Source: Promethearchaeota archaeon (GTDB lineage Archaea; Asgardarchaeota; Hermodarchaeia; Hermodarchaeales; Hermodarchaeaceae). From it: a DNA stretch of 32,000 bases. How positions within the stretch are numbered: the stretch's first letter is position 1; every line of letters begins with the position of its first letter. The notes below the pieces were generated by a model. That model did not search any database. It saw only the letters and a program-made list of their open reading frames with translations, and was not told the origin of the DNA. The stretch covers positions 1 to 32,000 of the forward strand of contig JBHLMI010000022.1 of assembly GCA_048938295.1 (NCBI GenBank), in the 5' to 3' direction. A program made the translations under genes and the position numbers. Shown here in pieces: positions 1 to 32,000 of the stretch.

Positions 1-64
1 TTTTTTACCATTTTTTTCAGGCAACTCATGCAACTCCATGCTACTAGCAGTTGCTAATGTTAGA

Positions 65-84
65 ATATTCGACATTTTGAATAT
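65..84. promoter_or_regulatory. Palindromic operator ATATTC-N8-GAATAT (candidate ArsR-family site), just downstream of a putative minus-strand promoter
   Basis: Perfect 6-bp inverted repeat at 65-70/79-84. The minus strand has GGGGAAAAGCTTTTATG (BRE+TATA-like) at 107-91, 6 nt upstream of the site. Confidence 0.55.
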
Positions 85-214
85 GTTCAGCATAAAAGCT
101 TTTCCCCTATTTTACGCACTAGATAGATAACCATTGAAATGCTGATAGAATGTGTTTAGAAGGCTTCATCAGCAAACAACATTTTTACTGCGTTGGACGA
201 TGAGCGTTTAATTT

Positions 215-230
215 CCAAAAACTTTATGTA
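215..230 (+). promoter_or_regulatory. Putative BRE + TATA box of the complex I-like operon
   Basis: CCAAAAAC-TTTATGTA, with the TATA-like octamer at 223-230, about 70 nt upstream of the nuoA ATG. Confidence 0.55.
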
Positions 231-247
231 TTAGAATATTTGAATAC
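228..247. promoter_or_regulatory. Second palindromic operator GTATTA-GAATATTT-GAATAC overlapping the 3' edge of the TATA box
   Basis: 16/20 positions are self-complementary, with the same 6-N8-6 geometry as the 65-84 site. TTAGAATATT(C/T)GA occurs at both 60-72 and 231-243. Confidence 0.55.
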
Positions 248-297
248 GTCGGATTGACTTGCTGTAGCAATAAGGTCACCATGAGGACGGTTTGACA

Positions 298-663
298 ATG
301 CAACTTGTAGAATTTGGCCTCATTCTTGTTTTCATTGCACTAATCTTCACATCGTTTCTTGCTTCCATCATTCTTTCTAGACTTGTTAGTCCCAGAAATC
401 CTTCCAAGGAGAAAACAACAAGTTTTGAATGTGGCGAGGCCCCAAGTGGAGCTGGACGGGACCAGTTCGTCTTCAGATATTATCCCTACTTGTTGATGTT
501 CTTAGTGTTTGACGTTTCAGCGATGTTCCTATTTGCTTGGGCGGGGGCTTTCTCCTCGTTAGGCTTCGAGCTTCACATGATTGTGTTAGCCTTCCTTTTG
601 ATTGTTTTACCACCGATTGCATATGCGGTGAATGTGGCGGCGAGGGCCGAAAGGTGGGAATAA
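298..663 (+). CDS. nuoA: NADH-quinone oxidoreductase subunit A
   Basis: Three TM segments, K-x4-FECGEAP loop and [13 protein letters not shown] motif. ATG 298 chosen over TTG 292. Confidence 0.93.
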
Positions 664-665
664 CT

Positions 666-1181
666 ATGACAGGAATCGGTTCAGCCTTTGTTGGTTCGCT
701 CCGCAGTGCCTTGAACCGTGTGGTTAATGTCAAACCATTTCGATACCTGGTGAATTGGTCACGATTGTATTCTCTCTGGCCTGTCCATTTGACGACCGCA
801 TGTTGTAGCGTGGAATTCGGAGCAACGATGGGCTCAGGTTTCGATGCGGAACGACTTGGCGTTCTTCCTCTCGGATCTTTGCGGCAATGCGATCTCCTGA
901 TCATTGAGGGAACTGTAACGAAGAAAATGGCTGAGAGGATTGTTCGGATTTACCACCAGATGGCTTCTCCACGTTATGTAATTGCTATGGGGGCTTGTGC
1001 AATAACAGGCGGGGTCTTTCGAGGTTCTTACAGCATAGTTCCAGGTGTTGATAAGATACTCCCAGTCGATGTGTATGTTCCGGGGTGTCCACCTCGACCG
1101 GAAATGCTCATAGATGCAATTTTGGAGCTTCAACAAAAAATCAGGGAATCTAAGGTGAGTTTAGTTGATGATACAAAGTGA
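666..1181 (+). CDS. nuoB: NADH-quinone oxidoreductase subunit B (N2 cluster)
   Basis: Tandem-Cys [21 protein letters not shown] and [13 protein letters not shown] motifs. The true start is ATG 666; the ORF-track extension to 537 overlaps nuoA. Confidence 0.96.
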
Positions 1182-1479
1182 TGTGTTTGAATTGCAGGCA
1201 GAAATCTGTAAGGTGTTAGCGAATCCTAAACGTATCCGCATTATACACATACTAAAAGATACTGAAAAGACGGTAACAGAAATTTCCCAAGAGCTTGGGA
1301 TTACCCAATCAAATACTTCACAGCACTTAATGAAAATGAAAGCAAAAGGCGTCCTTAAATCACGAAGAGATGGACGCGAGATATACTACAGCATTGCAGT
1401 TCCTGAGCTTTCCCTTGCCTGTGAGTTCGTTGGACGCGCCTTAGAGAAAATCATAGTTAGACCCACGACTATGAGATAG
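1168..1479 (+). CDS. ArsR/SmtB-family winged-helix transcriptional repressor with two Cys (C14, C85)
   Basis: [13 protein letters not shown]...[20 protein letters not shown]...[11 protein letters not shown] pattern. SD GGTGAG at 1154-1159. Overlaps the nuoB stop. Confidence 0.92.
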
Positions 1480-1486
1480 GAGAGGG

Positions 1487-1960
1487 ATGAATTTGTCGAA
1501 GTATCTTAAGGCCATTGAATCCACTTTCACAGAAACAGCCGTTAAGATTAGCGAGAGGTACCCAAACCAACCTGTAATTCGCGCAGACCGTGAATCCCTA
1601 CAATCCATCGCGCAGCATCTAAAAGACACCATAGGATTCGATCATGCAATATCAGTTACAATCATTGATGACATTGAGAATAGCCAGTTTCTGATCGCTT
1701 ACCATCTTTCCTCAGTCCAAATTGTCAAACTTCATGGAATTGTCTTGACCCTAGAAGTAACTGTTCCGAGAGCGAGTCCCCGCTTACCATCCTTGATTTC
1801 AATCTGGCCCAGTGTTGAGTTTCACGAACGGGAGGGATGGGAGATGTTTGGTGTAGAGTTTGAAGGGCATCCCAGGCTTGAACGACTGCTTTTGCCAGAA
1901 TCCTGGGAGGGGGGCAATCCACTTCGAAAAGACTTCAGATTACCGGAGGACTCACAATGA
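1487..1960 (+). CDS. nuoC: NADH-quinone oxidoreductase subunit C
   Basis: EREGWEMFGVEFEGHPRLERLLLPESWEGGNPLRKDF signature. Confidence 0.95.
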   Translation: MNLSKYLKAIESTFTETAVKISERYPNQPVIRADRESLQSIAQHLKDTIGFDHAISVTIIDDIENSQFLIAYHLSSVQIVKLHGIVLTLEVTVPRASPRLPSLISIWPSVEFHEREGWEMFGVEFEGHPRLERLLLPESWEGGNPLRKDFRLPEDSQ

Positions 1961-3036
1961 GTAAAATCGAGTATAGCATGGGTCCCCAACATGCAGGTAC
2001 AGGTCATATGCGTTTGAAGATCCATCTATCAGGTGACCATGTAATCCAAGCGCTACCAGATCCGGGTTATGTGCATCGGGGAGCAGAAAAGCTCTGTGAG
2101 TCAAAGGAATTCCTCTGGAACATTCCTCTCCTTGAACGCGTATGTCTCCCGGATACTACTTCTGCTGCATGGGGATACGTCCTCGCGCTTGAACGGCTAT
2201 TGGGGGTAGAACCCACCGAGCCTGCTCAGTATATGCGCGCTTTATTCGCAGAGATGAATCGAATTGTAAGCCACCTATATTGGCTTGCGATCTTTGGTAT
2301 TTTTCTTGGCCACTCAACGATGTTCATGTGGCCCTTCGCTGATCGTGAACCTTTCATTGCGCTTGCCGAAGCAATTTCCGGGGCCCGATTGACCTACACT
2401 GATATATACCCAACGGGCGTGCGTCATAGACTCCCCGATAATTTTGTGCCACAAATGATGAAGGTAACCAAAAATTTCCGTAGCCGTCTTGTCGATTATG
2501 AGCGGATCTTCTTCACGACCGACATTTTCAAACAGCGAACCAAAGAGGTTGGGGTCCTTACAAAAGAGGAGGCTATTCGATTGGGAACCACTGGACCCGT
2601 TCTTAGAGGATCTGGTGTGAATTATGACCTTCGGAAAATTGATCATTATGGACCTTATTCTAAATTAGATTTTAGACCTGCTGTTATGGATGGCGGGGAT
2701 AGCTACTCCAGGGCAATGGTTCGGTTAGAGGAAATGCGGACAAGTACCTCATTAATTGAGCAAATATTGGAGAAGATGCCTTCAGGAGAGGTCGGGCAAA
2801 GAATGCCGAAGAGAGTTCCCGCCGGCACCGCTTATACACGAGTAGAATCTGCCCGGGGCGAAATAGGGTATCTAGTTGTAAGCAATGGTGAGAAATACCC
2901 AAGCCGTGTAAAAATTAGTACGCCGTGCTTCCGTCACCTTCCAGCTCTTGAATTCTTGCTCAAAGACATTGACCTGGCAGACGTGCCAACCATTTACTGG
3001 AGTCTTGATTACTGGCCACCAAATGCGGATAGGTAG
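1957..3036 (+). CDS. nuoD: NADH-quinone oxidoreductase subunit D (TACK-type, no NiFe site)
   Basis: GPQH, GYVHRGAEK, AEMNRIVSHL, GPVLRGSG, VESARGE and C-terminal SLDYWPPNADR. No CxxC pair at either end. Confidence 0.95.
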   Translation: MSKIEYSMGPQHAGTGHMRLKIHLSGDHVIQALPDPGYVHRGAEKLCESKEFLWNIPLLERVCLPDTTSAAWGYVLALERLLGVEPTEPAQYMRALFAEMNRIVSHLYWLAIFGIFLGHSTMFMWPFADREPFIALAEAISGARLTYTDIYPTGVRHRLPDNFVPQMMKVTKNFRSRLVDYERIFFTTDIFKQRTKEVGVLTKEEAIRLGTTGPVLRGSGVNYDLRKIDHYGPYSKLDFRPAVMDGGDSYSRAMVRLEEMRTSTSLIEQILEKMPSGEVGQRMPKRVPAGTAYTRVESARGEIGYLVVSNGEKYPSRVKISTPCFRHLPALEFLLKDIDLADVPTIYWSLDYWPPNADR

Positions 3037-3042
3037 TGAGAA

Positions 3043-4092
3043 ATGATGCAAATTTTAGAAACGATTAATGTGTTCATTCTGCAGATAATTACCTTTATTC
3101 AAGTGAATTTCACAACCATTTTTCTCATAACCGTCTTCCCGGGTTTTCTCACTATTGTTCTCGCCGCAGCAGCAATAATTTGGTTTGAACGAAAATTCTT
3201 GGCAAAAATGCAATTGCGCGTAGGTCCTCAATATGCAGGACGCATTGGTGGTATATTTCAACCTATTGCTGACTTTTTGAAACTCATCTTCAAGGAAGGA
3301 ATAATTCCCAAACGTGCAGATAGTTTCTTCTATCAATTGGCACCATTACTTATTGTTACCCTTGCAGCTGTAACAGCAACCGTTATCCCTGTAGGGCCCA
3401 ATGCAGTGATAGCTAATCTTCAATTTGGGCTGCTATTTATCTTCGCAGTTGGAGCGATTTTCCCAGTTCTAGCCTTCTTGACTGCGTGGGCGAGTAATAG
3501 CGTGTATCCGTTTCTAGGAGGTTTACGTGCCCTTCTCCAAATGATCGCCTATGAGGTGCCCTTGTGGCTATCGGCCGTAGGCGTAGTTATTCTAGCAGGC
3601 TCTTTCAACCTCACTGAGATTGTTTTAGCACAAAATTGGCTTTGGTTTGTAATTCTCATGCCTCTTGGTGCAATAATCTATTTCATAGCACTCTTAGTTG
3701 AAATTGAGCGCCTCCCCTTTGACTTGCCTGAAGCAGAACCAGAGATTGTGACAGGTTACATGAGCGAATATTCGGGGATGAACTTTGGGCTTATGATGAT
3801 GTCACAATACCTCAAGTTATACCTGGGGGCACTACTATTCACGACCCTCTTCTTAGGCGGATGGTTAATGCCTCCGTTCATCACGAATATGTTTCCATTT
3901 ATTCCACTATTTGTTTGGACCTTACTCAAAACGGCCTTTGTCATTGTCCTCTTCCTAATTCCACGAGGAATCTACCCACGCGTGAAACTCTCGATACTTC
4001 TTCGTTTGGGGTGGAACCGTTTGTTCCTCCTTGCGATTGTGAACCTCTTCCTGGTTGTTGGAATAATGATTTTCTTCGGAGGGATTCCTTAA
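3043..4092 (+). CDS. nuoH: NADH-quinone oxidoreductase subunit H
   Basis: ERKFLAKMQLRVGP, QPIADFLKLIFKE and ERLPFDLPEAEPEIVTGYMSEYSG motifs; about 8 TM segments. Confidence 0.96.
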   Translation: MMQILETINVFILQIITFIQVNFTTIFLITVFPGFLTIVLAAAAIIWFERKFLAKMQLRVGPQYAGRIGGIFQPIADFLKLIFKEGIIPKRADSFFYQLAPLLIVTLAAVTATVIPVGPNAVIANLQFGLLFIFAVGAIFPVLAFLTAWASNSVYPFLGGLRALLQMIAYEVPLWLSAVGVVILAGSFNLTEIVLAQNWLWFVILMPLGAIIYFIALLVEIERLPFDLPEAEPEIVTGYMSEYSGMNFGLMMMSQYLKLYLGALLFTTLFLGGWLMPPFITNMFPFIPLFVWTLLKTAFVIVLFLIPRGIYPRVKLSILLRLGWNRLFLLAIVNLFLVVGIMIFFGGIP

Positions 4093-4520
4093 TGCCAATT
4101 AGAGCATCATGGGCGGGATTCAAACAACTTTTCAAGCGTCGTGTCACAATCAAATATCCAAGTGAAGAATTAGAACTGCCAAAGAGTGAACGCGCGCGGC
4201 ATGTCTTCTATTTCAATCGGTGTATCAGTTGTTCTTTATGCGCTCGAAGTTGCCCAACAGCAGCCATTACTATGATTGAGTATCCTGGAGAGGAAAAACC
4301 GAAAAAACACCCACAGATTGATTATGGCCGTTGCATATTTTGTGGATATTGTGTTGATGTCTGCCCAAAGCATGCTTTAGTTCATTCTCGCTATTTTCAC
4401 CTCGCAACTCGTGAAACTTCACCATTGGTCTATAGTCCAGATCAACTCGCTGAGATTCCTGAAGGAGAAGAGCATCTTCTCCCCTCCGAAGAGGAATTGA
4501 AGAAGGAGGAAGAACCATGA
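4092..4520 (+). CDS. nuoI: NADH-quinone oxidoreductase subunit I (2x[4Fe-4S])
   Basis: VTIKYP, CISCSLCARSCP and CIFCGYCVDVCP. Start ATG overlaps the nuoH stop (TAATG). Confidence 0.95.
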   Translation: MPIRASWAGFKQLFKRRVTIKYPSEELELPKSERARHVFYFNRCISCSLCARSCPTAAITMIEYPGEEKPKKHPQIDYGRCIFCGYCVDVCPKHALVHSRYFHLATRETSPLVYSPDQLAEIPEGEEHLLPSEEELKKEEEP

Positions 4521-5035
4521 TTGATCCATTCTTCTTACCAGATCTTGGAGTGCTTATAATCGGAGTGCTAACGGTTGGTGCGGCGATTGCAGCAGTCGAA
4601 TCCAGAGAAATCGTGTATGGAGCCATTTCATTAGCAGGAATGATCCTAGGGATTGCAGGACTTTACATCTTATTGGATGCAACTTATGCCGCAATGTTCC
4701 AGATCTCTGTGTATATAGGTGCAGTGGTAGTTCTCATTTTCTTTACTATCATGGTCGTCCCATATGAAGTTTGGAGGCACCGACTCAAACGACCATGGCG
4801 TGAATGGCTGATTCCACTAATTATCAATGGTTTTCTTCTCGGTGTGCTTCTCTACATCTTTAACACACCTGCCATTGTCTCAGCCCTTCCTGATCCAGCC
4901 TTCAGTTGGAATATGGCAGACCTAACAGTAGTCCTTCTACAGGATTATGGTGTGGTTCTACTAGTTCTCGGACTCGTACTCGTCTCAGCACTCCTAGGAG
5001 CACTAACTCTAACCAAAAAGGAGAACGAATCCTAA
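4517..5035 (+). CDS. nuoJ: NADH-quinone oxidoreductase subunit J
   Basis: Five hydrophobic segments, QISVYIGAVVVLIFF motif and canonical position between nuoI and nuoK. Confidence 0.9.
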   Translation: MIDPFFLPDLGVLIIGVLTVGAAIAAVESREIVYGAISLAGMILGIAGLYILLDATYAAMFQISVYIGAVVVLIFFTIMVVPYEVWRHRLKRPWREWLIPLIINGFLLGVLLYIFNTPAIVSALPDPAFSWNMADLTVVLLQDYGVVLLVLGLVLVSALLGALTLTKKENES

Positions 5036-5355
5036 TGGCATCACTTTTCGTGTATCTGATAATCGTTGCGGCTCTCGTTGTTATTGGACTCTATGGACTG
5101 ACAAGTAAACGGAATGTCATGCGGTTATTCTTCAGTATTGAAATACTCATGAATGGGGCGAACTTGAGTATCGTTGTATTTGCTCGATACATCCTCTGGG
5201 GAACCGCAGCACTCGCAATTAATGGGCAAGCCATCGTACTTTTCGCAATTTCCCTTGAGGCAGCTGAAGCCGTCGTCGCGCTTGCCATTATTCTACTAGT
5301 TTCACGTGTGCGTGGTTCAGTGGACATCCATGAACTACGTGACTTGGAGGGTTAA
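5035..5355 (+). CDS. nuoK: NADH-quinone oxidoreductase subunit K
   Basis: KRNVMRLFFSIEILMNGANL and AAEAVVALA motifs, 106 aa. Start ATG overlaps the nuoJ stop. Confidence 0.93.
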   Translation: MASLFVYLIIVAALVVIGLYGLTSKRNVMRLFFSIEILMNGANLSIVVFARYILWGTAALAINGQAIVLFAISLEAAEAVVALAIILLVSRVRGSVDIHELRDLEG

Positions 5356-5360
5356 CAGCG

Positions 5361-6893
5361 ATGCAGACACTATTCGACTCGGTCATATTATTCCTGCAAA
5401 TGTATCCACTAACTCTTGGTGTATTCATTCCAATTCTCTTTACTGGGTTAATCCTCTTCTTCGCCCGTCACAGAGAACGACTAGCAATCTGCTTAAGCGT
5501 TCTGGCGATTTTCCTTTCTACTACCCTGGTTTTTTTCCGAGGATTTGATTTATTTCCATTCTCAGCTACCTCACCCGCTTATGTTGCGGAGACAGTTCTC
5601 TGGATTCCTACCCTTAATATCAGCCTCAGTTTCATGCTCGATGGTCTCAATTTCCCCATCGTTCTTATCACAGCAATTGTAACCACACTAATACTTCTCT
5701 TTACTAGACATTACTTCGAAGATGAGAAGAATAGTGGAACCTACATCGCAACCATCATCGTGATGTACAGTGGAATGCTAGGCGTATTTGTTGCTGCAGA
5801 TCTTTTCTTATTCTATCTTTTTTGGGAAATCACAATAATCCCTGCATATGCATTGGTCATCTATTGGCGAGAAGCGGGAGTATCTAAGGAAGACGCTCGA
5901 AGAACCGGTTTGAAGTTCTTCCTTTGGACCCATGTCGGGTCACTTGTCATGCTCATGGGCTTAATCCTCGTTTTCATCCTAACTGGTACAACGAATATGG
6001 TTGATATTCCTATAGCGCTAACAACAGTACCTATAACAAACATCCACATAATGCAATTTGCTGCAGCCGCGCTGATTTTTGGGTTCATCGTCAAACTTGG
6101 TATCTTCCCTGTCCATAGTTGGCTCCCCGACACATACGTCCAAGTGTCCTCACCTGCTACAGCCATGTTTGGTGGACTTCTTGCCAACATTGGGGCTTAT
6201 GGTCTAATTCGTATTGCCACAAGCTGGTTTCCATTCATTATAGCCGCTTGGTCACTTCCACTAGGATTGATAGCGGTAGTCTCAATCATCTATGGTGGTT
6301 ATATCGCGTTAGGCCAAGGAGAGTTCAAGCGACGATGGGCATATTCGAGTGTGAGCCAAGGTGGATACATTCTCCTTGGAGTCGCCTCAGTGACATCCCT
6401 TGGAGTAGCTGGTGCAACTTTTCACATAATCAATTCCGCAATCATTAAATCAGCACTATTTCTCACTGCTGGCGCTTATCTCATGGTTCTGAAAACCACT
6501 GATATTGAGTCCCTTCGAGGCATGGGCACAAAGATGCCGATAACTGGTATTGCCTTCCTACTTATGGCCTTGGCAATGGCAGGAATTCCTCCCTTAAGCG
6601 GATTCATTAGCGAAGTCCTCATCTTCTTGGGGATTTTCACAATTTCAAGTGCCATTATTATTGCTCTAATTGGTGCAGCCGCGATTCTGGTGACTTTTGT
6701 ATATGTACTTGGTCCCATCTACAAACTTTTCGTGGCGCCCCCCAAGACCGAACAACCCCAATTCAACGATCCGAGTTTATGGCAAACGATTCCATTCATC
6801 CTCTTGACAATCTTTGTGTTTATTCTTGGGATTTGGCCTAATCTGGTGTTGACACCGATTGGACATTGGCTACAGAGCATGGGAGGACTCTAA
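5361..6893 (+). CDS. Extra antiporter-like subunit 1 (NuoM/MrpD-like, 510 aa)
   Basis: FWEIT (TM5 Glu), VKLGIFPVHSWLPD (TM7 Lys), YSSVSQGGY and GIPPLSGFISE (TM12 Glu, M-type). The TM8 Lys position is Asn. Confidence 0.88.
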   Translation: MQTLFDSVILFLQMYPLTLGVFIPILFTGLILFFARHRERLAICLSVLAIFLSTTLVFFRGFDLFPFSATSPAYVAETVLWIPTLNISLSFMLDGLNFPIVLITAIVTTLILLFTRHYFEDEKNSGTYIATIIVMYSGMLGVFVAADLFLFYLFWEITIIPAYALVIYWREAGVSKEDARRTGLKFFLWTHVGSLVMLMGLILVFILTGTTNMVDIPIALTTVPITNIHIMQFAAAALIFGFIVKLGIFPVHSWLPDTYVQVSSPATAMFGGLLANIGAYGLIRIATSWFPFIIAAWSLPLGLIAVVSIIYGGYIALGQGEFKRRWAYSSVSQGGYILLGVASVTSLGVAGATFHIINSAIIKSALFLTAGAYLMVLKTTDIESLRGMGTKMPITGIAFLLMALAMAGIPPLSGFISEVLIFLGIFTISSAIIIALIGAAAILVTFVYVLGPIYKLFVAPPKTEQPQFNDPSLWQTIPFILLTIFVFILGIWPNLVLTPIGHWLQSMGGL

Positions 6894-6895
6894 CA

Positions 6896-8521
6896 ATGCT
6901 TCCCGGAATTGCTCTTCCATTCCCATTCCTGCTTCTATCACTTCTCATTCCAGTCATTGCAGGGATTCTTATCCTACTTTCCCTTTTAGTAGGAAAACCC
7001 CTTGGACGAAAAGGTTCCGGAATCATTGCGTCGATTGCCCTGGCAATTTCATTCACCACTCTACTGTATGTTCTTAGTATTGTACTCACTTTAGGACAAC
7101 CAGTCTACGAAGAGCATTATTGGTTCTCAATAGGAACAGTGGTCGTCGAATTTTCACTCCTCGCGGATTTCCTTAGCCTTCCCCTTTCATTGGCAATTGT
7201 TGGGTTGTGTACTGCATCAGCAGTATACAGCATCGAATACATCAAAGATAAACACGATTTTGCCATGTACTATGTTCTGTTACTCCTCTTTGCAGTCGGC
7301 ATGCTAGGAGTGACCATGGCAACGAACCTTCTTGTATTTTTCATCTTCTTTGAAGGTATGAACGTTCCCGCTTACTTCCTTGTCTCCAACTGGGGCACGA
7401 AGAAGGCCAAGATCATCGGCGTGAAATATATCCTCTATGTTTTCATCGGTGCTATTTGTATTCTTGCTGCAATTTTTTGGGTCTTCGGTATCACTAGTGC
7501 TTTGGGTACTCCGACACTAAATATCTATGAGGTCCCAGCACTACTTAGTCCACTTGCTTCAACGAGTCTACTCATCATGCAAAGCCTTGCCCTCCTCTTC
7601 TCCATCGGATTTTTTGTGAAAATGGCAATATTTCCACTTCATTCCTGGCTTCCTGACTTTCATGGAGAAGCCCCAGTGCCGATTCATGCATTATTGAGCG
7701 CTGTCATGATTAAGACAGGGGCTTACGGCTTCATCCGCATTACCTACTTCTTCTTCCCGCTTGTCGTATTACAAGCTTCAATTCTCCTAGCTGTTCTTGC
7801 CATTATCACGATGATTTGGGGAGCAGGTATGGCCCTGGTTCAAACGGATTACAAACGTGTACTCGCTTATAGCTCAGTCAATCAGATCGGTTATATCCTT
7901 CTGGGCTTCAGTACAATGAACATTTTCGGAATCACGGGAGCCCTCTTTCACATCTTAACTCATGGTCTGTCGAAAGGCGTCTTACTCTATACTGCAGGCT
8001 CCGTCGTTCATTCTGCAGGAACGAAACTCATCAACAAGATGGGAGGTTTAGCTTCGAAGATGCCTCTGACAGCAACTCTGAGCACCATAGGCGCATTAGC
8101 TATCGCAGGAACGCCACCACTTGCCACATTTGTCAGTGAGGCCTTCATCTTCATCGGGGTCTTCACCGTAGGTGTCAACTATCCGATTTTTACTGTCATA
8201 GGAGTAATTGGCATCATTTCCACAGCGCTTACTGCAGCGTATTATTTATGGACCGTGCGTCGGATGTTCCTCGGTCCACCATCCACGGAAATGGACAAAA
8301 CATACGAAGAATATCTCGCTGGCAGATACATTTCACCAGAGGGAATTCCACGTCGATTTGAGGAGGCCCATGAATCACCGCCGTTGATGACCATTCCGAT
8401 GCTGATTGTCGCGTTACTCATTATCCTCTTTGGTGTGTTTGCAGCCCTTATTCTCCCAATCATTTATCCCGCAGCTGAAGCGGCCATTGCAATTCTAACA
8501 GCTGCGATAGGAGGACTCTGA
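6896..8521 (+). CDS. Extra antiporter-like subunit 2 (NuoM/MrpD-like, 541 aa)
   Basis: FFEGM, VKMAIFPLHSWLPD, MIKTGAYG, YSSVNQIGY and GTPPLATFVSE. ATG 6896 follows SD GGAGG at 6882-6886. Confidence 0.88.
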   Translation: MLPGIALPFPFLLLSLLIPVIAGILILLSLLVGKPLGRKGSGIIASIALAISFTTLLYVLSIVLTLGQPVYEEHYWFSIGTVVVEFSLLADFLSLPLSLAIVGLCTASAVYSIEYIKDKHDFAMYYVLLLLFAVGMLGVTMATNLLVFFIFFEGMNVPAYFLVSNWGTKKAKIIGVKYILYVFIGAICILAAIFWVFGITSALGTPTLNIYEVPALLSPLASTSLLIMQSLALLFSIGFFVKMAIFPLHSWLPDFHGEAPVPIHALLSAVMIKTGAYGFIRITYFFFPLVVLQASILLAVLAIITMIWGAGMALVQTDYKRVLAYSSVNQIGYILLGFSTMNIFGITGALFHILTHGLSKGVLLYTAGSVVHSAGTKLINKMGGLASKMPLTATLSTIGALAIAGTPPLATFVSEAFIFIGVFTVGVNYPIFTVIGVIGIISTALTAAYYLWTVRRMFLGPPSTEMDKTYEEYLAGRYISPEGIPRRFEEAHESPPLMTIPMLIVALLIILFGVFAALILPIIYPAAEAAIAILTAAIGGL

Positions 8522-8522
8522 T

Positions 8523-10556
8523 ATGTTTCCGTTTGCACAATGGCTTACATGGATCCTCCCAATACTGGGTGCGATTCTTATTGCTTTAATTGGATGGCTT
8601 GACAAGCGAATATCAAAATACATTGCAGTCATAGTTGGTGCAATCGCGGGTATATTCGCTATTTCCATGATTCCAGATATTCTCGCCCTACCCTCGCTGG
8701 GATTACCTTATCTTGAGTCCAATATACCATGGGTTGTCCTTCCAGGAGTTGCAATTTATGTTGGCGTTTTGCTGGATCCACTCAGCGTCTTTATGGCGAA
8801 CATAGCCGTCTTAATCGGCTTCTTAATCATCGTCTATTCTATGAGCTATATGGGTGAAGATAAGAGCCAAACCCGATATTATGCTCTGATTTTACTTTTT
8901 ATCGGCGCTATGGCAGGGTTAGTTCTTGCCAACAACTTTCTCCAGCTATTCATCTTCTGGGAAGTTGTAGGCGTCTGCTCTTATGCCTTGATTGGGTTCT
9001 GGTATGAGAAACCCGAAGCCGCAAGGGCAGGAATGAAAGCTTTTGTTGTTACTCGAGTGGGGGACGTGTTTCTCTTAATTGGAATCGTCTTCCTCTTTAC
9101 ACAAGTAGGATCATTCAACTACATTGTTATTCAAGACGCTGTGGAACTTGGATTGATTAGCCTATCTGCTCTTACCATGACCTCTCTTTTCACCTTTGGA
9201 GGGGCTATGGGTAAGTCGGCTCAGGTCCCCTTCCATGTCTGGCTTCCAGATGCTATGCAGGGTCCAACCCCAGTTAGTGCCCTCATTCACGCAGCAACAA
9301 TGGTGAAAGCAGGAATCTACCTGGTTGGTCGAACTTTCTTCCTTTTCGGTTCTGTCACGCTATGGCTTAACACGGTCATAATAGTTGGCGCAATCACCAC
9401 TATTCTGGCAGCTACTATTGCCTTAGTTTCAACAGATCTAAAGGCTGTTCTCGCATATTCGACCATAAGTCAACTCGGCCTCATCATGGCGGCACTAGGT
9501 GTTGGTACAACTCTTGGTTGGTTTGCAGGGCAAGCACATGTAATGAGCCATGCCATTTTCAAAGCTCTGCTTTTCCTTTGTGCTGGCTCTGTTTTACATG
9601 CAGTAATGACTAATGACATCAACCAGATGGGTGGTCTTCGCCGGAAAATGCCTATCACTTTTGCAGCTAGTTTAATTGGCGTTCTAGCACTCGCGGGTAT
9701 TTTCCCATTTAATGGATTCTGGAGTAAAGACCTCATTTTTGCAGCAACATTACAATCAGGTGCACTCATATCTCTAATTCTTCTTTGGGTTGCTTCTGTA
9801 TTCACGGTTGCCTATAGTTTTCGCTGGATCATCTTGATTTTCATGGGTAACCCACGTAATGAAGAAATTGGTACTCATGTTCATGAAAGTCCTAAGTTAC
9901 TCACCGTTCCACTCATGATCTTAGCTGTTGGAGTCGTTTTTTCTGCGTTTCTAATTCCCACTGGATTACTTGCTACATACTTCGATGCTCATATCCATTT
10001 CGAAATTGAATTAATTCCACTCTTACTTTCTCTGTCCACCCTTGTAATCGGTGGTATACCCGCTATTCTAATCTATAAGTACCGAAAACCCGCACCGGAA
10101 TTCTTTAGTCAGAATCGCATCACTCGTGCACTTCAAACCATATTGAGCAACGGCTACTACTTCGATAAGATTTATGACTGGATATTTGTTCGCGGCACTC
10201 TGCGTATCTTCAACTTCATTCTTTCACGCGTTGAACTTGGGACTATCGACCGATTCCACTACATCTTTGCTCCTAAAGTTGAAGCGGGAAGCCGAATCCT
10301 AGATCAGGTGGTCGAGTCACGAGGATCAAAAGGAGCGAATTACAAGTTTGCACAATTTATGGTGAAAACCTCGATCGCCAGCAACTACGTTGATGCAAAC
10401 ATAGTTGATGGAGCAGTAAACGGTATTGCCAAAGCAGGAGAGAAGGCTTCTAGAAGCCTACGCCGGGTGCAAACAGGCATTACTATGAATTATGTCCTGG
10501 CTTTTGTGGTTGGTATAATTCTACTGATACTCTTTCTTGTGACGTTGGTAGGGTGA
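8523..10556 (+). CDS. nuoL: NADH-quinone oxidoreductase subunit L with an extended lateral helix
   Basis: FWEVVG, GKSAQVPFHVWLPDAMQGPTPVSALIHAATMV, HAIFKALLF and GFWSKD. C-terminal YYFD...QTG helix followed by the final TM. Confidence 0.96.
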   Translation: MFPFAQWLTWILPILGAILIALIGWLDKRISKYIAVIVGAIAGIFAISMIPDILALPSLGLPYLESNIPWVVLPGVAIYVGVLLDPLSVFMANIAVLIGFLIIVYSMSYMGEDKSQTRYYALILLFIGAMAGLVLANNFLQLFIFWEVVGVCSYALIGFWYEKPEAARAGMKAFVVTRVGDVFLLIGIVFLFTQVGSFNYIVIQDAVELGLISLSALTMTSLFTFGGAMGKSAQVPFHVWLPDAMQGPTPVSALIHAATMVKAGIYLVGRTFFLFGSVTLWLNTVIIVGAITTILAATIALVSTDLKAVLAYSTISQLGLIMAALGVGTTLGWFAGQAHVMSHAIFKALLFLCAGSVLHAVMTNDINQMGGLRRKMPITFAASLIGVLALAGIFPFNGFWSKDLIFAATLQSGALISLILLWVASVFTVAYSFRWIILIFMGNPRNEEIGTHVHESPKLLTVPLMILAVGVVFSAFLIPTGLLATYFDAHIHFEIELIPLLLSLSTLVIGGIPAILIYKYRKPAPEFFSQNRITRALQTILSNGYYFDKIYDWIFVRGTLRIFNFILSRVELGTIDRFHYIFAPKVEAGSRILDQVVESRGSKGANYKFAQFMVKTSIASNYVDANIVDGAVNGIAKAGEKASRSLRRVQTGITMNYVLAFVVGIILLILFLVTLVG

Positions 10557-10562
10557 GTCAAG

Positions 10563-12023
10563 ATGGTTCTATGGGAAAATGCATTACTCATATTGATCGG
10601 TGGAGCACTCCTCGGCTCCCTCATCACGTACTTGCTTGGACGGTTCGGTTCAATGATTGTCAAAGGCTTTGCTGTAGCCTGGACAACCTTATTGTTCCTC
10701 TTCACAGGATTATTATGGCTAGGATTCAACCCAAGCACACCAGGATTCTCCTACCTAATTGATATTCCTTGGATACCAGCCCTTGGAATTACTTTCAAAC
10801 TTGGTGTTGACGGAATCAGTTTTCCACTTTTACTAGCAACAACACTTCTTACCCTAGCCGCGGCGATTGGGTCCATGACGCTAATCAAAGAACACGTAGC
10901 CATATACTACGGTACCCTCTTGCTATTAGAGGCGGCCCTCATGGGAGTTTTTATTTCACTAAACCTTCTAGTCTTCTTCATCTTTTGGGAACTCGTGCTA
11001 ATCCCCATGTTCATCTTAATCGGTGTATGGGGCGGTGCAAACCGCCGTTATGCCGCAATGAAATTCCTCATCTTTACCCATGTCGGCAGCATCCTGATGC
11101 TTTTAGGATTCATTATGCTCTTCCTCTTTGCAGGCACCTGGGATTTGACTTACTTCCTCACATCACCCATCCCCTTTGCCGTTGCACTGCCGATAATGAT
11201 CATTACCTTCATTGGATTTGCCGTGAAGTTACCCATCGTTCCCCTTCACACCTGGCTCCCAGATGCACACGTAGAAGCCCCTGCACCTATCAGCATTATT
11301 CTTGCTGGTGTCCTACTAAAAATGGGAGGATACGGCTTCATTCGAATTTCAATCGGCGTATTTCCACAGATTGCAGCTTTACTTGCTCCAGCCATCATGG
11401 GCTTTGGTATCATCACCATCTTCTATGGAGCCCTCGTCGCATTGAACCAACGGGATATGAAACGCATGATTGCTTTGACCAGTATCAACCATATGGGACT
11501 AGTCTTACTCGGAGCATTTACCTTAACAACAATTGGAGTGGCTGGAGCCGTTTTAATGATGTTCAATCATGCATGTGCAATTGGATTGATGTTTTTACTC
11601 ACTGGTGTTATCCAGAAACGTGCTGGAACCCGAAACATCGATGAACTTTCTGGCATGGGCAAATTGATGCCATGGACAGCTCTGTTCTTTGTCTTAGGCT
11701 CACTCGCGTCAATGGGAATACCACTCTTCGCACCGTTTGTCAGCGAATTCATGATCTTTACTGGAACACTTTCAATTCTGCCCATTCTAGTTTTTGTGAT
11801 CCTCGCCCCTGGAATTGTCGTTGCCTACTTCCTATGGACGATTGATCGAATAATTATTTCAGATCCCCATCCCGGAACCCGCATGCGACGAGCCCGCCTT
11901 AGCGAACTTATCGCGCTATTATTACTTCTACTTCCCATCATTCTCCTTGGACTCTTACCAGCTATGATGGTTGACCGAATAGTACCTGCTGTACAGCTCT
12001 TATTAAGTGGTGGAGGTTCGTAA
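10563..12023 (+). CDS. nuoM: NADH-quinone oxidoreductase subunit M
   Basis: FWELVLIPMF, VKLPIVPLHTWLPDAHVEAP, LLKMGGYG and FVSEF; canonical position between nuoL and nuoN. Confidence 0.95.
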   Translation: MVLWENALLILIGGALLGSLITYLLGRFGSMIVKGFAVAWTTLLFLFTGLLWLGFNPSTPGFSYLIDIPWIPALGITFKLGVDGISFPLLLATTLLTLAAAIGSMTLIKEHVAIYYGTLLLLEAALMGVFISLNLLVFFIFWELVLIPMFILIGVWGGANRRYAAMKFLIFTHVGSILMLLGFIMLFLFAGTWDLTYFLTSPIPFAVALPIMIITFIGFAVKLPIVPLHTWLPDAHVEAPAPISIILAGVLLKMGGYGFIRISIGVFPQIAALLAPAIMGFGIITIFYGALVALNQRDMKRMIALTSINHMGLVLLGAFTLTTIGVAGAVLMMFNHACAIGLMFLLTGVIQKRAGTRNIDELSGMGKLMPWTALFFVLGSLASMGIPLFAPFVSEFMIFTGTLSILPILVFVILAPGIVVAYFLWTIDRIIISDPHPGTRMRRARLSELIALLLLLLPIILLGLLPAMMVDRIVPAVQLLLSGGGS

Positions 12024-13493
12024 ATGCAACTTGCTGAATTGGTCACCTTGTTCAATACTCTACTCGCAAGCCCCTTCTTCCCCTTCATCGTATTTGCCAT
12101 TCTCGGATTGCTTACGCCTGTTATTAATCGGATCTTTCGAGGGAAAGTTACGGCTTACTGGCCTTTAGTCAGCCTAGGTATATTTGCCATACTGGTATTG
12201 CCAAGATGGGCAACTGTGCTTACTTCCCCCATTATGACCCCAAGCCTCCTCTTTGATAGTATTAGCCTTTTCTTTGTTACCCTGTTTATCGTTGTTGGTT
12301 TTGCTGTAACCATTGCTTCAATAGATTACTTCAGAGAAAATCACAATCAAGAAATATACTACACTTTGCTGCAATTGGCACTTCTTGGCATGATGCTAAT
12401 TTCTATGGCTGTTGACTTAATTGTCATGTTTGCCGGATGGATTCTGGTCGCCGTTACCAGCTACACCCTTGTTGTGATTCGTAAAGAGGATGCTAAGGGT
12501 GTGGAGGCAGGTGTTAAATACTTCATAATGGGTGCAGCATCCTCCTCCATTCTCTTTCTCGGCATCTCAATAACATACGGACTCACTGGAAGCACCCAAC
12601 TAGCAGAAATTTCTACAGCCTGGGCTGCACTCGATCCGAACCTTATTCCTCTCGCATTACTAGGCGTAATGCTGATTCTTGTAGGATTTGGATTCAAAAT
12701 GGGCATTACCCCGTTTCACATGTGGTTACCTGACACTTACGAAGGGGCCCCACAGCCAGTTTCCGCATTTCTCGGCGGAGGCTCAAACAAAGCTGCATTC
12801 GCTGCTGCTATCCGTGTCTTCATTTTGGGATTTTTAGTTTTCCGCTTCCAATGGACCGCTGCCTTTGCATTTCTAGCCCTAATAACTATGACGTGGGGAA
12901 ACATTGCAGCACTCTCCCAGAAAACCCTTCCAAGATTGCTTGCATACTCAGCTATTGCTCAAGCAGGATACACAATCATCGGTCTAGCTGCTCCAACGGT
13001 CTTAGGATTATCTGGTTTTATGTTTCACGCATTGAATGACGGGGTAGCCAAGACAGGAGCGTTCATTGCAGCAGCAGCCGTTGCATTTACTCTTTCGAAA
13101 ACCAAGCTTTCGGATTACAAAGGCCTGGGCAAGCGAATGCCAATCACTGCGTTCAGCCTAGCGATTCTATTATTAGCCCTAGCCGGTATTCCTCCGCTAA
13201 GTGGTTTCTTCAGCAAACTGATCCTGTTTACAGCTGCCGTTGAAGTTGGATTAATCTGGTTAGCTCTTGCGGGAGTCCTAAACAGTGCATTTTCCCTTGC
13301 ATATTATGGATGGATAATCAAACGAATGTATATGGATGAACCTGATGAATCAGATGCTGATCAAACAGTTAGAGAATCGCGTAAATTCCAATTCGCACTT
13401 GTTGCACTCGCTGCTGCCACAATCCTCATTGGACTATTTAGCGGTATAATTATCGGATACATCGAAACCATGGTAATTGGATTCTACCCCTAA
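12024..13493 (+). CDS. nuoN: NADH-quinone oxidoreductase subunit N
   Basis: EAGVKYFIMGA, FKMGITPFHMWLPDTYEGAP, RLLAYSAIAQAGY and AGIPPLSGFFSK (TM12 Lys). Confidence 0.94.
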   Translation: MQLAELVTLFNTLLASPFFPFIVFAILGLLTPVINRIFRGKVTAYWPLVSLGIFAILVLPRWATVLTSPIMTPSLLFDSISLFFVTLFIVVGFAVTIASIDYFRENHNQEIYYTLLQLALLGMMLISMAVDLIVMFAGWILVAVTSYTLVVIRKEDAKGVEAGVKYFIMGAASSSILFLGISITYGLTGSTQLAEISTAWAALDPNLIPLALLGVMLILVGFGFKMGITPFHMWLPDTYEGAPQPVSAFLGGGSNKAAFAAAIRVFILGFLVFRFQWTAAFAFLALITMTWGNIAALSQKTLPRLLAYSAIAQAGYTIIGLAAPTVLGLSGFMFHALNDGVAKTGAFIAAAAVAFTLSKTKLSDYKGLGKRMPITAFSLAILLLALAGIPPLSGFFSKLILFTAAVEVGLIWLALAGVLNSAFSLAYYGWIIKRMYMDEPDESDADQTVRESRKFQFALVALAAATILIGLFSGIIIGYIETMVIGFYP

Positions 13494-13512
13494 ACAAGTA
13501 GTAATAATCAAC

Positions 13513-14874
13513 TCACTCATTTGGTGGAGTTATTCGTAAGAACCGTCCAACGAGCGTGACAATATCAAGCACGGGAATGTCCAAGCCAAGCTTTTGCATG
13601 CCATGTGTGAGATTAAGCACACAGAAAGGGCAGGCTGTGACAACCATGGTTGCCCCCACATCCACGATTTCACCAACACGCTCCCACGCCATTCGCTCTT
13701 CTAAAGGCATCGCTGCCTTCTCTTCTTCGGAAAGTTCACGATACTCCTTTGAGAGCTTTTTTGCAGCAGCCTTTACTTGAGCAGGTGAACTCCTTGGTTC
13801 AGTATCATAGATTCGCTTTGCAGCAATTTCCAAGGCAAGCTCGGGAATACCAGCTTTGACTCCGCCTCCCGCTCCACAGCACCGAGAGTATTCTCGGGTG
13901 CGACTCATTTCAACCAGTGTAATGCCGGGCAAAAGATTGAGGATTTGCCGTGGAGCATCATAGACACCAACATGTCGACCGAGATGGCAAGGATCATGGT
14001 AAGCAACACGTTCTTTGATGCCTGGAAGAGGTTTAATGTCAATGTTTTCAAGAGCCTTGGCGAGTAATTGAGTAATGTGCTGCACTTTGAATGGGAGTTT
14101 TCCGTAGTATCGTGGCCAATCGAACACGGACGTTCGGAAACATCCCGAGCAGGAATAGACAACGAGTTTGACGCCTTTTTCTTTGATGGTGTCCACATTG
14201 TGTTGGACTAAATCCTTAACAACCTCAATTTGTCCAGTTCGGATGAGAGGGGAACCACAACACCGTTCATCATTCCCTGGTAGCACAAAATCAATATTAA
14301 GTTTATTGAGAATACGAGCCGTGGTGATAGCAAGATGCTGCATTTTATACGAAGAGGTGCATCCAACGAAGTAGGCAACATCAGCGACCTCAGCAACTTT
14401 TACATCGGCGGGAAGCCAATCCGTACGGGAGCGATGATCTTCGCCATACGGGTTAAACTTGGTTTTCACATTGTTCGGCCAGTCCCGCTGACGTTCAAGT
14501 GGACCAAAACCCTGTTTCACCATATCAGCGCGAACCGTTTCCCATAAATCGCAACTTTTTATCCGTGATTCACACACCGTTTGACATTGTCCACACACAG
14601 TACAAAGATACAGATCCTCAACGAACTTGTCGATTTTATTCCTATCAATGACACTTCCCCCTCGAGCACGCCCCATAATTCCATACACATGTTTGACCAT
14701 TTCTCGCAGATTTCGAATTTTTCCACGCGCTGTTACACCTTCACGTTGTAACTGATCAAAGACTGGACAGAACTTAACACATTCACCACAATCAACACAA
14801 GCATCCAGCTCCATCGCCTGCTTCCGCGTTAACTGTGGGAAACTAACCTTTTCCTTATTTGTGGTCACTCTCAT
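13513..14874 (-). CDS. hdrD: Heterodisulfide reductase catalytic subunit D-like (2x[4Fe-4S] plus two CCG domains), Methanosarcina-type
   Basis: MELDACVDCGECVKFCP, CTVCGQCQTVCE, YFVGCT, ERCCGSPLIRTGQ, YHDPCHLGRH, RCCGAGGGVKAG and ACPFC closely parallel Methanosarcina HdrD as recalled from memory. ATG 14874 has a GGGAG SD. Confidence 0.85.
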   Translation of the reverse strand: MRVTTNKEKVSFPQLTRKQAMELDACVDCGECVKFCPVFDQLQREGVTARGKIRNLREMVKHVYGIMGRARGGSVIDRNKIDKFVEDLYLCTVCGQCQTVCESRIKSCDLWETVRADMVKQGFGPLERQRDWPNNVKTKFNPYGEDHRSRTDWLPADVKVAEVADVAYFVGCTSSYKMQHLAITTARILNKLNIDFVLPGNDERCCGSPLIRTGQIEVVKDLVQHNVDTIKEKGVKLVVYSCSGCFRTSVFDWPRYYGKLPFKVQHITQLLAKALENIDIKPLPGIKERVAYHDPCHLGRHVGVYDAPRQILNLLPGITLVEMSRTREYSRCCGAGGGVKAGIPELALEIAAKRIYDTEPRSSPAQVKAAAKKLSKEYRELSEEEKAAMPLEERMAWERVGEIVDVGATMVVTACPFCVLNLTHGMQKLGLDIPVLDIVTLVGRFLRITPPNE

Positions 14875-15583
14875 CAACTCCCGTAATTTCCCGGATATAT
14901 TCCTCCTCCCACTTTTCTTCAATAGCACTGCGGACCATAATTATTGGTGCTGCAATGATATGCTGGAATTTTGAATAAAATAAAACTGCAATCATCGTCC
15001 AAATAATGAAACCGTGAATGATTCCATACCATCCTCGGATACCGATGACATACTCATATGAAAAAGCCATATGCCCTGATATTGCAATGGAAAGTAGTAG
15101 AATCAGTGGCAAGTAGTTATGGAGGTTTGTAACCGCCCGCCCCTCTTTCGAACCAATGCGACTCCCAAAAGCCATTATTACACCGATTACAAGCAATATA
15201 GTCAATACATCATGAGCAATTATTCGCATTTCCAGTGTAGCCCAAGGAAAGAGAATGGTTTCATTGAGCAAAATGAATCGAGGGATCCCATGGAAAAGAA
15301 GGAGACCCACAAATCCTACTATAATGAATCCATGTTTCACCCATCGATATACAGACTGACGTTTAATCGTTCCACCAAACGTCCAGTCAGAAATAACCGT
15401 GTTAATAAAAGCAGTGAGTTTGGTCCGAAAAGGTACATCAATAAGCCAACCAGCAGTATGCTCAGCAGGACCTTTATGCGGTTTCGTCCACCGGACAAGA
15501 ATACGAATGAAACCAATCGTAAAAAGGGCTAGCGCAATCCAACGATAGAAAAATAGAATTTGATATGCTAGCTCTTGTTGCAT
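14855..15583 (-). CDS. hdrE: Membrane di-heme cytochrome b (NarI/HdrE family), partner of HdrD
   Basis: About 5 TM segments, His pairs RWVKH...LLFH and IIH...YSKFQHIIAAP, and IKRQSVYRW motif. Directly upstream of, and overlapping, hdrD. Confidence 0.8.
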   Translation of the reverse strand: MQQELAYQILFFYRWIALALFTIGFIRILVRWTKPHKGPAEHTAGWLIDVPFRTKLTAFINTVISDWTFGGTIKRQSVYRWVKHGFIIVGFVGLLLFHGIPRFILLNETILFPWATLEMRIIAHDVLTILLVIGVIMAFGSRIGSKEGRAVTNLHNYLPLILLLSIAISGHMAFSYEYVIGIRGWYGIIHGFIIWTMIAVLFYSKFQHIIAAPIIMVRSAIEEKWEEEYIREITGVDESDHK

Positions 15584-15680
15584 AGTATCTCGCCTTTACC
15601 TCTATTCAATTCCTTCAGATTTTCATCAAAAGACTTCCCAATTTACTAATCACACTTCTTTTCAAGCAGTTTTGGAGCAT

Positions 15681-15736
15681 GAAAAAGAAGGGGGAAATTG
15701 GAGGGCTTGACAATAAAATCAGTAGCCCTCCAATTT
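15681..15736 (-). terminator. Hairpin + C-run + U-tract terminator-like element downstream of the DoxX gene
   Basis: Perfect 13-bp inverted repeat AAATTGGAGGGCT (15695-15707)/AGCCCTCCAATTT (15724-15736), followed on the minus strand by a C-run and TTCTTTTTC. Confidence 0.7.
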
Positions 15737-15754
15737 TATTCTGGTTTGGTAAAT

Positions 15755-16453
15755 CTATGTCCATAATCCTAAGAACCTTAGGAAGGCGTTTTTAGATTCC
15801 TGAAGCTTTGGACCGAGCCACCTGTCCACGCCTATGTATCGACCGGCTTGATACATTCCTACAACGAGGAATGCTAAAGCACCAAGGAAGTTGATACCAA
15901 AGGTGGAGACGCTTAGCCATCCCAGTAGGAAGAGGAATGACCATTGCATGAGAACTCCGCCCAATGAACCTAATCGAGTGAAGAACCCGAAGGTTATGGA
16001 CAGCCCGACAAGAAGTTCACCTATAGCGATAAGCATCAGAAAAGCCGTTGGGTTCAATAGAATTACCGTATTAAAGAAACCTTGAATATAGGGACTGGGG
16101 GCAGTTGAGGCAGCGAGATTGAGAAGGCCATAATTTGTTGGGTAGGCAGGATCGAGTAATTTTTCTAATCCGCCATGAAGGAACTCATAACCTAACGCTA
16201 ATCGCAATGGGAACAGAAATGCCAGCATTGGGAATTTATCTGGCCAGCCCCATCGCAAAAAGAAGAAGATAGGTACAAGAAGAATCGCTAGAATCACTAA
16301 GGGTGACAGAATTAAGCTGAGAGAGGGAACAAGGAGGCTGGGATCTGGCACTATCCATTGAGGTCCCAAAGCCAGAGCGATGATTACACCGAGAATTATT
16401 GTGACAACTACTGTGAAAATAAGAGCAATCCATTGATTTCGATTTATTTCCAT
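15755..16453 (-). CDS. DoxX/DoxD-family membrane protein (thiosulfate:quinone oxidoreductase small subunit-like) with two extra N-terminal TM segments
   Basis: LRLALGYEFLHGGLEKL, GELLVGLSITFGFFTRL and AGRYIGVD motifs. ATG 16453 has an AAGGAG SD. Confidence 0.8.
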   Translation of the reverse strand: MEINRNQWIALIFTVVVTIILGVIIALALGPQWIVPDPSLLVPSLSLILSPLVILAILLVPIFFFLRWGWPDKFPMLAFLFPLRLALGYEFLHGGLEKLLDPAYPTNYGLLNLAASTAPSPYIQGFFNTVILLNPTAFLMLIAIGELLVGLSITFGFFTRLGSLGGVLMQWSFLFLLGWLSVSTFGINFLGALAFLVVGMYQAGRYIGVDRWLGPKLQESKNAFLRFLGLWT

Positions 16454-16500
16454 TTTTATTTCTCCTTTAGAGGAAAGTGGTAAACGACAAATCAGATTTC

Positions 16501-16532
16501 CTTTTATATATTGCACTATTGTATTTGTGAAA
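16501..16532 (-). promoter_or_regulatory. TATA box (TATATAAA) of the DoxX gene with an adjacent imperfect inverted repeat TTGCAC-N10-GTGAAA
   Basis: TATA at 16510-16503, about 50 nt upstream of the ATG. The inverted repeat at 16511-16532 matches at 5/6 positions. Confidence 0.45.
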
Positions 16533-16605
16533 AATTTAATAAATAGACAAACATCGATTCAATTCTAGATAGTATACCAGTCGCTTTTTGTCAGCCTAAC
16601 GGGAA

Positions 16606-17322
16606 TTATAAGTGAATTTCAAGCTGGCAGCCGTCATCCCCGTGTGACATGCAACTCACTCGCTCAACAGCACGAGCTGGTTTGTCACACATCAATGTGA
16701 AGAGAGTCGGATAATAAGAATTGTGGAAATGACACATCAGGCCTTCATACTTGTAGCTGACTTCTTGATACAAGCAATTGTGAGTTCGAATAATAATTCT
16801 GTTCTCGGTAAACGTAAGACTCGCATTATAACCGAGTCGGTGTAGTGCTTCGCTAAGCTTCTTTCGAAACGTGTTTATACTCATGGGAATGCGATGGTTT
16901 TGTTTCCATTGAGTGGCGGTGTCATGTGCCGATAGGGTACCCATGTCTTTGAACAGTTCAATCGTGTTCTTTTCCCCATATTTCTGGAGCAGTGTTGAGA
17001 TGAGGAGGTCAGCTAGTTGCCAATAACGTCGTGGAGGCGTGCTCGTGATAAGAGCTTTTTGGAGTCGGTATAACTGAGGGGGGCGTCCACGAGAGCGAGG
17101 CTTTTCATTGTCGCTATAACTTTCTGAAATTACCCCCAAGGCGAGGAGATCGATTAAGGCGTATCGGATGGCAGATTCACTGAGATTAGTACCACCGGCG
17201 ATATCGCTCACAGCAGAATCGGGATGTGTGGCTATGAATTCAATAATCCGAGTTGAAGCCTTTTGACTATTTAGGGAAATTTGAGATACAGTCTCATCAT
17301 CTATTACGAATTTGCCAGGCAT
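16606..17322 (-). CDS. Winged-helix transcriptional regulator with a C-terminal Cys-rich V4R/SufR-like sensor domain
   Basis: N-terminal HTH, RGRPPQLYRL, PPRRYWQLADLL, HNCLY...MCHFH...SCMSHGDDGC. Confidence 0.8.
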   Translation of the reverse strand: MPGKFVIDDETVSQISLNSQKASTRIIEFIATHPDSAVSDIAGGTNLSESAIRYALIDLLALGVISESYSDNEKPRSRGRPPQLYRLQKALITSTPPRRYWQLADLLISTLLQKYGEKNTIELFKDMGTLSAHDTATQWKQNHRIPMSINTFRKKLSEALHRLGYNASLTFTENRIIIRTHNCLYQEVSYKYEGLMCHFHNSYYPTLFTLMCDKPARAVERVSCMSHGDDGCQLEIHL

Positions 17323-17546
17323 ATTTCGTTCCTTACCAATGATTTATTTCGTCGCCCTATTTCAAGAAGCATCCCTAGAAGTACCATGTAGGATTTGCCC
17401 ATAGAGGACGCTACCTGAAACGTTTTTTCGCTGGGAGTTTTAGCTCGCTCCACAAGCATGACCTGTAAGCCAGCCTTTGCTAGTGAATACGCCGTGACAT
17501 TCCCGGTTGCACCTAGGCCCGAAACACTAGCATCGAGAGATTCCAT
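17304..17546 (-). pseudogene. Decayed 5' fragment of a FixC/ETF:quinone oxidoreductase-like (or geranylgeranyl reductase-like) flavoprotein
   Basis: Degenerate GxGxxG (SGLGATG) and AYSLAKAGLQVMLVER. Adding one A to the A6 run (T6 at 17423-17428) restores EKNVSGSVLYG, and a stop follows 11 codons later. The GGTGA SD is retained. Confidence 0.7.
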
Positions 17547-17731
17547 GAACGTCTCACCAATTCAGAAGGAATGCATACTTAACCAAGAGTACATAAAAAA
17601 GTCTATGTTACCAGGTTCAGAAGGATAGGTTCATGACATGACGTAATTATGTATCTACAAGAACCTGAGTATTGAAAATAGCGAGTCAGTAGCTCTTTAT
17701 GTAGGATCAACGATATTTTCGTGTGGTCATC

Positions 17732-18106
17732 ATGAAAGATGAAGAGGCAAATCCCAACTATCGAAACGAAGCAGCGAAAATGCGAACAGCCCTCGCAACG
17801 GTCCGAACCCTTGAAGCCATCCGACGAACAAAACTTGCTGAACTGCGAACTGGCATTTCTATTCTAGCTATTACTCTCTCCATTCTAACAATCCTAATTA
17901 CAACATCAGCATTTTGGGATCCTAGCACAGTATTTTACCTATTATTGATGGTGGCAGCCATGATTCTCTTTCTTCTTGGTATTGGTGCTTACTTCTTTTA
18001 TCGTGGATTACATGGTATGCGAGAAATCGATAAGCGTCGAGAGCGTCTCAGTATTGATATTGACTCATTAGACGAAACATATCATAAGATTTTCAATGAA
18101 GCTTAA
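17732..18106 (+). CDS. DUF202/YidH-like small membrane protein
   Basis: Repeated RTxLAxxRT motif followed by two TM segments. TTTATGTA box at 17696-17703. Confidence 0.7.
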   Translation: MKDEEANPNYRNEAAKMRTALATVRTLEAIRRTKLAELRTGISILAITLSILTILITTSAFWDPSTVFYLLLMVAAMILFLLGIGAYFFYRGLHGMREIDKRRERLSIDIDSLDETYHKIFNEA

Positions 18107-18121
18107 ACGGGTAGTCTCAGA

Positions 18122-19414
18122 TTATTGTATACTCTTGGCATTAAAAGCCAGAAAAGGCGTTTCTAATTCGTCGATGGTAATTGAGCCATGATTTCCTTTG
18201 AGACTCATCCAAGGTAGAAGCCCTGAAGAGTCGAAGGTAAATTCTTTCCGATCAACACTTAAGAGCACACCATCTCGACCAATCATCAGGAGGTCACCAA
18301 GTCGTTGAATAATCGCTCGGTTAATAGGCGTGGGGAGAAGTCCACTTTGATTAAGTTCCTTGGGATCTAGAAGGATTGCACGACCTTCGGTTCGGGTGTG
18401 CAGCCACTTCCTGAGTTTACGCCGTTTTTGGGAAGTTTTACAATAAAAATGAGCCACTCTTCCTGAGTGTCCAGGAGGAACAATAACGGTGTCCCGTACT
18501 TCATCGAATTCCTCTTGGGGGATGACAACAGCCTGGTCTTCTTGGAACGAATTTTGTCCGTGATCGCTGCAAAGTACAATCGTGGTTTTCTTTGCTTCTG
18601 AGGAGGGAATGCTTTCGATGAAATCGCGAAGATGATGATAAAAGGCGTTACACCCAGCCCGATATTGCGGTGAAGTGATTCCATATTTGTGGGCAAGGGT
18701 ATCAACGAGAGGAAAATAGATTGTGGCAAGGAGTGGAGGCGAAGGATATTCCTCTAACACCCTATGAACCATACCGAAACCATCAATGAACCCACTGTAA
18801 GGCACGACATCTTCTGGGAAGACATAAAACCGTCCGAGCCCGGTGCCTGGGATTTCACGGGGTAATCCTTGAGCATACACAAGATCAGAGTGTGTTTCTT
18901 TGAGAAGCTCTGAAATTCCTTTAGTCCACTGAAGTGCCCTTACATTAACGCCTGCCTGGGCGATGGCATCACGAAATCGAGTATTTGCACCAGACATCCT
19001 GAGTGTATCGATTAGAGCCCCATATTCTTTGAAATAGATCACATGTCCAAGAATTCCATGAGCGCTTGGTGGGAGCCCCATGTAGATACTGGAAATAGCC
19101 GCGGAGGTAATCGAAGGAAAAGTACTGCTTAAACTGATGCCTTCGAGTTCTTCAAAGAAACTGGCGAGTCTGGTTCCCTGAATATTTTGTATGCCCAGGC
19201 TATCAACAATGCAGACAATGACCCGATGGGCATTTGTGGCGTTGTTTGCTTTAAGGTGTTTCAAAACTTCCTTACTTCCAAAGAGATCGTCCCGTGGAAG
19301 AGCCACCCCCATACATCGTAGGGCTGTAGGTAAGATGCGATAGATATTCTGTTTATAATCTGGTTGAAACAGATCGTTCGTTTTCTTCAGAGGGGCAAAC
19401 TTCAATGACACCAA
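18122..19414 (-). CDS. Alkaline phosphatase superfamily, type I phosphodiesterase/nucleotide pyrophosphatase
   Basis: IVDSLG, STFPSITSAA, PSAHGILG, DTLAHKYG, SDHGQ and GNHGS metal-binding motifs. Start uncertain (TTG 19414 or GTG 19411). Confidence 0.88.
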   Translation of the reverse strand: MVSLKFAPLKKTNDLFQPDYKQNIYRILPTALRCMGVALPRDDLFGSKEVLKHLKANNATNAHRVIVCIVDSLGIQNIQGTRLASFFEELEGISLSSTFPSITSAAISSIYMGLPPSAHGILGHVIYFKEYGALIDTLRMSGANTRFRDAIAQAGVNVRALQWTKGISELLKETHSDLVYAQGLPREIPGTGLGRFYVFPEDVVPYSGFIDGFGMVHRVLEEYPSPPLLATIYFPLVDTLAHKYGITSPQYRAGCNAFYHHLRDFIESIPSSEAKKTTIVLCSDHGQNSFQEDQAVVIPQEEFDEVRDTVIVPPGHSGRVAHFYCKTSQKRRKLRKWLHTRTEGRAILLDPKELNQSGLLPTPINRAIIQRLGDLLMIGRDGVLLSVDRKEFTFDSSGLLPWMSLKGNHGSITIDELETPFLAFNAKSIQ

Positions 19415-19609
19415 GGAGCACCTCTTTCAATGAGTCTTACTCGGTAGCATCAAATTTAGTTGATATAAATCTACACCACAAGAATGAAATTTCCAGATTA
19501 TGGGAAAATTGGGTTTCTCAGGCGTTCTATCCCGTGGGACGAAAGACTCTTTATTACAACCTGCACATGTGTCTAGAAAAGGAGTAAGCGGCTCAGGGGA
19601 AGACAGACC

Positions 19610-20509
19610 GTGATTAAAGGCTTCGCCGTCTTTCGCATGGACCCAAAAATCGGACCCCAATATGTCTATCAAAGCGACACGATTGAGACGATAACTCATC
19701 AAGAGGTCCTTGCGATTTTTGCTACCCACAACTTGTTCCGTGAGGGTTTTCGTGGTGTCCATGTGAGTAACCGGACCTGGGCTACCTATGTGTTTCCACC
19801 CTGGATAATTGCGCTGTTTTTAGGTCCCGATGAACCCATTGGGCCACTCCGGGAACCCATGAAAAAAATCCTCAACGCGAGTAAGCTCTCAGAGGAGCCC
19901 AAGCCAGAAGAGTGGAAAAACCTCTACCACGAGCTCCTTGTTGAAATCCAGAGCTCTCCAGTTGCAGATTTGTTGACGTCAAAAAAGACCACGGATTTCC
20001 TCAAGGAGATGATTGAATTGGATATCCTGTATTTTGATCCCCACTTCAACTTTGAAATCGGAACCACCTATCCTGCAGCTGACCATCTGACCGGTCTAAA
20101 CAGCTATGATACACGATTGTTCTTAGAGAAGCTCACCTTAGCAGGCATTTTTACCAGTGAGCCCGTGATTGGTGTCACGCATTGTCCCATCTGTTTGGGG
20201 TTCAAGGTGGTAAGTCGCTTGGCTTGCCCGCAATGCAGCGTTACAGCTCTTGATGTTGTCCGCTACCCAACCTCCAGGGAAGGAAGGTCACAAAAAGCGA
20301 ATACCTCTGGCAAACCAATGGAACTTTTCTATTCGTGCCTGACCTGCCAACACACTACTAGTGAACCTGTAGTAACGCTATTATGCACAGAGTGTGGGTC
20401 TCAGTTCCAACCAGATGAAGCAGCTTATCGAAATATGGATCGACTAGTATTGAATCAACCCATCGCTGAGGGACTCATTAAGAAAGTTGAAGATGAGTCA
20501 TCTGATTAG
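19610..20509 (+). CDS. Hypothetical protein: longin/uDENN-like N-terminus plus a TackOD1-like helical/Zn-ribbon C-terminus
   Basis: N-terminal beta strand FAVFRMDPKIGP; four CxxC motifs (CPIC, CPQC, CLTC, CTEC). The fold assignment is by eye only. Confidence 0.6.
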   Translation: MIKGFAVFRMDPKIGPQYVYQSDTIETITHQEVLAIFATHNLFREGFRGVHVSNRTWATYVFPPWIIALFLGPDEPIGPLREPMKKILNASKLSEEPKPEEWKNLYHELLVEIQSSPVADLLTSKKTTDFLKEMIELDILYFDPHFNFEIGTTYPAADHLTGLNSYDTRLFLEKLTLAGIFTSEPVIGVTHCPICLGFKVVSRLACPQCSVTALDVVRYPTSREGRSQKANTSGKPMELFYSCLTCQHTTSEPVVTLLCTECGSQFQPDEAAYRNMDRLVLNQPIAEGLIKKVEDESSD

Positions 20510-20523
20510 CTATTCTTACTAAC

Positions 20524-21075
20524 CTAAATTTTATCCCAGGGTTTTCCAGCTTTCTCATATGAAGAATAAATTTTCTTTGCGAGGGATTCAAAAACATTGT
20601 TCACATGAAGGTCATCTTTTGCGCTTGTTTCAATGAAGTCCATCTTCAATTGCTTTGCGGCCGTTTTAGCTGCCGATTCTTCTACGACACGTTGGTCTTT
20701 CAAATCAGTTTTGCAACCGACTAGGAGGAGTGGAATACCCTCACACCGTTGATAGACCTGCTGCATCCAGTGATCAACCCGATCAAAAGATTGCTGATCA
20801 GTAACATCATAGGCGATGATTGCTCCTGCAGCGCCTTCAAAGTATAAACCACGAATGAAATCAAAGCGTTCTTGTCCGCCTGTATCGTAGATGACGAGTT
20901 TGATATTCGTGTCATCTTTGAGTTTGATCTGCTTGGTGAAAAAGTCGACGCCTAAGGTGAAGAGATAACTTTCATCAAATTGACCGGTGGTGTAACGGCG
21001 GGCAAGTGAGGTTTTACCGACCCCTGCGTCGCCGACAACTATGACTTTGTAGACAACTTCAGCTAGTTCTTCCAT
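20524..21075 (-). CDS. Rab-like small GTPase (eukaryotic signature protein type)
   Basis: G1 GDAGVGKT, G2/RabF1 TLGVDF, RabF2 KLVIY, G3 DTGGQERF, RabF4 YFEGA, RabF5 IAYDVT, G4 CKTD and G5 ETSAK. No C-terminal prenylation Cys. Confidence 0.93.
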   Translation of the reverse strand: MEELAEVVYKVIVVGDAGVGKTSLARRYTTGQFDESYLFTLGVDFFTKQIKLKDDTNIKLVIYDTGGQERFDFIRGLYFEGAAGAIIAYDVTDQQSFDRVDHWMQQVYQRCEGIPLLLVGCKTDLKDQRVVEESAAKTAAKQLKMDFIETSAKDDLHVNNVFESLAKKIYSSYEKAGKPWDKI

Positions 21076-21302
21076 CCAGTGTTCACCCTCTGGGTTTCTA
21101 ATTTATCACTCCCTGACATGCCTTTAAGTGCTTCGTGTTGAAATCGGGGCATGGGCTGAAGGTTAGGGTATCTACAATAAAAGTAGCTTGATAGCATGTA
21201 GCCTTGCTAAATCCTAAATTCCTAGTTGGAAGCGAAAGTCCTTTTGGGGAAAAGGTTGCAGTAGAAGGGTTACAATCCTAGAAGTTTTTGATGGCGGTTA
21301 TG

Positions 21303-22613
21303 ATGCCTGAAATGATTAATCAATACAACTTACCTGTTGATCAATTACCTCGACGTTGGTACAATCTCGCAGCAGATTTACCTGAACCCTTACCACCTCC
21401 GATGGACCCGAAGGATGGGCCCTCGCGGTTAGAAATGCTTCCTAAATTTCTTTTGAAGTCAGTTTTGGAACAAGAGAATTCCACGGATAGATGGATAGAC
21501 ATACCCGCAGGAATTCGCGAACTCTACATTCAAGCCGGTCGTCCACGTCCGCTCATGCGCGCATTACGCTTAGAGAAAGCGTTGAAACTTCCTGAAAATA
21601 TTCGTCTGTATTACAAACGTGAGGACCTTTCGCCCACAGGCTCACATAAAGTCAACACGGCATTAGCTCAAACCTACTATGCTGCAAAGGAAGGTTATTC
21701 AGAGGTTACTACCGAGACTGGCGCTGGCCAATGGGGATCAGCGTTATCTTATGCTGCTTCATTGAATGAGCTAAAATGTCGAGTTTTTTGGGTACGAGCA
21801 GCATATCGTTGGAAACCGGGTCGACGGACTCTCATGAATTTGTATGGCGCTGATGTCTTTGCTTCCCCCAGTAAAGAAACGGAGTTTGGGCGCAAGCTCC
21901 TTAGAGAGAATCCACAGCATGTCGGAAGTCTAGGCATTGCAATCAGCGAAGGCATCGAAGACGCACTGAATCGGGATGGAAGTATCTATTGTTTGGGTAG
22001 CGTACTCAGTCATGTATTGTTGCACCAGACAGTCATCGGATTAGAAACCATTGAGCAATTTAAAATTGCAGAGGATACTCCCACACTCCTCGTTGGATGT
22101 TTTGGAGGCGGAAGCAATTTCGGTGGATTTAGCCTTCCCTTCATCGGTGAAGTCCTCAAAGGGAAACGTGAATGTGCTTTCCTTGCTGCACAAAGTGAAG
22201 CATCACCAAACCTCGTCAAAGGCAAATACATGTATGACCACGGAGACCACGCAGGATTCACACCCCTGCTGAAAATGTATTCTTTGGGTCATGATGTTGA
22301 AATGCCAGAAATTTGGGCTGAAGGGATCCGATATTCTGCTGCGGCACCCATTATGAGTGCTGTGAGGAACCTTGGCATGCTTGACGCAATAGCCTATCCT
22401 GTTGATGAGGTTTATGTGTACAGCCAAGCGCGACGGTTTATTCAAACCGAAGGTTTCATCCCAGCACCAGAGTCTTCGTATGGTATCGCTGGAGCCATTG
22501 ATAAGGCTCTCGAATTCAAGAAAAAAGGCGAAGATGCTGTGATCGCCTTCAATGTTTCTGGACACGGCTTTTTGGATATGCAAGCTTATGCTAAACCATT
22601 GAAACTCGAATAA
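21303..22613 (+). CDS. trpB2: Tryptophan synthase beta chain 2 (TrpB2), PLP-dependent
   Basis: LPRRWYNLAADLP, SPTGSHKVN (PLP Lys), TETGAGQWG, GGGSNFGG and SGHGFLD. Start ambiguous among 21288-21312. Confidence 0.9.
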   Translation: MPEMINQYNLPVDQLPRRWYNLAADLPEPLPPPMDPKDGPSRLEMLPKFLLKSVLEQENSTDRWIDIPAGIRELYIQAGRPRPLMRALRLEKALKLPENIRLYYKREDLSPTGSHKVNTALAQTYYAAKEGYSEVTTETGAGQWGSALSYAASLNELKCRVFWVRAAYRWKPGRRTLMNLYGADVFASPSKETEFGRKLLRENPQHVGSLGIAISEGIEDALNRDGSIYCLGSVLSHVLLHQTVIGLETIEQFKIAEDTPTLLVGCFGGGSNFGGFSLPFIGEVLKGKRECAFLAAQSEASPNLVKGKYMYDHGDHAGFTPLLKMYSLGHDVEMPEIWAEGIRYSAAAPIMSAVRNLGMLDAIAYPVDEVYVYSQARRFIQTEGFIPAPESSYGIAGAIDKALEFKKKGEDAVIAFNVSGHGFLDMQAYAKPLKLE

Positions 22614-22675
22614 CAAGAGAGTAAATCTCTAATAAAGATGGCACCACTACATAATCAGAGCTACTTAACCTAGAT

Positions 22676-23086
22676 TTAGCCTGATCGTTCAAGTTCTTTG
22701 ATTAGAGACTTAATTTTTTTACCATACTCCTCAATCTGATAACCCATATATTGGGCACGCGTGGGTAGTTCCATAAGCTGATCGCCTAGCTCTTTCAGGT
22801 CGAGATAATTCAACTCGTGAATACGAGTGGCCAGAGGATGGTTGCGTTTCTGAAGGGTGTCATCCATATCATCCATTCGTATCTGCACATCAAGCATAAT
22901 CGAGGAAGCTTGCTTGGCAGCATTCTTTTGCCCTGAAAATTCGCCATAAGGAAAGAATAGCCGCCAAAATACATACCGGCTCTTTGGTCGATTAATTTCA
23001 TCAAGTAGTTCGAGAATACGATTGAGCAAATCGATAATATGGCGTAATTGTTTAAGAATTGGGTCTTGTCCCAACGGGATGCACAA
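22676..23086 (-). CDS. Hypothetical helical protein
   Basis: 136-aa ORF directly downstream of oppF on the same strand, with amphipathic helical pattern and no recognised motif. Confidence 0.6.
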   Translation of the reverse strand: MCIPLGQDPILKQLRHIIDLLNRILELLDEINRPKSRYVFWRLFFPYGEFSGQKNAAKQASSIMLDVQIRMDDMDDTLQKRNHPLATRIHELNYLDLKELGDQLMELPTRAQYMGYQIEEYGKKIKSLIKELERSG

Positions 23087-23106
23087 CCAGCTACAAATGC
23101 TGGCAA

Positions 23107-24162
23107 TTATGCTTTAGCCTTTTCCTTTAATACATCCGCAGGATCAAATCCAAGATGCAAGGGAGGACGGGGGAACCAACAGGAAACCCAATGACCAGGT
23201 TCTAGCTCTTCTAGCGGAGGTTCTTCGCGACGGCACTTGTCCTGGGCAAATTCACAGCGTGGGGCAAAAAGACAGCCTGGTGGCGTGTTGATTGGGCTCC
23301 CAGGTTCACCAGGGAGTACTTTCCGTTTTCTTGACGTTGTTGGGTCCGGTGAGGGAACTGCGGAAATCAATGCTTGACTATAGGGATGAACAGAACTATG
23401 AATCACCTGCGTGATAGTCCCTTTCTCCATGATTTTACCTAGATACATGATCGCGATGCGATCGCCGATATAGCTAGCTATTGACAGGTCATGGGTAACG
23501 TATACGTAAGCAATATGGAATTCTCGTCGGATTTTTTCAAGCAGATTGAGAATCTCAGAACGAATGGATACATCAAGCATAGAGACGGGTTCATCAGCAA
23601 CGATGAATTCGGGGTTCACCACTATTGCGCGAGCGATTGCCACGCGTTGTCGTTGTCCACCGCTGAGTTCATGGGGGTATCGGAAGGTAAAGTCTGCCGC
23701 TGGTACAAGTTGCACAGCTTCTAATGCACGAACCACCCTTTCTTCTTCGTCAGCAGTATCTTGAGCGATTTTGTTCAATCGAAGGGGTTCAGAAATGGTA
23801 TCATAGAGACTCAGCCGTGGATTCAGTGAAGAATAGGGGTCTTGGAAAATCGTTTGCATCTTGGCCCTCAGATTTCGGAGGTGACGGCGGCTAACTTGGC
23901 CGATGTCCTCGCCACCAAATGTGACCTCACCCGCAGTGGGTTTTAAGAGTCCGATGAGGAGTCTTCCAGTCGTTGTCTTGCCGCATCCCGATTCGCCAGC
24001 AAGGCAGTAGAGTTCTTCAGGATAGATATCAAGGTCAACGCCGTCTACAGCTTTAAGATATGTTTCACCGCCAATGAGCTGAGAAAAGAATCCAGCACTG
24101 ACAGAAAACCATTTTTTCAGACCACGACAAGATACAAGGGGTTGTTGCGATTTGCTCATCAT
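23107..24162 (-). CDS. oppF: Oligopeptide/dipeptide ABC transporter ATP-binding subunit (F-type)
   Basis: GESGCGKT, QDPYSSLNPR, LSGGQRQR, VADEP, HPYSQAL and GCLFAPRC...C...C. ATGA overlap with the upstream gene. Confidence 0.92.
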   Translation of the reverse strand: MMSKSQQPLVSCRGLKKWFSVSAGFFSQLIGGETYLKAVDGVDLDIYPEELYCLAGESGCGKTTTGRLLIGLLKPTAGEVTFGGEDIGQVSRRHLRNLRAKMQTIFQDPYSSLNPRLSLYDTISEPLRLNKIAQDTADEEERVVRALEAVQLVPAADFTFRYPHELSGGQRQRVAIARAIVVNPEFIVADEPVSMLDVSIRSEILNLLEKIRREFHIAYVYVTHDLSIASYIGDRIAIMYLGKIMEKGTITQVIHSSVHPYSQALISAVPSPDPTTSRKRKVLPGEPGSPINTPPGCLFAPRCEFAQDKCRREEPPLEELEPGHWVSCWFPRPPLHLGFDPADVLKEKAKA

Positions 24163-25163
24163 TGTACCTCCTGTTTGCCCGGAGACCATTTATCATCTTT
24201 GATTCGACCACTCGCTAGATGACAAGCGGCTTTGTGTATTGGGCTAACCTCCAATAAAGGAGGATCTTCAACCGTGCAGAGATCTTGGGCATACATGCAC
24301 CGAGGATGAAATCGGCAACCAGTCGGTGGATCTAGGAGGTTTGGAGGGGATCCAGGAATTGATGCCAGGGTCTGATTGCTGGATTTCTCAATGGAAGGAA
24401 TTGAAGCGATGAGGCCTTGAGCATATGGATGCCAGGGTTTCTGAAAGATTTCTAGAACAGATCCAGTTTCTACGATTTTACCTGCATACATGATGATGAC
24501 ATGTTTGCAGGTTTCAGCCACGACGGAGAGGTCGTGGGTGATTAGCATGAGTGTAATCCCCAATTCCTTGACGAGTCGTTTTAGCAATTGCATGATTTGA
24601 GCTTGTACAGTGACGTCTAGGGCAGTCGTGGGTTCATCAGCTATAAGAAATTTGGGATCACAAGCCAGAGCCATTACGATCATGGCTCTTTGTTTCATGC
24701 CCCCACTGAATTCGAAAGGATAGTGGTCGATTCGGTCCGGATCCATTCCCACGAGTTTAAAGAGTTCACGAGTTTTTTCTTTAGCCTCCTCTTTGTGGAG
24801 GGCATGATTATGTTTGAGCATCGCTTCACTGACTTGGTCGCTGACTCGGAGAATGGGATTGAGTGCATTCATGGCACCTTGGAAAACCATAGAAATATTT
24901 ACCCAGCGGAAATCCCGCATCTCATCGACACTTAGCCTTGCTATATCCTGACCATCGAAATAGATGTGCCCACTCATAATTTGTCCAGGTTCAGGAAGCA
25001 TACGGAGAATGGCAAACGCAACCGTAGTTTTTCCGCATCCTGATTCACCGACTAAACCAACGGAATCACCAGACTCAATCTCGAAGCTGATATCTTCGAC
25101 AGCTCGACAATCACCCCGACGCATACAATAGTAAACTACGAGATTTTCAACCTTTAATGACAT
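24159..25163 (-). CDS. oppD: Oligopeptide/dipeptide ABC transporter ATP-binding subunit (D-type)
   Basis: GESGCGKT, FQGAMNALNP, FSGGMKQR, ADEPTTALDV and GCRFHPRC. Confidence 0.92.
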   Translation of the reverse strand: MSLKVENLVVYYCMRRGDCRAVEDISFEIESGDSVGLVGESGCGKTTVAFAILRMLPEPGQIMSGHIYFDGQDIARLSVDEMRDFRWVNISMVFQGAMNALNPILRVSDQVSEAMLKHNHALHKEEAKEKTRELFKLVGMDPDRIDHYPFEFSGGMKQRAMIVMALACDPKFLIADEPTTALDVTVQAQIMQLLKRLVKELGITLMLITHDLSVVAETCKHVIIMYAGKIVETGSVLEIFQKPWHPYAQGLIASIPSIEKSSNQTLASIPGSPPNLLDPPTGCRFHPRCMYAQDLCTVEDPPLLEVSPIHKAACHLASGRIKDDKWSPGKQEVQ

Positions 25164-25174
25164 TATGATTTCAC

Positions 25175-26686
25175 CTACAGTCTTCGAAGTCGTGGATTCA
25201 GTGCTTTATCCACTGCATACCCTATGAAGATAAAGCCCATGGAAAGCAAGGCAATACAGAGCCCAGGTGGGACAAAGAACCACCAAGCTGGAGGAATCTG
25301 TGTAAGGGCGGCTTGGTTATATGCTGCTTGTAACATACGACCCCAGGAGACAAGATTTTGCGGGGTGAGCCCGAGGAAGCTTAATCCGGCCTCTGCAAGG
25401 ATTGCACCTGATACTCCTGTGGCGAGTTGTACAAATACGATAGTGAGGACGTTCGGAAAGACATGACGGAAGACTAAATAGACATCGCCTGCTCCTGCAG
25501 CTTTCGCTGCTTCGACATAGGCTTTCTCCTTTTCCACGAGGACTTGAGAACGAATAATCCGAGCAGGACCTGGCCACGCAAATAGCGCTATTACAAACAC
25601 CGTGATTCCTAGACTCGGATTCAGTATCGCGGATAATATCATCATTACGGGAAGTGTTGGTATAATGATGAAGAAATCAGTCACCCGCATTGCCGCTTCA
25701 TCAACTGCACCACCAAAATATCCTGCCGCAAGACCTAAAATTAAGCCCACTGCGACGCCAATGAAAGTGGCAATAATTCCGATATATAGAGAAACCTGTG
25801 CACCCCAGAACAGCTGCGCCATCACATCCTGACCGACATCGCTCGTTCCAAGAGGACCCCAGAAGTGGCTATAGCCTTGTAGCTGAATATCATCAGACCA
25901 TAGTGATACAGTTCCAACTTGATCTTTTGATCCGGTTGGGGTGCGGAATTGCATCCAAACTCGAATCGTGACTTCCTCACCAGCTTGAAACGCGCGGTTC
26001 ATCACCTGGCTTGTGAGGATGTTAGTATAAAGCCGCCAAGTGGATGGATACAGAGGATGCACAGTGAAGGTGTATTGGGACGGAGAAATTACACTAGTAA
26101 ATAGTACATCATTTCGGATTTGGTAGTAGATTTGAACGGCATTTTCAGTTAAATTCCCAGTTATTTCCACTTGGGTTCTAAAGTACAAATATGCAAGTGC
26201 TGGCGGTATATGTTCCCAGTTAAATGTTATGTCGGCATAAACCGCTTCATCGTAGAACGTCTCATTATTGGAATTGTCAGTTAATTGTAATACGAGAGAG
26301 CGATTTCTTCCCGTAGTACTATGAGTGAAATTTGTGTAATCGTAGTAATATGAAGCCTGAGCAGATGAATCGTTTATAACCCAGCTATTATCAAAATCAA
26401 AAAAGGGGTCTGGATTAAAGTTTTGGTTAGGAGGATTTGCAATATTATTACCTAAATCAGCAGGAGAAGTCCAAGACATCCACTGCGGGGCCGCGAAATC
26501 TGGTCCTGACCTTACCAATACTCCAGGGTAAATTGGAAACAAGGTGGGAGCTAAAACAGCCATTAAAAAAAACCAGATTACAACTATCAGGCCAAAAAGC
26601 CCTTGCTTTACTTCTCTATATCGACTCCAAACGCCCTTAGCCCGTTCAAAAATCGATAACCGATGTTTGTATTGTTTTTCGCTCAT
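25175..26686 (-). CDS. oppC: Oligopeptide/dipeptide ABC permease (C-type) with a ~205-aa extracytoplasmic insertion
   Basis: PLGTSDVGQDV, GAQVSL, YVEAAKAAGA, HVFPN, LSFLGL and WWFFVPPG. GGTGA SD. Confidence 0.9.
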   Translation of the reverse strand: MSEKQYKHRLSIFERAKGVWSRYREVKQGLFGLIVVIWFFLMAVLAPTLFPIYPGVLVRSGPDFAAPQWMSWTSPADLGNNIANPPNQNFNPDPFFDFDNSWVINDSSAQASYYYDYTNFTHSTTGRNRSLVLQLTDNSNNETFYDEAVYADITFNWEHIPPALAYLYFRTQVEITGNLTENAVQIYYQIRNDVLFTSVISPSQYTFTVHPLYPSTWRLYTNILTSQVMNRAFQAGEEVTIRVWMQFRTPTGSKDQVGTVSLWSDDIQLQGYSHFWGPLGTSDVGQDVMAQLFWGAQVSLYIGIIATFIGVAVGLILGLAAGYFGGAVDEAAMRVTDFFIIIPTLPVMMILSAILNPSLGITVFVIALFAWPGPARIIRSQVLVEKEKAYVEAAKAAGAGDVYLVFRHVFPNVLTIVFVQLATGVSGAILAEAGLSFLGLTPQNLVSWGRMLQAAYNQAALTQIPPAWWFFVPPGLCIALLSMGFIFIGYAVDKALNPRLRRL

Positions 26687-26872
26687 AAGCTGATCACCCG
26701 GGAAGCCCCTGATGATGGGTACCGAAGATTTTTAATGACAATAATCAGAGTCCGAACCTGCTTAAAAGTTATATTAAGTTGACGGTATGTGCAGGAAAAC
26801 ACCAAATGCCTTTATCGATGGGTTAAAACGATTTGAGTTTATTCCAAAAACGAATGGAAAGATGATGTGGAT

Positions 26873-27376
26873 ATGATACGACGGACTCGCAGTATAATTT
26901 TCCTTGCAATCATCATCGGATTTAGTTTCATCCTTAGCATCTCTGTGCTCTATGAGGGCGATACGTATCGAGCTTTCAGCTTCAATATGCAAATCACAGA
27001 GATTCATGTAGTCAAGAACGAAACTAGTGGACGGTTCCACCGAGTTGAAGTATCAGTTAATATCGATAATCCATCACTTAACACGCGGCTTCGATTTATT
27101 CACGCAGATACGCGGATTTGGTTAAATAACACACCCCTTAGGTATGGTTGGGGGGTTAAGGGTTCCTCATTTTATCTTCAGCCTGGTGAAAATCGAACTT
27201 TTAGCTTCTATTATCCCACTCCAGAAGATGACTGGGAACTGCTCCAGTGGGCTGAAGATACAAATACATGGAATTGGTTGTTATATCAAGAACCATTTGT
27301 GAATGCTGGCTTCTTGGGAAGTATCGAGGTAATACGCATCAACACCTTTGAGGGTGTACAAATCATTCCTCCTTAA
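26873..27376 (+). CDS. Hypothetical membrane-anchored beta-rich protein (LEA-2/Ig-like)
   Basis: N-terminal TM followed by alternating beta strands with NIDNPS and LQPGENRTF patterns. Confidence 0.6.
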   Translation: MIRRTRSIIFLAIIIGFSFILSISVLYEGDTYRAFSFNMQITEIHVVKNETSGRFHRVEVSVNIDNPSLNTRLRFIHADTRIWLNNTPLRYGWGVKGSSFYLQPGENRTFSFYYPTPEDDWELLQWAEDTNTWNWLLYQEPFVNAGFLGSIEVIRINTFEGVQIIPP

Positions 27377-27395
27377 GATAGGAACCAAACGGTTT

Positions 27396-27638
27396 TCAGA
27401 AAGAAGTAACCCGATCCATACTAGGTTGGATGAGAAGCTTATCGGTTAGCCAAAGATAGAGCAGAATGATAAAAGAAAGTGCGATGAGGGCAATTCCAGC
27501 CCAGATAATGAATATTGCGAACGGACTTACAAAGGAAACCAAGACGCCAACTATGATTAAAATGATACCAATAACAATGAACCATTTTAACGTGGATCTT
27601 GTTTCAATCAGAGCACGAAACCCCATTTGCCCAGACAT
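27396..27638 (-). CDS. Small two-TM hypothetical protein
   Basis: Hydrophobic hairpin; GGTGA SD 10 nt before ATG 27638 (alternative start 27656). Confidence 0.55.
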   Translation of the reverse strand: MSGQMGFRALIETRSTLKWFIVIGIILIIVGVLVSFVSPFAIFIIWAGIALIALSFIILLYLWLTDKLLIQPSMDRVTSF

Positions 27639-27773
27639 TGTATTAGTCTCACCCATATTCTATCTTATTCGTGTTCTAATCCATAGAACATACCTAACAA
27701 ACTACCTCTTCAGTTAATTTTATTAGTCTTAGCATTTCAGATTCCACGATAGAATCCAACCGAAGTGGTAATA

Positions 27774-28796
27774 ATGGGATTACGTACTTACCTGGTAAAA
27801 AGAATCCTTATCGCAATTGTCCTGTTCATCGCGATCGTCATCTTCAACTTTTTCTTATTCCGTTTGCCCATCTTCATATTTGGCATCGATCCAGCAATAT
27901 TGTATATTCAACCAGGTATGGATATTCGAGCCATTGAACGGATACGAGCATTATACCAGCTTCCACCTGCAAATGCGACTTGGTATGATTGGTGGCTGCA
28001 TTTCCTTGCTTATGTTCGGAACATGTTTACGCTCCAATTTGGCCAAAGTTTCAGTTCAGGTAACCCCGTGGCTCAGGATATCATGGAGCGCTTACCCAAT
28101 ACCCTCCTCCTCATGGGCACTTCAACGATTCTAGCCGTAATCCTGGGTGTTGTCACCGGGATCATTGCCGCAAGCCGCCATGGTGGAGCACTCGACACTG
28201 GCCTCATTACAGTCAGTCTGACCCTTTACAGCGTGCCTGTCTTTTGGCTCGGAATGCTCTTTCTCCTACTCTTCTCTGTACTCCCTCAGCTTTACTTTGG
28301 ATTTCCAATCTTCCCATTAGGTCACACCACTAGCGCACCAGGCCAAGTACCAAATGACCCAATATCATATTCCCTTGATGTGGCCTGGCACCTTGTCTTA
28401 CCAGCATTGACTTTGACATTAGCATTCTTCGGCGGATACATGTTACTCATGCGGAACACGCTTGTCGATGTCTTAACAGAAGATTACATCACTACAGCCC
28501 GAGCAAAAGGGTTAGAAGAGCGGACCGTTTTATACAAGCATGGAGTTCGCAACGCCTTCCTGCCCCTAATCTCCCTCATTGCAATTAACTTCGCATTCAT
28601 TATCAGCGGTGCAATCCTCACCGAAACTGTATTCATATGGCTCGGAATGGGACGACTTCTATATGCGTCGTTAACTTCAAATGATTGGCCCGTTGCACAA
28701 GGGATATTCTTCATGATAGCCGCAACCGTCATTGCAGCGAATATCATCGCAGATATTCTGTATGGTGTTCTCGACCCCCGGATAAAATATGGGTAG
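27774..28796 (+). CDS. oppB: Oligopeptide/dipeptide ABC permease (B-type)
   Basis: FGQSF, RLPNTLLL, SVPVFWLG, EDYITTARAKGL, KHGVRNA, TETVF and LDPRIKY. Confidence 0.93.
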   Translation: MGLRTYLVKRILIAIVLFIAIVIFNFFLFRLPIFIFGIDPAILYIQPGMDIRAIERIRALYQLPPANATWYDWWLHFLAYVRNMFTLQFGQSFSSGNPVAQDIMERLPNTLLLMGTSTILAVILGVVTGIIAASRHGGALDTGLITVSLTLYSVPVFWLGMLFLLLFSVLPQLYFGFPIFPLGHTTSAPGQVPNDPISYSLDVAWHLVLPALTLTLAFFGGYMLLMRNTLVDVLTEDYITTARAKGLEERTVLYKHGVRNAFLPLISLIAINFAFIISGAILTETVFIWLGMGRLLYASLTSNDWPVAQGIFFMIAATVIAANIIADILYGVLDPRIKYG

Positions 28797-28831
28797 AAAC
28801 CTTACTCCAAAATACATTAGAGGTTCTTACA

Positions 28832-29251
28832 GTGTCCTATACAAAATACCGCATAGCATTCACAGCTTATGGTATAGCTGGTGCAGTAATCATCACAACG
28901 GCAATTCTTCATGCCACTTATACTAACCTTATTCCACCACTTACCCAGTACGCGATTTTGCTCCTCGTCATCCCAGCATTTTTCCTCGGATTATTATGCA
29001 TTGAATTCAAAGACGCAATCCTTGCGATGATAGCTACCATGCTTCTTTCAGTCTTTGCCACCGCCCTCAGCCGAGCTGCACCCGTTTTCCTGGGTATCGT
29101 CACCCAAGACGCAACTTTCTTCATCATCTCCCAGTTTGCGGTTTCTGTTCCACTTTTCTTTCCCTTGGTCATAACGTATTCCCTAGGAACTGTTGCAGGG
29201 CTTATCTTCAACGAATTCTTATTAGAACCCCGAACAAAGGATTTAATTTAG
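28832..29251 (+). CDS. Four-TM hypothetical membrane protein
   Basis: GTG 28832 with a GAGGT SD. The ORF-track extension to 28685 overlaps oppB and is not credible. Confidence 0.65.
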   Translation: MSYTKYRIAFTAYGIAGAVIITTAILHATYTNLIPPLTQYAILLLVIPAFFLGLLCIEFKDAILAMIATMLLSVFATALSRAAPVFLGIVTQDATFFIISQFAVSVPLFFPLVITYSLGTVAGLIFNEFLLEPRTKDLI

Positions 29252-29297
29252 TCACCACCATTCTACTTGACTATTCACATCATTTAGGGACGAAAAC

Positions 29298-29582
29298 ATG
29301 ACAGAGAAGCGTAAGGTTAAAGTCGTCTACCGGCGCTGGACGATTCTAGTTCCCATTCTGTTAATGGTCATTGGATCTATACTCTTGTTTGTTTTTTGGA
29401 TGAGTAATGCAGTTGTCGCCCTCTTGGGAGGTATGCTGATGCTTATTGGGGTTCTTGCACTTGGAATTCTGCTTGCGATGATAATATCCCTGGAGCTGGG
29501 TACACGAGCACTTCGAGCGCAACGCCCGGTTCCACCTCCATTAAGTGAAGATTTTGGGGAAGAGGATCAAGAAAATAGCTAG
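29298..29582 (+). CDS. Small two-TM hypothetical protein
   Basis: Basic N-terminus, two TM segments and an acidic C-terminal tail. Confidence 0.6.
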   Translation: MTEKRKVKVVYRRWTILVPILLMVIGSILLFVFWMSNAVVALLGGMLMLIGVLALGILLAMIISLELGTRALRAQRPVPPPLSEDFGEEDQENS

Positions 29583-29679
29583 AAAGACTGACTTCGTCGC
29601 GTAACTATTTACAGAATATGTCTATAAGCTGTCTGCCCTATTTGAATCGGAGCTTGGTATTGGTGTCAACGCCTCTACC

Positions 29680-29755
29680 AGAGTGTATATATATACCTCT
29701 TTATATTATGGACTCTGACCTTTAGCGGCAGTGCTAAACTGCAAGGCCGCAAGGG
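29680..29755 (+). promoter_or_regulatory. Palindromic TATA region and structured 5' leader of oppA
   Basis: AGAG-T-GTATATATATAC-CTCT at 29680-29700. Hairpin 29719-29755 with inner stem GCAGT/ACTGC and outer pairings GCG/CGC and CCTTT/AAGGG. Confidence 0.4.
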
Positions 29756-29770
29756 TAGTAAACGGAAGGA

Positions 29771-31720
29771 ATGAATTCCGAATTGTCAAAAATTAGAAAA
29801 ATCTCTTTAGTGACTGCTATCGCACTAGTGGGCCTCTTCCTATCTCTTGCGTACATCGCTCCCCAAAACGCTTCGGTCCGAGCTGATTGGACTTATCCAA
29901 GCGGTTACAATCCTCACGGTGGCTACGTTGATCGATTAACTTTCATCGTCTATCCATCGGAGGATATTGCAACAGCACTGCTTGCCCTTCAGTCTGGCGA
30001 AGTCTATTCTTATGACGAGCGAATCCCACACCAATCCGTCGCTGAGCTTGAGGCAAACCCAGCCATCACCGTCACCTCTATCGCAGGTGCTATCTATCGA
30101 CAGTTAACCATGCAATGTTCACGATTCCCCACCAACATTTCCGGGTATCGTGTTGCTCTATCCTATGCGTTGGATAAAACAGTAGTTGTTGCCAATGCCC
30201 GGGGTGGATTTGCCCAACCCATGGACAACCCCATTCCCCTCCCCTACACATTCTGGACCTATGAGGACCAGATGAGTGAGCACTTCTACACCGAAGACAT
30301 TACATCCGCGAACGCCACCCTCGATGCGTGGCATATTATCGATGACCCAACTTATGCCGCAGATCCCGCTGTCCCCGATACTGAGGCTGGCTGGCGATTC
30401 TTTGATGTCAACGAGAACGGCGTCTACGACGACGGTGTTGACAAGCGTGGTGACCTCGCTGCACCCGACGGAATGGCCATTGAACTATGGGCTTCCGCTG
30501 GTTATGACCCAGCTATCCAAGCTGTAACCGCCATGGTTGCCGGTATGGAGAAATGTGGTCTTCACGGTTCAGTTGTGGAAGTCGACTTTGATGCTCTTAT
30601 TGCAGGCCTTGGTACTGGTGAATACAGCCTGGGTTGTTTCAGCTGGAACATCAATCCTCCAGGTGAACCATTCCTGCTCTATGACTTCTTCAACACTGCT
30701 GGTGACAACAACGCCTTCTTCTACCGCTACAACAACACTGAATTCGATTACAACACCACAATGATGCTGGCAGCCCCCACCCGATTAGAGGCTCGGAACT
30801 GGGCGTGGAACGCTTGTGCGATACTCATGGAAGAAATGCCCATGATTGTCTGCTACAACGACGAATACACGCACGCCTACCGAACTGACATCTGGGAAGG
30901 CTATGTACCACAAGTCGGTATCAACGTGATGGGTGGTCAACCGTACACATACGAGCAGGTTCGTCTGACGGCCGCAGCTGGTGGTCCCTTTGGTTGCTAT
31001 CCAACCGATTACGTCACGGTGCTCTCAGAAGGTATGGACTTTACCAACACCATCTTGAGTTCATCGGGCTACACCCAGACCATCATGGGACTCATCTACG
31101 ACGCCCTATGGCGTGTCGATCCCTTGGATGAAGACTTAGGGATTGCACCCGACCTCGCATACGATTGGACCATCACCCCCACCGTTGCTGCGGGTGATAT
31201 TCAAGAAGGCTTGAAGTACACCTTCAGCCTATACGACAACATCACCTGGCACGATGGAACACCCTTCACCTCTGAAGACGTCCAATACAGCTTGATGAAC
31301 ATTCACCGATGGGGTACCTACACCGCCGTCAACCTACTCAGTGTGTACCGGGTTGATATTCCAGATGACTACACTGTGGAAATCTATTCCAACAACAGTG
31401 GTTACATGGAGTTTACCCGTGCGACCAGTGTCCAGATTCTGCCCAAGCACATCTGGCAACCATATGAATCCAGTAACTTTACCTGGAGTCCTGCGACTCC
31501 CCTTGACATGAGTGGTACTGGTTCGTACAAGTGGGTTACTCGTGTGACTGAACAATACATTATTCTGGACCGGAACGCGGCATGGCACTTTGCCGTCCCG
31601 CAACCAGCCAGAACTCCGTGTCCACCCCCACCGAATCCGCTGCTCTGGGTAGGCATTGCCGTTGTGGTGATTGTCATCATCATCATCGCTGGTGTCTATT
31701 TCTTCAGAATCAGAAAGTAG
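29771..31720 (+). CDS. oppA: ABC transporter substrate-binding protein, family 5, with N-terminal signal/TM and C-terminal TM anchor
   Basis: IYDALW, PDLAYDW, TWHDGTPFTSEDVQYS and GTGSYK; Pro-rich linker, C-terminal TM and basic tail. Strong bias toward C-ending codons suggests high expression. Confidence 0.9.
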   Translation: MNSELSKIRKISLVTAIALVGLFLSLAYIAPQNASVRADWTYPSGYNPHGGYVDRLTFIVYPSEDIATALLALQSGEVYSYDERIPHQSVAELEANPAITVTSIAGAIYRQLTMQCSRFPTNISGYRVALSYALDKTVVVANARGGFAQPMDNPIPLPYTFWTYEDQMSEHFYTEDITSANATLDAWHIIDDPTYAADPAVPDTEAGWRFFDVNENGVYDDGVDKRGDLAAPDGMAIELWASAGYDPAIQAVTAMVAGMEKCGLHGSVVEVDFDALIAGLGTGEYSLGCFSWNINPPGEPFLLYDFFNTAGDNNAFFYRYNNTEFDYNTTMMLAAPTRLEARNWAWNACAILMEEMPMIVCYNDEYTHAYRTDIWEGYVPQVGINVMGGQPYTYEQVRLTAAAGGPFGCYPTDYVTVLSEGMDFTNTILSSSGYTQTIMGLIYDALWRVDPLDEDLGIAPDLAYDWTITPTVAAGDIQEGLKYTFSLYDNITWHDGTPFTSEDVQYSLMNIHRWGTYTAVNLLSVYRVDIPDDYTVEIYSNNSGYMEFTRATSVQILPKHIWQPYESSNFTWSPATPLDMSGTGSYKWVTRVTEQYIILDRNAAWHFAVPQPARTPCPPPPNPLLWVGIAVVVIVIIIIAGVYFFRIRK

Positions 31721-31731
31721 CCTAAACATAT

Positions 31732-31767
31732 GTAGGGCTTCGGCCCTACCCCCTCTTTCTTTTTTTC
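31732..31767 (+). terminator. UUCG-tetraloop hairpin plus C-run/U-tract after oppA
   Basis: GTAGGGC-TTCG-GCCCTAC (perfect 7-bp stem) followed by CCCCTCTTTCTTTTTTT. Confidence 0.8.
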
Positions 31768-31778
31768 AGGTGAGTACA

Positions 31779-32000
31779 ATGAGAGTGCAGTTTGACAAGC
31801 ATCGGTTTCTGACCATAGCAGCCCAAGTCACCATTGCAGCTCTTTTCGGAGGGTCCCTTGCTTTCATTCTCCTCACAACGACCGATCTTGAGTATTTGTC
31901 ATTGACAGCTGTGTATCCTTTCCCAATGAATATTTACATGATTCTTATCTATGCAGCTATTGGTTTGGGGATCGTTTTTATTTTAAACTTGTTTTTCCGA
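31779..32000 (+). CDS. Partial membrane protein, truncated by the window end
   Basis: GGTGA SD at 31769-31773, ATG 31779, 74 open hydrophobic codons (MRVQFDKHRFLTIAAQVTIAALFGGSLAF...). Confidence 0.6.
   Translation, partial: MRVQFDKHRFLTIAAQVTIAALFGGSLAFILLTTTDLEYLSLTAVYPFPMNIYMILIYAAIGLGIVFILNLFFR

Follow-up and report, generated by a model that had tools for sequence, protein, structure and literature searches.

Organization of the Locus

The window, i.e. the whole stretch of 32,000 nt that was analyzed, carries an operon for a complex I-like enzyme in which a gene for a winged-helix repressor of the ArsR/SmtB family is placed between nuoB and nuoC (Table 1). The open reading frame list and the sequence place the arsR start at the ATG at position 1168, with a TTG at 1165 likewise in frame. 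The nuoB stop codon TGA occupies positions 1179–1181, so that the two genes overlap, and the arsR stop codon TAG (1477–1479) is followed after a short gap by the nuoC ATG at 1487. The preliminary description had stated that arsR overlaps the nuoB stop, carries a Shine-Dalgarno sequence of its own and lies 7 nt ahead of nuoC, and had placed its product in the ArsR/SmtB family. The sequence coordinates agree with the former statement, and the latter is confirmed by profile searches, in which the product matched PF01022 HTH_5 (E 6.8e-13, 48.7 bits, cutoff 22) and NCBIfam NF033788 (85.2 bits, cutoff 55) above the cutoffs. The overlap and spacing of the genes suggest that arsR is co-transcribed with the nuo genes; a search of sequencing runs listed no RNA data set containing this DNA. 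A literature search of incomplete coverage returned no paper on an ArsR gene within a nuo operon.

TABLE 1. Features of the window around the embedded arsR gene.
Feature	Position	Strand	Remarks
dsrE2-like remnant, first 25 codons	1..75	-	Divergent gene; this genome has lost the remainder of dsrE2, tusA and most of sqr by deletion
Candidate operator 1	65..84	.	20-bp palindrome ATATTCGACATTTTGAATAT (ATTC-N8-GAAT), just downstream of the divergent (minus-strand) TATA-like box
Putative BRE/TATA-like element, divergent promoter	91..104	-	GGAAAAGCTTTTATG; conserved in 5 genomes and in G007
Putative BRE/TATA-like element, nuoA promoter	215..230	+	CCAAAAACTTTATGTA; conserved block CCAAAAGCTTTWWGTA in 5 genomes
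Candidate operator 2	228..247	.	20-bp palindrome GTATTAGAATATTTGAATAC, beginning at the 3' margin of the nuoA TATA-like box; repeat search
nuoA	292..663	+	First gene of the operon; PF00507, E 3.3e-22
nuoB	666..1181	+	PF01058, E 6e-30; final 14 nt shared with arsR
Shine-Dalgarno-like sequence	1152..1159	+	AAGGTGAG; within the 3' end of nuoB, 9 nt 5' of the arsR ATG; sequence reading
arsR	1168..1479	+	103-aa ArsR/SmtB winged-helix repressor in the nuoB/nuoC interior; PF01022, NF033788, AlphaFold2 model
Cys14 codon TGT	1207..1209	+	Helix 1
Cys85 codon TGT	1420..1422	+	Helix 5
nuoC	1487..1960	+	PF00329, E 2.7e-35; begins 7 nt past the arsR stop
Remaining operon: nuoD, H, I, J, K and antiporter-like genes	1957..13493	+	Open reading frame list; NuoD, PF00346
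HdrD-like CCG iron-sulfur protein and membrane b-type partner	13513..15583	-	Convergent with the operon at its 3' end

The divergent gene at the start of the window is the remnant of a sulfur-relay cassette. The end of contig C16 overlaps the window start by 77 nt and fuses codon 25 of dsrE to residue 339 of the sulfide:quinone oxidoreductase (SQR); the deletion joint, skipping 1750 nt, is present in contigs from three runs. In the congeneric genomes G003, G004 and G008 the cassette dsrE2-tusA-sqr is intact and divergent from nuoA, and in G002 dsrE2 and sqr are found there. Its products in these relatives were typed as dsrE2-like, tusA-like and type III SQR-like.

At the other end of the operon, the HdrD-like protein has a CCG domain (PF02754, E 3.2e-36), and its membrane partner gave matches to QmoC, TmcC and HmcE, all of them weak. 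This pair may belong with the nuo operon to one sulfur-linked module. At the independent locus L144, an ArsR homologue (56% identical) adjoins tusA, a NarI-like gene, a gene for a CCG protein and dsrE.

Conservation and Decay of the Embedded Gene

The order nuoB-arsR-nuoC is found in this genome, in the congeners G002, G003, G004 and G008, whose embedded orthologues are 80–95% identical, and in two metagenome contigs with ArsR homologues of 84% and 64% identity. The intact embedded gene is under purifying selection (dN/dS about 0.05–0.1, with 0.065 between this genome and G003; most other pairs are saturated in dS, with dN of 0.10–0.14). The insertion is therefore not a one-off: five genomes and two contigs have it intact, and purifying selection on it is strong.

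Two further congeners, G014 and G007, carry a decayed arsR relic between nuoB and nuoC, with a dN/dS of 0.61 and, in G007, loss of the cysteines. Their syntenic nuo loci have neither the candidate operators nor the dsrE-tusA-sqr cassette. The decay in two lineages indicates that the tie of arsR is to the promoter with the operators and that the nuo genes can do without it; likewise, the deletion of the cassette in this genome and the persistence of the operon with a decayed arsR in these two lineages indicate that control by arsR is not obligatory.

Stand-alone ArsR homologues lie beside dsrE or tusA in G029, G007 and L144. Ten of the 15 inner branches of the ArsR tree are open, and the stand-alone copy of G007 could not be placed in it relative to the embedded copies. 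The rearrangement may thus have taken either of two routes: an ancestor with an embedded arsR lost nuoA-nuoB by deletion, or dsrE and arsR were paired ancestrally. The stand-alone copy of G007 and the embedded genes are similar 5' of the start over about 22 nt only (Shine-Dalgarno sequence and spacer), which is compatible with either, and the GGTG-N-TTTAG stretch of the arsR Shine-Dalgarno region of the window also occurs 5' of this stand-alone copy. Intact embedded copy, embedded relic and stand-alone copy form a useful natural series, which shows the regulator following its candidate operators and not the structural genes.

Cysteine Residues and the Dimer Model

The AlphaFold2 monomer model (pLDDT 93.6) has the ArsR/SmtB fold a1-a2-a3-a4(recognition)-b1-b2-a5, with helices at residues 6–17, 20–28, 36–43, 47–59 and 79–97 and strands at 63–68 and 71–76. 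C14 and C85 are the sole cysteines of the protein, and the limits of helix 1 (6–17) and helix 5 (79–97) support their assignment to the first and last helices; codons and model thus agree with the positions given in the preliminary description.

C14 is invariant in 11 close homologues (alignment A2) and nearly so across the alignments, and C85 is invariant in 16 sequences of alignment A1 and in 80 of alignment A3. A census of 151 sequences, comprising the query and the 150 nearest representatives of 50%-identity clusters, found Cys at position 14 in 117 and at position 85 in 108. Both residues are present in 93 (92/150 without the query), C14 alone in 24, C85 alone in 15 and neither in 19, corresponding to an odds ratio for co-presence of about 4.9, not corrected for phylogeny. 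Columns 14, 74 and 85, and no others, are rich in Cys in these 151 sequences. The cysteine pair is hence kept far beyond Asgard archaea. Either residue can be lost singly in seemingly intact homologues, as in the C14-only and C85-only sequences, and relatives without Cys carry L, I, F, V, Y or M at these positions; in a hand alignment to CzrA, C14 corresponds to F20 and C85 to L91, which are hydrophobic positions. Because positions 14 and 85 are buried, and hydrophobic in Cys-less relatives, the cysteines could serve packing alone. The literature search, incomplete in coverage, yielded no paper on a helix 1/helix 5 cysteine site and no characterized member among the two-Cys homologues of this kind.

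The dimer model reached an ipSAE of 0.71, compared with 0.00 for the best control, a mark attained by 20/30 solved homodimers and by 1/23 monomers. The runs had a contact agreement of at least 93% and a pLDDT of at least 85; as similar complexes are already solved, this result shows likeness and is not proof. The modelled interface consists of residues 4–27 and 77–96, as in helix 1/helix 5 homodimers. Both cysteines lie within it, with predicted contacts C14-C14' and A84-C85', and the pairs C14-C85 and C14-C85' are absent from the 25 lowest-error contact pairs listed. The model thereby puts both cysteines near the two-fold axis of the dimer, and the modelling that the preliminary description had proposed as a check places them at the subunit interface.

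Candidate Operators and Promoters

Two 20-bp palindromes accompany the back-to-back promoters of the locus. The exact motif ATTC-N8-GAAT, which is the deduced SqrR site (PMC9774250), is found at positions 67–82, and ATTA-N8-GAAT at 230–245. Both candidate operators are conserved in all five type A genomes. With a position weight matrix (PWM), candidate operators 2 and 1 score 25.7 and 24.4 bits, respectively, and the best site elsewhere in the 2.5-Mb genome scores 17.2 bits. The second-best sites (C41:5859-5900, maximum 17.2 bits) were rejected as ArsR targets, being located upstream of a gene with a seemingly PadR-like N terminus.

For independent loci, the matrix was built from the type A sites only. 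In an Atabeyarchaeia genome with an ArsR protein of 60% identity, sites of 19–23.6 bits occur in the arsR-dsrE spacer; the stand-alone arsR of G007 is preceded by a 20.2-bit site in a homologous block with the same layout as the operator 1 region; and in L144 sites of 17.9 and 20.6 bits lie beside arsR and dsrE. Exact copies of ATTC-N8-GAAT are located upstream of the G007 and G029 homologues. Among 76 loci (L066–L141), the exact motif was detected four times in 20.4 kb of upstream sequence vs. four times in 539 kb of background. Since two of these four upstream matches are Asgard loci, the exact motif is not general in bacterial relatives; weaker PWM matches, unlike the exact motif, do occur there, with sites of 14–20 bits at -55 to -67 in four of them.

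In other lineages, intact homologues come with matching sites, and such sites are lacking where arsR has decayed. The palindromes, conserved and unique in the genome, are thus candidate inverted repeats at which the ArsR dimer would bind its own promoter. As the Asgard protein and SqrR have different recognition helices (QSNTSQHL in the former), the resemblance of the operators may be generic.

Homologues in Other Lineages

The two-Cys homologues of Nitrospirota, Deltaproteobacteria and others are 45–58% identical to the Asgard protein and share both C14/C85 and the recognition helix SQSN.SQHL; the motif SQSN[TA]SQHL is invariant across close homologues. In other phyla, the homologues adjoin SQR-like, DsrE or TusA genes: an SQR-like gene is located directly downstream of the arsR homologue in seven deltaproteobacterial loci, and DsrE genes flank it in seven further loci, mostly actinobacterial. 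In seven Nitrospirota/Thermodesulfovibrionales loci, the homologue lies directly upstream of rnfCD. None of the 80 loci inspected has an ArsR homologue within a nuo operon, the genes there being first or stand-alone. The neighbor clusters common to Asgard and bacterial loci were considered as NuoB, NuoC and NuoD, an assignment that was rejected; they are SQR-like, DsrE and TusA. The link to sulfur metabolism is stronger than the preliminary description could see, given the cassette divergent from nuoA in relatives and the sulfur-related neighbors in other phyla.

Proposed Regulation of the Operon

The conserved cysteines, the conserved candidate sites and the sulfur-related neighbors together suggest that the operon is switched by reactive sulfur via a sensor site new to the family. 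The ArsR dimer, whose gene would share its transcript with the complex I-like genes, would bind both palindromes right after the TATA-like boxes of the back-to-back promoters, one of which would serve nuoA-nuoB-arsR-nuoC...N and the other the dsrE2-tusA-sqr cassette for sulfur relay and sulfide oxidation. The bound dimer would block recruitment of RNA polymerase and, since the repressor is encoded inside the operon that it represses, the outcome would be negative autoregulation. Release could occur by chemical modification of the axis cysteines C14/C14' of helix 1 and C85/C85' of helix 5. Persulfide or polysulfide (sulfane sulfur) is a likely agent, as is some other oxidant of thiols, so that reactive sulfur would turn on expression of the module. 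We infer four parts of this scheme, namely that arsR is co-transcribed with the nuo genes, that its product binds DNA, that it represses, and what the signal is. We give about even credence to the view that ArsR autoregulates and represses a respiratory module linked to sulfur, with sulfane sulfur or oxidation of its thiols as the probable cause of release. The preliminary description had proposed an autoregulatory thiol- or sulfur-responsive switch on the operon. This proposal is supported in part: the insertion and both cysteines are conserved, the model places the latter at the interface, and candidate operators lie on the promoter of the operon; the hydrophobic character of the cysteine positions and the decay of the embedded copy in two lineages speak against it.

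The same operators could be served by a plain autorepressor without a thiol switch, which would damp or set expression as Rv0081 does and whose cue, if any, would be a non-covalent ligand or a partner protein, with the cysteines being small hydrophobic residues in the dimer core. We regard this as unlikely on balance. The best solved relative, Rv0081 (E 3.2e-15), has no canonical sensor site (bioRxiv 10.1101/465575); furthermore, both positions are hydrophobic in Cys-less relatives, are subject to single losses and lie in the modelled interface. However, Cys itself is kept at the two positions in 72–78% of the 151 sequences, each representative standing for a 50%-identity cluster, its presence at one position is associated with its presence at the other, and the neighbors are repeatedly genes for handling sulfane sulfur. 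The latter also bear on an improbable reading in which a metal ion or an Fe-S cluster is bound by the four axis cysteines, so that a respiratory complex rich in Fe-S would be expressed according to metal or Fe-S status or, via the cluster, to redox conditions. Metal sensing at sites in the dimer interface is the classical role of ArsR/SmtB proteins, the model has both cysteines of both subunits near the two-fold axis, and the relatives found upstream of Rnf operons in Nitrospirota face a likewise Fe-S-rich complex. Nevertheless, the known metal sites are absent, as helix 3 is devoid of Cys and helix 5 of His or an Asp/His pattern, and the neighbors are sulfur-relay genes, not metal efflux genes. 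To our knowledge, and in line with a review of the field (PMC11672702), no known ArsR metal or Fe-S site is located at the positions of C14 and C85.

The position in the nuo operon could also be a historical accident of rearrangement that supplies expression to a hitch-hiking regulator of dsrE2-tusA-sqr only. The stand-alone homologues beside dsrE or tusA are in line with this, as is the decay of the embedded copy at nuo loci that lack both cassette and operators. Quite improbable as it appears to us, it is opposed by the location of candidate operator 2 directly on the nuoA promoter, where it is conserved throughout the type A genomes, and by the present genome, in which the cassette is deleted and yet arsR (under the selection measured against G003), both operators and the operon are intact. 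Finally, a winged-helix protein could have been recruited as an accessory subunit or assembly factor, i.e. as a structural part of the complex, given that genes within operons for multi-subunit complexes usually encode subunits and that arsR is seemingly translationally coupled to nuoB through the 14-nt overlap. This is very improbable: the recognition-helix motif is invariant in close homologues, matching operators recur, stand-alone homologues occur far from nuo genes, and the operon persists with a decayed copy.

Beyond the reactive-sulfur switch proposed for this operon, a wider set of claims is put forward tentatively and jointly, as a possibility. C14, C14', C85 and C85' on the dimer axis may constitute an undescribed sensor site, in which sulfane sulfur or an oxidant would cross-link the subunits. 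This site may define a large ArsR clade, spanning Asgard archaea, Nitrospirota, Deltaproteobacteria and others, that would gate ferredoxin-linked ion-pumping complexes (Nuo-like and Rnf) as well as the genes of sulfur relay. The complex I-like enzyme, the HdrDE/DsrMK-like reductase and DsrE-TusA-SQR of these Asgard archaea could then form one sulfur-responsive respiratory regulon. If this is true, the set of helix 1/helix 5 cysteines on the dimer axis represents a new sensor geometry. The regulator with its readable candidate operator, dsrE-tusA-sqr and the HdrDE-like reductase hint that the complex I-like enzyme functions in a sulfur-linked electron chain. As a small soluble protein, this ArsR could be tested in vitro without cultivation of the organism.

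Comparison with Known Regulators

The sites of metal-sensing ArsR/SmtB proteins are not recognizable in the Asgard protein. Its helix 3 (VTEISQEL) has no Cys and so no CxC motif, and helix 5, free of His and Asp, does not carry the D/H-x-H...H-x-x-H pattern, the only His residues being H27 and H53.

The ArsR-type regulators SqrR, BigR, YgaV, HlyU, sHdrR and SoxR have the ArsR/SmtB fold and two cysteines per subunit, one of them in helix 5, in common with the Asgard protein. Members of the SqrR/BigR group repress sqr and sulfur-relay genes and autoregulate, which is proposed here likewise, and the deduced SqrR site forms the core of both Asgard candidate operators. The genomic link to sqr and sulfur-relay genes is seen in the relatives, the cassette being deleted in this genome. 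Known persulfide sensors of the ArsR type all have a cysteine pair in helix 2 and the C-terminal helix 5, which forms an intraprotomer polysulfide bridge (C41/C107 in SqrR) (PMC11672702). In contrast, the Asgard protein has H27 (HMMER alignment) and E93 (extrapolated alignment) at these positions, so that the helix 2/helix 5 pair is absent, as the preliminary description had anticipated in noting different cysteine positions. Its own cysteines are located in helix 1 and in the middle of helix 5, on the modelled dimer axis, and any bridge would therefore probably form between subunits. The score against the BigR equivalog NF040642 is 46.9 bits, far below the cutoff of 155. The SqrR/BigR group is bacterial, whereas the Asgard regulator is archaeal, lies within a complex I-like operon and has a different recognition helix.

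The best match in the PDB is Rv0081 of Mycobacterium tuberculosis (PDB 6JMI, 6jmi_A). It is an autorepressor co-transcribed with the Rv0081–Rv0088 hyc/Ehr operon, which encodes a membrane enzyme similar to complex I and group 4 hydrogenases, and acts through an upstream inverted repeat (bioRxiv 10.1101/465575). This is the closest relation in sequence, and the two regulators share linkage to a complex I-like operon, co-transcription being presumed for the Asgard arsR. Rv0081 is, however, the first gene of its operon, with F and L at the positions of C14 and C85, whereas the Asgard arsR is the third; it is also bacterial and, unlike the Asgard gene, has no sulfur-relay neighbors.

SurR of Thermococcales is an archaeal winged helix-turn-helix (wHTH) redox switch that loses DNA binding upon oxidation of its cysteines in the presence of elemental sulfur and switches the genes for the complex I-like membrane enzymes Mbh and Mbs (PMC12162507). 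It is larger, with three domains, two wHTH (N- and C-terminal) and a CxxC motif (24, 27) in the first of these, whereas the Asgard protein has 103 residues, a single wHTH and no CxxC; moreover, SurR recognizes GTTn3AAC-type motifs, both activates and represses, and is encoded outside the operons that it controls. In its logic, SurR, whose wHTH is related to ArsR, resembles the switch proposed for the Asgard ArsR.

The arsR Gene and the Complex I-Like Operon

The product of arsR scores 85.2 bits against the NCBIfam model NF033788 of the ArsR/SmtB metalloregulator subfamily (cutoff 55); the named equivalogs all remain below their cutoffs, namely BigR (46.9 of 155), PagR (59.6 of 170), SdpR (51.5 of 100) and CmtR (44.3 of 150). 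The preliminary description had reported that arsR overlaps nuoB, has its own SD and closely precedes nuoC, and this arrangement holds: the nuoB stop codon (1179–1181) falls within arsR, with an overlap of 14 nt, the SD AAGGTGAG (1152–1159) lies 9 nt 5' of the arsR ATG, and the arsR stop codon (1477–1479) is followed after 7 nt by the nuoC ATG. C14 and C85 are indeed the sole cysteines. The AlphaFold2 model, built from an 80-row alignment (pLDDT 93.6), shows the canonical fold. Helix 1 spans residues 6–17 and helix 5 residues 79–97, so that the assignment of the two cysteines to these helices is correct.

The operon has the order nuoA, B, arsR, C, D, H, I, J, K, followed by five antiporter-like genes, and ends at 13493; NuoEFG are absent from its ORFs. 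In NuoD (1957–3036, 359 aa) a single Cys remains of the N-terminal motif of hydrogenases (ERVCLPD) and the C-terminal CxxC is lacking, the C-terminus being DYWPPNADR; the protein is thus not a NiFe hydrogenase large subunit.

Features of the arsR locus and of related loci
Feature	Location	Strand	Details
nuoB	666–1181	+	PF01058
arsR	1168–1479	+	103 codons, ATG at 1168; Pfam HTH_5 (ArsR), E 6.8e-13
nuoC	1487–1960	+	PF00329
Candidate operator	65–84		ATATTCGACATTTTGAATAT, exact ATTC-N8-GAAT core
Candidate operator	228–247		GTATTAGAATATTTGAATAC
Deletion joint of the sulfur cassette	window 1–75 and G000 contig C16:48900–49329	- (window part)	
DsrE2-like gene	G003		158 aa; PF13686, E 1.5e-43
TusA-like gene	G003		80 aa, CPGP motif; NF001423, E 8e-12, below cutoff
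Type III SQR-like flavoprotein gene	G003		405 aa; NF049943, E 1.5e-93, below its selenoprotein cutoff
Likely quinone/isoprenoid gene block	L058 (G003:C1) 111–4936; L060 (G014:C5) 1208–6232; L061 (G007:C105) 1947–4585		
Decayed ArsR relic, G014	L026 2047–2301	-	84 aa
Decayed ArsR relic, G007	L051 144–491	-	115 aa

Conservation of the Insertion

The genome containing the window (G000) is an Asgard MAG, whose close relatives were labelled Promethearchaeota, Thorarchaeota and Odinarchaeota by their submitters. The insertion is not a one-off: the order nuoA-nuoB-arsR-nuoC-nuoD, with the identical overlap, is present in 4 of 14 congeneric species genomes (G002, G003, G004 and G008, forming type A together with G000), with ArsR identities of 80–95%. 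Embedded arsR was also found on two metagenome contigs, P0003 (ArsR 84% identical) and the more distant P0011 (64%). The dN/dS of arsR between G000 and G003 is 0.065; for most other pairs dS is saturated and dN is merely 0.10–0.14, similar to nuoB. The embedded gene is under selection. In the operons of G011, G012 and G027 (NuoD about 52% identical), nuoB directly adjoins nuoC, and the operon was not found in the assemblies of the remaining eight congeners, which are 72–89% complete.

Divergent Sulfur Cassette and Candidate Operators

A cassette of three genes is divergent from nuoA in G003 and is complete also in G004 and G008, while G002 has at least dsrE2 and sqr. In G000 about 1.75 kb of it is deleted, leaving an out-of-frame fusion of dsrE codon 25 with SQR residue 339. 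The end of contig C16 overlaps the start of the window (contig C22) by 77 nt, the two being contiguous. The 1750-nt deletion joint occurs in contigs from three sediment runs (depths 26.7, 14.9 and 2.9) and is bridged by one 7.3-kb contig; parts of the missing stretch are covered by contigs at depth 3–6, indicating that minor relatives retain that stretch. A conserved block adjoining cassette and operon comprises genes for a UbiA-type prenyltransferase and a polyprenyl synthase, both named from sequence, and for a geranylgeranyl reductase-like flavoprotein recognised by Pfam. This block fits a putative quinone-based chain around the complex I-like enzyme.

The 290-nt spacer upstream of nuoA contains two 20-bp palindromes, each preceded by a conserved AAAAGCTTT(T)ATG block, one per strand, which may be read as BRE/TATA. 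Archaeal repressors that block the recruitment of polymerase usually do so from a position just after BRE/TATA. Across the five type A genomes the two blocks are conserved, unlike the remainder of the spacer. When the 2.5-Mb G000 genome was scanned with a PWM, the two palindromes scored 25.7 and 24.4 bits and the next best 17.2, a circular result since the PWM included G000's own sites; a PWM from type A sites only was therefore applied to independent loci. The next-best sites (C41:5859–5900), two tandem palindromes of the TATTCTA-N-TAGAATA type immediately 5' of a gene for a 183-aa protein whose N-terminus looks PadR-like by sequence appearance, are probably operators of that gene, unrelated to ArsR.

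In the closed Atabeyarchaeia genome G029 (CP147779), the gene of a 60%-identical ArsR homologue faces a DsrE-family gene; their spacer holds three overlapping sites of 19–23.6 bits, with none above 11 bits in the rest of the 8.3-kb locus. L144, a locus with a 56%-identical ArsR, has sites of 17.9 and 20.6 bits, located between tusA and arsR and 5' of dsrE, and four bacterial homologues have 14–20-bit sites at -55 to -67.

Decayed and Stand-Alone Copies

In the type B congeners G014 and G007 the operon lies at the syntenic position (NuoD 65% identical), flanked likewise by genes for a 442-aa protein, UbiA, polyprenyl synthase and geranylgeranyl reductase. Only a recognisable but decayed ArsR ORF occupies the nuoB-nuoC gap (29% identity, BLASTP E 5e-9), with helix 1 altered or missing and prolines within the recognition helix; the G007 relic has lost every Cys. 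Both relics form very long branches in the ArsR tree. They remain open frames with the start MNLTN in common despite a dN/dS of 0.61 between them, which may reflect a need for translational coupling or a very young loss. The type B nuo loci are without the divergent sulfur cassette; the type A PWM finds no site in that of G014 and a single one in that of G007, the 16.5-bit palindrome ATCTTCGAATATTCGCATCT (L061 1330–1349), 38 nt before nuoA. This palindrome might serve regulation in trans, G007 having a second arsR elsewhere in the genome.

This stand-alone arsR is intact (81% identical, both Cys) and has a 20.2-bit site upstream. It lies opposite a truncated dsrE-like gene, the spacer between the two being homologous to that upstream of nuoA in type A. 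The dsrE'-promoter-arsR module (L059 9421–10300, G007:C4) is flanked by a wHTH gene on one side and a Fae/Hps fusion gene on the other. At the syntenic site of G000 (end of C7 and start of C44, contiguous by a 77-nt overlap) there is no such module and a small unrelated ORF instead, indicating that it moved or was lost. The decayed and stand-alone copies thus indicate that intact arsR stays together with its promoter, operator region and dsrE rather than with the nuo genes. The circuit is evolutionarily labile, since embedded arsR has decayed in two lineages and the cassette has been deleted in G000.

Cysteines and Dimer Model

Alignments of 16 and 80 sequences show an invariant C85 and a C14 conserved in at least 90%. 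Among the query and the 150 best 50%-identity cluster representatives, drawn from 1.84 billion proteins, Cys occupies position 14 in 117 and position 85 in 108 (both in 93, C14 only in 24, C85 only in 15, neither in 19), and there is no further Cys-rich column. These are core positions (CzrA F20 and L91 in a hand alignment), hydrophobic in relatives without Cys. As the preliminary description had stated, they differ from those of SqrR and BigR, whose cysteines align with H27 and E93 here. Known ArsR-type sulfane-sulfur sensors all rely on an intraprotomer pair in helices 2 and 5, and RexT has vicinal Cys in helix 3 (PMC11672702, review).

The contacts in the homodimer model include C14 with C14' and A84 with C85'. 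The model has an ipSAE of 0.71 (best control 0.00); 20 of 30 solved homodimers attained this mark, as did 1 of 23 monomers. Since similar complexes have already been solved, the model shows likeness. At least 93% of contacts are shared between runs, with pLDDT of at least 85. The interface is formed by helices 1 and 5, with 84-84' and 87-87' on the axis, and the contacts place four Cys near the two-fold axis, making an intersubunit bridge or a four-Cys site geometrically plausible.

The Wider ArsR Clade

A scan of GTDB species genomes found 278 relatives. The nearest outside Asgard archaea belong to Nitrospirota/Thermodesulfovibrionales (48–58% identity, both Cys in all). Neighbours of the 80 best loci were clustered and annotated with Pfam: seven Nitrospirota loci have arsR directly upstream of rnfCD, preceded in six by a PCMT gene; in seven deltaproteobacterial loci arsR is followed by an SQR-like gene; one Chloroflexia locus has the order arsR-dsrE-tusA-sqr; and actinobacterial loci (C14, but I or L at 85) lie beside genes for DsrE and a ferredoxin-NrfD (polysulfide-reductase-like) protein. 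The rnf-associated loci (L068–L072, L074 and L075, also L055, which carries a full six-gene rnf operon) are a second case of the two-Cys ArsR clade heading a ferredoxin-linked ion pump. At L144 (ENA metagenome contig, 96–3549), ArsR keeps C85 and has Ile for C14; genes for TusA, a NarI-like cytochrome b and a CCG (HdrD-like) protein are divergent from arsR, and dsrE follows it. The window operon is surrounded by these same families, and the arrangement echoes the HdrDE-like pair at 13513–15583.

Discussion

The best-supported reading of these loci is that ArsR is a repressor co-transcribed with the complex I-like genes that would bind both palindromes over the back-to-back promoters. The predicted binding would result in autoregulation and in joint control of the nuo-like operon and the dsrE-tusA-sqr cassette. 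As signal, sulfane sulfur or oxidation of thiols would be the most likely, acting at the axis cysteines.

The closest solved structure to ArsR is Rv0081 (E 3.2e-15), an autorepressor leading the complex I-like Rv0081-Rv0088 operon (bioRxiv 10.1101/465575). A similar, Cys-independent autorepressor is conceivable though rather unlikely here: the hydrophobic residues at both positions in relatives lacking Cys would be in keeping with it, and the conservation of Cys at these positions speaks against it. A metal or Fe-S site formed by the four Cys is improbable; the model geometry would accommodate it, and the genes beside arsR, for sulfur relay and not metal efflux, argue against it. Less probable again is a regulator of the sulfur cassette only, merely riding in the operon, to which the association of intact copies with dsrE would point; the conserved candidate operator on the nuoA promoter, and the intact arsR of G000 under selection where the cassette is deleted, argue against it. 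That ArsR is an accessory subunit of the complex, as its place among the structural genes might suggest, is very unlikely given the stand-alone copies.

Precedents exist for ArsR-type regulators linked with complex I-like operons (Rv0081) and for ArsR-type sensors of sulfur (SqrR). New are the placement of arsR inside the nuoB-nuoC junction in Asgard archaea, the conserved set of cysteines in helices 1 and 5, placed by the model on the dimer axis and common to a large uncharacterised clade, and the proposed regulatory connection of sulfur-relay genes with a five-pump complex I-like operon; no paper on any of these was found in a literature collection of incomplete coverage.

The deduced site of Rhodobacter SqrR is likewise ATTC-N8-GAAT (PMC9774250), but the recognition helix differs (QSNTSQHL here), so the operator likeness is a lead only. 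The logic resembles that of SqrR, although ArsR lacks the defining features of the SqrR family. SurR of Thermococcales switches Mbh and Mbs with elemental sulfur via a CxxC motif (PMC12162507); the defining features of its family are likewise absent here, but the regulatory logic is alike.

Follow-up and report, generated by a model that had tools for sequence, protein, structure and literature searches.

Gene content of the operon and its Q-module

The window analyzed here is a stretch of 32,000 nt from a MAG of 66 contigs, and the host is a sediment Asgard archaeon of the Thor type. One + strand operon carries, in order, nuoA, nuoB, an arsR gene, nuoC, nuoD, nuoH, nuoI, nuoJ, nuoK, two extra antiporter-like genes referred to as X1 and X2, nuoL, nuoM and nuoN. 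It is followed by a gene on the − strand that converges with nuoN:

298..663, + strand: nuoA (PF00507, E 3e-22; ATG at 298)
666..1181, + strand: nuoB, with a tandem CC motif (PF01058; NF005012, 208.6 against a cut-off of 116)
1165..1479, + strand: ArsR-family HTH gene between nuoB and nuoC (PF01022, E 7e-13)
1487..1960, + strand: nuoC (PF00329, E 3e-35)
1957..3036, + strand: nuoD, without [NiFe] cysteine motifs (NF004739, 397.9 against a cut-off of 360)
3043..4092, + strand: nuoH (PF00146, E 6e-96; NF004741, 317 against a cut-off of 305)
4092..4520, + strand: nuoI, 2×[4Fe-4S] (Fer4 families; ATG overlaps the nuoH stop)
4517..5035, + strand: nuoJ (PF00499)
5035..5355, + strand: nuoK (PF00420; ATG overlaps the nuoJ stop)
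5361..6893, + strand: X1, first extra antiporter-like subunit, 510 aa (PF00361, PF00662; TIGR01972)
6896..8521, + strand: X2, second extra antiporter-like subunit, 541 aa (PF00361, PF00662; TIGR01972)
8523..10556, + strand: nuoL, 677 aa (NF005141, 574.5 against a cut-off of 556; PDB matches NdhF and NuoL)
10563..12023, + strand: nuoM, canonical clade, 486 aa (TIGR01972, 459)
12024..13493, + strand: nuoN, canonical clade, 489 aa (TIGR01770, 329.8 against a cut-off of 332.6)
13513..14928, − strand: HdrD/TfrB-like CCG-domain iron-sulfur protein (PF02754, E 3e-36; Fer4_8)

All 11 subunits (NuoA, B, C, D, H, I, J, K, L, M and N) were identified together with Pfam and NCBIfam, and the curated NCBIfam cut-offs were exceeded by NuoB, NuoD, NuoH and NuoL, the last of which has cyanobacterial NdhF1 as its top solved match. 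PF00361 is matched by five consecutive + strand ORFs (E 5e-59 to 5e-79), in agreement with an earlier note on this DNA that had described five full-length, tightly coupled antiporter-family genes in one operon with nuoA-D and nuoH-K. The intergenic gaps are −1 to 6 nt, the nuoB ATG at 666 lies immediately 3′ of the nuoA stop, and each start codon is preceded by an SD-like GGAGG that doubles as C-terminal Gly codons of the upstream neighbor. X2 is 541 aa long when read from its ATG and 551 aa from an upstream TTG. Both X1 (325) and X2 (295) exceed the NuoM subfamily cut-off (TIGR01972, 263.8), and the fifth antiporter gene has its top NCBIfam score with NuoN, slightly below the cut-off of TIGR01770. 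Genes of the MrpA, B, C, E, F and G types were found neither within 5361-13493 nor adjoining it, and none of the MrpB/E/F/G-type small subunits interrupts the five genes, in line with the earlier note.

NuoD carries GPQHAGTGH near its N-terminus, DYWPPNADR near its C-terminus and zero CxxC pairs; lacking the [NiFe] cysteine pairs, it is not a group 4 hydrogenase subunit. At the presumed quinone-site Tyr motif, R(L/M)DY in canonical NuoD, this sequence, read by itself, has ERVCLPD. Of a quinone pathway, which is only partly detectable, this 91.6%-complete genome yielded a MenA-like gene but no MenD, MqnA or MqnC. The operon would specify one complex I-like, NuoEFG-less (11-subunit-type) oxidoreductase, whose Q-module (NuoB, C, D and I) is of the complex I rather than the hydrogenase type. 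This module would be fed by a low-potential electron donor, for example ferredoxin, and would reduce a membrane carrier, and the resulting charge changes would run along the membrane arm and cause ion translocation in its modules. The convergent HdrD/TfrB-like gene, whose top NCBIfam match is TfrB at a score under the cut-off for that family, is a possible downstream redox partner.

Conservation, phylogeny and charged residues of the extra subunits

Five further species-level genomes of the genus share the K-X1-X2-L order, which is also seen in Ca. Borrarchaeum and in two species of an oxidase-carrying archaeal lineage. Within the genus, K-X1-X2-L-M-N is complete in G003 and G004; G014 has X1-X2-L-M plus a partial N, G008 has K-X1-X2 followed by the contig end, and in G007 the genes are split over two contigs. 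X1 and X2 are invariably paired and in the same position in the genomes where they were found. The K-M-M-L-M-N-type synteny that the earlier note had suggested looking for, and whose absence from relatives it had held to be damaging, is therefore present.

Across the three lineages the X1 sequences are monophyletic, and so are those of X2 (SH-aLRT 99-100%). The nuoM product falls in the canonical NuoM clade with 100% support, X1 and X2 fall outside it, and NuoN clades with E. coli NuoN. The nearest relatives of X2 and, more distantly, of X1 are the middle (“D1”) subunits of archaeal Hfo and Mbh/Mrp-like arms (A-D1-D2; Bathyarchaeia Hfo). The “3M” label given to this operon accordingly fits only in a loose sense: X1 and X2 possess the TM12 Glu and pass TIGR01972, but neither is a member of the canonical NuoM clade.

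The TM12 motifs read exactly as had been described, with Glu in X1 (GFISE), X2 (TFVSE) and M (PFVSE) and Lys in L (GFWSK) and N (GFFSK). X2 retains all five canonical M-type residues (E153, K242, K273, H356 and E415), and the full charged set is present in X2, M and L. X1 retains TM5 Glu156, TM7 Lys245 and TM12 Glu418; its TM8 Lys is replaced by Asn276 and its TM11 His by Ser359. In NuoN the TM5 Glu position is occupied by Ile140, a change found in G000, G003 and G004, with Glu retained in G007. The sister species G014 and G007 keep the key residues of X1 and NuoN at the positions checked. With these three residues missing from X1 (TM8 Lys, TM11 His) and NuoN (TM5 Glu), the earlier estimate of up to ~6 H+ per 2 electrons stands as an upper bound only. 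Judging from these residues, the yield is probably above the canonical 4 and fewer than 6 ions per 2 e−.

The NuoL lateral helix and the arrangement of the membrane arm

Two features within nuoL bear on how the modules would be arranged:

10155..10466, + strand: NuoL lateral helix HL, residues 545-648 (from the YYFDKIY motif to the start of TM16)
10224..10391, + strand: HL insertion of ~53-55 aa, approximately residues 568-623 (phmmer alignments; self-similarity)

The span from the anchor to TM16 is 104 aa, compared with 52 in E. coli NuoL. In phmmer alignments, query residues 567 to 623 face residues 602 to 604 of 6hum_F and residues 558 to 624 face residues 635 to 648 of 8qby_L, so that the insertion relative to solved NdhF and NuoL chains is 53-55 aa, or two units of ~26-27 aa; as a whole, the helix exceeds the canonical one by 52-55 aa. 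The helix also shows a self-similarity peak at offsets of 26 and 27 residues (z 2.2 and 3.2). An AF2 model predicts two helical stretches here, 548-597 and 605-631, although its pLDDT is below 50. The lateral helix is likewise 103-104 aa long in G014, G007 and the oxidase-carrying lineage. One 26-aa insertion per added subunit has been described previously (PMC9040806), and at two extra subunits the NuoL studied here matches that increment.

We consider it likely that the operon encodes one NuoEFG-less complex I-like enzyme with a five-module arm, composed of canonical NuoN, NuoM and NuoL together with X1 and X2, whose genes have been conserved as a two-gene cassette with nuoK on one side and nuoL on the other. 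The earlier proposal that five antiporter-like subunits belong to one complex I-like enzyme is supported both by the gene order in three lineages and by a NuoL helix extended by twice the published 26 aa per extra subunit. Since the clamp helix has gained two such units, the leading model has the order N-M-X-X-L, in which the helix would span four neighbors; module order and co-assembly are what we infer here. Weighing against this reading are the loss of central charged axis residues from X1 and NuoN in this species, the low pLDDT of the helix model and the only partly detectable quinone pathway.

A five-module complex could also be built with X1 and X2 distal to NuoL (N-M-L-X2-X1) and unclamped, the helix having been extended for some other cause. 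Colinearity favors this arrangement over the leading order, as K-X1-X2-L-M-N follows the distal-to-proximal layout of canonical K-L-M-N operons, and in the Manganitrophaceae model MrpD2 bears an HL that is extended only to the second NuoM (PMC9040806). The increment of ~26 aa is also mismatched in some related clusters: Borrarchaeum has five antiporter genes and yet pairs X1-X2 with an L-type subunit whose helix is 51 aa, the G011 and G012 clusters have a 106-aa helix with four genes, and helices of 76-82 aa occur with three antiporter genes only, in an Fpo-like cluster of the same genome and in many bacterial L-M-N clusters. Across the related clusters the helix is not always as long as the number of subunits would predict, which makes it an uncertain guide to where X1 and X2 sit. 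However, two additional helix units correspond to two extra subunits in this operon, and a Nitrososphaeria X-L-M-N cluster, where X also precedes L, has an 80-aa helix (one more unit for one more subunit), which makes gene order an unreliable guide to position. We regard the distal placement as unlikely.

It is improbable that X1 and X2 take the place of M or L in variant complexes, in the manner of the cyanobacterial NdhD/NdhF paralogues, with no five-module complex being formed. The M-type residues and NCBIfam scores of both proteins would fit such a role, as would the degeneration of X1 in this species, but the five genes lie in one translationally coupled operon, X1 and X2 are constantly paired at an unchanged position, and swapping does not explain the 52-aa helix extension. 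X2 is moreover without a lateral helix and so cannot substitute for L.

We give still less credence to the possibility that X1-X2 is a separate Mrp-like cation/proton antiporter that is merely co-transcribed with the nuo genes. The affinity of X2 for archaeal A-D1-D2 middle subunits (41% identity to the copy on contig C17 of the same genome) and the presence of PF00662 in both proteins are in its favor. Nonetheless, no MrpA, B, C, E, F or G-type genes lie next to X1-X2, the pair is internal to the operon and flanked by nuoK and nuoL rather than at its end, and S. aureus MnhD2 falls outside the M superclade (99% support) that contains X1 and X2. In addition, C17 of this genome encodes an A-D1-D2 module apart from the operon, complete with small subunits. 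The earlier note had held that grouping of the extra genes with Mrp/Mbs subunits of a separate complex would speak against its reading; X1 and X2 are not in a separate Mrp operon, and on this count the reading is not refuted. Finally, an assembly artefact or recent local duplication is refuted: X1, X2 and M share only 32-35% identity, the order is repeated across the genus and two other lineages, and contigs from other samples span the K/X1, X1/X2 and X2/L junctions with zero rearranged joints, which shows that the assembly is not at fault.

Beyond the five-module enzyme proposed for this operon, we tentatively raise the possibility, which we consider less likely than not, that X1-X2 is a portable two-pump archaeal cassette that has entered two different arms, each time between nuoK and the L-type gene, one a canonical L-M-N arm with a doubly lengthened helix (Thor-type and oxidase-bearing lineages) and the other an Hfo-like A-D1-D2 arm without lengthening (Borrarchaeum). 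Both would then be true five-module arms moving up to 6 ions per 2 e−. With such a cassette, Asgard archaea would possess a pump running from ferredoxin to a membrane carrier, or in the opposite direction, with gearing above any characterized complex I, and the clamp helix would not be obligatory for added modules.

Relation to known complexes and implications

The earlier note knew of no complex I with five antiporter-like subunits, which is contradicted by the published Complex_I_3 of Ca. Manganitrophaceae, which has a lengthened lateral helix and five subunits that pump ions (Yu, Chadwick, Lingappa & Leadbetter 2022, mBio; PMC9040806). For that enzyme a yield of 6 ions per 2 e− was proposed, and electron transport in reverse, toward ferredoxin, was considered possible (PMC9040806). 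The two operons share five antiporter-like subunits and an extended helix, but Complex_I_3 is bacterial, has two MrpD-like subunits that replace NuoL alongside two Nitrospira-type NuoM and one NuoN, and has a single 26-aa helix insertion. In contrast, the archaeal operon keeps a bona fide NuoL with a double insertion (~52 aa) and only one canonical NuoM, and its extra subunits form clades of their own. Five pumps were previously known only from a bacterial family, and the archaeal form is new.

Extra M-type subunits within a nuo operon and NuoL helices lengthened in 26-aa steps are also seen in 2M complex I (Chadwick et al. 2018; Nitrospira and some Thaumarchaeota), where one extra NuoM duplicate gives four modules (PMC9040806, PMC7300363). 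Here the extras are two, making five modules; neither is a duplicate of canonical NuoM, and their genes precede nuoL instead of adjoining nuoM. The “green” complex I of rhizobia (S. meliloti pSymA) likewise has extra MrpD-family genes between nuoK and nuoM; however, its two MrpD-like proteins replace NuoL in a four-module enzyme that has NuoEFG, and they fall outside the M superclade of X1 and X2. Hfo and Mbh/Mrp-like arms have three modules and serve [NiFe]-type NuoD homologues or stand alone, whereas here NuoD is without the Ni cysteines and its partners L, M and N belong to the canonical complex I type. In the Mrp/Mnh antiporter, MrpD is encoded alongside MrpA, with its C-terminal domain, and MrpB, C, E, F and G, partners that this locus lacks.

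Absence of the NADH module, with ferredoxin as the presumed donor, is shared with cyanobacterial NDH-1, Fpo-type enzymes and Sifarchaeia complex I, all of which have three antiporter-like subunits as opposed to five. For the Borrarchaeum relatives (Sifarchaeia), the NuoEFG-less, ferredoxin-donor reading has already been published, in a paper that is silent on the two extra genes (PMC9723677).

Asgard bioenergetics bear on models of eukaryogenesis, and an archaeal five-module form with a true NuoL and a doubly extended clamp helix would be a second design, independent of that in bacterial Manganitrophus. The ratio of 4 H+/2e− in complex I is usually viewed as fixed by three antiporter-like subunits and the E-channel. 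Natural four- and five-module versions are the best systems in which to ask over what distance the long-range coupling wave can act, and whether gearing adapts to low-energy lifestyles. Practical impact will be small as long as neither an enrichment nor a heterologous system is at hand. Two natural comparisons are offered by the genomes themselves: the same cassette occurs with and without helix extension, and sister species differ in their retention of the charged residues of X1 and NuoN.

Conservation of a five-antiporter nuo operon

Genes in the window operon are separated by intergenic gaps of -1 to 6 nt, and each start codon is preceded by a GGAGG-like motif built from the C-terminal Gly codons of the preceding gene. 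Two extra antiporter-like genes, X1 and X2, lie between nuoK and nuoL, and no Mrp-type small subunits were found in the operon. The TM12 motifs that the earlier note had read in the five antiporter genes were right on residue check.

Genes of the window operon (NCBIfam scores, with cut-offs in brackets)
298-663, +, nuoA
666-1181, +, nuoB, with CC motif
1165-1479, +, ArsR-family HTH gene between nuoB and nuoC, overlapping the nuoB stop
1487-1960, +, nuoC
1957-3036, +, nuoD, passing the NuoD equivalog
3043-4092, +, nuoH
4092-4520, +, nuoI
4517-5035, +, nuoJ
5035-5355, +, nuoK
5361-6893, +, X1, full-length PF00361, NuoM subfamily 325 (263.8)
6896-8521, +, X2, full-length PF00361, NuoM subfamily 295 (263.8)
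8523-10556, +, nuoL, full-length PF00361, NuoL 574.5 (556)
10563-12023, +, nuoM, full-length PF00361, NuoM 459
12024-13493, +, nuoN, full-length PF00361, best match NuoN, 329.8, slightly below the cut-off (332.6)

The X1/X2 (6881-6896) and X2/L (8510-8525) junctions have the string GGAGGACTCT(A/G)A in common, and the Gly-Gly-Leu codons at the C-terminus of both X1 and X2 also form a Shine-Dalgarno-like site for the next gene.

An assembly artefact or recent tandem duplication was ruled out by the low identity of X1, X2 and M (only 32-35% pairwise), the gene order in relatives and bridging contigs. The earlier note had allowed for an assembly duplication, which was not borne out, as K-X1-X2-L synteny was sought in related genomes and found. 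Within the same Thor-type genus, K-X1-X2-L-M-N is whole in genomes G003 and G004, X1-X2-L-M with a partial N is present in G014, K-X1-X2 runs to a contig end in G008, and the operon genes are split over two contigs in G007. The K/X1, X1/X2 and X2/L junctions are bridged by Logan contigs assembled from further samples in the same study, and none of these contigs has a rearranged joint there; run X5, from another study, gave fragments only, with no contig bridging a junction by at least 31 nt.

A survey of 400 Asgard genomes found X1 orthologues in this genus (6 of its 15 genomes) and in the Borrarchaeum family (3 of 5). A locus search with the X1 sequence alone returned no relatives, and an alignment query was used for a pattern scan instead. 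Across 185,579 species genomes the scan gave 80 loci, with X1-X2 only in the Thor-type locus and the Borrarchaeum locus; nearly all the remaining loci had two or three antiporter genes, and one Nitrososphaeria locus had four (X-L-M-N). The arrangement nuoA, C, H, J, K-X1-X2-L-M-N was also found in two species of a further archaeal lineage (GCA_040961615.1 and a JGI contig), with heme-copper oxidase genes about 3 kb from the operon. We conclude that the five-antiporter nuo operon is a real, conserved feature.

In this oxidase-bearing lineage nuoB, nuoD and nuoI are absent from the gene list of both operons (L032, 7202-18226; L115, 7164-18189), and must be either encoded at another site or missed in gene calling. 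No ArsR-family gene is present in the gene lists of the Borrarchaeum or oxidase-bearing-lineage clusters.

Phylogeny and charged residues of X1 and X2

Trees of 71-74 antiporter-like proteins grouped window L, M and N with E. coli NuoL, NuoM and NuoN, respectively. X1 of all three lineages formed a single clade (99% support) and X2 a separate one (100%); they are not sisters, which ruled out a recent tandem pair. Both fell within a superclade with NuoM (99%), comprising the subunits with TM12 Glu, and outside the canonical NuoM clade (100%). The '3M' label of the earlier note is therefore apt in that X1 and X2 have the TM12 Glu and pass the NuoM subfamily cut-off, but not in the sense of canonical NuoM. 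S. aureus MnhD2 and rhizobial MrpD-like proteins lay outside the superclade, and X2 joined the middle subunits of A-D1-D2 (Hfo/Mrp-like) membrane arms from archaea (96%), among them Bathyarchaeia Hfo-type clusters and a module on contig C17 of the source genome. On the Borrarchaeum contig, nuoABCDHIJK-X1-X2 is followed by three further antiporter-like genes, which are of A-D1-D2 type and not canonical L-M-N, and thus X1-X2 acts as a cassette joined to two different arms.

X2 retains all of TM5 Glu, TM7 Lys, TM8 Lys, TM11 His and TM12 Glu. Of these five, X1 retains those in TM5, TM7 and TM12, with TM8 Lys replaced by Asn276 and TM11 His by Ser359; these changes are common to G004 and G008, and both residues are kept in X1 of G014, Borrarchaeum and the oxidase-bearing lineage. 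The NuoN TM5 Glu is Ile140 in the source genome (G000), G003 and G004, and is kept in G007. Because two of the five modules are altered in the source genome, the yield of up to ~6 H+ per 2 electrons proposed earlier holds as an upper bound. Judged by these residues, the G014 and G007 species would be better candidates for five intact modules.

The NuoL lateral helix and module number

Compared with solved chains, phmmer alignments place an insertion of 53-55 aa within the lateral clamp helix of window NuoL (567 to 623 opposite 602 to 604 of 6hum_F; 558 to 624 opposite 635 to 648 of 8qby_L).

Lateral helix span of NuoL (YFDxxY motif to TM16 start)
E. coli NuoL, 52 aa
window NuoL, 104 aa
NuoL of G014 and G007, 104 aa
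NuoL of the oxidase-bearing lineage, 103 aa

A published rule holds that the helix gains a 26-aa insertion for each added subunit (PMC9040806). Self-similarity of the helix alignment peaked at offsets 26-27 (z 2.2 and 3.2, best among 60 offsets). An AF2 monomer of window NuoL has helices at 548-597 and 605-631, but pLDDT in this region is <50 and no length in Å was therefore derived. A clear example of helix lengthening through unit duplication is P0136 (765 aa, a JGI 'NuoL'), with a tandem repeat of VDxxVVDGAVNG at ~26 aa spacing.

The rule fails in several clusters. The Borrarchaeum L-type subunit has a 51-aa helix though five antiporter genes are present, in G011 and G012 the X-L-M-N clusters combine four genes with a 106-aa helix, and the Fpo-like cluster on contig C41 of the source genome and many Bacteroidota/Ignavibacteriota L-M-N clusters have helices of 76-82 aa with three. 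These bacterial helices (L064-L114) are about one unit longer than that of E. coli, and helix length alone is therefore no predictor of subunit number; similar mismatches were reported by Yu et al. (PMC9040806). It follows that the helix supports, but does not prove, co-assembly of five modules and the order N-M-X-X-L; the gene order would instead point to a position of X1-X2 distal to L.

2M complexes are known from bacteria and Thaumarchaeota (Chadwick et al. 2018, as summarised in PMC9040806 and PMC7300363). The earlier note knew of no description of five antiporters; however, Complex_I_3 of Ca. Manganitrophaceae, with five pumping subunits, precedes it, although there two MrpD-like subunits replace NuoL alongside two NuoM and one NuoN (PMC9040806). 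A literature search of incomplete coverage yielded no account of a five-module complex I in archaea that is built on NuoL, and the extra antiporter genes go unmentioned both in the paper on the Borrarchaeum genome and in the preprint on Asgard respiration. Most likely, the window operon encodes a five-module complex I-like enzyme, an archaeal variant of a kind already known.

Electron transfer and other antiporter clusters

Given that the window has no NuoEFG genes, that NuoD, which scores above its equivalog cut-off, lacks the Ni cysteines and that NuoB has a CC motif, the electron donor is likely ferredoxin, as proposed for related Sifarchaeia (PMC9723677). The missing Ni cysteines ruled out a hydrogenase reading. 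The source genome has a MenA-like gene above cut-off on contig C16, and MenD, MqnA and MqnC were not found in it at 91.6% completeness. NuoD (1957-3036, +) carries an N-terminal GPQHAGTGH, and ERVCLPD at what we take to be the place of the quinone-site Tyr motif of canonical NuoD; the two may mark an unusual acceptor site. Convergent with nuoN are three genes (13513-16516, -) encoding an HdrD/TfrB-like CCG iron-sulfur protein, a His-rich multi-TM membrane protein of 242 aa that matched no family, and a DoxD/DoxX-like protein; together these could form a membrane thiol/disulfide or quinol-linked module.

In the Fpo-like cluster on C41 (L011:7607-17563, -), a fused NuoCD, weakly matching NiFeSe_Hases, precedes H, I, J, K, L (651 aa, with a helix span of 78), M, N and an FrhB/FpoF-like gene. 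The C17 module (L012:3015-13378, -) is a membrane arm only (NuoJ-like, unknown, NuoK-like, A of 777 aa, D1, D2) and adjoins a V-type ATPase subunit I gene; V-ATPase genes likewise lie downstream of the Borrarchaeum operon (L031). In the X-L-M-N clusters of G011 (L022, 5955-12715) and G012 (L023, 5448-12175), X has Gly in place of the TM8 Lys and NuoL (766 aa) has additional TM segments before the lateral helix and at the C-terminus. Further matches to this cluster type lie in G014 (contig C2) and G007 (contigs C7 and C34), and these two genomes appear to hold both the X-L-M-N and the five-gene types.

Follow-up and report, generated by a model that had tools for sequence, protein, structure and literature searches.

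It is still debated how a single redox reaction in complex I is coupled to several distant pumps, and what part HL, the transverse helix of NuoL, plays in this. The closest described systems are enzymes with additional antiporter subunits. The 2M complex I of Nitrospira and others (Chadwick et al. 2018, as described in PMC9040806) possesses an extra NuoM-like subunit and an insertion of about 26 aa in HL, which has been proposed to let HL span the extra module. The Complex_I_3 of Ca. Manganitrophaceae has five ion-pumping subunits in one complex-I cluster, together with an HL extension; in place of NuoL it has two MrpD-like subunits, of which MrpD2 bears one 26-aa insert, the layout was called unique, and the enzyme was proposed to run in reverse, reducing a low-potential acceptor (PMC9040806). 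A literature search, in which Chadwick et al. 2018 was known via PMC9040806 only, found no NuoL-based complex with three NuoM and five antiporter subunits and no double HL insert.

This report addresses a complex-I-type operon on the plus strand of a 32,000-nucleotide stretch of DNA (the window, meaning the whole stretch that was analysed) from an Asgard-labelled archaeon, and specifically the long HL of its NuoL. In Pfam and NCBIfam searches, five antiporter-family genes come after NuoC, D, H, J and K, and NuoC, D, H, J, K, M and N form one same-strand run with nuoL (Table 1); NuoA, B and I are assigned from ORF positions only. The gene order is K-Mx1-Mx2-L-M-N, where Mx1 and Mx2 are two extra NuoM-like genes, and the five antiporter genes are tightly packed, with overlaps or gaps of 1-7 nt between them. 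The first 28 nt of Mx2 lie within Mx1, and its end is 1 nt ahead of nuoL. Since the family match of the nuoK ORF is limited to residues 50-148, the true nuoK start probably lies further downstream.

The best NCBIfam family for both Mx1 and Mx2 is NuoM, not MrpD, with TIGR01972 scores of 325 and 295 bits that lie above the cut-off of 263.8. The nuoN product scores 329.8 bits with TIGR01770, slightly below the cut-off of 332.6, and is grouped with NuoN in the tree. Aligning the window's five antiporters shows a complete E/K/K/E set in Mx2; Mx1 contains the TM5 Glu, TM7 Lys and TM12 Glu, with Asn276 in place of the TM8 Lys, so the five modules need not be five equal pumps. The 677-aa protein is a genuine NuoL. 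It scores 574.5 bits with the NuoL equivalog NF005141 (cut-off 556), 551.8 with TIGR01974 (cut-off 407.5), 265.9 with PF00361 and 45.4 with PF00662, and its L-type charged residues are complete (TM5 Glu, TM7 Lys, TM8 Lys, TM12 Lys; E, K, K, K).

Table 1. Antiporter region of the operon and parts of its NuoL, in window coordinates.
Feature	Coordinates	Strand	Evidence or remark
nuoK ORF	4906..5355	+	PF00420 match over residues 50-148; directly upstream of Mx1
Mx1, first extra NuoM-like antiporter gene, 510 aa	5361..6893	+	
Mx2, second extra NuoM-like antiporter gene, 551 aa	6866..8521	+	
nuoL, 677 aa (P0001), distal antiporter-like subunit with transverse helix HL	8523..10556	+	PF00361 + PF00662 + PF06455
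TM15-to-TM16 span, D548-Q650, 103 residues	10164..10472	+	
Pre-unit segment D548-R569, common to ordinary NuoL	10164..10229	+	PDB NuoL chains align up to ~558-567
Unit 1, V570-V596, 27 aa; E571 invariant	10230..10310	+	
Unit 2, V597-Y622, 26 aa; most divergent, weakly amphipathic; E598 invariant	10311..10388	+	
Predicted helix break RGSKG, R600-G604	10320..10334	+	AF2; Gly in break conserved in class A and class B
Unit 3, V623-G652, canonical VDxxxVDGxVNG...RRxQTG, ahead of TM16	10389..10478	+	canonical-unit HMM 38.8 bits
TM16, C-terminal anchor helix, residues 654-676 (predicted)	10482..10550	+	AF2; aligns with TM16 of 6hum_F, 8qby_L, 8e9g_L
nuoM, 486 aa	10563..12023	+	TIGR01972 459 bits
nuoN, 489 aa	12024..13493	+	best family TIGR01770

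The length of HL is what sets this NuoL apart. The YYFD motif begins at residue 545, its Asp (D548) lies at nt 10164 and Q650 of the QTG motif at nt 10470; counted with both ends, the span comprises 103 residues. Inside this span the unit heads are VE at 10230 (V570), VE at 10311 (V597, +27) and VD at 10389 (V623, +26), and HYIFA (579) and NYKFA (606) are separated by 27 residues. These coordinates, the span, the heads and the motif spacing had all been given in a preliminary description of the sequence, and were exact on recheck. When the protein is compared by phmmer with solved NuoL and NdhF chains, query residues ~568-622 are left unaligned: the alignments stop after ~558-567 and pick up again at 621-624. 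This implies an insertion of 55 aa relative to 6hum_F, 53 relative to 8qby_L and 54 relative to 8e9g_L, in agreement with the ~53-54 aa claimed beforehand.

For a wider view, two HMM anchors were used to measure the span in 252 different NuoL sequences from 280-odd loci. The values fall into discrete groups of 23 (1 sequence), 49-51 (93), 74-79 (134), 98-103 (22), 110 (1) and 153 (1), with a step of about 26.5 residues between groups, and an exhaustive profile search of 1.84 billion representative proteins yielded further spans of 133 and 161. Ordinary NuoL occupies the 49-51 group, the 2M type the 74-79 group (75 in the Nitrospira loci L224, L230-232 and L237, which are arranged L-M-M-N), and the NuoL of the window stands at 103. 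The survey therefore confirms the values stated beforehand, an ordinary span of ~48-49 and one ~26 aa insertion in 2M complexes. The span is exactly 103 residues in class A of this genus, in its paralogous class B and in genus g18 (Ca. Borrarchaeum). The metagenomic L118 aligns without gaps and L119 and L127 are one residue shorter each; identity among these HL stretches is just 20-45%, yet the length stays at 102-103.

The long HL has a genuine three-unit register, although one that is weak as sequence repetition. The best self-similarity offset of the window HL is 27, which passes the 95th percentile of column shuffles and stays short of the 99th. Unit 3 is matched strongly (27-42 bits) by an HMM built on the canonical unit; units 1 and 2 are marginal (independent E 0.03-0.5), yet they fall in the expected register. 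The head residues E571, E598 and D624 are the same in all of class A, class B, L118 and L119, relatives with just 25-45% identity here, and within unit 3 the invariant residues are D624, D629, N633, Q650 and G652. The head of unit 1, VELGTIDRFHY, resembles the single unit of an archaeal ordinary NuoL (IELGGIDRFNY, L115). Bacterial single inserts are, by the same HMM, clear tandem copies of the canonical FDxxxIDGxVNG unit, at 17-30 bits. Of the three registered ~27 aa units described earlier, the register holds, and units 1 and 2 show only marginal homology to the canonical one.

Structurally, the AF2 model of NuoL (83-sequence alignment, pLDDT 88, pTM 0.83) predicts one helix over residues 544-599 and another over 605-650, split by the five-residue RGSKG and followed by TM16, with no other turn in HL. 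Confidence over HL is low, at pLDDT 50-69, and falls below 50 at residues 601-603; at that confidence the insert is modelled as helix and not as a domain. Residues 2-595 of the model superpose on residues 5-600 of the mycobacterial NuoL 8e9g_L (Z 53.9, rmsd 2.2 A, 577 residues), so that in the model the first helix follows the ordinary HL path and the second is surplus. Unit 3 is strongly amphipathic, unit 1 moderately and unit 2 hardly at all; the hydrophobic face shifts in phase, and the mean hydrophobic moment of HL showed no significant excess over shuffles (p ~0.11). A unit of 27 residues corresponds to 7.5 helical turns, and equivalent residues of successive units therefore come to lie on opposite sides of an ideal helix. 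The helical, non-domain model supports the helix extension described earlier, and the uneven amphipathicity counts against it. The dN/dS ratio is 0.14-0.18 in the insert against 0.04-0.07 in the core, and the insert is under purifying selection.

Like 2M complex I, the cluster of the window contains extra NuoM-like genes and its HL carries an insertion at the same position. Unlike 2M complex I, the extra M-like genes are two, of different origin, and the inserted units are two (53-54 aa, or 53-55 by alignment, against a single ~26); the gene order is K-Mx1-Mx2-L-M-N instead of K-L-M-M-N, the host is an Asgard-labelled archaeon, and the cluster comprises 11 core subunits without NuoEFG. Unlike Complex_I_3, the window has a genuine NuoL with a double insert beside three M-type subunits, and as the five-pump layout of Complex_I_3 was called unique, the present one would be a second, different five-pump layout. 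Archaeal K-Mx-L-M-N clusters in MAGs labelled Thaumarchaeota (L109-L112 and ~40 metagenome loci) resemble the window in having the extra M before nuoL, and they supply the closest relatives of the window M and N; their extra genes and extra units number one each (span 76), against two each in the window. The class B L of the window's genus nests in this Thaumarchaeota-labelled clade, yet has two extra units. Ordinary NuoL, ND5 and NdhF chains (4he8_L, 3rko_L, 8e9g_L, 6hum_F) share the fold of the window NuoL (Z ~50-54), the YYFD-type anchor, the VDxxxVDGxVNG...QTG unit and TM16, and differ in a span of 49-51 residues against 103. We rate the window layout as a new variant of 2M-type complex I.

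The relation between helix length and antiporter gene number was assessed in 161 clusters whose L sequences are distinct and whose flanks are complete, with antiporter genes counted in cis. These loci were picked for likeness to the window NuoL or to a five-unit NuoL, relatives among them are not independent, and lineage-level counts were also made at 60% identity. With no extra unit (77 clusters), 1, 2 and 3 antiporter genes occur in 15, 12 and 50 clusters; with one extra unit (75 clusters), 1, 2, 3 and 4 genes occur in 1, 6, 27 and 41; with two extra units, 2, 3, 4 and 5 genes occur in 1, 2, 3 and 3. None of the 161 complete clusters has more antiporter genes than three plus the number of extra units: at least four genes without an extra unit were seen in 0 of 77, and five genes with one extra unit in 0 of 75. 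The gene number often falls short of this limit. The length of HL therefore bounds the modules from above, and gives no independent measure of how many there are. The correlation of insertion length with gene number that had been anticipated exists as a bound without exceptions, and fails as a proportion in the many clusters that fall short.

Three antiporter genes with one extra unit occur in 27 clusters, and the bacterial ones belong to Ignavibacteriota, Zixibacteria, Calditrichota, Planctomycetota and others. A family search of a Melioribacteraceae genome with such a cluster found only three antiporter-family genes genome-wide, and a Zixibacteria chromosome with one extra unit has, by whole-genome family search, only two three-gene clusters. 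An Anaerolineae L-M-N cluster (L042) has a span of 98 with three antiporter genes in cis, and the metagenomic L127, arranged J-K-L-M-N, carries two extra units (span 102) with three in cis. Most other NuoL of double to five-unit length (P0078, P0131, P0090, P0133, P0150, P0096 and P0077) lie on contigs too short for gene counts, and the genomes G041 and G042 are too fragmented for them. On the contig of L127, two more antiporter-like genes are found 5 kb downstream, in a separate transcription unit.

Five antiporter genes were found in three lineages, and the double insert is present in all three. One is this genus, with the window and L081, L082 and L085 (genomes G003, G004 and G014 besides the window), and Mx1 and Mx2 occur together in every complete class A locus. 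Another is the metagenome contig L119, A-H-JK-Mx-Mx-L657-M-N. The remaining one is Ca. Borrarchaeum, where G318 carries Mx1-Mx2-L738-M-N and G319 the same cluster across two contig ends. An ordinary cluster, L676-M-N, is present in Borrarchaeum as well, and its L has a span of 50 against 103 in the five-gene cluster. Over residues 1-638 the two L proteins are 80% identical (75% within one genome), whereas M, N and Mx are only 32-43% identical between the two clusters. With near-isogenic L cores and spans of 50 and 103, helix length in Borrarchaeum tracks three against five antiporter genes.

Class B is one of the exceptions. This paralogous cluster of the same genus, A-B-C-D-H-I-J-K-Mx-L-M-N, encodes an L of 766 aa and four antiporter genes, and its L has a span of 103 aa that is homologous to that of class A and aligns with it without gaps. 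No spare M gene for class B was found elsewhere in G011 and G012 (88-89% complete), which contain class B and an ordinary cluster. The possibility that a single antiporter gene of 613 aa on contig C5 provides class B with a fifth module in trans was set aside, since this gene is part of a separate Mbh/Hdr-like cluster of group-4-hydrogenase type. The preliminary description had taken helix length as independent evidence that five modules assemble in one arm, and had named an equal insertion beside only three or four antiporter genes as the finding that would speak against it. Such insertions exist in class B, L127 and L042, and three-gene clusters with extra units add to them. They defeat helix length as a count of modules, and leave standing the notion of a helix lengthened to make room for extra modules. 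That notion, of an HL extended twice to clamp two additional subunits, draws support from the double insert of all five-gene lineages and from the Borrarchaeum paralogs, and is strained by the equal span of class B.

Mx1 and Mx2 as tandem duplicates are rejected by the tree, in which Mx2 falls with archaeal ordinary M and Mx1 forms a long branch next to bacterial and 2M-type M; class B Mx groups with the Mx of clusters labelled thaumarchaeal. A tree of L cores with HL removed places the double-length helix on three different cores. The class A clade contains L118, L122 and L127, all with two extra units; class B lies inside a one-insert archaeal clade (support 100/100); g18 stands beside the ordinary L of Borrarchaeum (support 100/100). 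The three double-length helices are 33-42% identical to each other, and class B, relative to its true sisters, is nearer to class A in HL than in the core. Judged from these sequences, the extended piece of HL behaves as exchangeable, homologous double-length versions being found on three different L cores. The simplest reading, which we infer from the trees, is that the C-terminal segment was exchanged between paralogous nuoL genes by recombination, and such an exchange would also account for the surplus-length helix of class B.

The explanation we consider probable, with room for doubt, treats HL as a strap that limits the module number by its length, the two added units allowing it to reach across all of Mx1, Mx2, M and N. 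The HL of this NuoL is lengthened from one unit of ~26-27 residues to three, the added 53-54 residues corresponding, if helical at 1.5 A per residue, to about 80 A. From TM15 of NuoL, HL passes back over the adjoining antiporter modules as far as the TM16 anchor, and its length would set the maximum number of modules able to sit between NuoL and the anchor. The two extra units match the two extra NuoM-like genes of this operon, whose product would be a complex-I-like '3M' enzyme, its single arm holding five antiporter modules. The placing of Mx1 and Mx2 physically under HL, the order of the modules and pumping by every one of them are likewise inferred. A broader version is offered more tentatively, as a possibility short of an even chance: HL would be a modular, exchangeable ruler, ranging from one unit fewer to about four more than canonical (spans 23, 50, 76, 103, 133, 153) and capping the modules, of which Asgard archaea (this genus and Ca. 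Borrarchaeum) would use two additional units for five-module '3M' enzymes. These would either translocate ~6 H+ per 2 e- or, driven by the proton-motive force, reduce a low-potential acceptor, and the piece would have moved between nuoL paralogs by recombination.

Several features of the data can be read differently. The equal helix of class B with its four antiporter genes, and the extra units so common in three-gene clusters, would be natural if HL overreached the antiporter row, either toward NuoK/J/A/H or by bulging, with four modules beneath it and Mx1 or Mx2 placed elsewhere (for example distal to NuoL) or serving as alternative isoforms for one position. The different origins of Mx1 and Mx2, and the Mx1 that lacks the TM8 Lys, also suit such an arrangement. 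We consider it unlikely nonetheless, because every five-gene cluster has two extra units and none fewer, though one would suffice, because the Borrarchaeum paralogs tie helix length to gene number, and because complete class A loci always have Mx1 and Mx2 together. The same surplus of helix over gene number in many clusters, taken with the homologous double-length helices on three different cores and the relative nearness of class B to class A in HL, could also mean that the double insert is largely a historical passenger, recombined between nuoL paralogs and tolerated as harmless, whose match with two extra genes is coincidental. This is improbable in our judgement: a length of 102-103 kept across 20-45% identity and the dN/dS of the insert speak against a passenger, as do the helix limit that gene number never exceeds in 161 clusters and the retention of the insert when the g18 L core was homogenised.

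The fold of the insert itself raises a different alternative, namely a helical hairpin or small cytoplasmic domain with another role, such as the docking of a partner. The predicted break at RGSKG (600-604) with its conserved Gly, the low pLDDT of the region and the weak amphipathicity of unit 2 would fit this, whereas the model has two long helices with that break as the sole turn, bacterial single inserts are tandem copies of the canonical helix unit, and discrete steps of ~26.5 residues suit a ruler better than a domain; we regard a hairpin or domain as very improbable. The four-module 2M enzymes have been one natural data point on the coupling and on the part played by HL, and these archaeal clusters would provide a second, five-module design on a true NuoL. 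Near-isogenic paralogs with short and long helices in one genus are a defined target for cryo-EM and for H+/e- measurements. For annotation, the rule is that helix length bounds the module number and does not count modules. The exceptions, namely class B, the bacterial three-gene clusters with an extra unit and fragments of 4-5 units such as P0089, P0034 and P0096/L125, raise the question of what role a surplus helix may have. The genome of the window also contains two further three-antiporter clusters, on contigs C41 and C17, besides the Mbh/Hdr-like cluster on C5.

The transverse helix (HL) of NuoL, taken as the span from TM15 to TM16, varies in length. In one Melioribacteraceae genome and one Zixibacteria chromosome whose NuoL carries one extra HL unit, a whole-genome family search found three-gene antiporter clusters only. 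Some NuoL-like proteins have a shorter helix, their 23-residue span equalling the canonical helix minus one unit; at L206, K is followed by L (600 aa) and that in turn by one or more additional antiporter genes. At the other extreme, some bacterial NuoL fragments with four or five units, all on short contigs, have spans of 133, 153 and 161 residues. The HL repeats of P0034 are almost identical to one another, and an F-type ATP synthase operon directly follows the multi-unit nuoL gene of L125. In L130, two nuoL-like genes of different helix length are neighbours, encoding 649 aa with one extra unit and 673 aa with two, with an M-like gene on the opposite strand.

Features of antiporter genes and related clusters
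Feature	Location	Detail
NuoL with one extra HL unit	L036 (G045)	Melioribacteraceae genome
NuoL with one extra HL unit	L019 (G043)	Zixibacteria chromosome
NuoL-like proteins, 23-residue span	L206 (P0077); P0065, P0079, P0158	GYYFDxFYN...QTG
Bacterial NuoL fragments, four or five tandem HL units	L125 (P0096); P0034; P0089; P0104	
Class B nuoL	L086-L089, L106-L108	766-769 aa
Mx1 Asn276	window 6186-6188	replaces central TM8 Lys
Mx1, Borrarchaeum five-gene cluster (G318)	L285:7073-8562	
Mbh-like cluster	L282 (G000 contig C5, 35000-43000)	apart from window operon
Second NuoL of window genome	L090 (G000 contig C41)	651 aa
Two neighbouring nuoL-like genes	L130:363-4371	metagenome contig

Class B NuoL, from the same-genus four-antiporter clusters, extends about 30 residues beyond TM16 (...FEPLLLxxPxVLLVIIVVLVITAIL). 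This addition, absent from class A (window-type) and ordinary NuoL, looks like a 17th transmembrane helix.

Among the window antiporters, Mx2, M, L and N keep the central TM8 Lys, where Mx1 has Asn276; Mx1 retains the TM5 Glu, TM7 Lys and TM12 Glu. In G318 the Mx1 gene is broken up over two reading frames of 149 and 347 aa, with one TAA reported within the match, and its G319 counterpart is intact at 495 aa; the split may be a sequencing error or mark a pseudogene.

Elsewhere in the window genome, the products of the Mbh-like cluster include one antiporter only, of 613 aa, beside a protein with a CCG domain (HdrD-like), NuoC-like, NiFe-hydrogenase-large/NuoD-like and NuoH-like proteins and a NuoI-like ferredoxin. 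The second NuoL has an aberrant C-terminus (...YFARDRWAPKVSQEQEEDSVSFPQYIV...) without the QTG motif, and two relatives, P0133 and L123, bear three VE/FD-type units.

Follow-up and report, generated by a model that had tools for sequence, protein, structure and literature searches.

A predicted HdrDE-type reductase encoded beside a headless complex I-like operon in a Hermodarchaeia archaeon

Known systems and layout of the locus

[quoted passage not shown] Its occurrence without MCR in Hermodarchaeota is already known: Zhang et al. (2021, ISME J; PMC8163825) described MAGs with hdrD/hdrE, fpo/nuo, tfr and hdrABC and without MCR, leaving the heterodisulfide cycle undecided. That account was at the level of annotation, without HdrD/HdrE phylogeny, gene linkage to a complex I-like operon or restriction to a genus, and it is silent on CoM biosynthesis: its text contains none of the words "cysteate", "sulfopyruvate" and "comD". 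Beyond known gene presence, we add three testable points: a link to CoM synthesis, phylogenetic placement of the enzyme, and persistent linkage to complex I-like operons.

Like Methanosarcinales (M. barkeri, M. thermophila, M. acetivorans), the Hermodarchaeia archaeon studied here encoded the pair as a two-gene hdrE-hdrD unit, located in a window of 32,000 nucleotides (the whole stretch of DNA analysed), and the same pairing was found in all relatives. The two systems share an HdrD with two cubane and two CCG/non-cubane motifs and an HdrE with five transmembrane (TM) helices and conserved histidines in TM2 and TM5, as well as a genomic background of an Fpo-like complex with FpoF, predicted CoM synthesis of the Methanosarcinales type, HdrA2 and HdrBC in which a menaquinone pathway was not detected. 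Unlike Methanosarcinales, the host lacked MCR and the Mtr core, its HdrE was only ~26% identical to that of Methanosarcina and carried a second TM2 histidine (H98) without counterpart there, its HdrD had a 45-aa insert, and the locus was linked to a DoxD-family gene and to a headless complex I-like operon with five pumps (or four, in relatives). Methanomassiliicoccales also place a headless Fpo-like operon near hdrD (~1 kb away in L029, L040 and L043), following the ferredoxin:heterodisulfide oxidoreductase model with a soluble HdrD, but these HdrDs have no HdrE, form a separate clade (100/98) and belong to hosts with MCR. EMO/EtfD, an ETF:(methyl)menaquinone oxidoreductase (M. smegmatis, 9ojn; S. 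aciditrophicus), shares the NarI-like membrane domain, the cubane domain and the non-cubane cluster domain, yet is a single polypeptide with one Cys missing from the distal cluster, a site-blocking His and electrons supplied by ETF, none of which was seen here. DsrMK, HmeCD, TmcBC and HmcEF of sulfate reducers and Archaeoglobus likewise combine a NarI-type cytochrome b with a CCG protein in a quinone-linked membrane module; in contrast, we found no DsrC in the genome and no dsr or other sulfate-reduction genes in the window. Unlike genes of the GlpC/GlcF/LutA type, hdrD had a cytochrome b gene and doxD as neighbours and no flavoprotein gene.

The earlier note on this DNA had proposed a Methanosarcina-type hdrE-hdrD pair ending 19 bp from the nuoN stop, and both the gene order and the distance were borne out by two minus-strand ORFs that fill the span and by the convergent spacer (Table 1). 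The likely start of hdrD is the ATG at 14874 and the hdrE stop lies at 14855-14857, giving a 20-nt overlap between the co-oriented genes; nuoN ends at 13493. The hairpin downstream of doxD (-27.9 kcal/mol, z = -5.1) was equalled by 0/200 shuffles and is the probable end of the doxD transcript, as judged from the sequence, in which case hdrED would be its own unit. The doxD product matched DoxD (2.9e-13) and DoxX (2.1e-11) in Pfam. DoxD was considered as a candidate third HdrDE subunit; its conservation is limited to the genus, and this strong hairpin follows its gene.

Table 1. Coordinates of the hdrED locus and its surroundings in the window.
Feature	Position	Strand	Description or basis
Complex I-like operon	537..13493	plus	converges on hdrD; Pfam
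Spacer between converging nuoN and hdrD stops	13494..13512	none	19 bp; ORF coordinates and sequence
hdrD	13513..14874	minus	cytoplasmic Fe-S subunit, 453 aa
hdrE	14855..15583	minus	P0002, 242 aa; predicted five-helix NarI-type cytochrome b membrane anchor
Hairpin then T/C-rich tract, between doxD stop and hdrE start	15695..15736	minus	RNA fold
doxD/doxX-family membrane protein gene	15755..16453	minus	232 aa from conserved ATG
Winged-helix regulator gene	16606..17322	minus	Cys-rich MetOD1/MsvR-like C-terminal domain; weak profile matches

Among 301 Asgard genomes, the hdrED pair was found only in the genus of the source organism, where nine of the 14 genomes had HdrE; none of the four sister-genus genomes did. 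The closest homologues came from Asgard MAGs, in line with the Asgard origin suggested before. A nuo operon converged on the doxD-hdrE-hdrD array in G118, G106, G052, G011 and G110, and also in G060, there with a 13-kb insert, so that the linkage, whose loss would have spoken against the original proposal, was conserved in all six genus members examined, as was the adjacency of doxD to hdrE (6/6). HdrD was still 85-94% identical in these genomes, while the adjoining Nuo proteins fell to 40-52% in three of the six. Within the genus hdrED thus always adjoined a complex I-like operon, even where the operon type differed, and in relatives that operon could be four-pump instead of five-pump. In the sister-clade loci L084, L085 and L003, doxD was absent.

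The adjoining operon ran in the order nuoB, an embedded ArsR gene, nuoC, D, H, I, J, K and then five antiporter-like subunits. Neither NuoE/F/G nor FpoF was encoded in the operon, NuoE/F/G were absent from the whole window, and a genome-wide search returned no member of the NuoF family, which agrees with its description as a headless complex I. A second, Fpo-like complex I-like operon on contig C41 was closed by an FpoF-like gene. In the chain from ferredoxin through a membrane carrier to a disulfide that had been proposed, the adjoining headless complex is therefore not the sole possible feeder.

The HdrD and HdrE proteins

HdrD contained two CCG domains (3.2e-36) and an Fer4_8 dicluster domain in Pfam. 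The CCG-domain protein with intact Cys motifs described earlier proved to keep all 18 expected cysteines (eight in the ferredoxin domain and five per CCG motif), and these were invariant in its clade. It was 42% identical to M. thermophila HdrD across its full length (440 residues), and its best named matches beyond its own clade were HdrDs of Methanosarcinales. Comparison of the CCG active-site residues gave the same catalytic Cys set in both groups: of the aligned positions, 100 were jointly conserved and 17 were fixed differences, none of them in a core motif. A clade-specific insert of ~45 aa (residues 356-400) precedes the last CxxC beside the second CCG motif. Inspection of the N-terminus revealed no evident Tat or signal sequence. 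Scores against NCBIfam models of related families were far below their cut-offs for GlpC (104 bits, cut-off 278), GlcF (60 vs 333) and DsrK (52.9 bits, cut-off 400), as well as for TmcB and HmcF; no HdrD-specific NCBIfam model was returned, and the family call is thus made without a curated cut-off.

In a careful maximum-likelihood (ML) tree, the HdrDs of this lineage formed a clade supported 100/100, within the larger clade of HdrE-partnered HdrDs (100/98). There, their clade, that of Methanosarcinales (100/99) and two metagenomic clades met in a polytomy (94/97). A quick HdrD tree agreed with this topology, and in both trees HdrD was apart from GlpC/GlcF, DsrK, EtfD/EMO and soluble Asgard HdrD-like proteins. 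The trees and the sub-cut-off scores therefore put HdrD elsewhere than among the GlcF/GlpC/LutA-type enzymes, a placement named beforehand as speaking against the Methanosarcina-type assignment, which its position among HdrE-partnered HdrDs upholds. The lineage's clade was not nested inside Methanosarcinales, for which reason a recent transfer from within that order was rejected. L045 and L051, the fused bacterial proteins included in the trees, retain all 10 CCG cysteines and so lack the substitutions diagnostic of EMO. True EtfD was therefore compared through the alignment to 9ojn, where HdrD had the motifs CCG and CSGC vs CTG and CPHC in M. smegmatis EtfD. Sequence comparison showed HdrD to be related to Methanosarcinales HdrD at the level of an orthologue, both predicted non-cubane cluster sites being intact.

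HdrE was more divergent. It escaped the Pfam NarI model, with no Pfam match at all, and gave weak NCBIfam matches to QmoC, TmcC and HmcE; a word-based search recovered only nine close homologues, and NarI-type relatives, among them distant matches bearing PF02665 (NarI family), came up only in an exhaustive profile search. Alignment to M. thermophila HdrE with hhalign had a probability of 95%. A PDB sequence search returned no match even at E = 10. The AF2 model comprised five long TM helices (pLDDT 85.7), and its best PDB matches in Foldseek were M. smegmatis EtfD (9ojn; TMq 0.62) and E. coli NarI, with weak E-values (best 0.015) though a probability of 1.00 and a coherent ranking. The four His ligand candidates reported earlier were found as H84 and H98 in TM2 and H190 and H208 in TM5, all invariant in the close clade, as were H124 and H171. 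Three of them (H84, H190, H208) were conserved across 34 HdrE-like sequences and correspond to H87, H233 and H251, which are reported to ligate heme in S. aciditrophicus EMO, and to the heme ligands modelled for M. acetivorans HdrE (bioRxiv 10.64898/2026.08.18.745454). Sequence and model together show a divergent five-helix NarI-type cytochrome b with the conserved predicted heme histidines of the family, in which H98 would allow a NarI-like bis-His distal heme. We consider it very probable, from the sequences of both subunits, that the hdrED product belongs to the HdrDE family.

Coenzyme and carrier genes in the genome

No mcrA (PF02249) was found in the 91.6%-complete genome by a search that detected the control genomes, which extends the absence of mcr noted in the window genome-wide. 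MCR belongs to the physiological setting of HdrDE and does not define the protein family. Cysteate synthase was identified at 516 bits (cut-off 325), adjoining a fused sulfopyruvate decarboxylase ComDE of which both halves were over cut-off, ComE barely so (224-226 vs 221.5; phosphonopyruvate decarboxylase is a close family to ComE). Together the two would make up CoM synthesis of the Methanosarcinales type. Of 14 other members of the genus, only six had a detected cysteate synthase; G118 and G106, the closest hdrED-bearing relatives (MAGs 84-87% complete), were not among them. ComE-like proteins occurred in 12 of 14 genus genomes vs 0 of 4 in the sister genus. ComA was not found in the genome, and the known enzymes of CoB synthesis are not separable from leucine-pathway paralogues by the profiles used. 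A literature search gave no match for cysteate synthase in Asgard archaea, nor for HdrD in Hodarchaeales.

TfrB scored 501 bits against a cut-off of 385 for the CoM/CoB thiol:fumarate reductase, and the adjoining TfrA 692 bits, slightly under its cut-off of 718; tfrAB was not linked to hdrED in the genome. HdrB and HdrC exceeded their equivalog cut-offs, an HdrA2-like protein was also encoded, and an MtaA-like methyltransferase reached 232 bits vs a cut-off of 235. Neither MqnA nor MenB was found in the genome, and no menaquinone pathway was detected; the DsrC/TusE family was not found in the genome either. The earlier note had suggested a substrate other than CoM-S-S-CoB on the grounds that mcr and CoM/CoB genes were missing from the window. 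The absence of mcrA still favours that suggestion, but it is weakened because the genome encodes CoM synthesis (cysteate synthase and fused ComDE), TfrAB, HdrBC and HdrA2.

Proposed function and alternatives

We propose that electrons would enter a lipophilic membrane carrier, which is not evidently menaquinone. Either or both of two complexes could reduce it: the headless one with five pumps, for which ferredoxin is the probable donor, and the second, Fpo-like one with FpoF, which would draw on F420H2. HdrE would then take the electrons off the carrier at the outer membrane face and hand them on, by way of two hemes b and the two cubane clusters, to the pair of non-cubane clusters in cytoplasmic HdrD, where a low-molecular-weight heterodisulfide, either CoM-S-S-CoB or another CoM-containing disulfide, may be split into two thiols. 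Since MCR is absent, thiol-oxidising enzymes such as TfrAB might regenerate the heterodisulfide instead, and the overall chain would then be an energy-conserving, thiol-mediated respiration of fumarate (or another acceptor). We regard this whole reading, with HdrDE in a carrier-fed chain acting on a CoM-containing disulfide, as having about an even chance of being right. Against it, the canonical source of CoM-S-S-CoB is missing without mcrA; a classical CoM-S-S-CoB substrate is nonetheless plausible given the genes encoded. More tentatively, and on balance rather doubtfully, a Hermodarchaeum-type Asgard archaeon may run a complete Methanosarcina-like chain on the CoM/CoB heterodisulfide with no methane made or oxidised, feeding electrons of ferredoxin or F420H2 through a multi-pump complex I/Fpo to a non-quinone carrier and on to HdrDE, and regenerating the heterodisulfide by thiol:fumarate reductase.

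The enzyme might instead be an HdrDE-type reductase of a different disulfide (a polysulfide, a persulfide, a protein disulfide or some other pair of low-molecular-weight thiols) with no CoM/CoB cycle, which we consider unlikely. The lack of mcrA and ComA and the patchiness of cysteate synthase across the genus would suit such an enzyme, but the two signature enzymes of Methanosarcinales-type CoM synthesis are encoded side by side, and TfrB, HdrB and HdrC all exceed equivalog cut-offs. The conserved upstream neighbour belongs to DoxD/DoxX, a family associated with reactions of thiosulfate and thiols at quinone sites; however, a probable terminator follows doxD, the sister-clade loci lack the gene, DsrC/TusE was not found in the genome and the window offers no polysulfide or sulfite reductase context. 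Within HdrD itself, the clade-specific insert adjoining the second CCG motif and the 17 fixed differences from Methanosarcinales could mark another specificity, whereas the core catalytic motifs are identical to those of methanogen HdrD; such motifs are kept by enzymes with other substrates too, so the conserved site does not fix the substrate. Also in favour of a different disulfide, Zhang et al. (PMC8163825) leave the CoM-S-S-CoB cycle undecided. The same components as in the forward chain could also operate in reverse, with HdrDE oxidising CoM-SH and CoB-SH (or other thiols) and the carrier driving the five-pump complex backwards, so that the proton gradient is spent to produce reduced ferredoxin. 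Reverse electron flow of this kind has been proposed for ANME-2 reverse methanogenesis and for syntrophic reverse electron transport, and in Methanosarcinales/ANME models both HdrDE and enzymes of the complex I type can in principle run either way. HdrA2/HdrBC-type soluble enzymes are present and could make the thiols, and for the homologous EMO a proton-gradient-driven reverse loop is documented (bioRxiv 10.64898/2026.08.18.745454). We nevertheless hold reverse operation to be very unlikely, in that it needs a low-potential thiol source and a sink for reduced ferredoxin, and no gene feature marks the direction.

Even less probable, in our assessment, is an EMO/EtfD-like module in which a soluble donor, e.g. 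ETF from beta-oxidation, would feed the carrier pool and the non-cubane clusters would serve only as a wire. M. smegmatis EtfD (9ojn) is the only solved structure matching both proteins (HdrD 6.9e-35; HdrE as given above), FixC/ETF-QO-like genes lie directly after hdrD in sister-clade L084 and ~8 kb off in L002, and oxidation of fatty acids and alkanes is predicted for Hermodarchaeota (PMC8163825). The characterised enzymes, however, are fused polypeptides that have lost one cluster Cys and have a His blocking the substrate site (PMC13083937; bioRxiv 10.64898/2026.08.18.745454), whereas HdrD here forms a subunit of its own, retains all 10 Cys, has CSGC instead of CPHC, and groups in the trees with HdrD of Methanosarcinales, far away from the fused bacterial proteins sampled. 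The window also lacks etfAB.

A bona fide HdrDE without MCR suggests that a heterodisulfide/thiol couple can be a respiratory relay in its own right. Thiol-relayed fumarate respiration, if true, would fit the predicted fumarate-addition hydrocarbon metabolism of Hermodarchaeum-type archaea. If confirmed, the proposed chain would show coenzymes M and B at work outside C1 and alkane metabolism and provide a concrete energy-conserving route for Asgard archaea degrading organic matter in anoxic sediments.

Beyond doxD, the winged-helix protein gave weak NCBIfam matches to MreA, MsvR and SufR and a weak Pfam match to MetOD1, and its atlas neighbours were HTH_20 + MetOD1 families. From its sequence it is a candidate regulator of the locus that would sense redox state or metals, and the gene, or a paralogue 47-50% identical to it, was found in the locus of every relative examined.

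The hdrE-hdrD locus and the identity of its products

The earlier note had placed hdrE and hdrD, in that order, next to the complex I-like operon, and the ORF positions in the window confirmed both its coordinates and the gene order. The ATG at 14874 is most likely the start of hdrD, giving a 20-nt overlap with the hdrE stop codon, and 19 bp separate the hdrD stop from that of nuoN. As the stretch between doxD and hdrE can fold into a stable hairpin (-27.9 kcal/mol, z = -5.1) that is followed by a T/C-rich tail, doxD is probably transcribed separately from hdrE-hdrD.

Features of the hdrE-hdrD locus in the window
Feature	Coordinates	Strand	Remarks
Complex I-like operon	~537 to 13493	+	Order nuoB, embedded ArsR gene, nuoC, D, H, I, J, K, five antiporter-like subunits
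hdrD	14874-13513	-	Converges on complex I-like operon
hdrE	15583-14855	-	Converges on complex I-like operon
doxD (DoxD/DoxX-family membrane protein)	16453-15755	-	Converges on complex I-like operon
wHTH regulator, Cys-rich MetOD1/MsvR-like domain	17322-16606	-	Converges on complex I-like operon

HdrD comprised two CCG domains, named for the Cys motif of non-cubane clusters, and one dicluster ferredoxin domain (Pfam). Its top NCBIfam match was the HdrD-like half of TfrB, below cut-off, and the models for GlpC, GlcF, LdhH, DsrK, TmcB and HmcF all scored far under theirs. In a collection of 5.8 billion proteins, homologues with 84-94% identity came from Asgard MAGs only, followed at 42-46% by a second tier of bona fide Methanosarcinales HdrD and two unnamed metagenomic groups; identity to M. 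thermophila HdrD was 42% over 440 residues. The eight ferredoxin and ten CCG cysteines were invariant throughout the aligned homologues. Window-clade and Methanosarcinales HdrD shared 100 jointly conserved positions and had 17 fixed differences, none in the core motifs, and the window clade had its own ~45-residue insert, located after the second CCG and ahead of the last CxxC.

Trees were built from 80 GTDB loci and database hits (a quick tree of 102 rows and a careful tree of 55). In the careful tree, the window clade (support 100/100) fell inside a 100/98 clade containing exactly those HdrDs with an adjoining HdrE gene, within which it formed a polytomy (94/97) with Methanosarcinales (100/99) and two metagenomic clades. 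It was not a subgroup of Methanosarcinales HdrD. Methanomassiliicoccales HdrD was placed elsewhere, as were the remaining Asgard HdrD-like proteins, which had 31-37% identity and no adjoining HdrE gene. Branching with GlcF, GlpC or lactate dehydrogenase-type enzymes, by which the HdrDE assignment could have failed, did not occur. Separately, the HdrD of a contig titled Dialister hominis (CAVICI010000061.1) nested among Methanomethylophilaceae, and this is probably a mis-binned archaeal contig.

HdrE had no Pfam match and only weak NCBIfam matches, to QmoC, TmcC and HmcE. When 1.84 billion representatives were searched exhaustively by profile, only 47 matched at E <= 1e-3, and the more distant of these carried the NarI family PF02665. 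Profile comparison with M. thermophila HdrE, taken as the product of the gene upstream of M. thermophila hdrD, gave 95% probability at 26% identity. The protein had five hydrophobic helices, and its confident AF2 model (pLDDT 85.7) best matched M. smegmatis EtfD (9ojn, TMq 0.62), then E. coli NarI. H84 (TM2) and H190 and H208 (TM5) were conserved in 34 HdrE-like sequences and correspond to the three heme ligands conserved in EMO/HdrE membrane domains, which in S. aciditrophicus EMO are H87 and H251 (proximal) and H233 (distal) (bioRxiv 10.64898/2026.08.18.745454). H98 (TM2), which has no counterpart in Methanosarcina HdrE, did not vary within the window clade or among its closest relatives, and could be a NarI-like second axial ligand of the distal heme. 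The family membership of both subunits is thus established, as are their intact cofactor-binding residues, the overlap of the two genes and their conserved neighbourhood.

Distribution and linkage to complex I-like operons

Among 301 Asgard genomes, HdrE matches were confined to the window's own genus (9 of 14 other members, 0/4 in the sister genus and 0/282 elsewhere). The linkage to the nuo operon expected by the earlier note was borne out: all six genus members examined had doxD-hdrE-hdrD converging on the 3' end of a complex I-like operon, in one case separated from it by a 13-kb insert. Since the genomes compared are close kin, this is modest evidence of functional coupling. Two forms of the adjoining operon occurred at this same locus within the genus. 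The five-pump form was 83-96% identical to that of the window (1957-13493), while three of the six members (L098, L099 and L101) had a four-pump operon only 40-52% identical to it, next to an HdrD of 85-91% identity. With no closer copy of the four-pump operon found elsewhere in the window's genome, the operon type has been exchanged or has diverged while the neighbourhood persisted. The two forms beside so constant an HdrD suggest replacement in place of an entire respiratory operon. A parallel arrangement was found independently in three Methanomassiliicoccales MAG loci (L029, L040 and L043), where a soluble hdrD, on the opposite strand, was separated by ~0.9-1.2 kb from the final antiporter-like gene of an Fpo-like operon.

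The winged-helix regulator had a conserved Cys/His-rich pattern in its C-terminal domain, with weak MetOD1/MsvR/ATC-hydrolase-like signals. Every hdrED locus of the genus held it or a 47-50% identical paralogue (the latter in L098, L099, L100 and L101), in some cases between hdrD and nuoN. On a JGI metagenome contig (L084:1-21404) whose HdrD is sister to the window clade, a CBS-domain gene preceded hdrE-hdrD and a FixC/ETF-QO-like gene directly followed, with a geranylgeranyl-reductase-like gene, a polyprenyl synthase and two UbiA prenyltransferases in the surroundings and SdhA-SdhB-SdhE(CCG) ~3 kb downstream. Through these neighbours, HdrDE is linked both to the synthesis of carriers and to fumarate/succinate enzymes.

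Coenzyme M synthesis and the probable role of HdrDE

What the earlier note described is already known for Hermodarchaeota: Zhang et al. 2021 reported hdrD/hdrE in four MAGs, listed fpo, nuo, tfr, hdrABC and mvhADG as well but no MCR, and left operation of a CoM-S-S-CoB cycle to be determined (PMC8163825). The literature searched did not report that the pair is placed beside Methanosarcinales HdrDE, that a single genus of the Asgard genomes sampled has it, that it stays linked to complex I-like operons which are themselves exchangeable, or that hdrED-bearing genomes contain Methanosarcinales-type CoM synthesis genes.

The window's genome (2.52 Mb, 91.6% complete) yielded no mcrA, ComA, DsrC, NuoF, MqnA or MenB. 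A Methanosarcinales-type coenzyme M pathway was present in this genome without MCR, on contig C38:33376-36449 (L108:7377-10450, minus strand), where genes for a CysH-like PAPS/APS reductase, cysteate synthase (TIGR03844, 516 bits against a cut-off of 325) and ComDE, a fused sulfopyruvate decarboxylase whose alpha half scored 187 (cut-off 148) and whose beta half scored 224 (cut-off 221.5), were adjacent; the latter two are signature enzymes of the pathway. Cysteate synthase had an 80% match to a protein labelled Candidatus Hermodarchaeota, in agreement with the lineage of the genome, and outside its own lineage was nearest to Methanosarcina and Methanoperedens (51-54%). Of the 301 Asgard genomes sampled, 12 had a cysteate synthase above the cut-off. 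ComE-like genes occurred in 12/14 genus members and 0/4 of the sister genus; cysteate synthase was patchier (6/14 genus members) and undetected in the two closest hdrED-bearing relatives, a comparison limited by MAG incompleteness of 72-89%. The genome also encoded TfrA (692 bits against a cut-off of 718) and TfrB (501 against 385) of the CoM/CoB thiol:fumarate reductase Tfr, HdrC and HdrB, each above cut-off, an HdrA2-like protein partnered by an HdrB2-like one, and an MtaA-like methyltransferase slightly below cut-off. TfrB was above cut-off in 14 of 19 family members, this genome included.

HdrDE might reduce a different disulfide, as the earlier note proposed, and the genome-wide failure to find mcrA fits that proposal; because the genome has CoM synthesis genes, TfrAB and HdrBC, however, the substrate is most likely CoM-S-S-CoB or a CoM-containing disulfide. 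Alternatively, HdrDE might act as an electron wire. The sole solved homologue of its architecture, the ETF:menaquinone oxidoreductase EtfD/EMO, passes electrons from ETF through its non-cubane clusters, having become a single fused chain that has lost one cluster Cys and has its substrate site filled by His (PMC13083937; bioRxiv 10.64898/2026.08.18.745454). Where EtfD (9ojn) has CTG and CPHC, the window HdrD has CCG and CSGC, and HdrD and HdrE are separate subunits, which at the level of sequence argues for retained catalysis. Operation in reverse is a further alternative to disulfide reduction.

For HdrDE reducing a CoM-containing heterodisulfide, a membrane carrier would be reduced by the adjacent ferredoxin-type headless complex and/or an F420H2-dependent Fpo and oxidised at HdrE. 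Electrons would then leave the hemes, cross the cubane clusters and reach HdrD's paired non-cubane clusters, where the heterodisulfide would be split in the cytoplasm. Tfr is a plausible enzyme for regenerating the heterodisulfide. Its reaction is non-conserving, as Zhang et al. 2021 noted (PMC8163825), and with Tfr in this role it would complete a chain that conserves energy. A second complex I-like operon, on C41:25735-35046, had NuoD, H, L, M and N homologues 33-41% identical to those of the window; because it ends in an FrhB/FpoF-like gene, it is a probable F420H2 dehydrogenase, additional to the headless complex.

On contig C2:157340-159569 (L109:7341-9570), a weak MenA-like UbiA prenyltransferase gene (91 bits) overlapped the beginning of an AhbD/NirJ2-like radical SAM gene (307 bits, below cut-off), a candidate pair for heme or membrane-carrier biosynthesis in a genome that yielded neither MqnA nor MenB. 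An HdrB-like CCG protein of 291 aa, which scored 230 bits with the HdrB model and so stayed below cut-off, was encoded on contig C5:39851-42379 (L106:5852-8380, minus strand). Its gene shares a cluster with that of a NuoD/FpoD-like subunit from another complex I/hydrogenase-like operon, so that this genome has a second CCG protein next to a complex I-type module.
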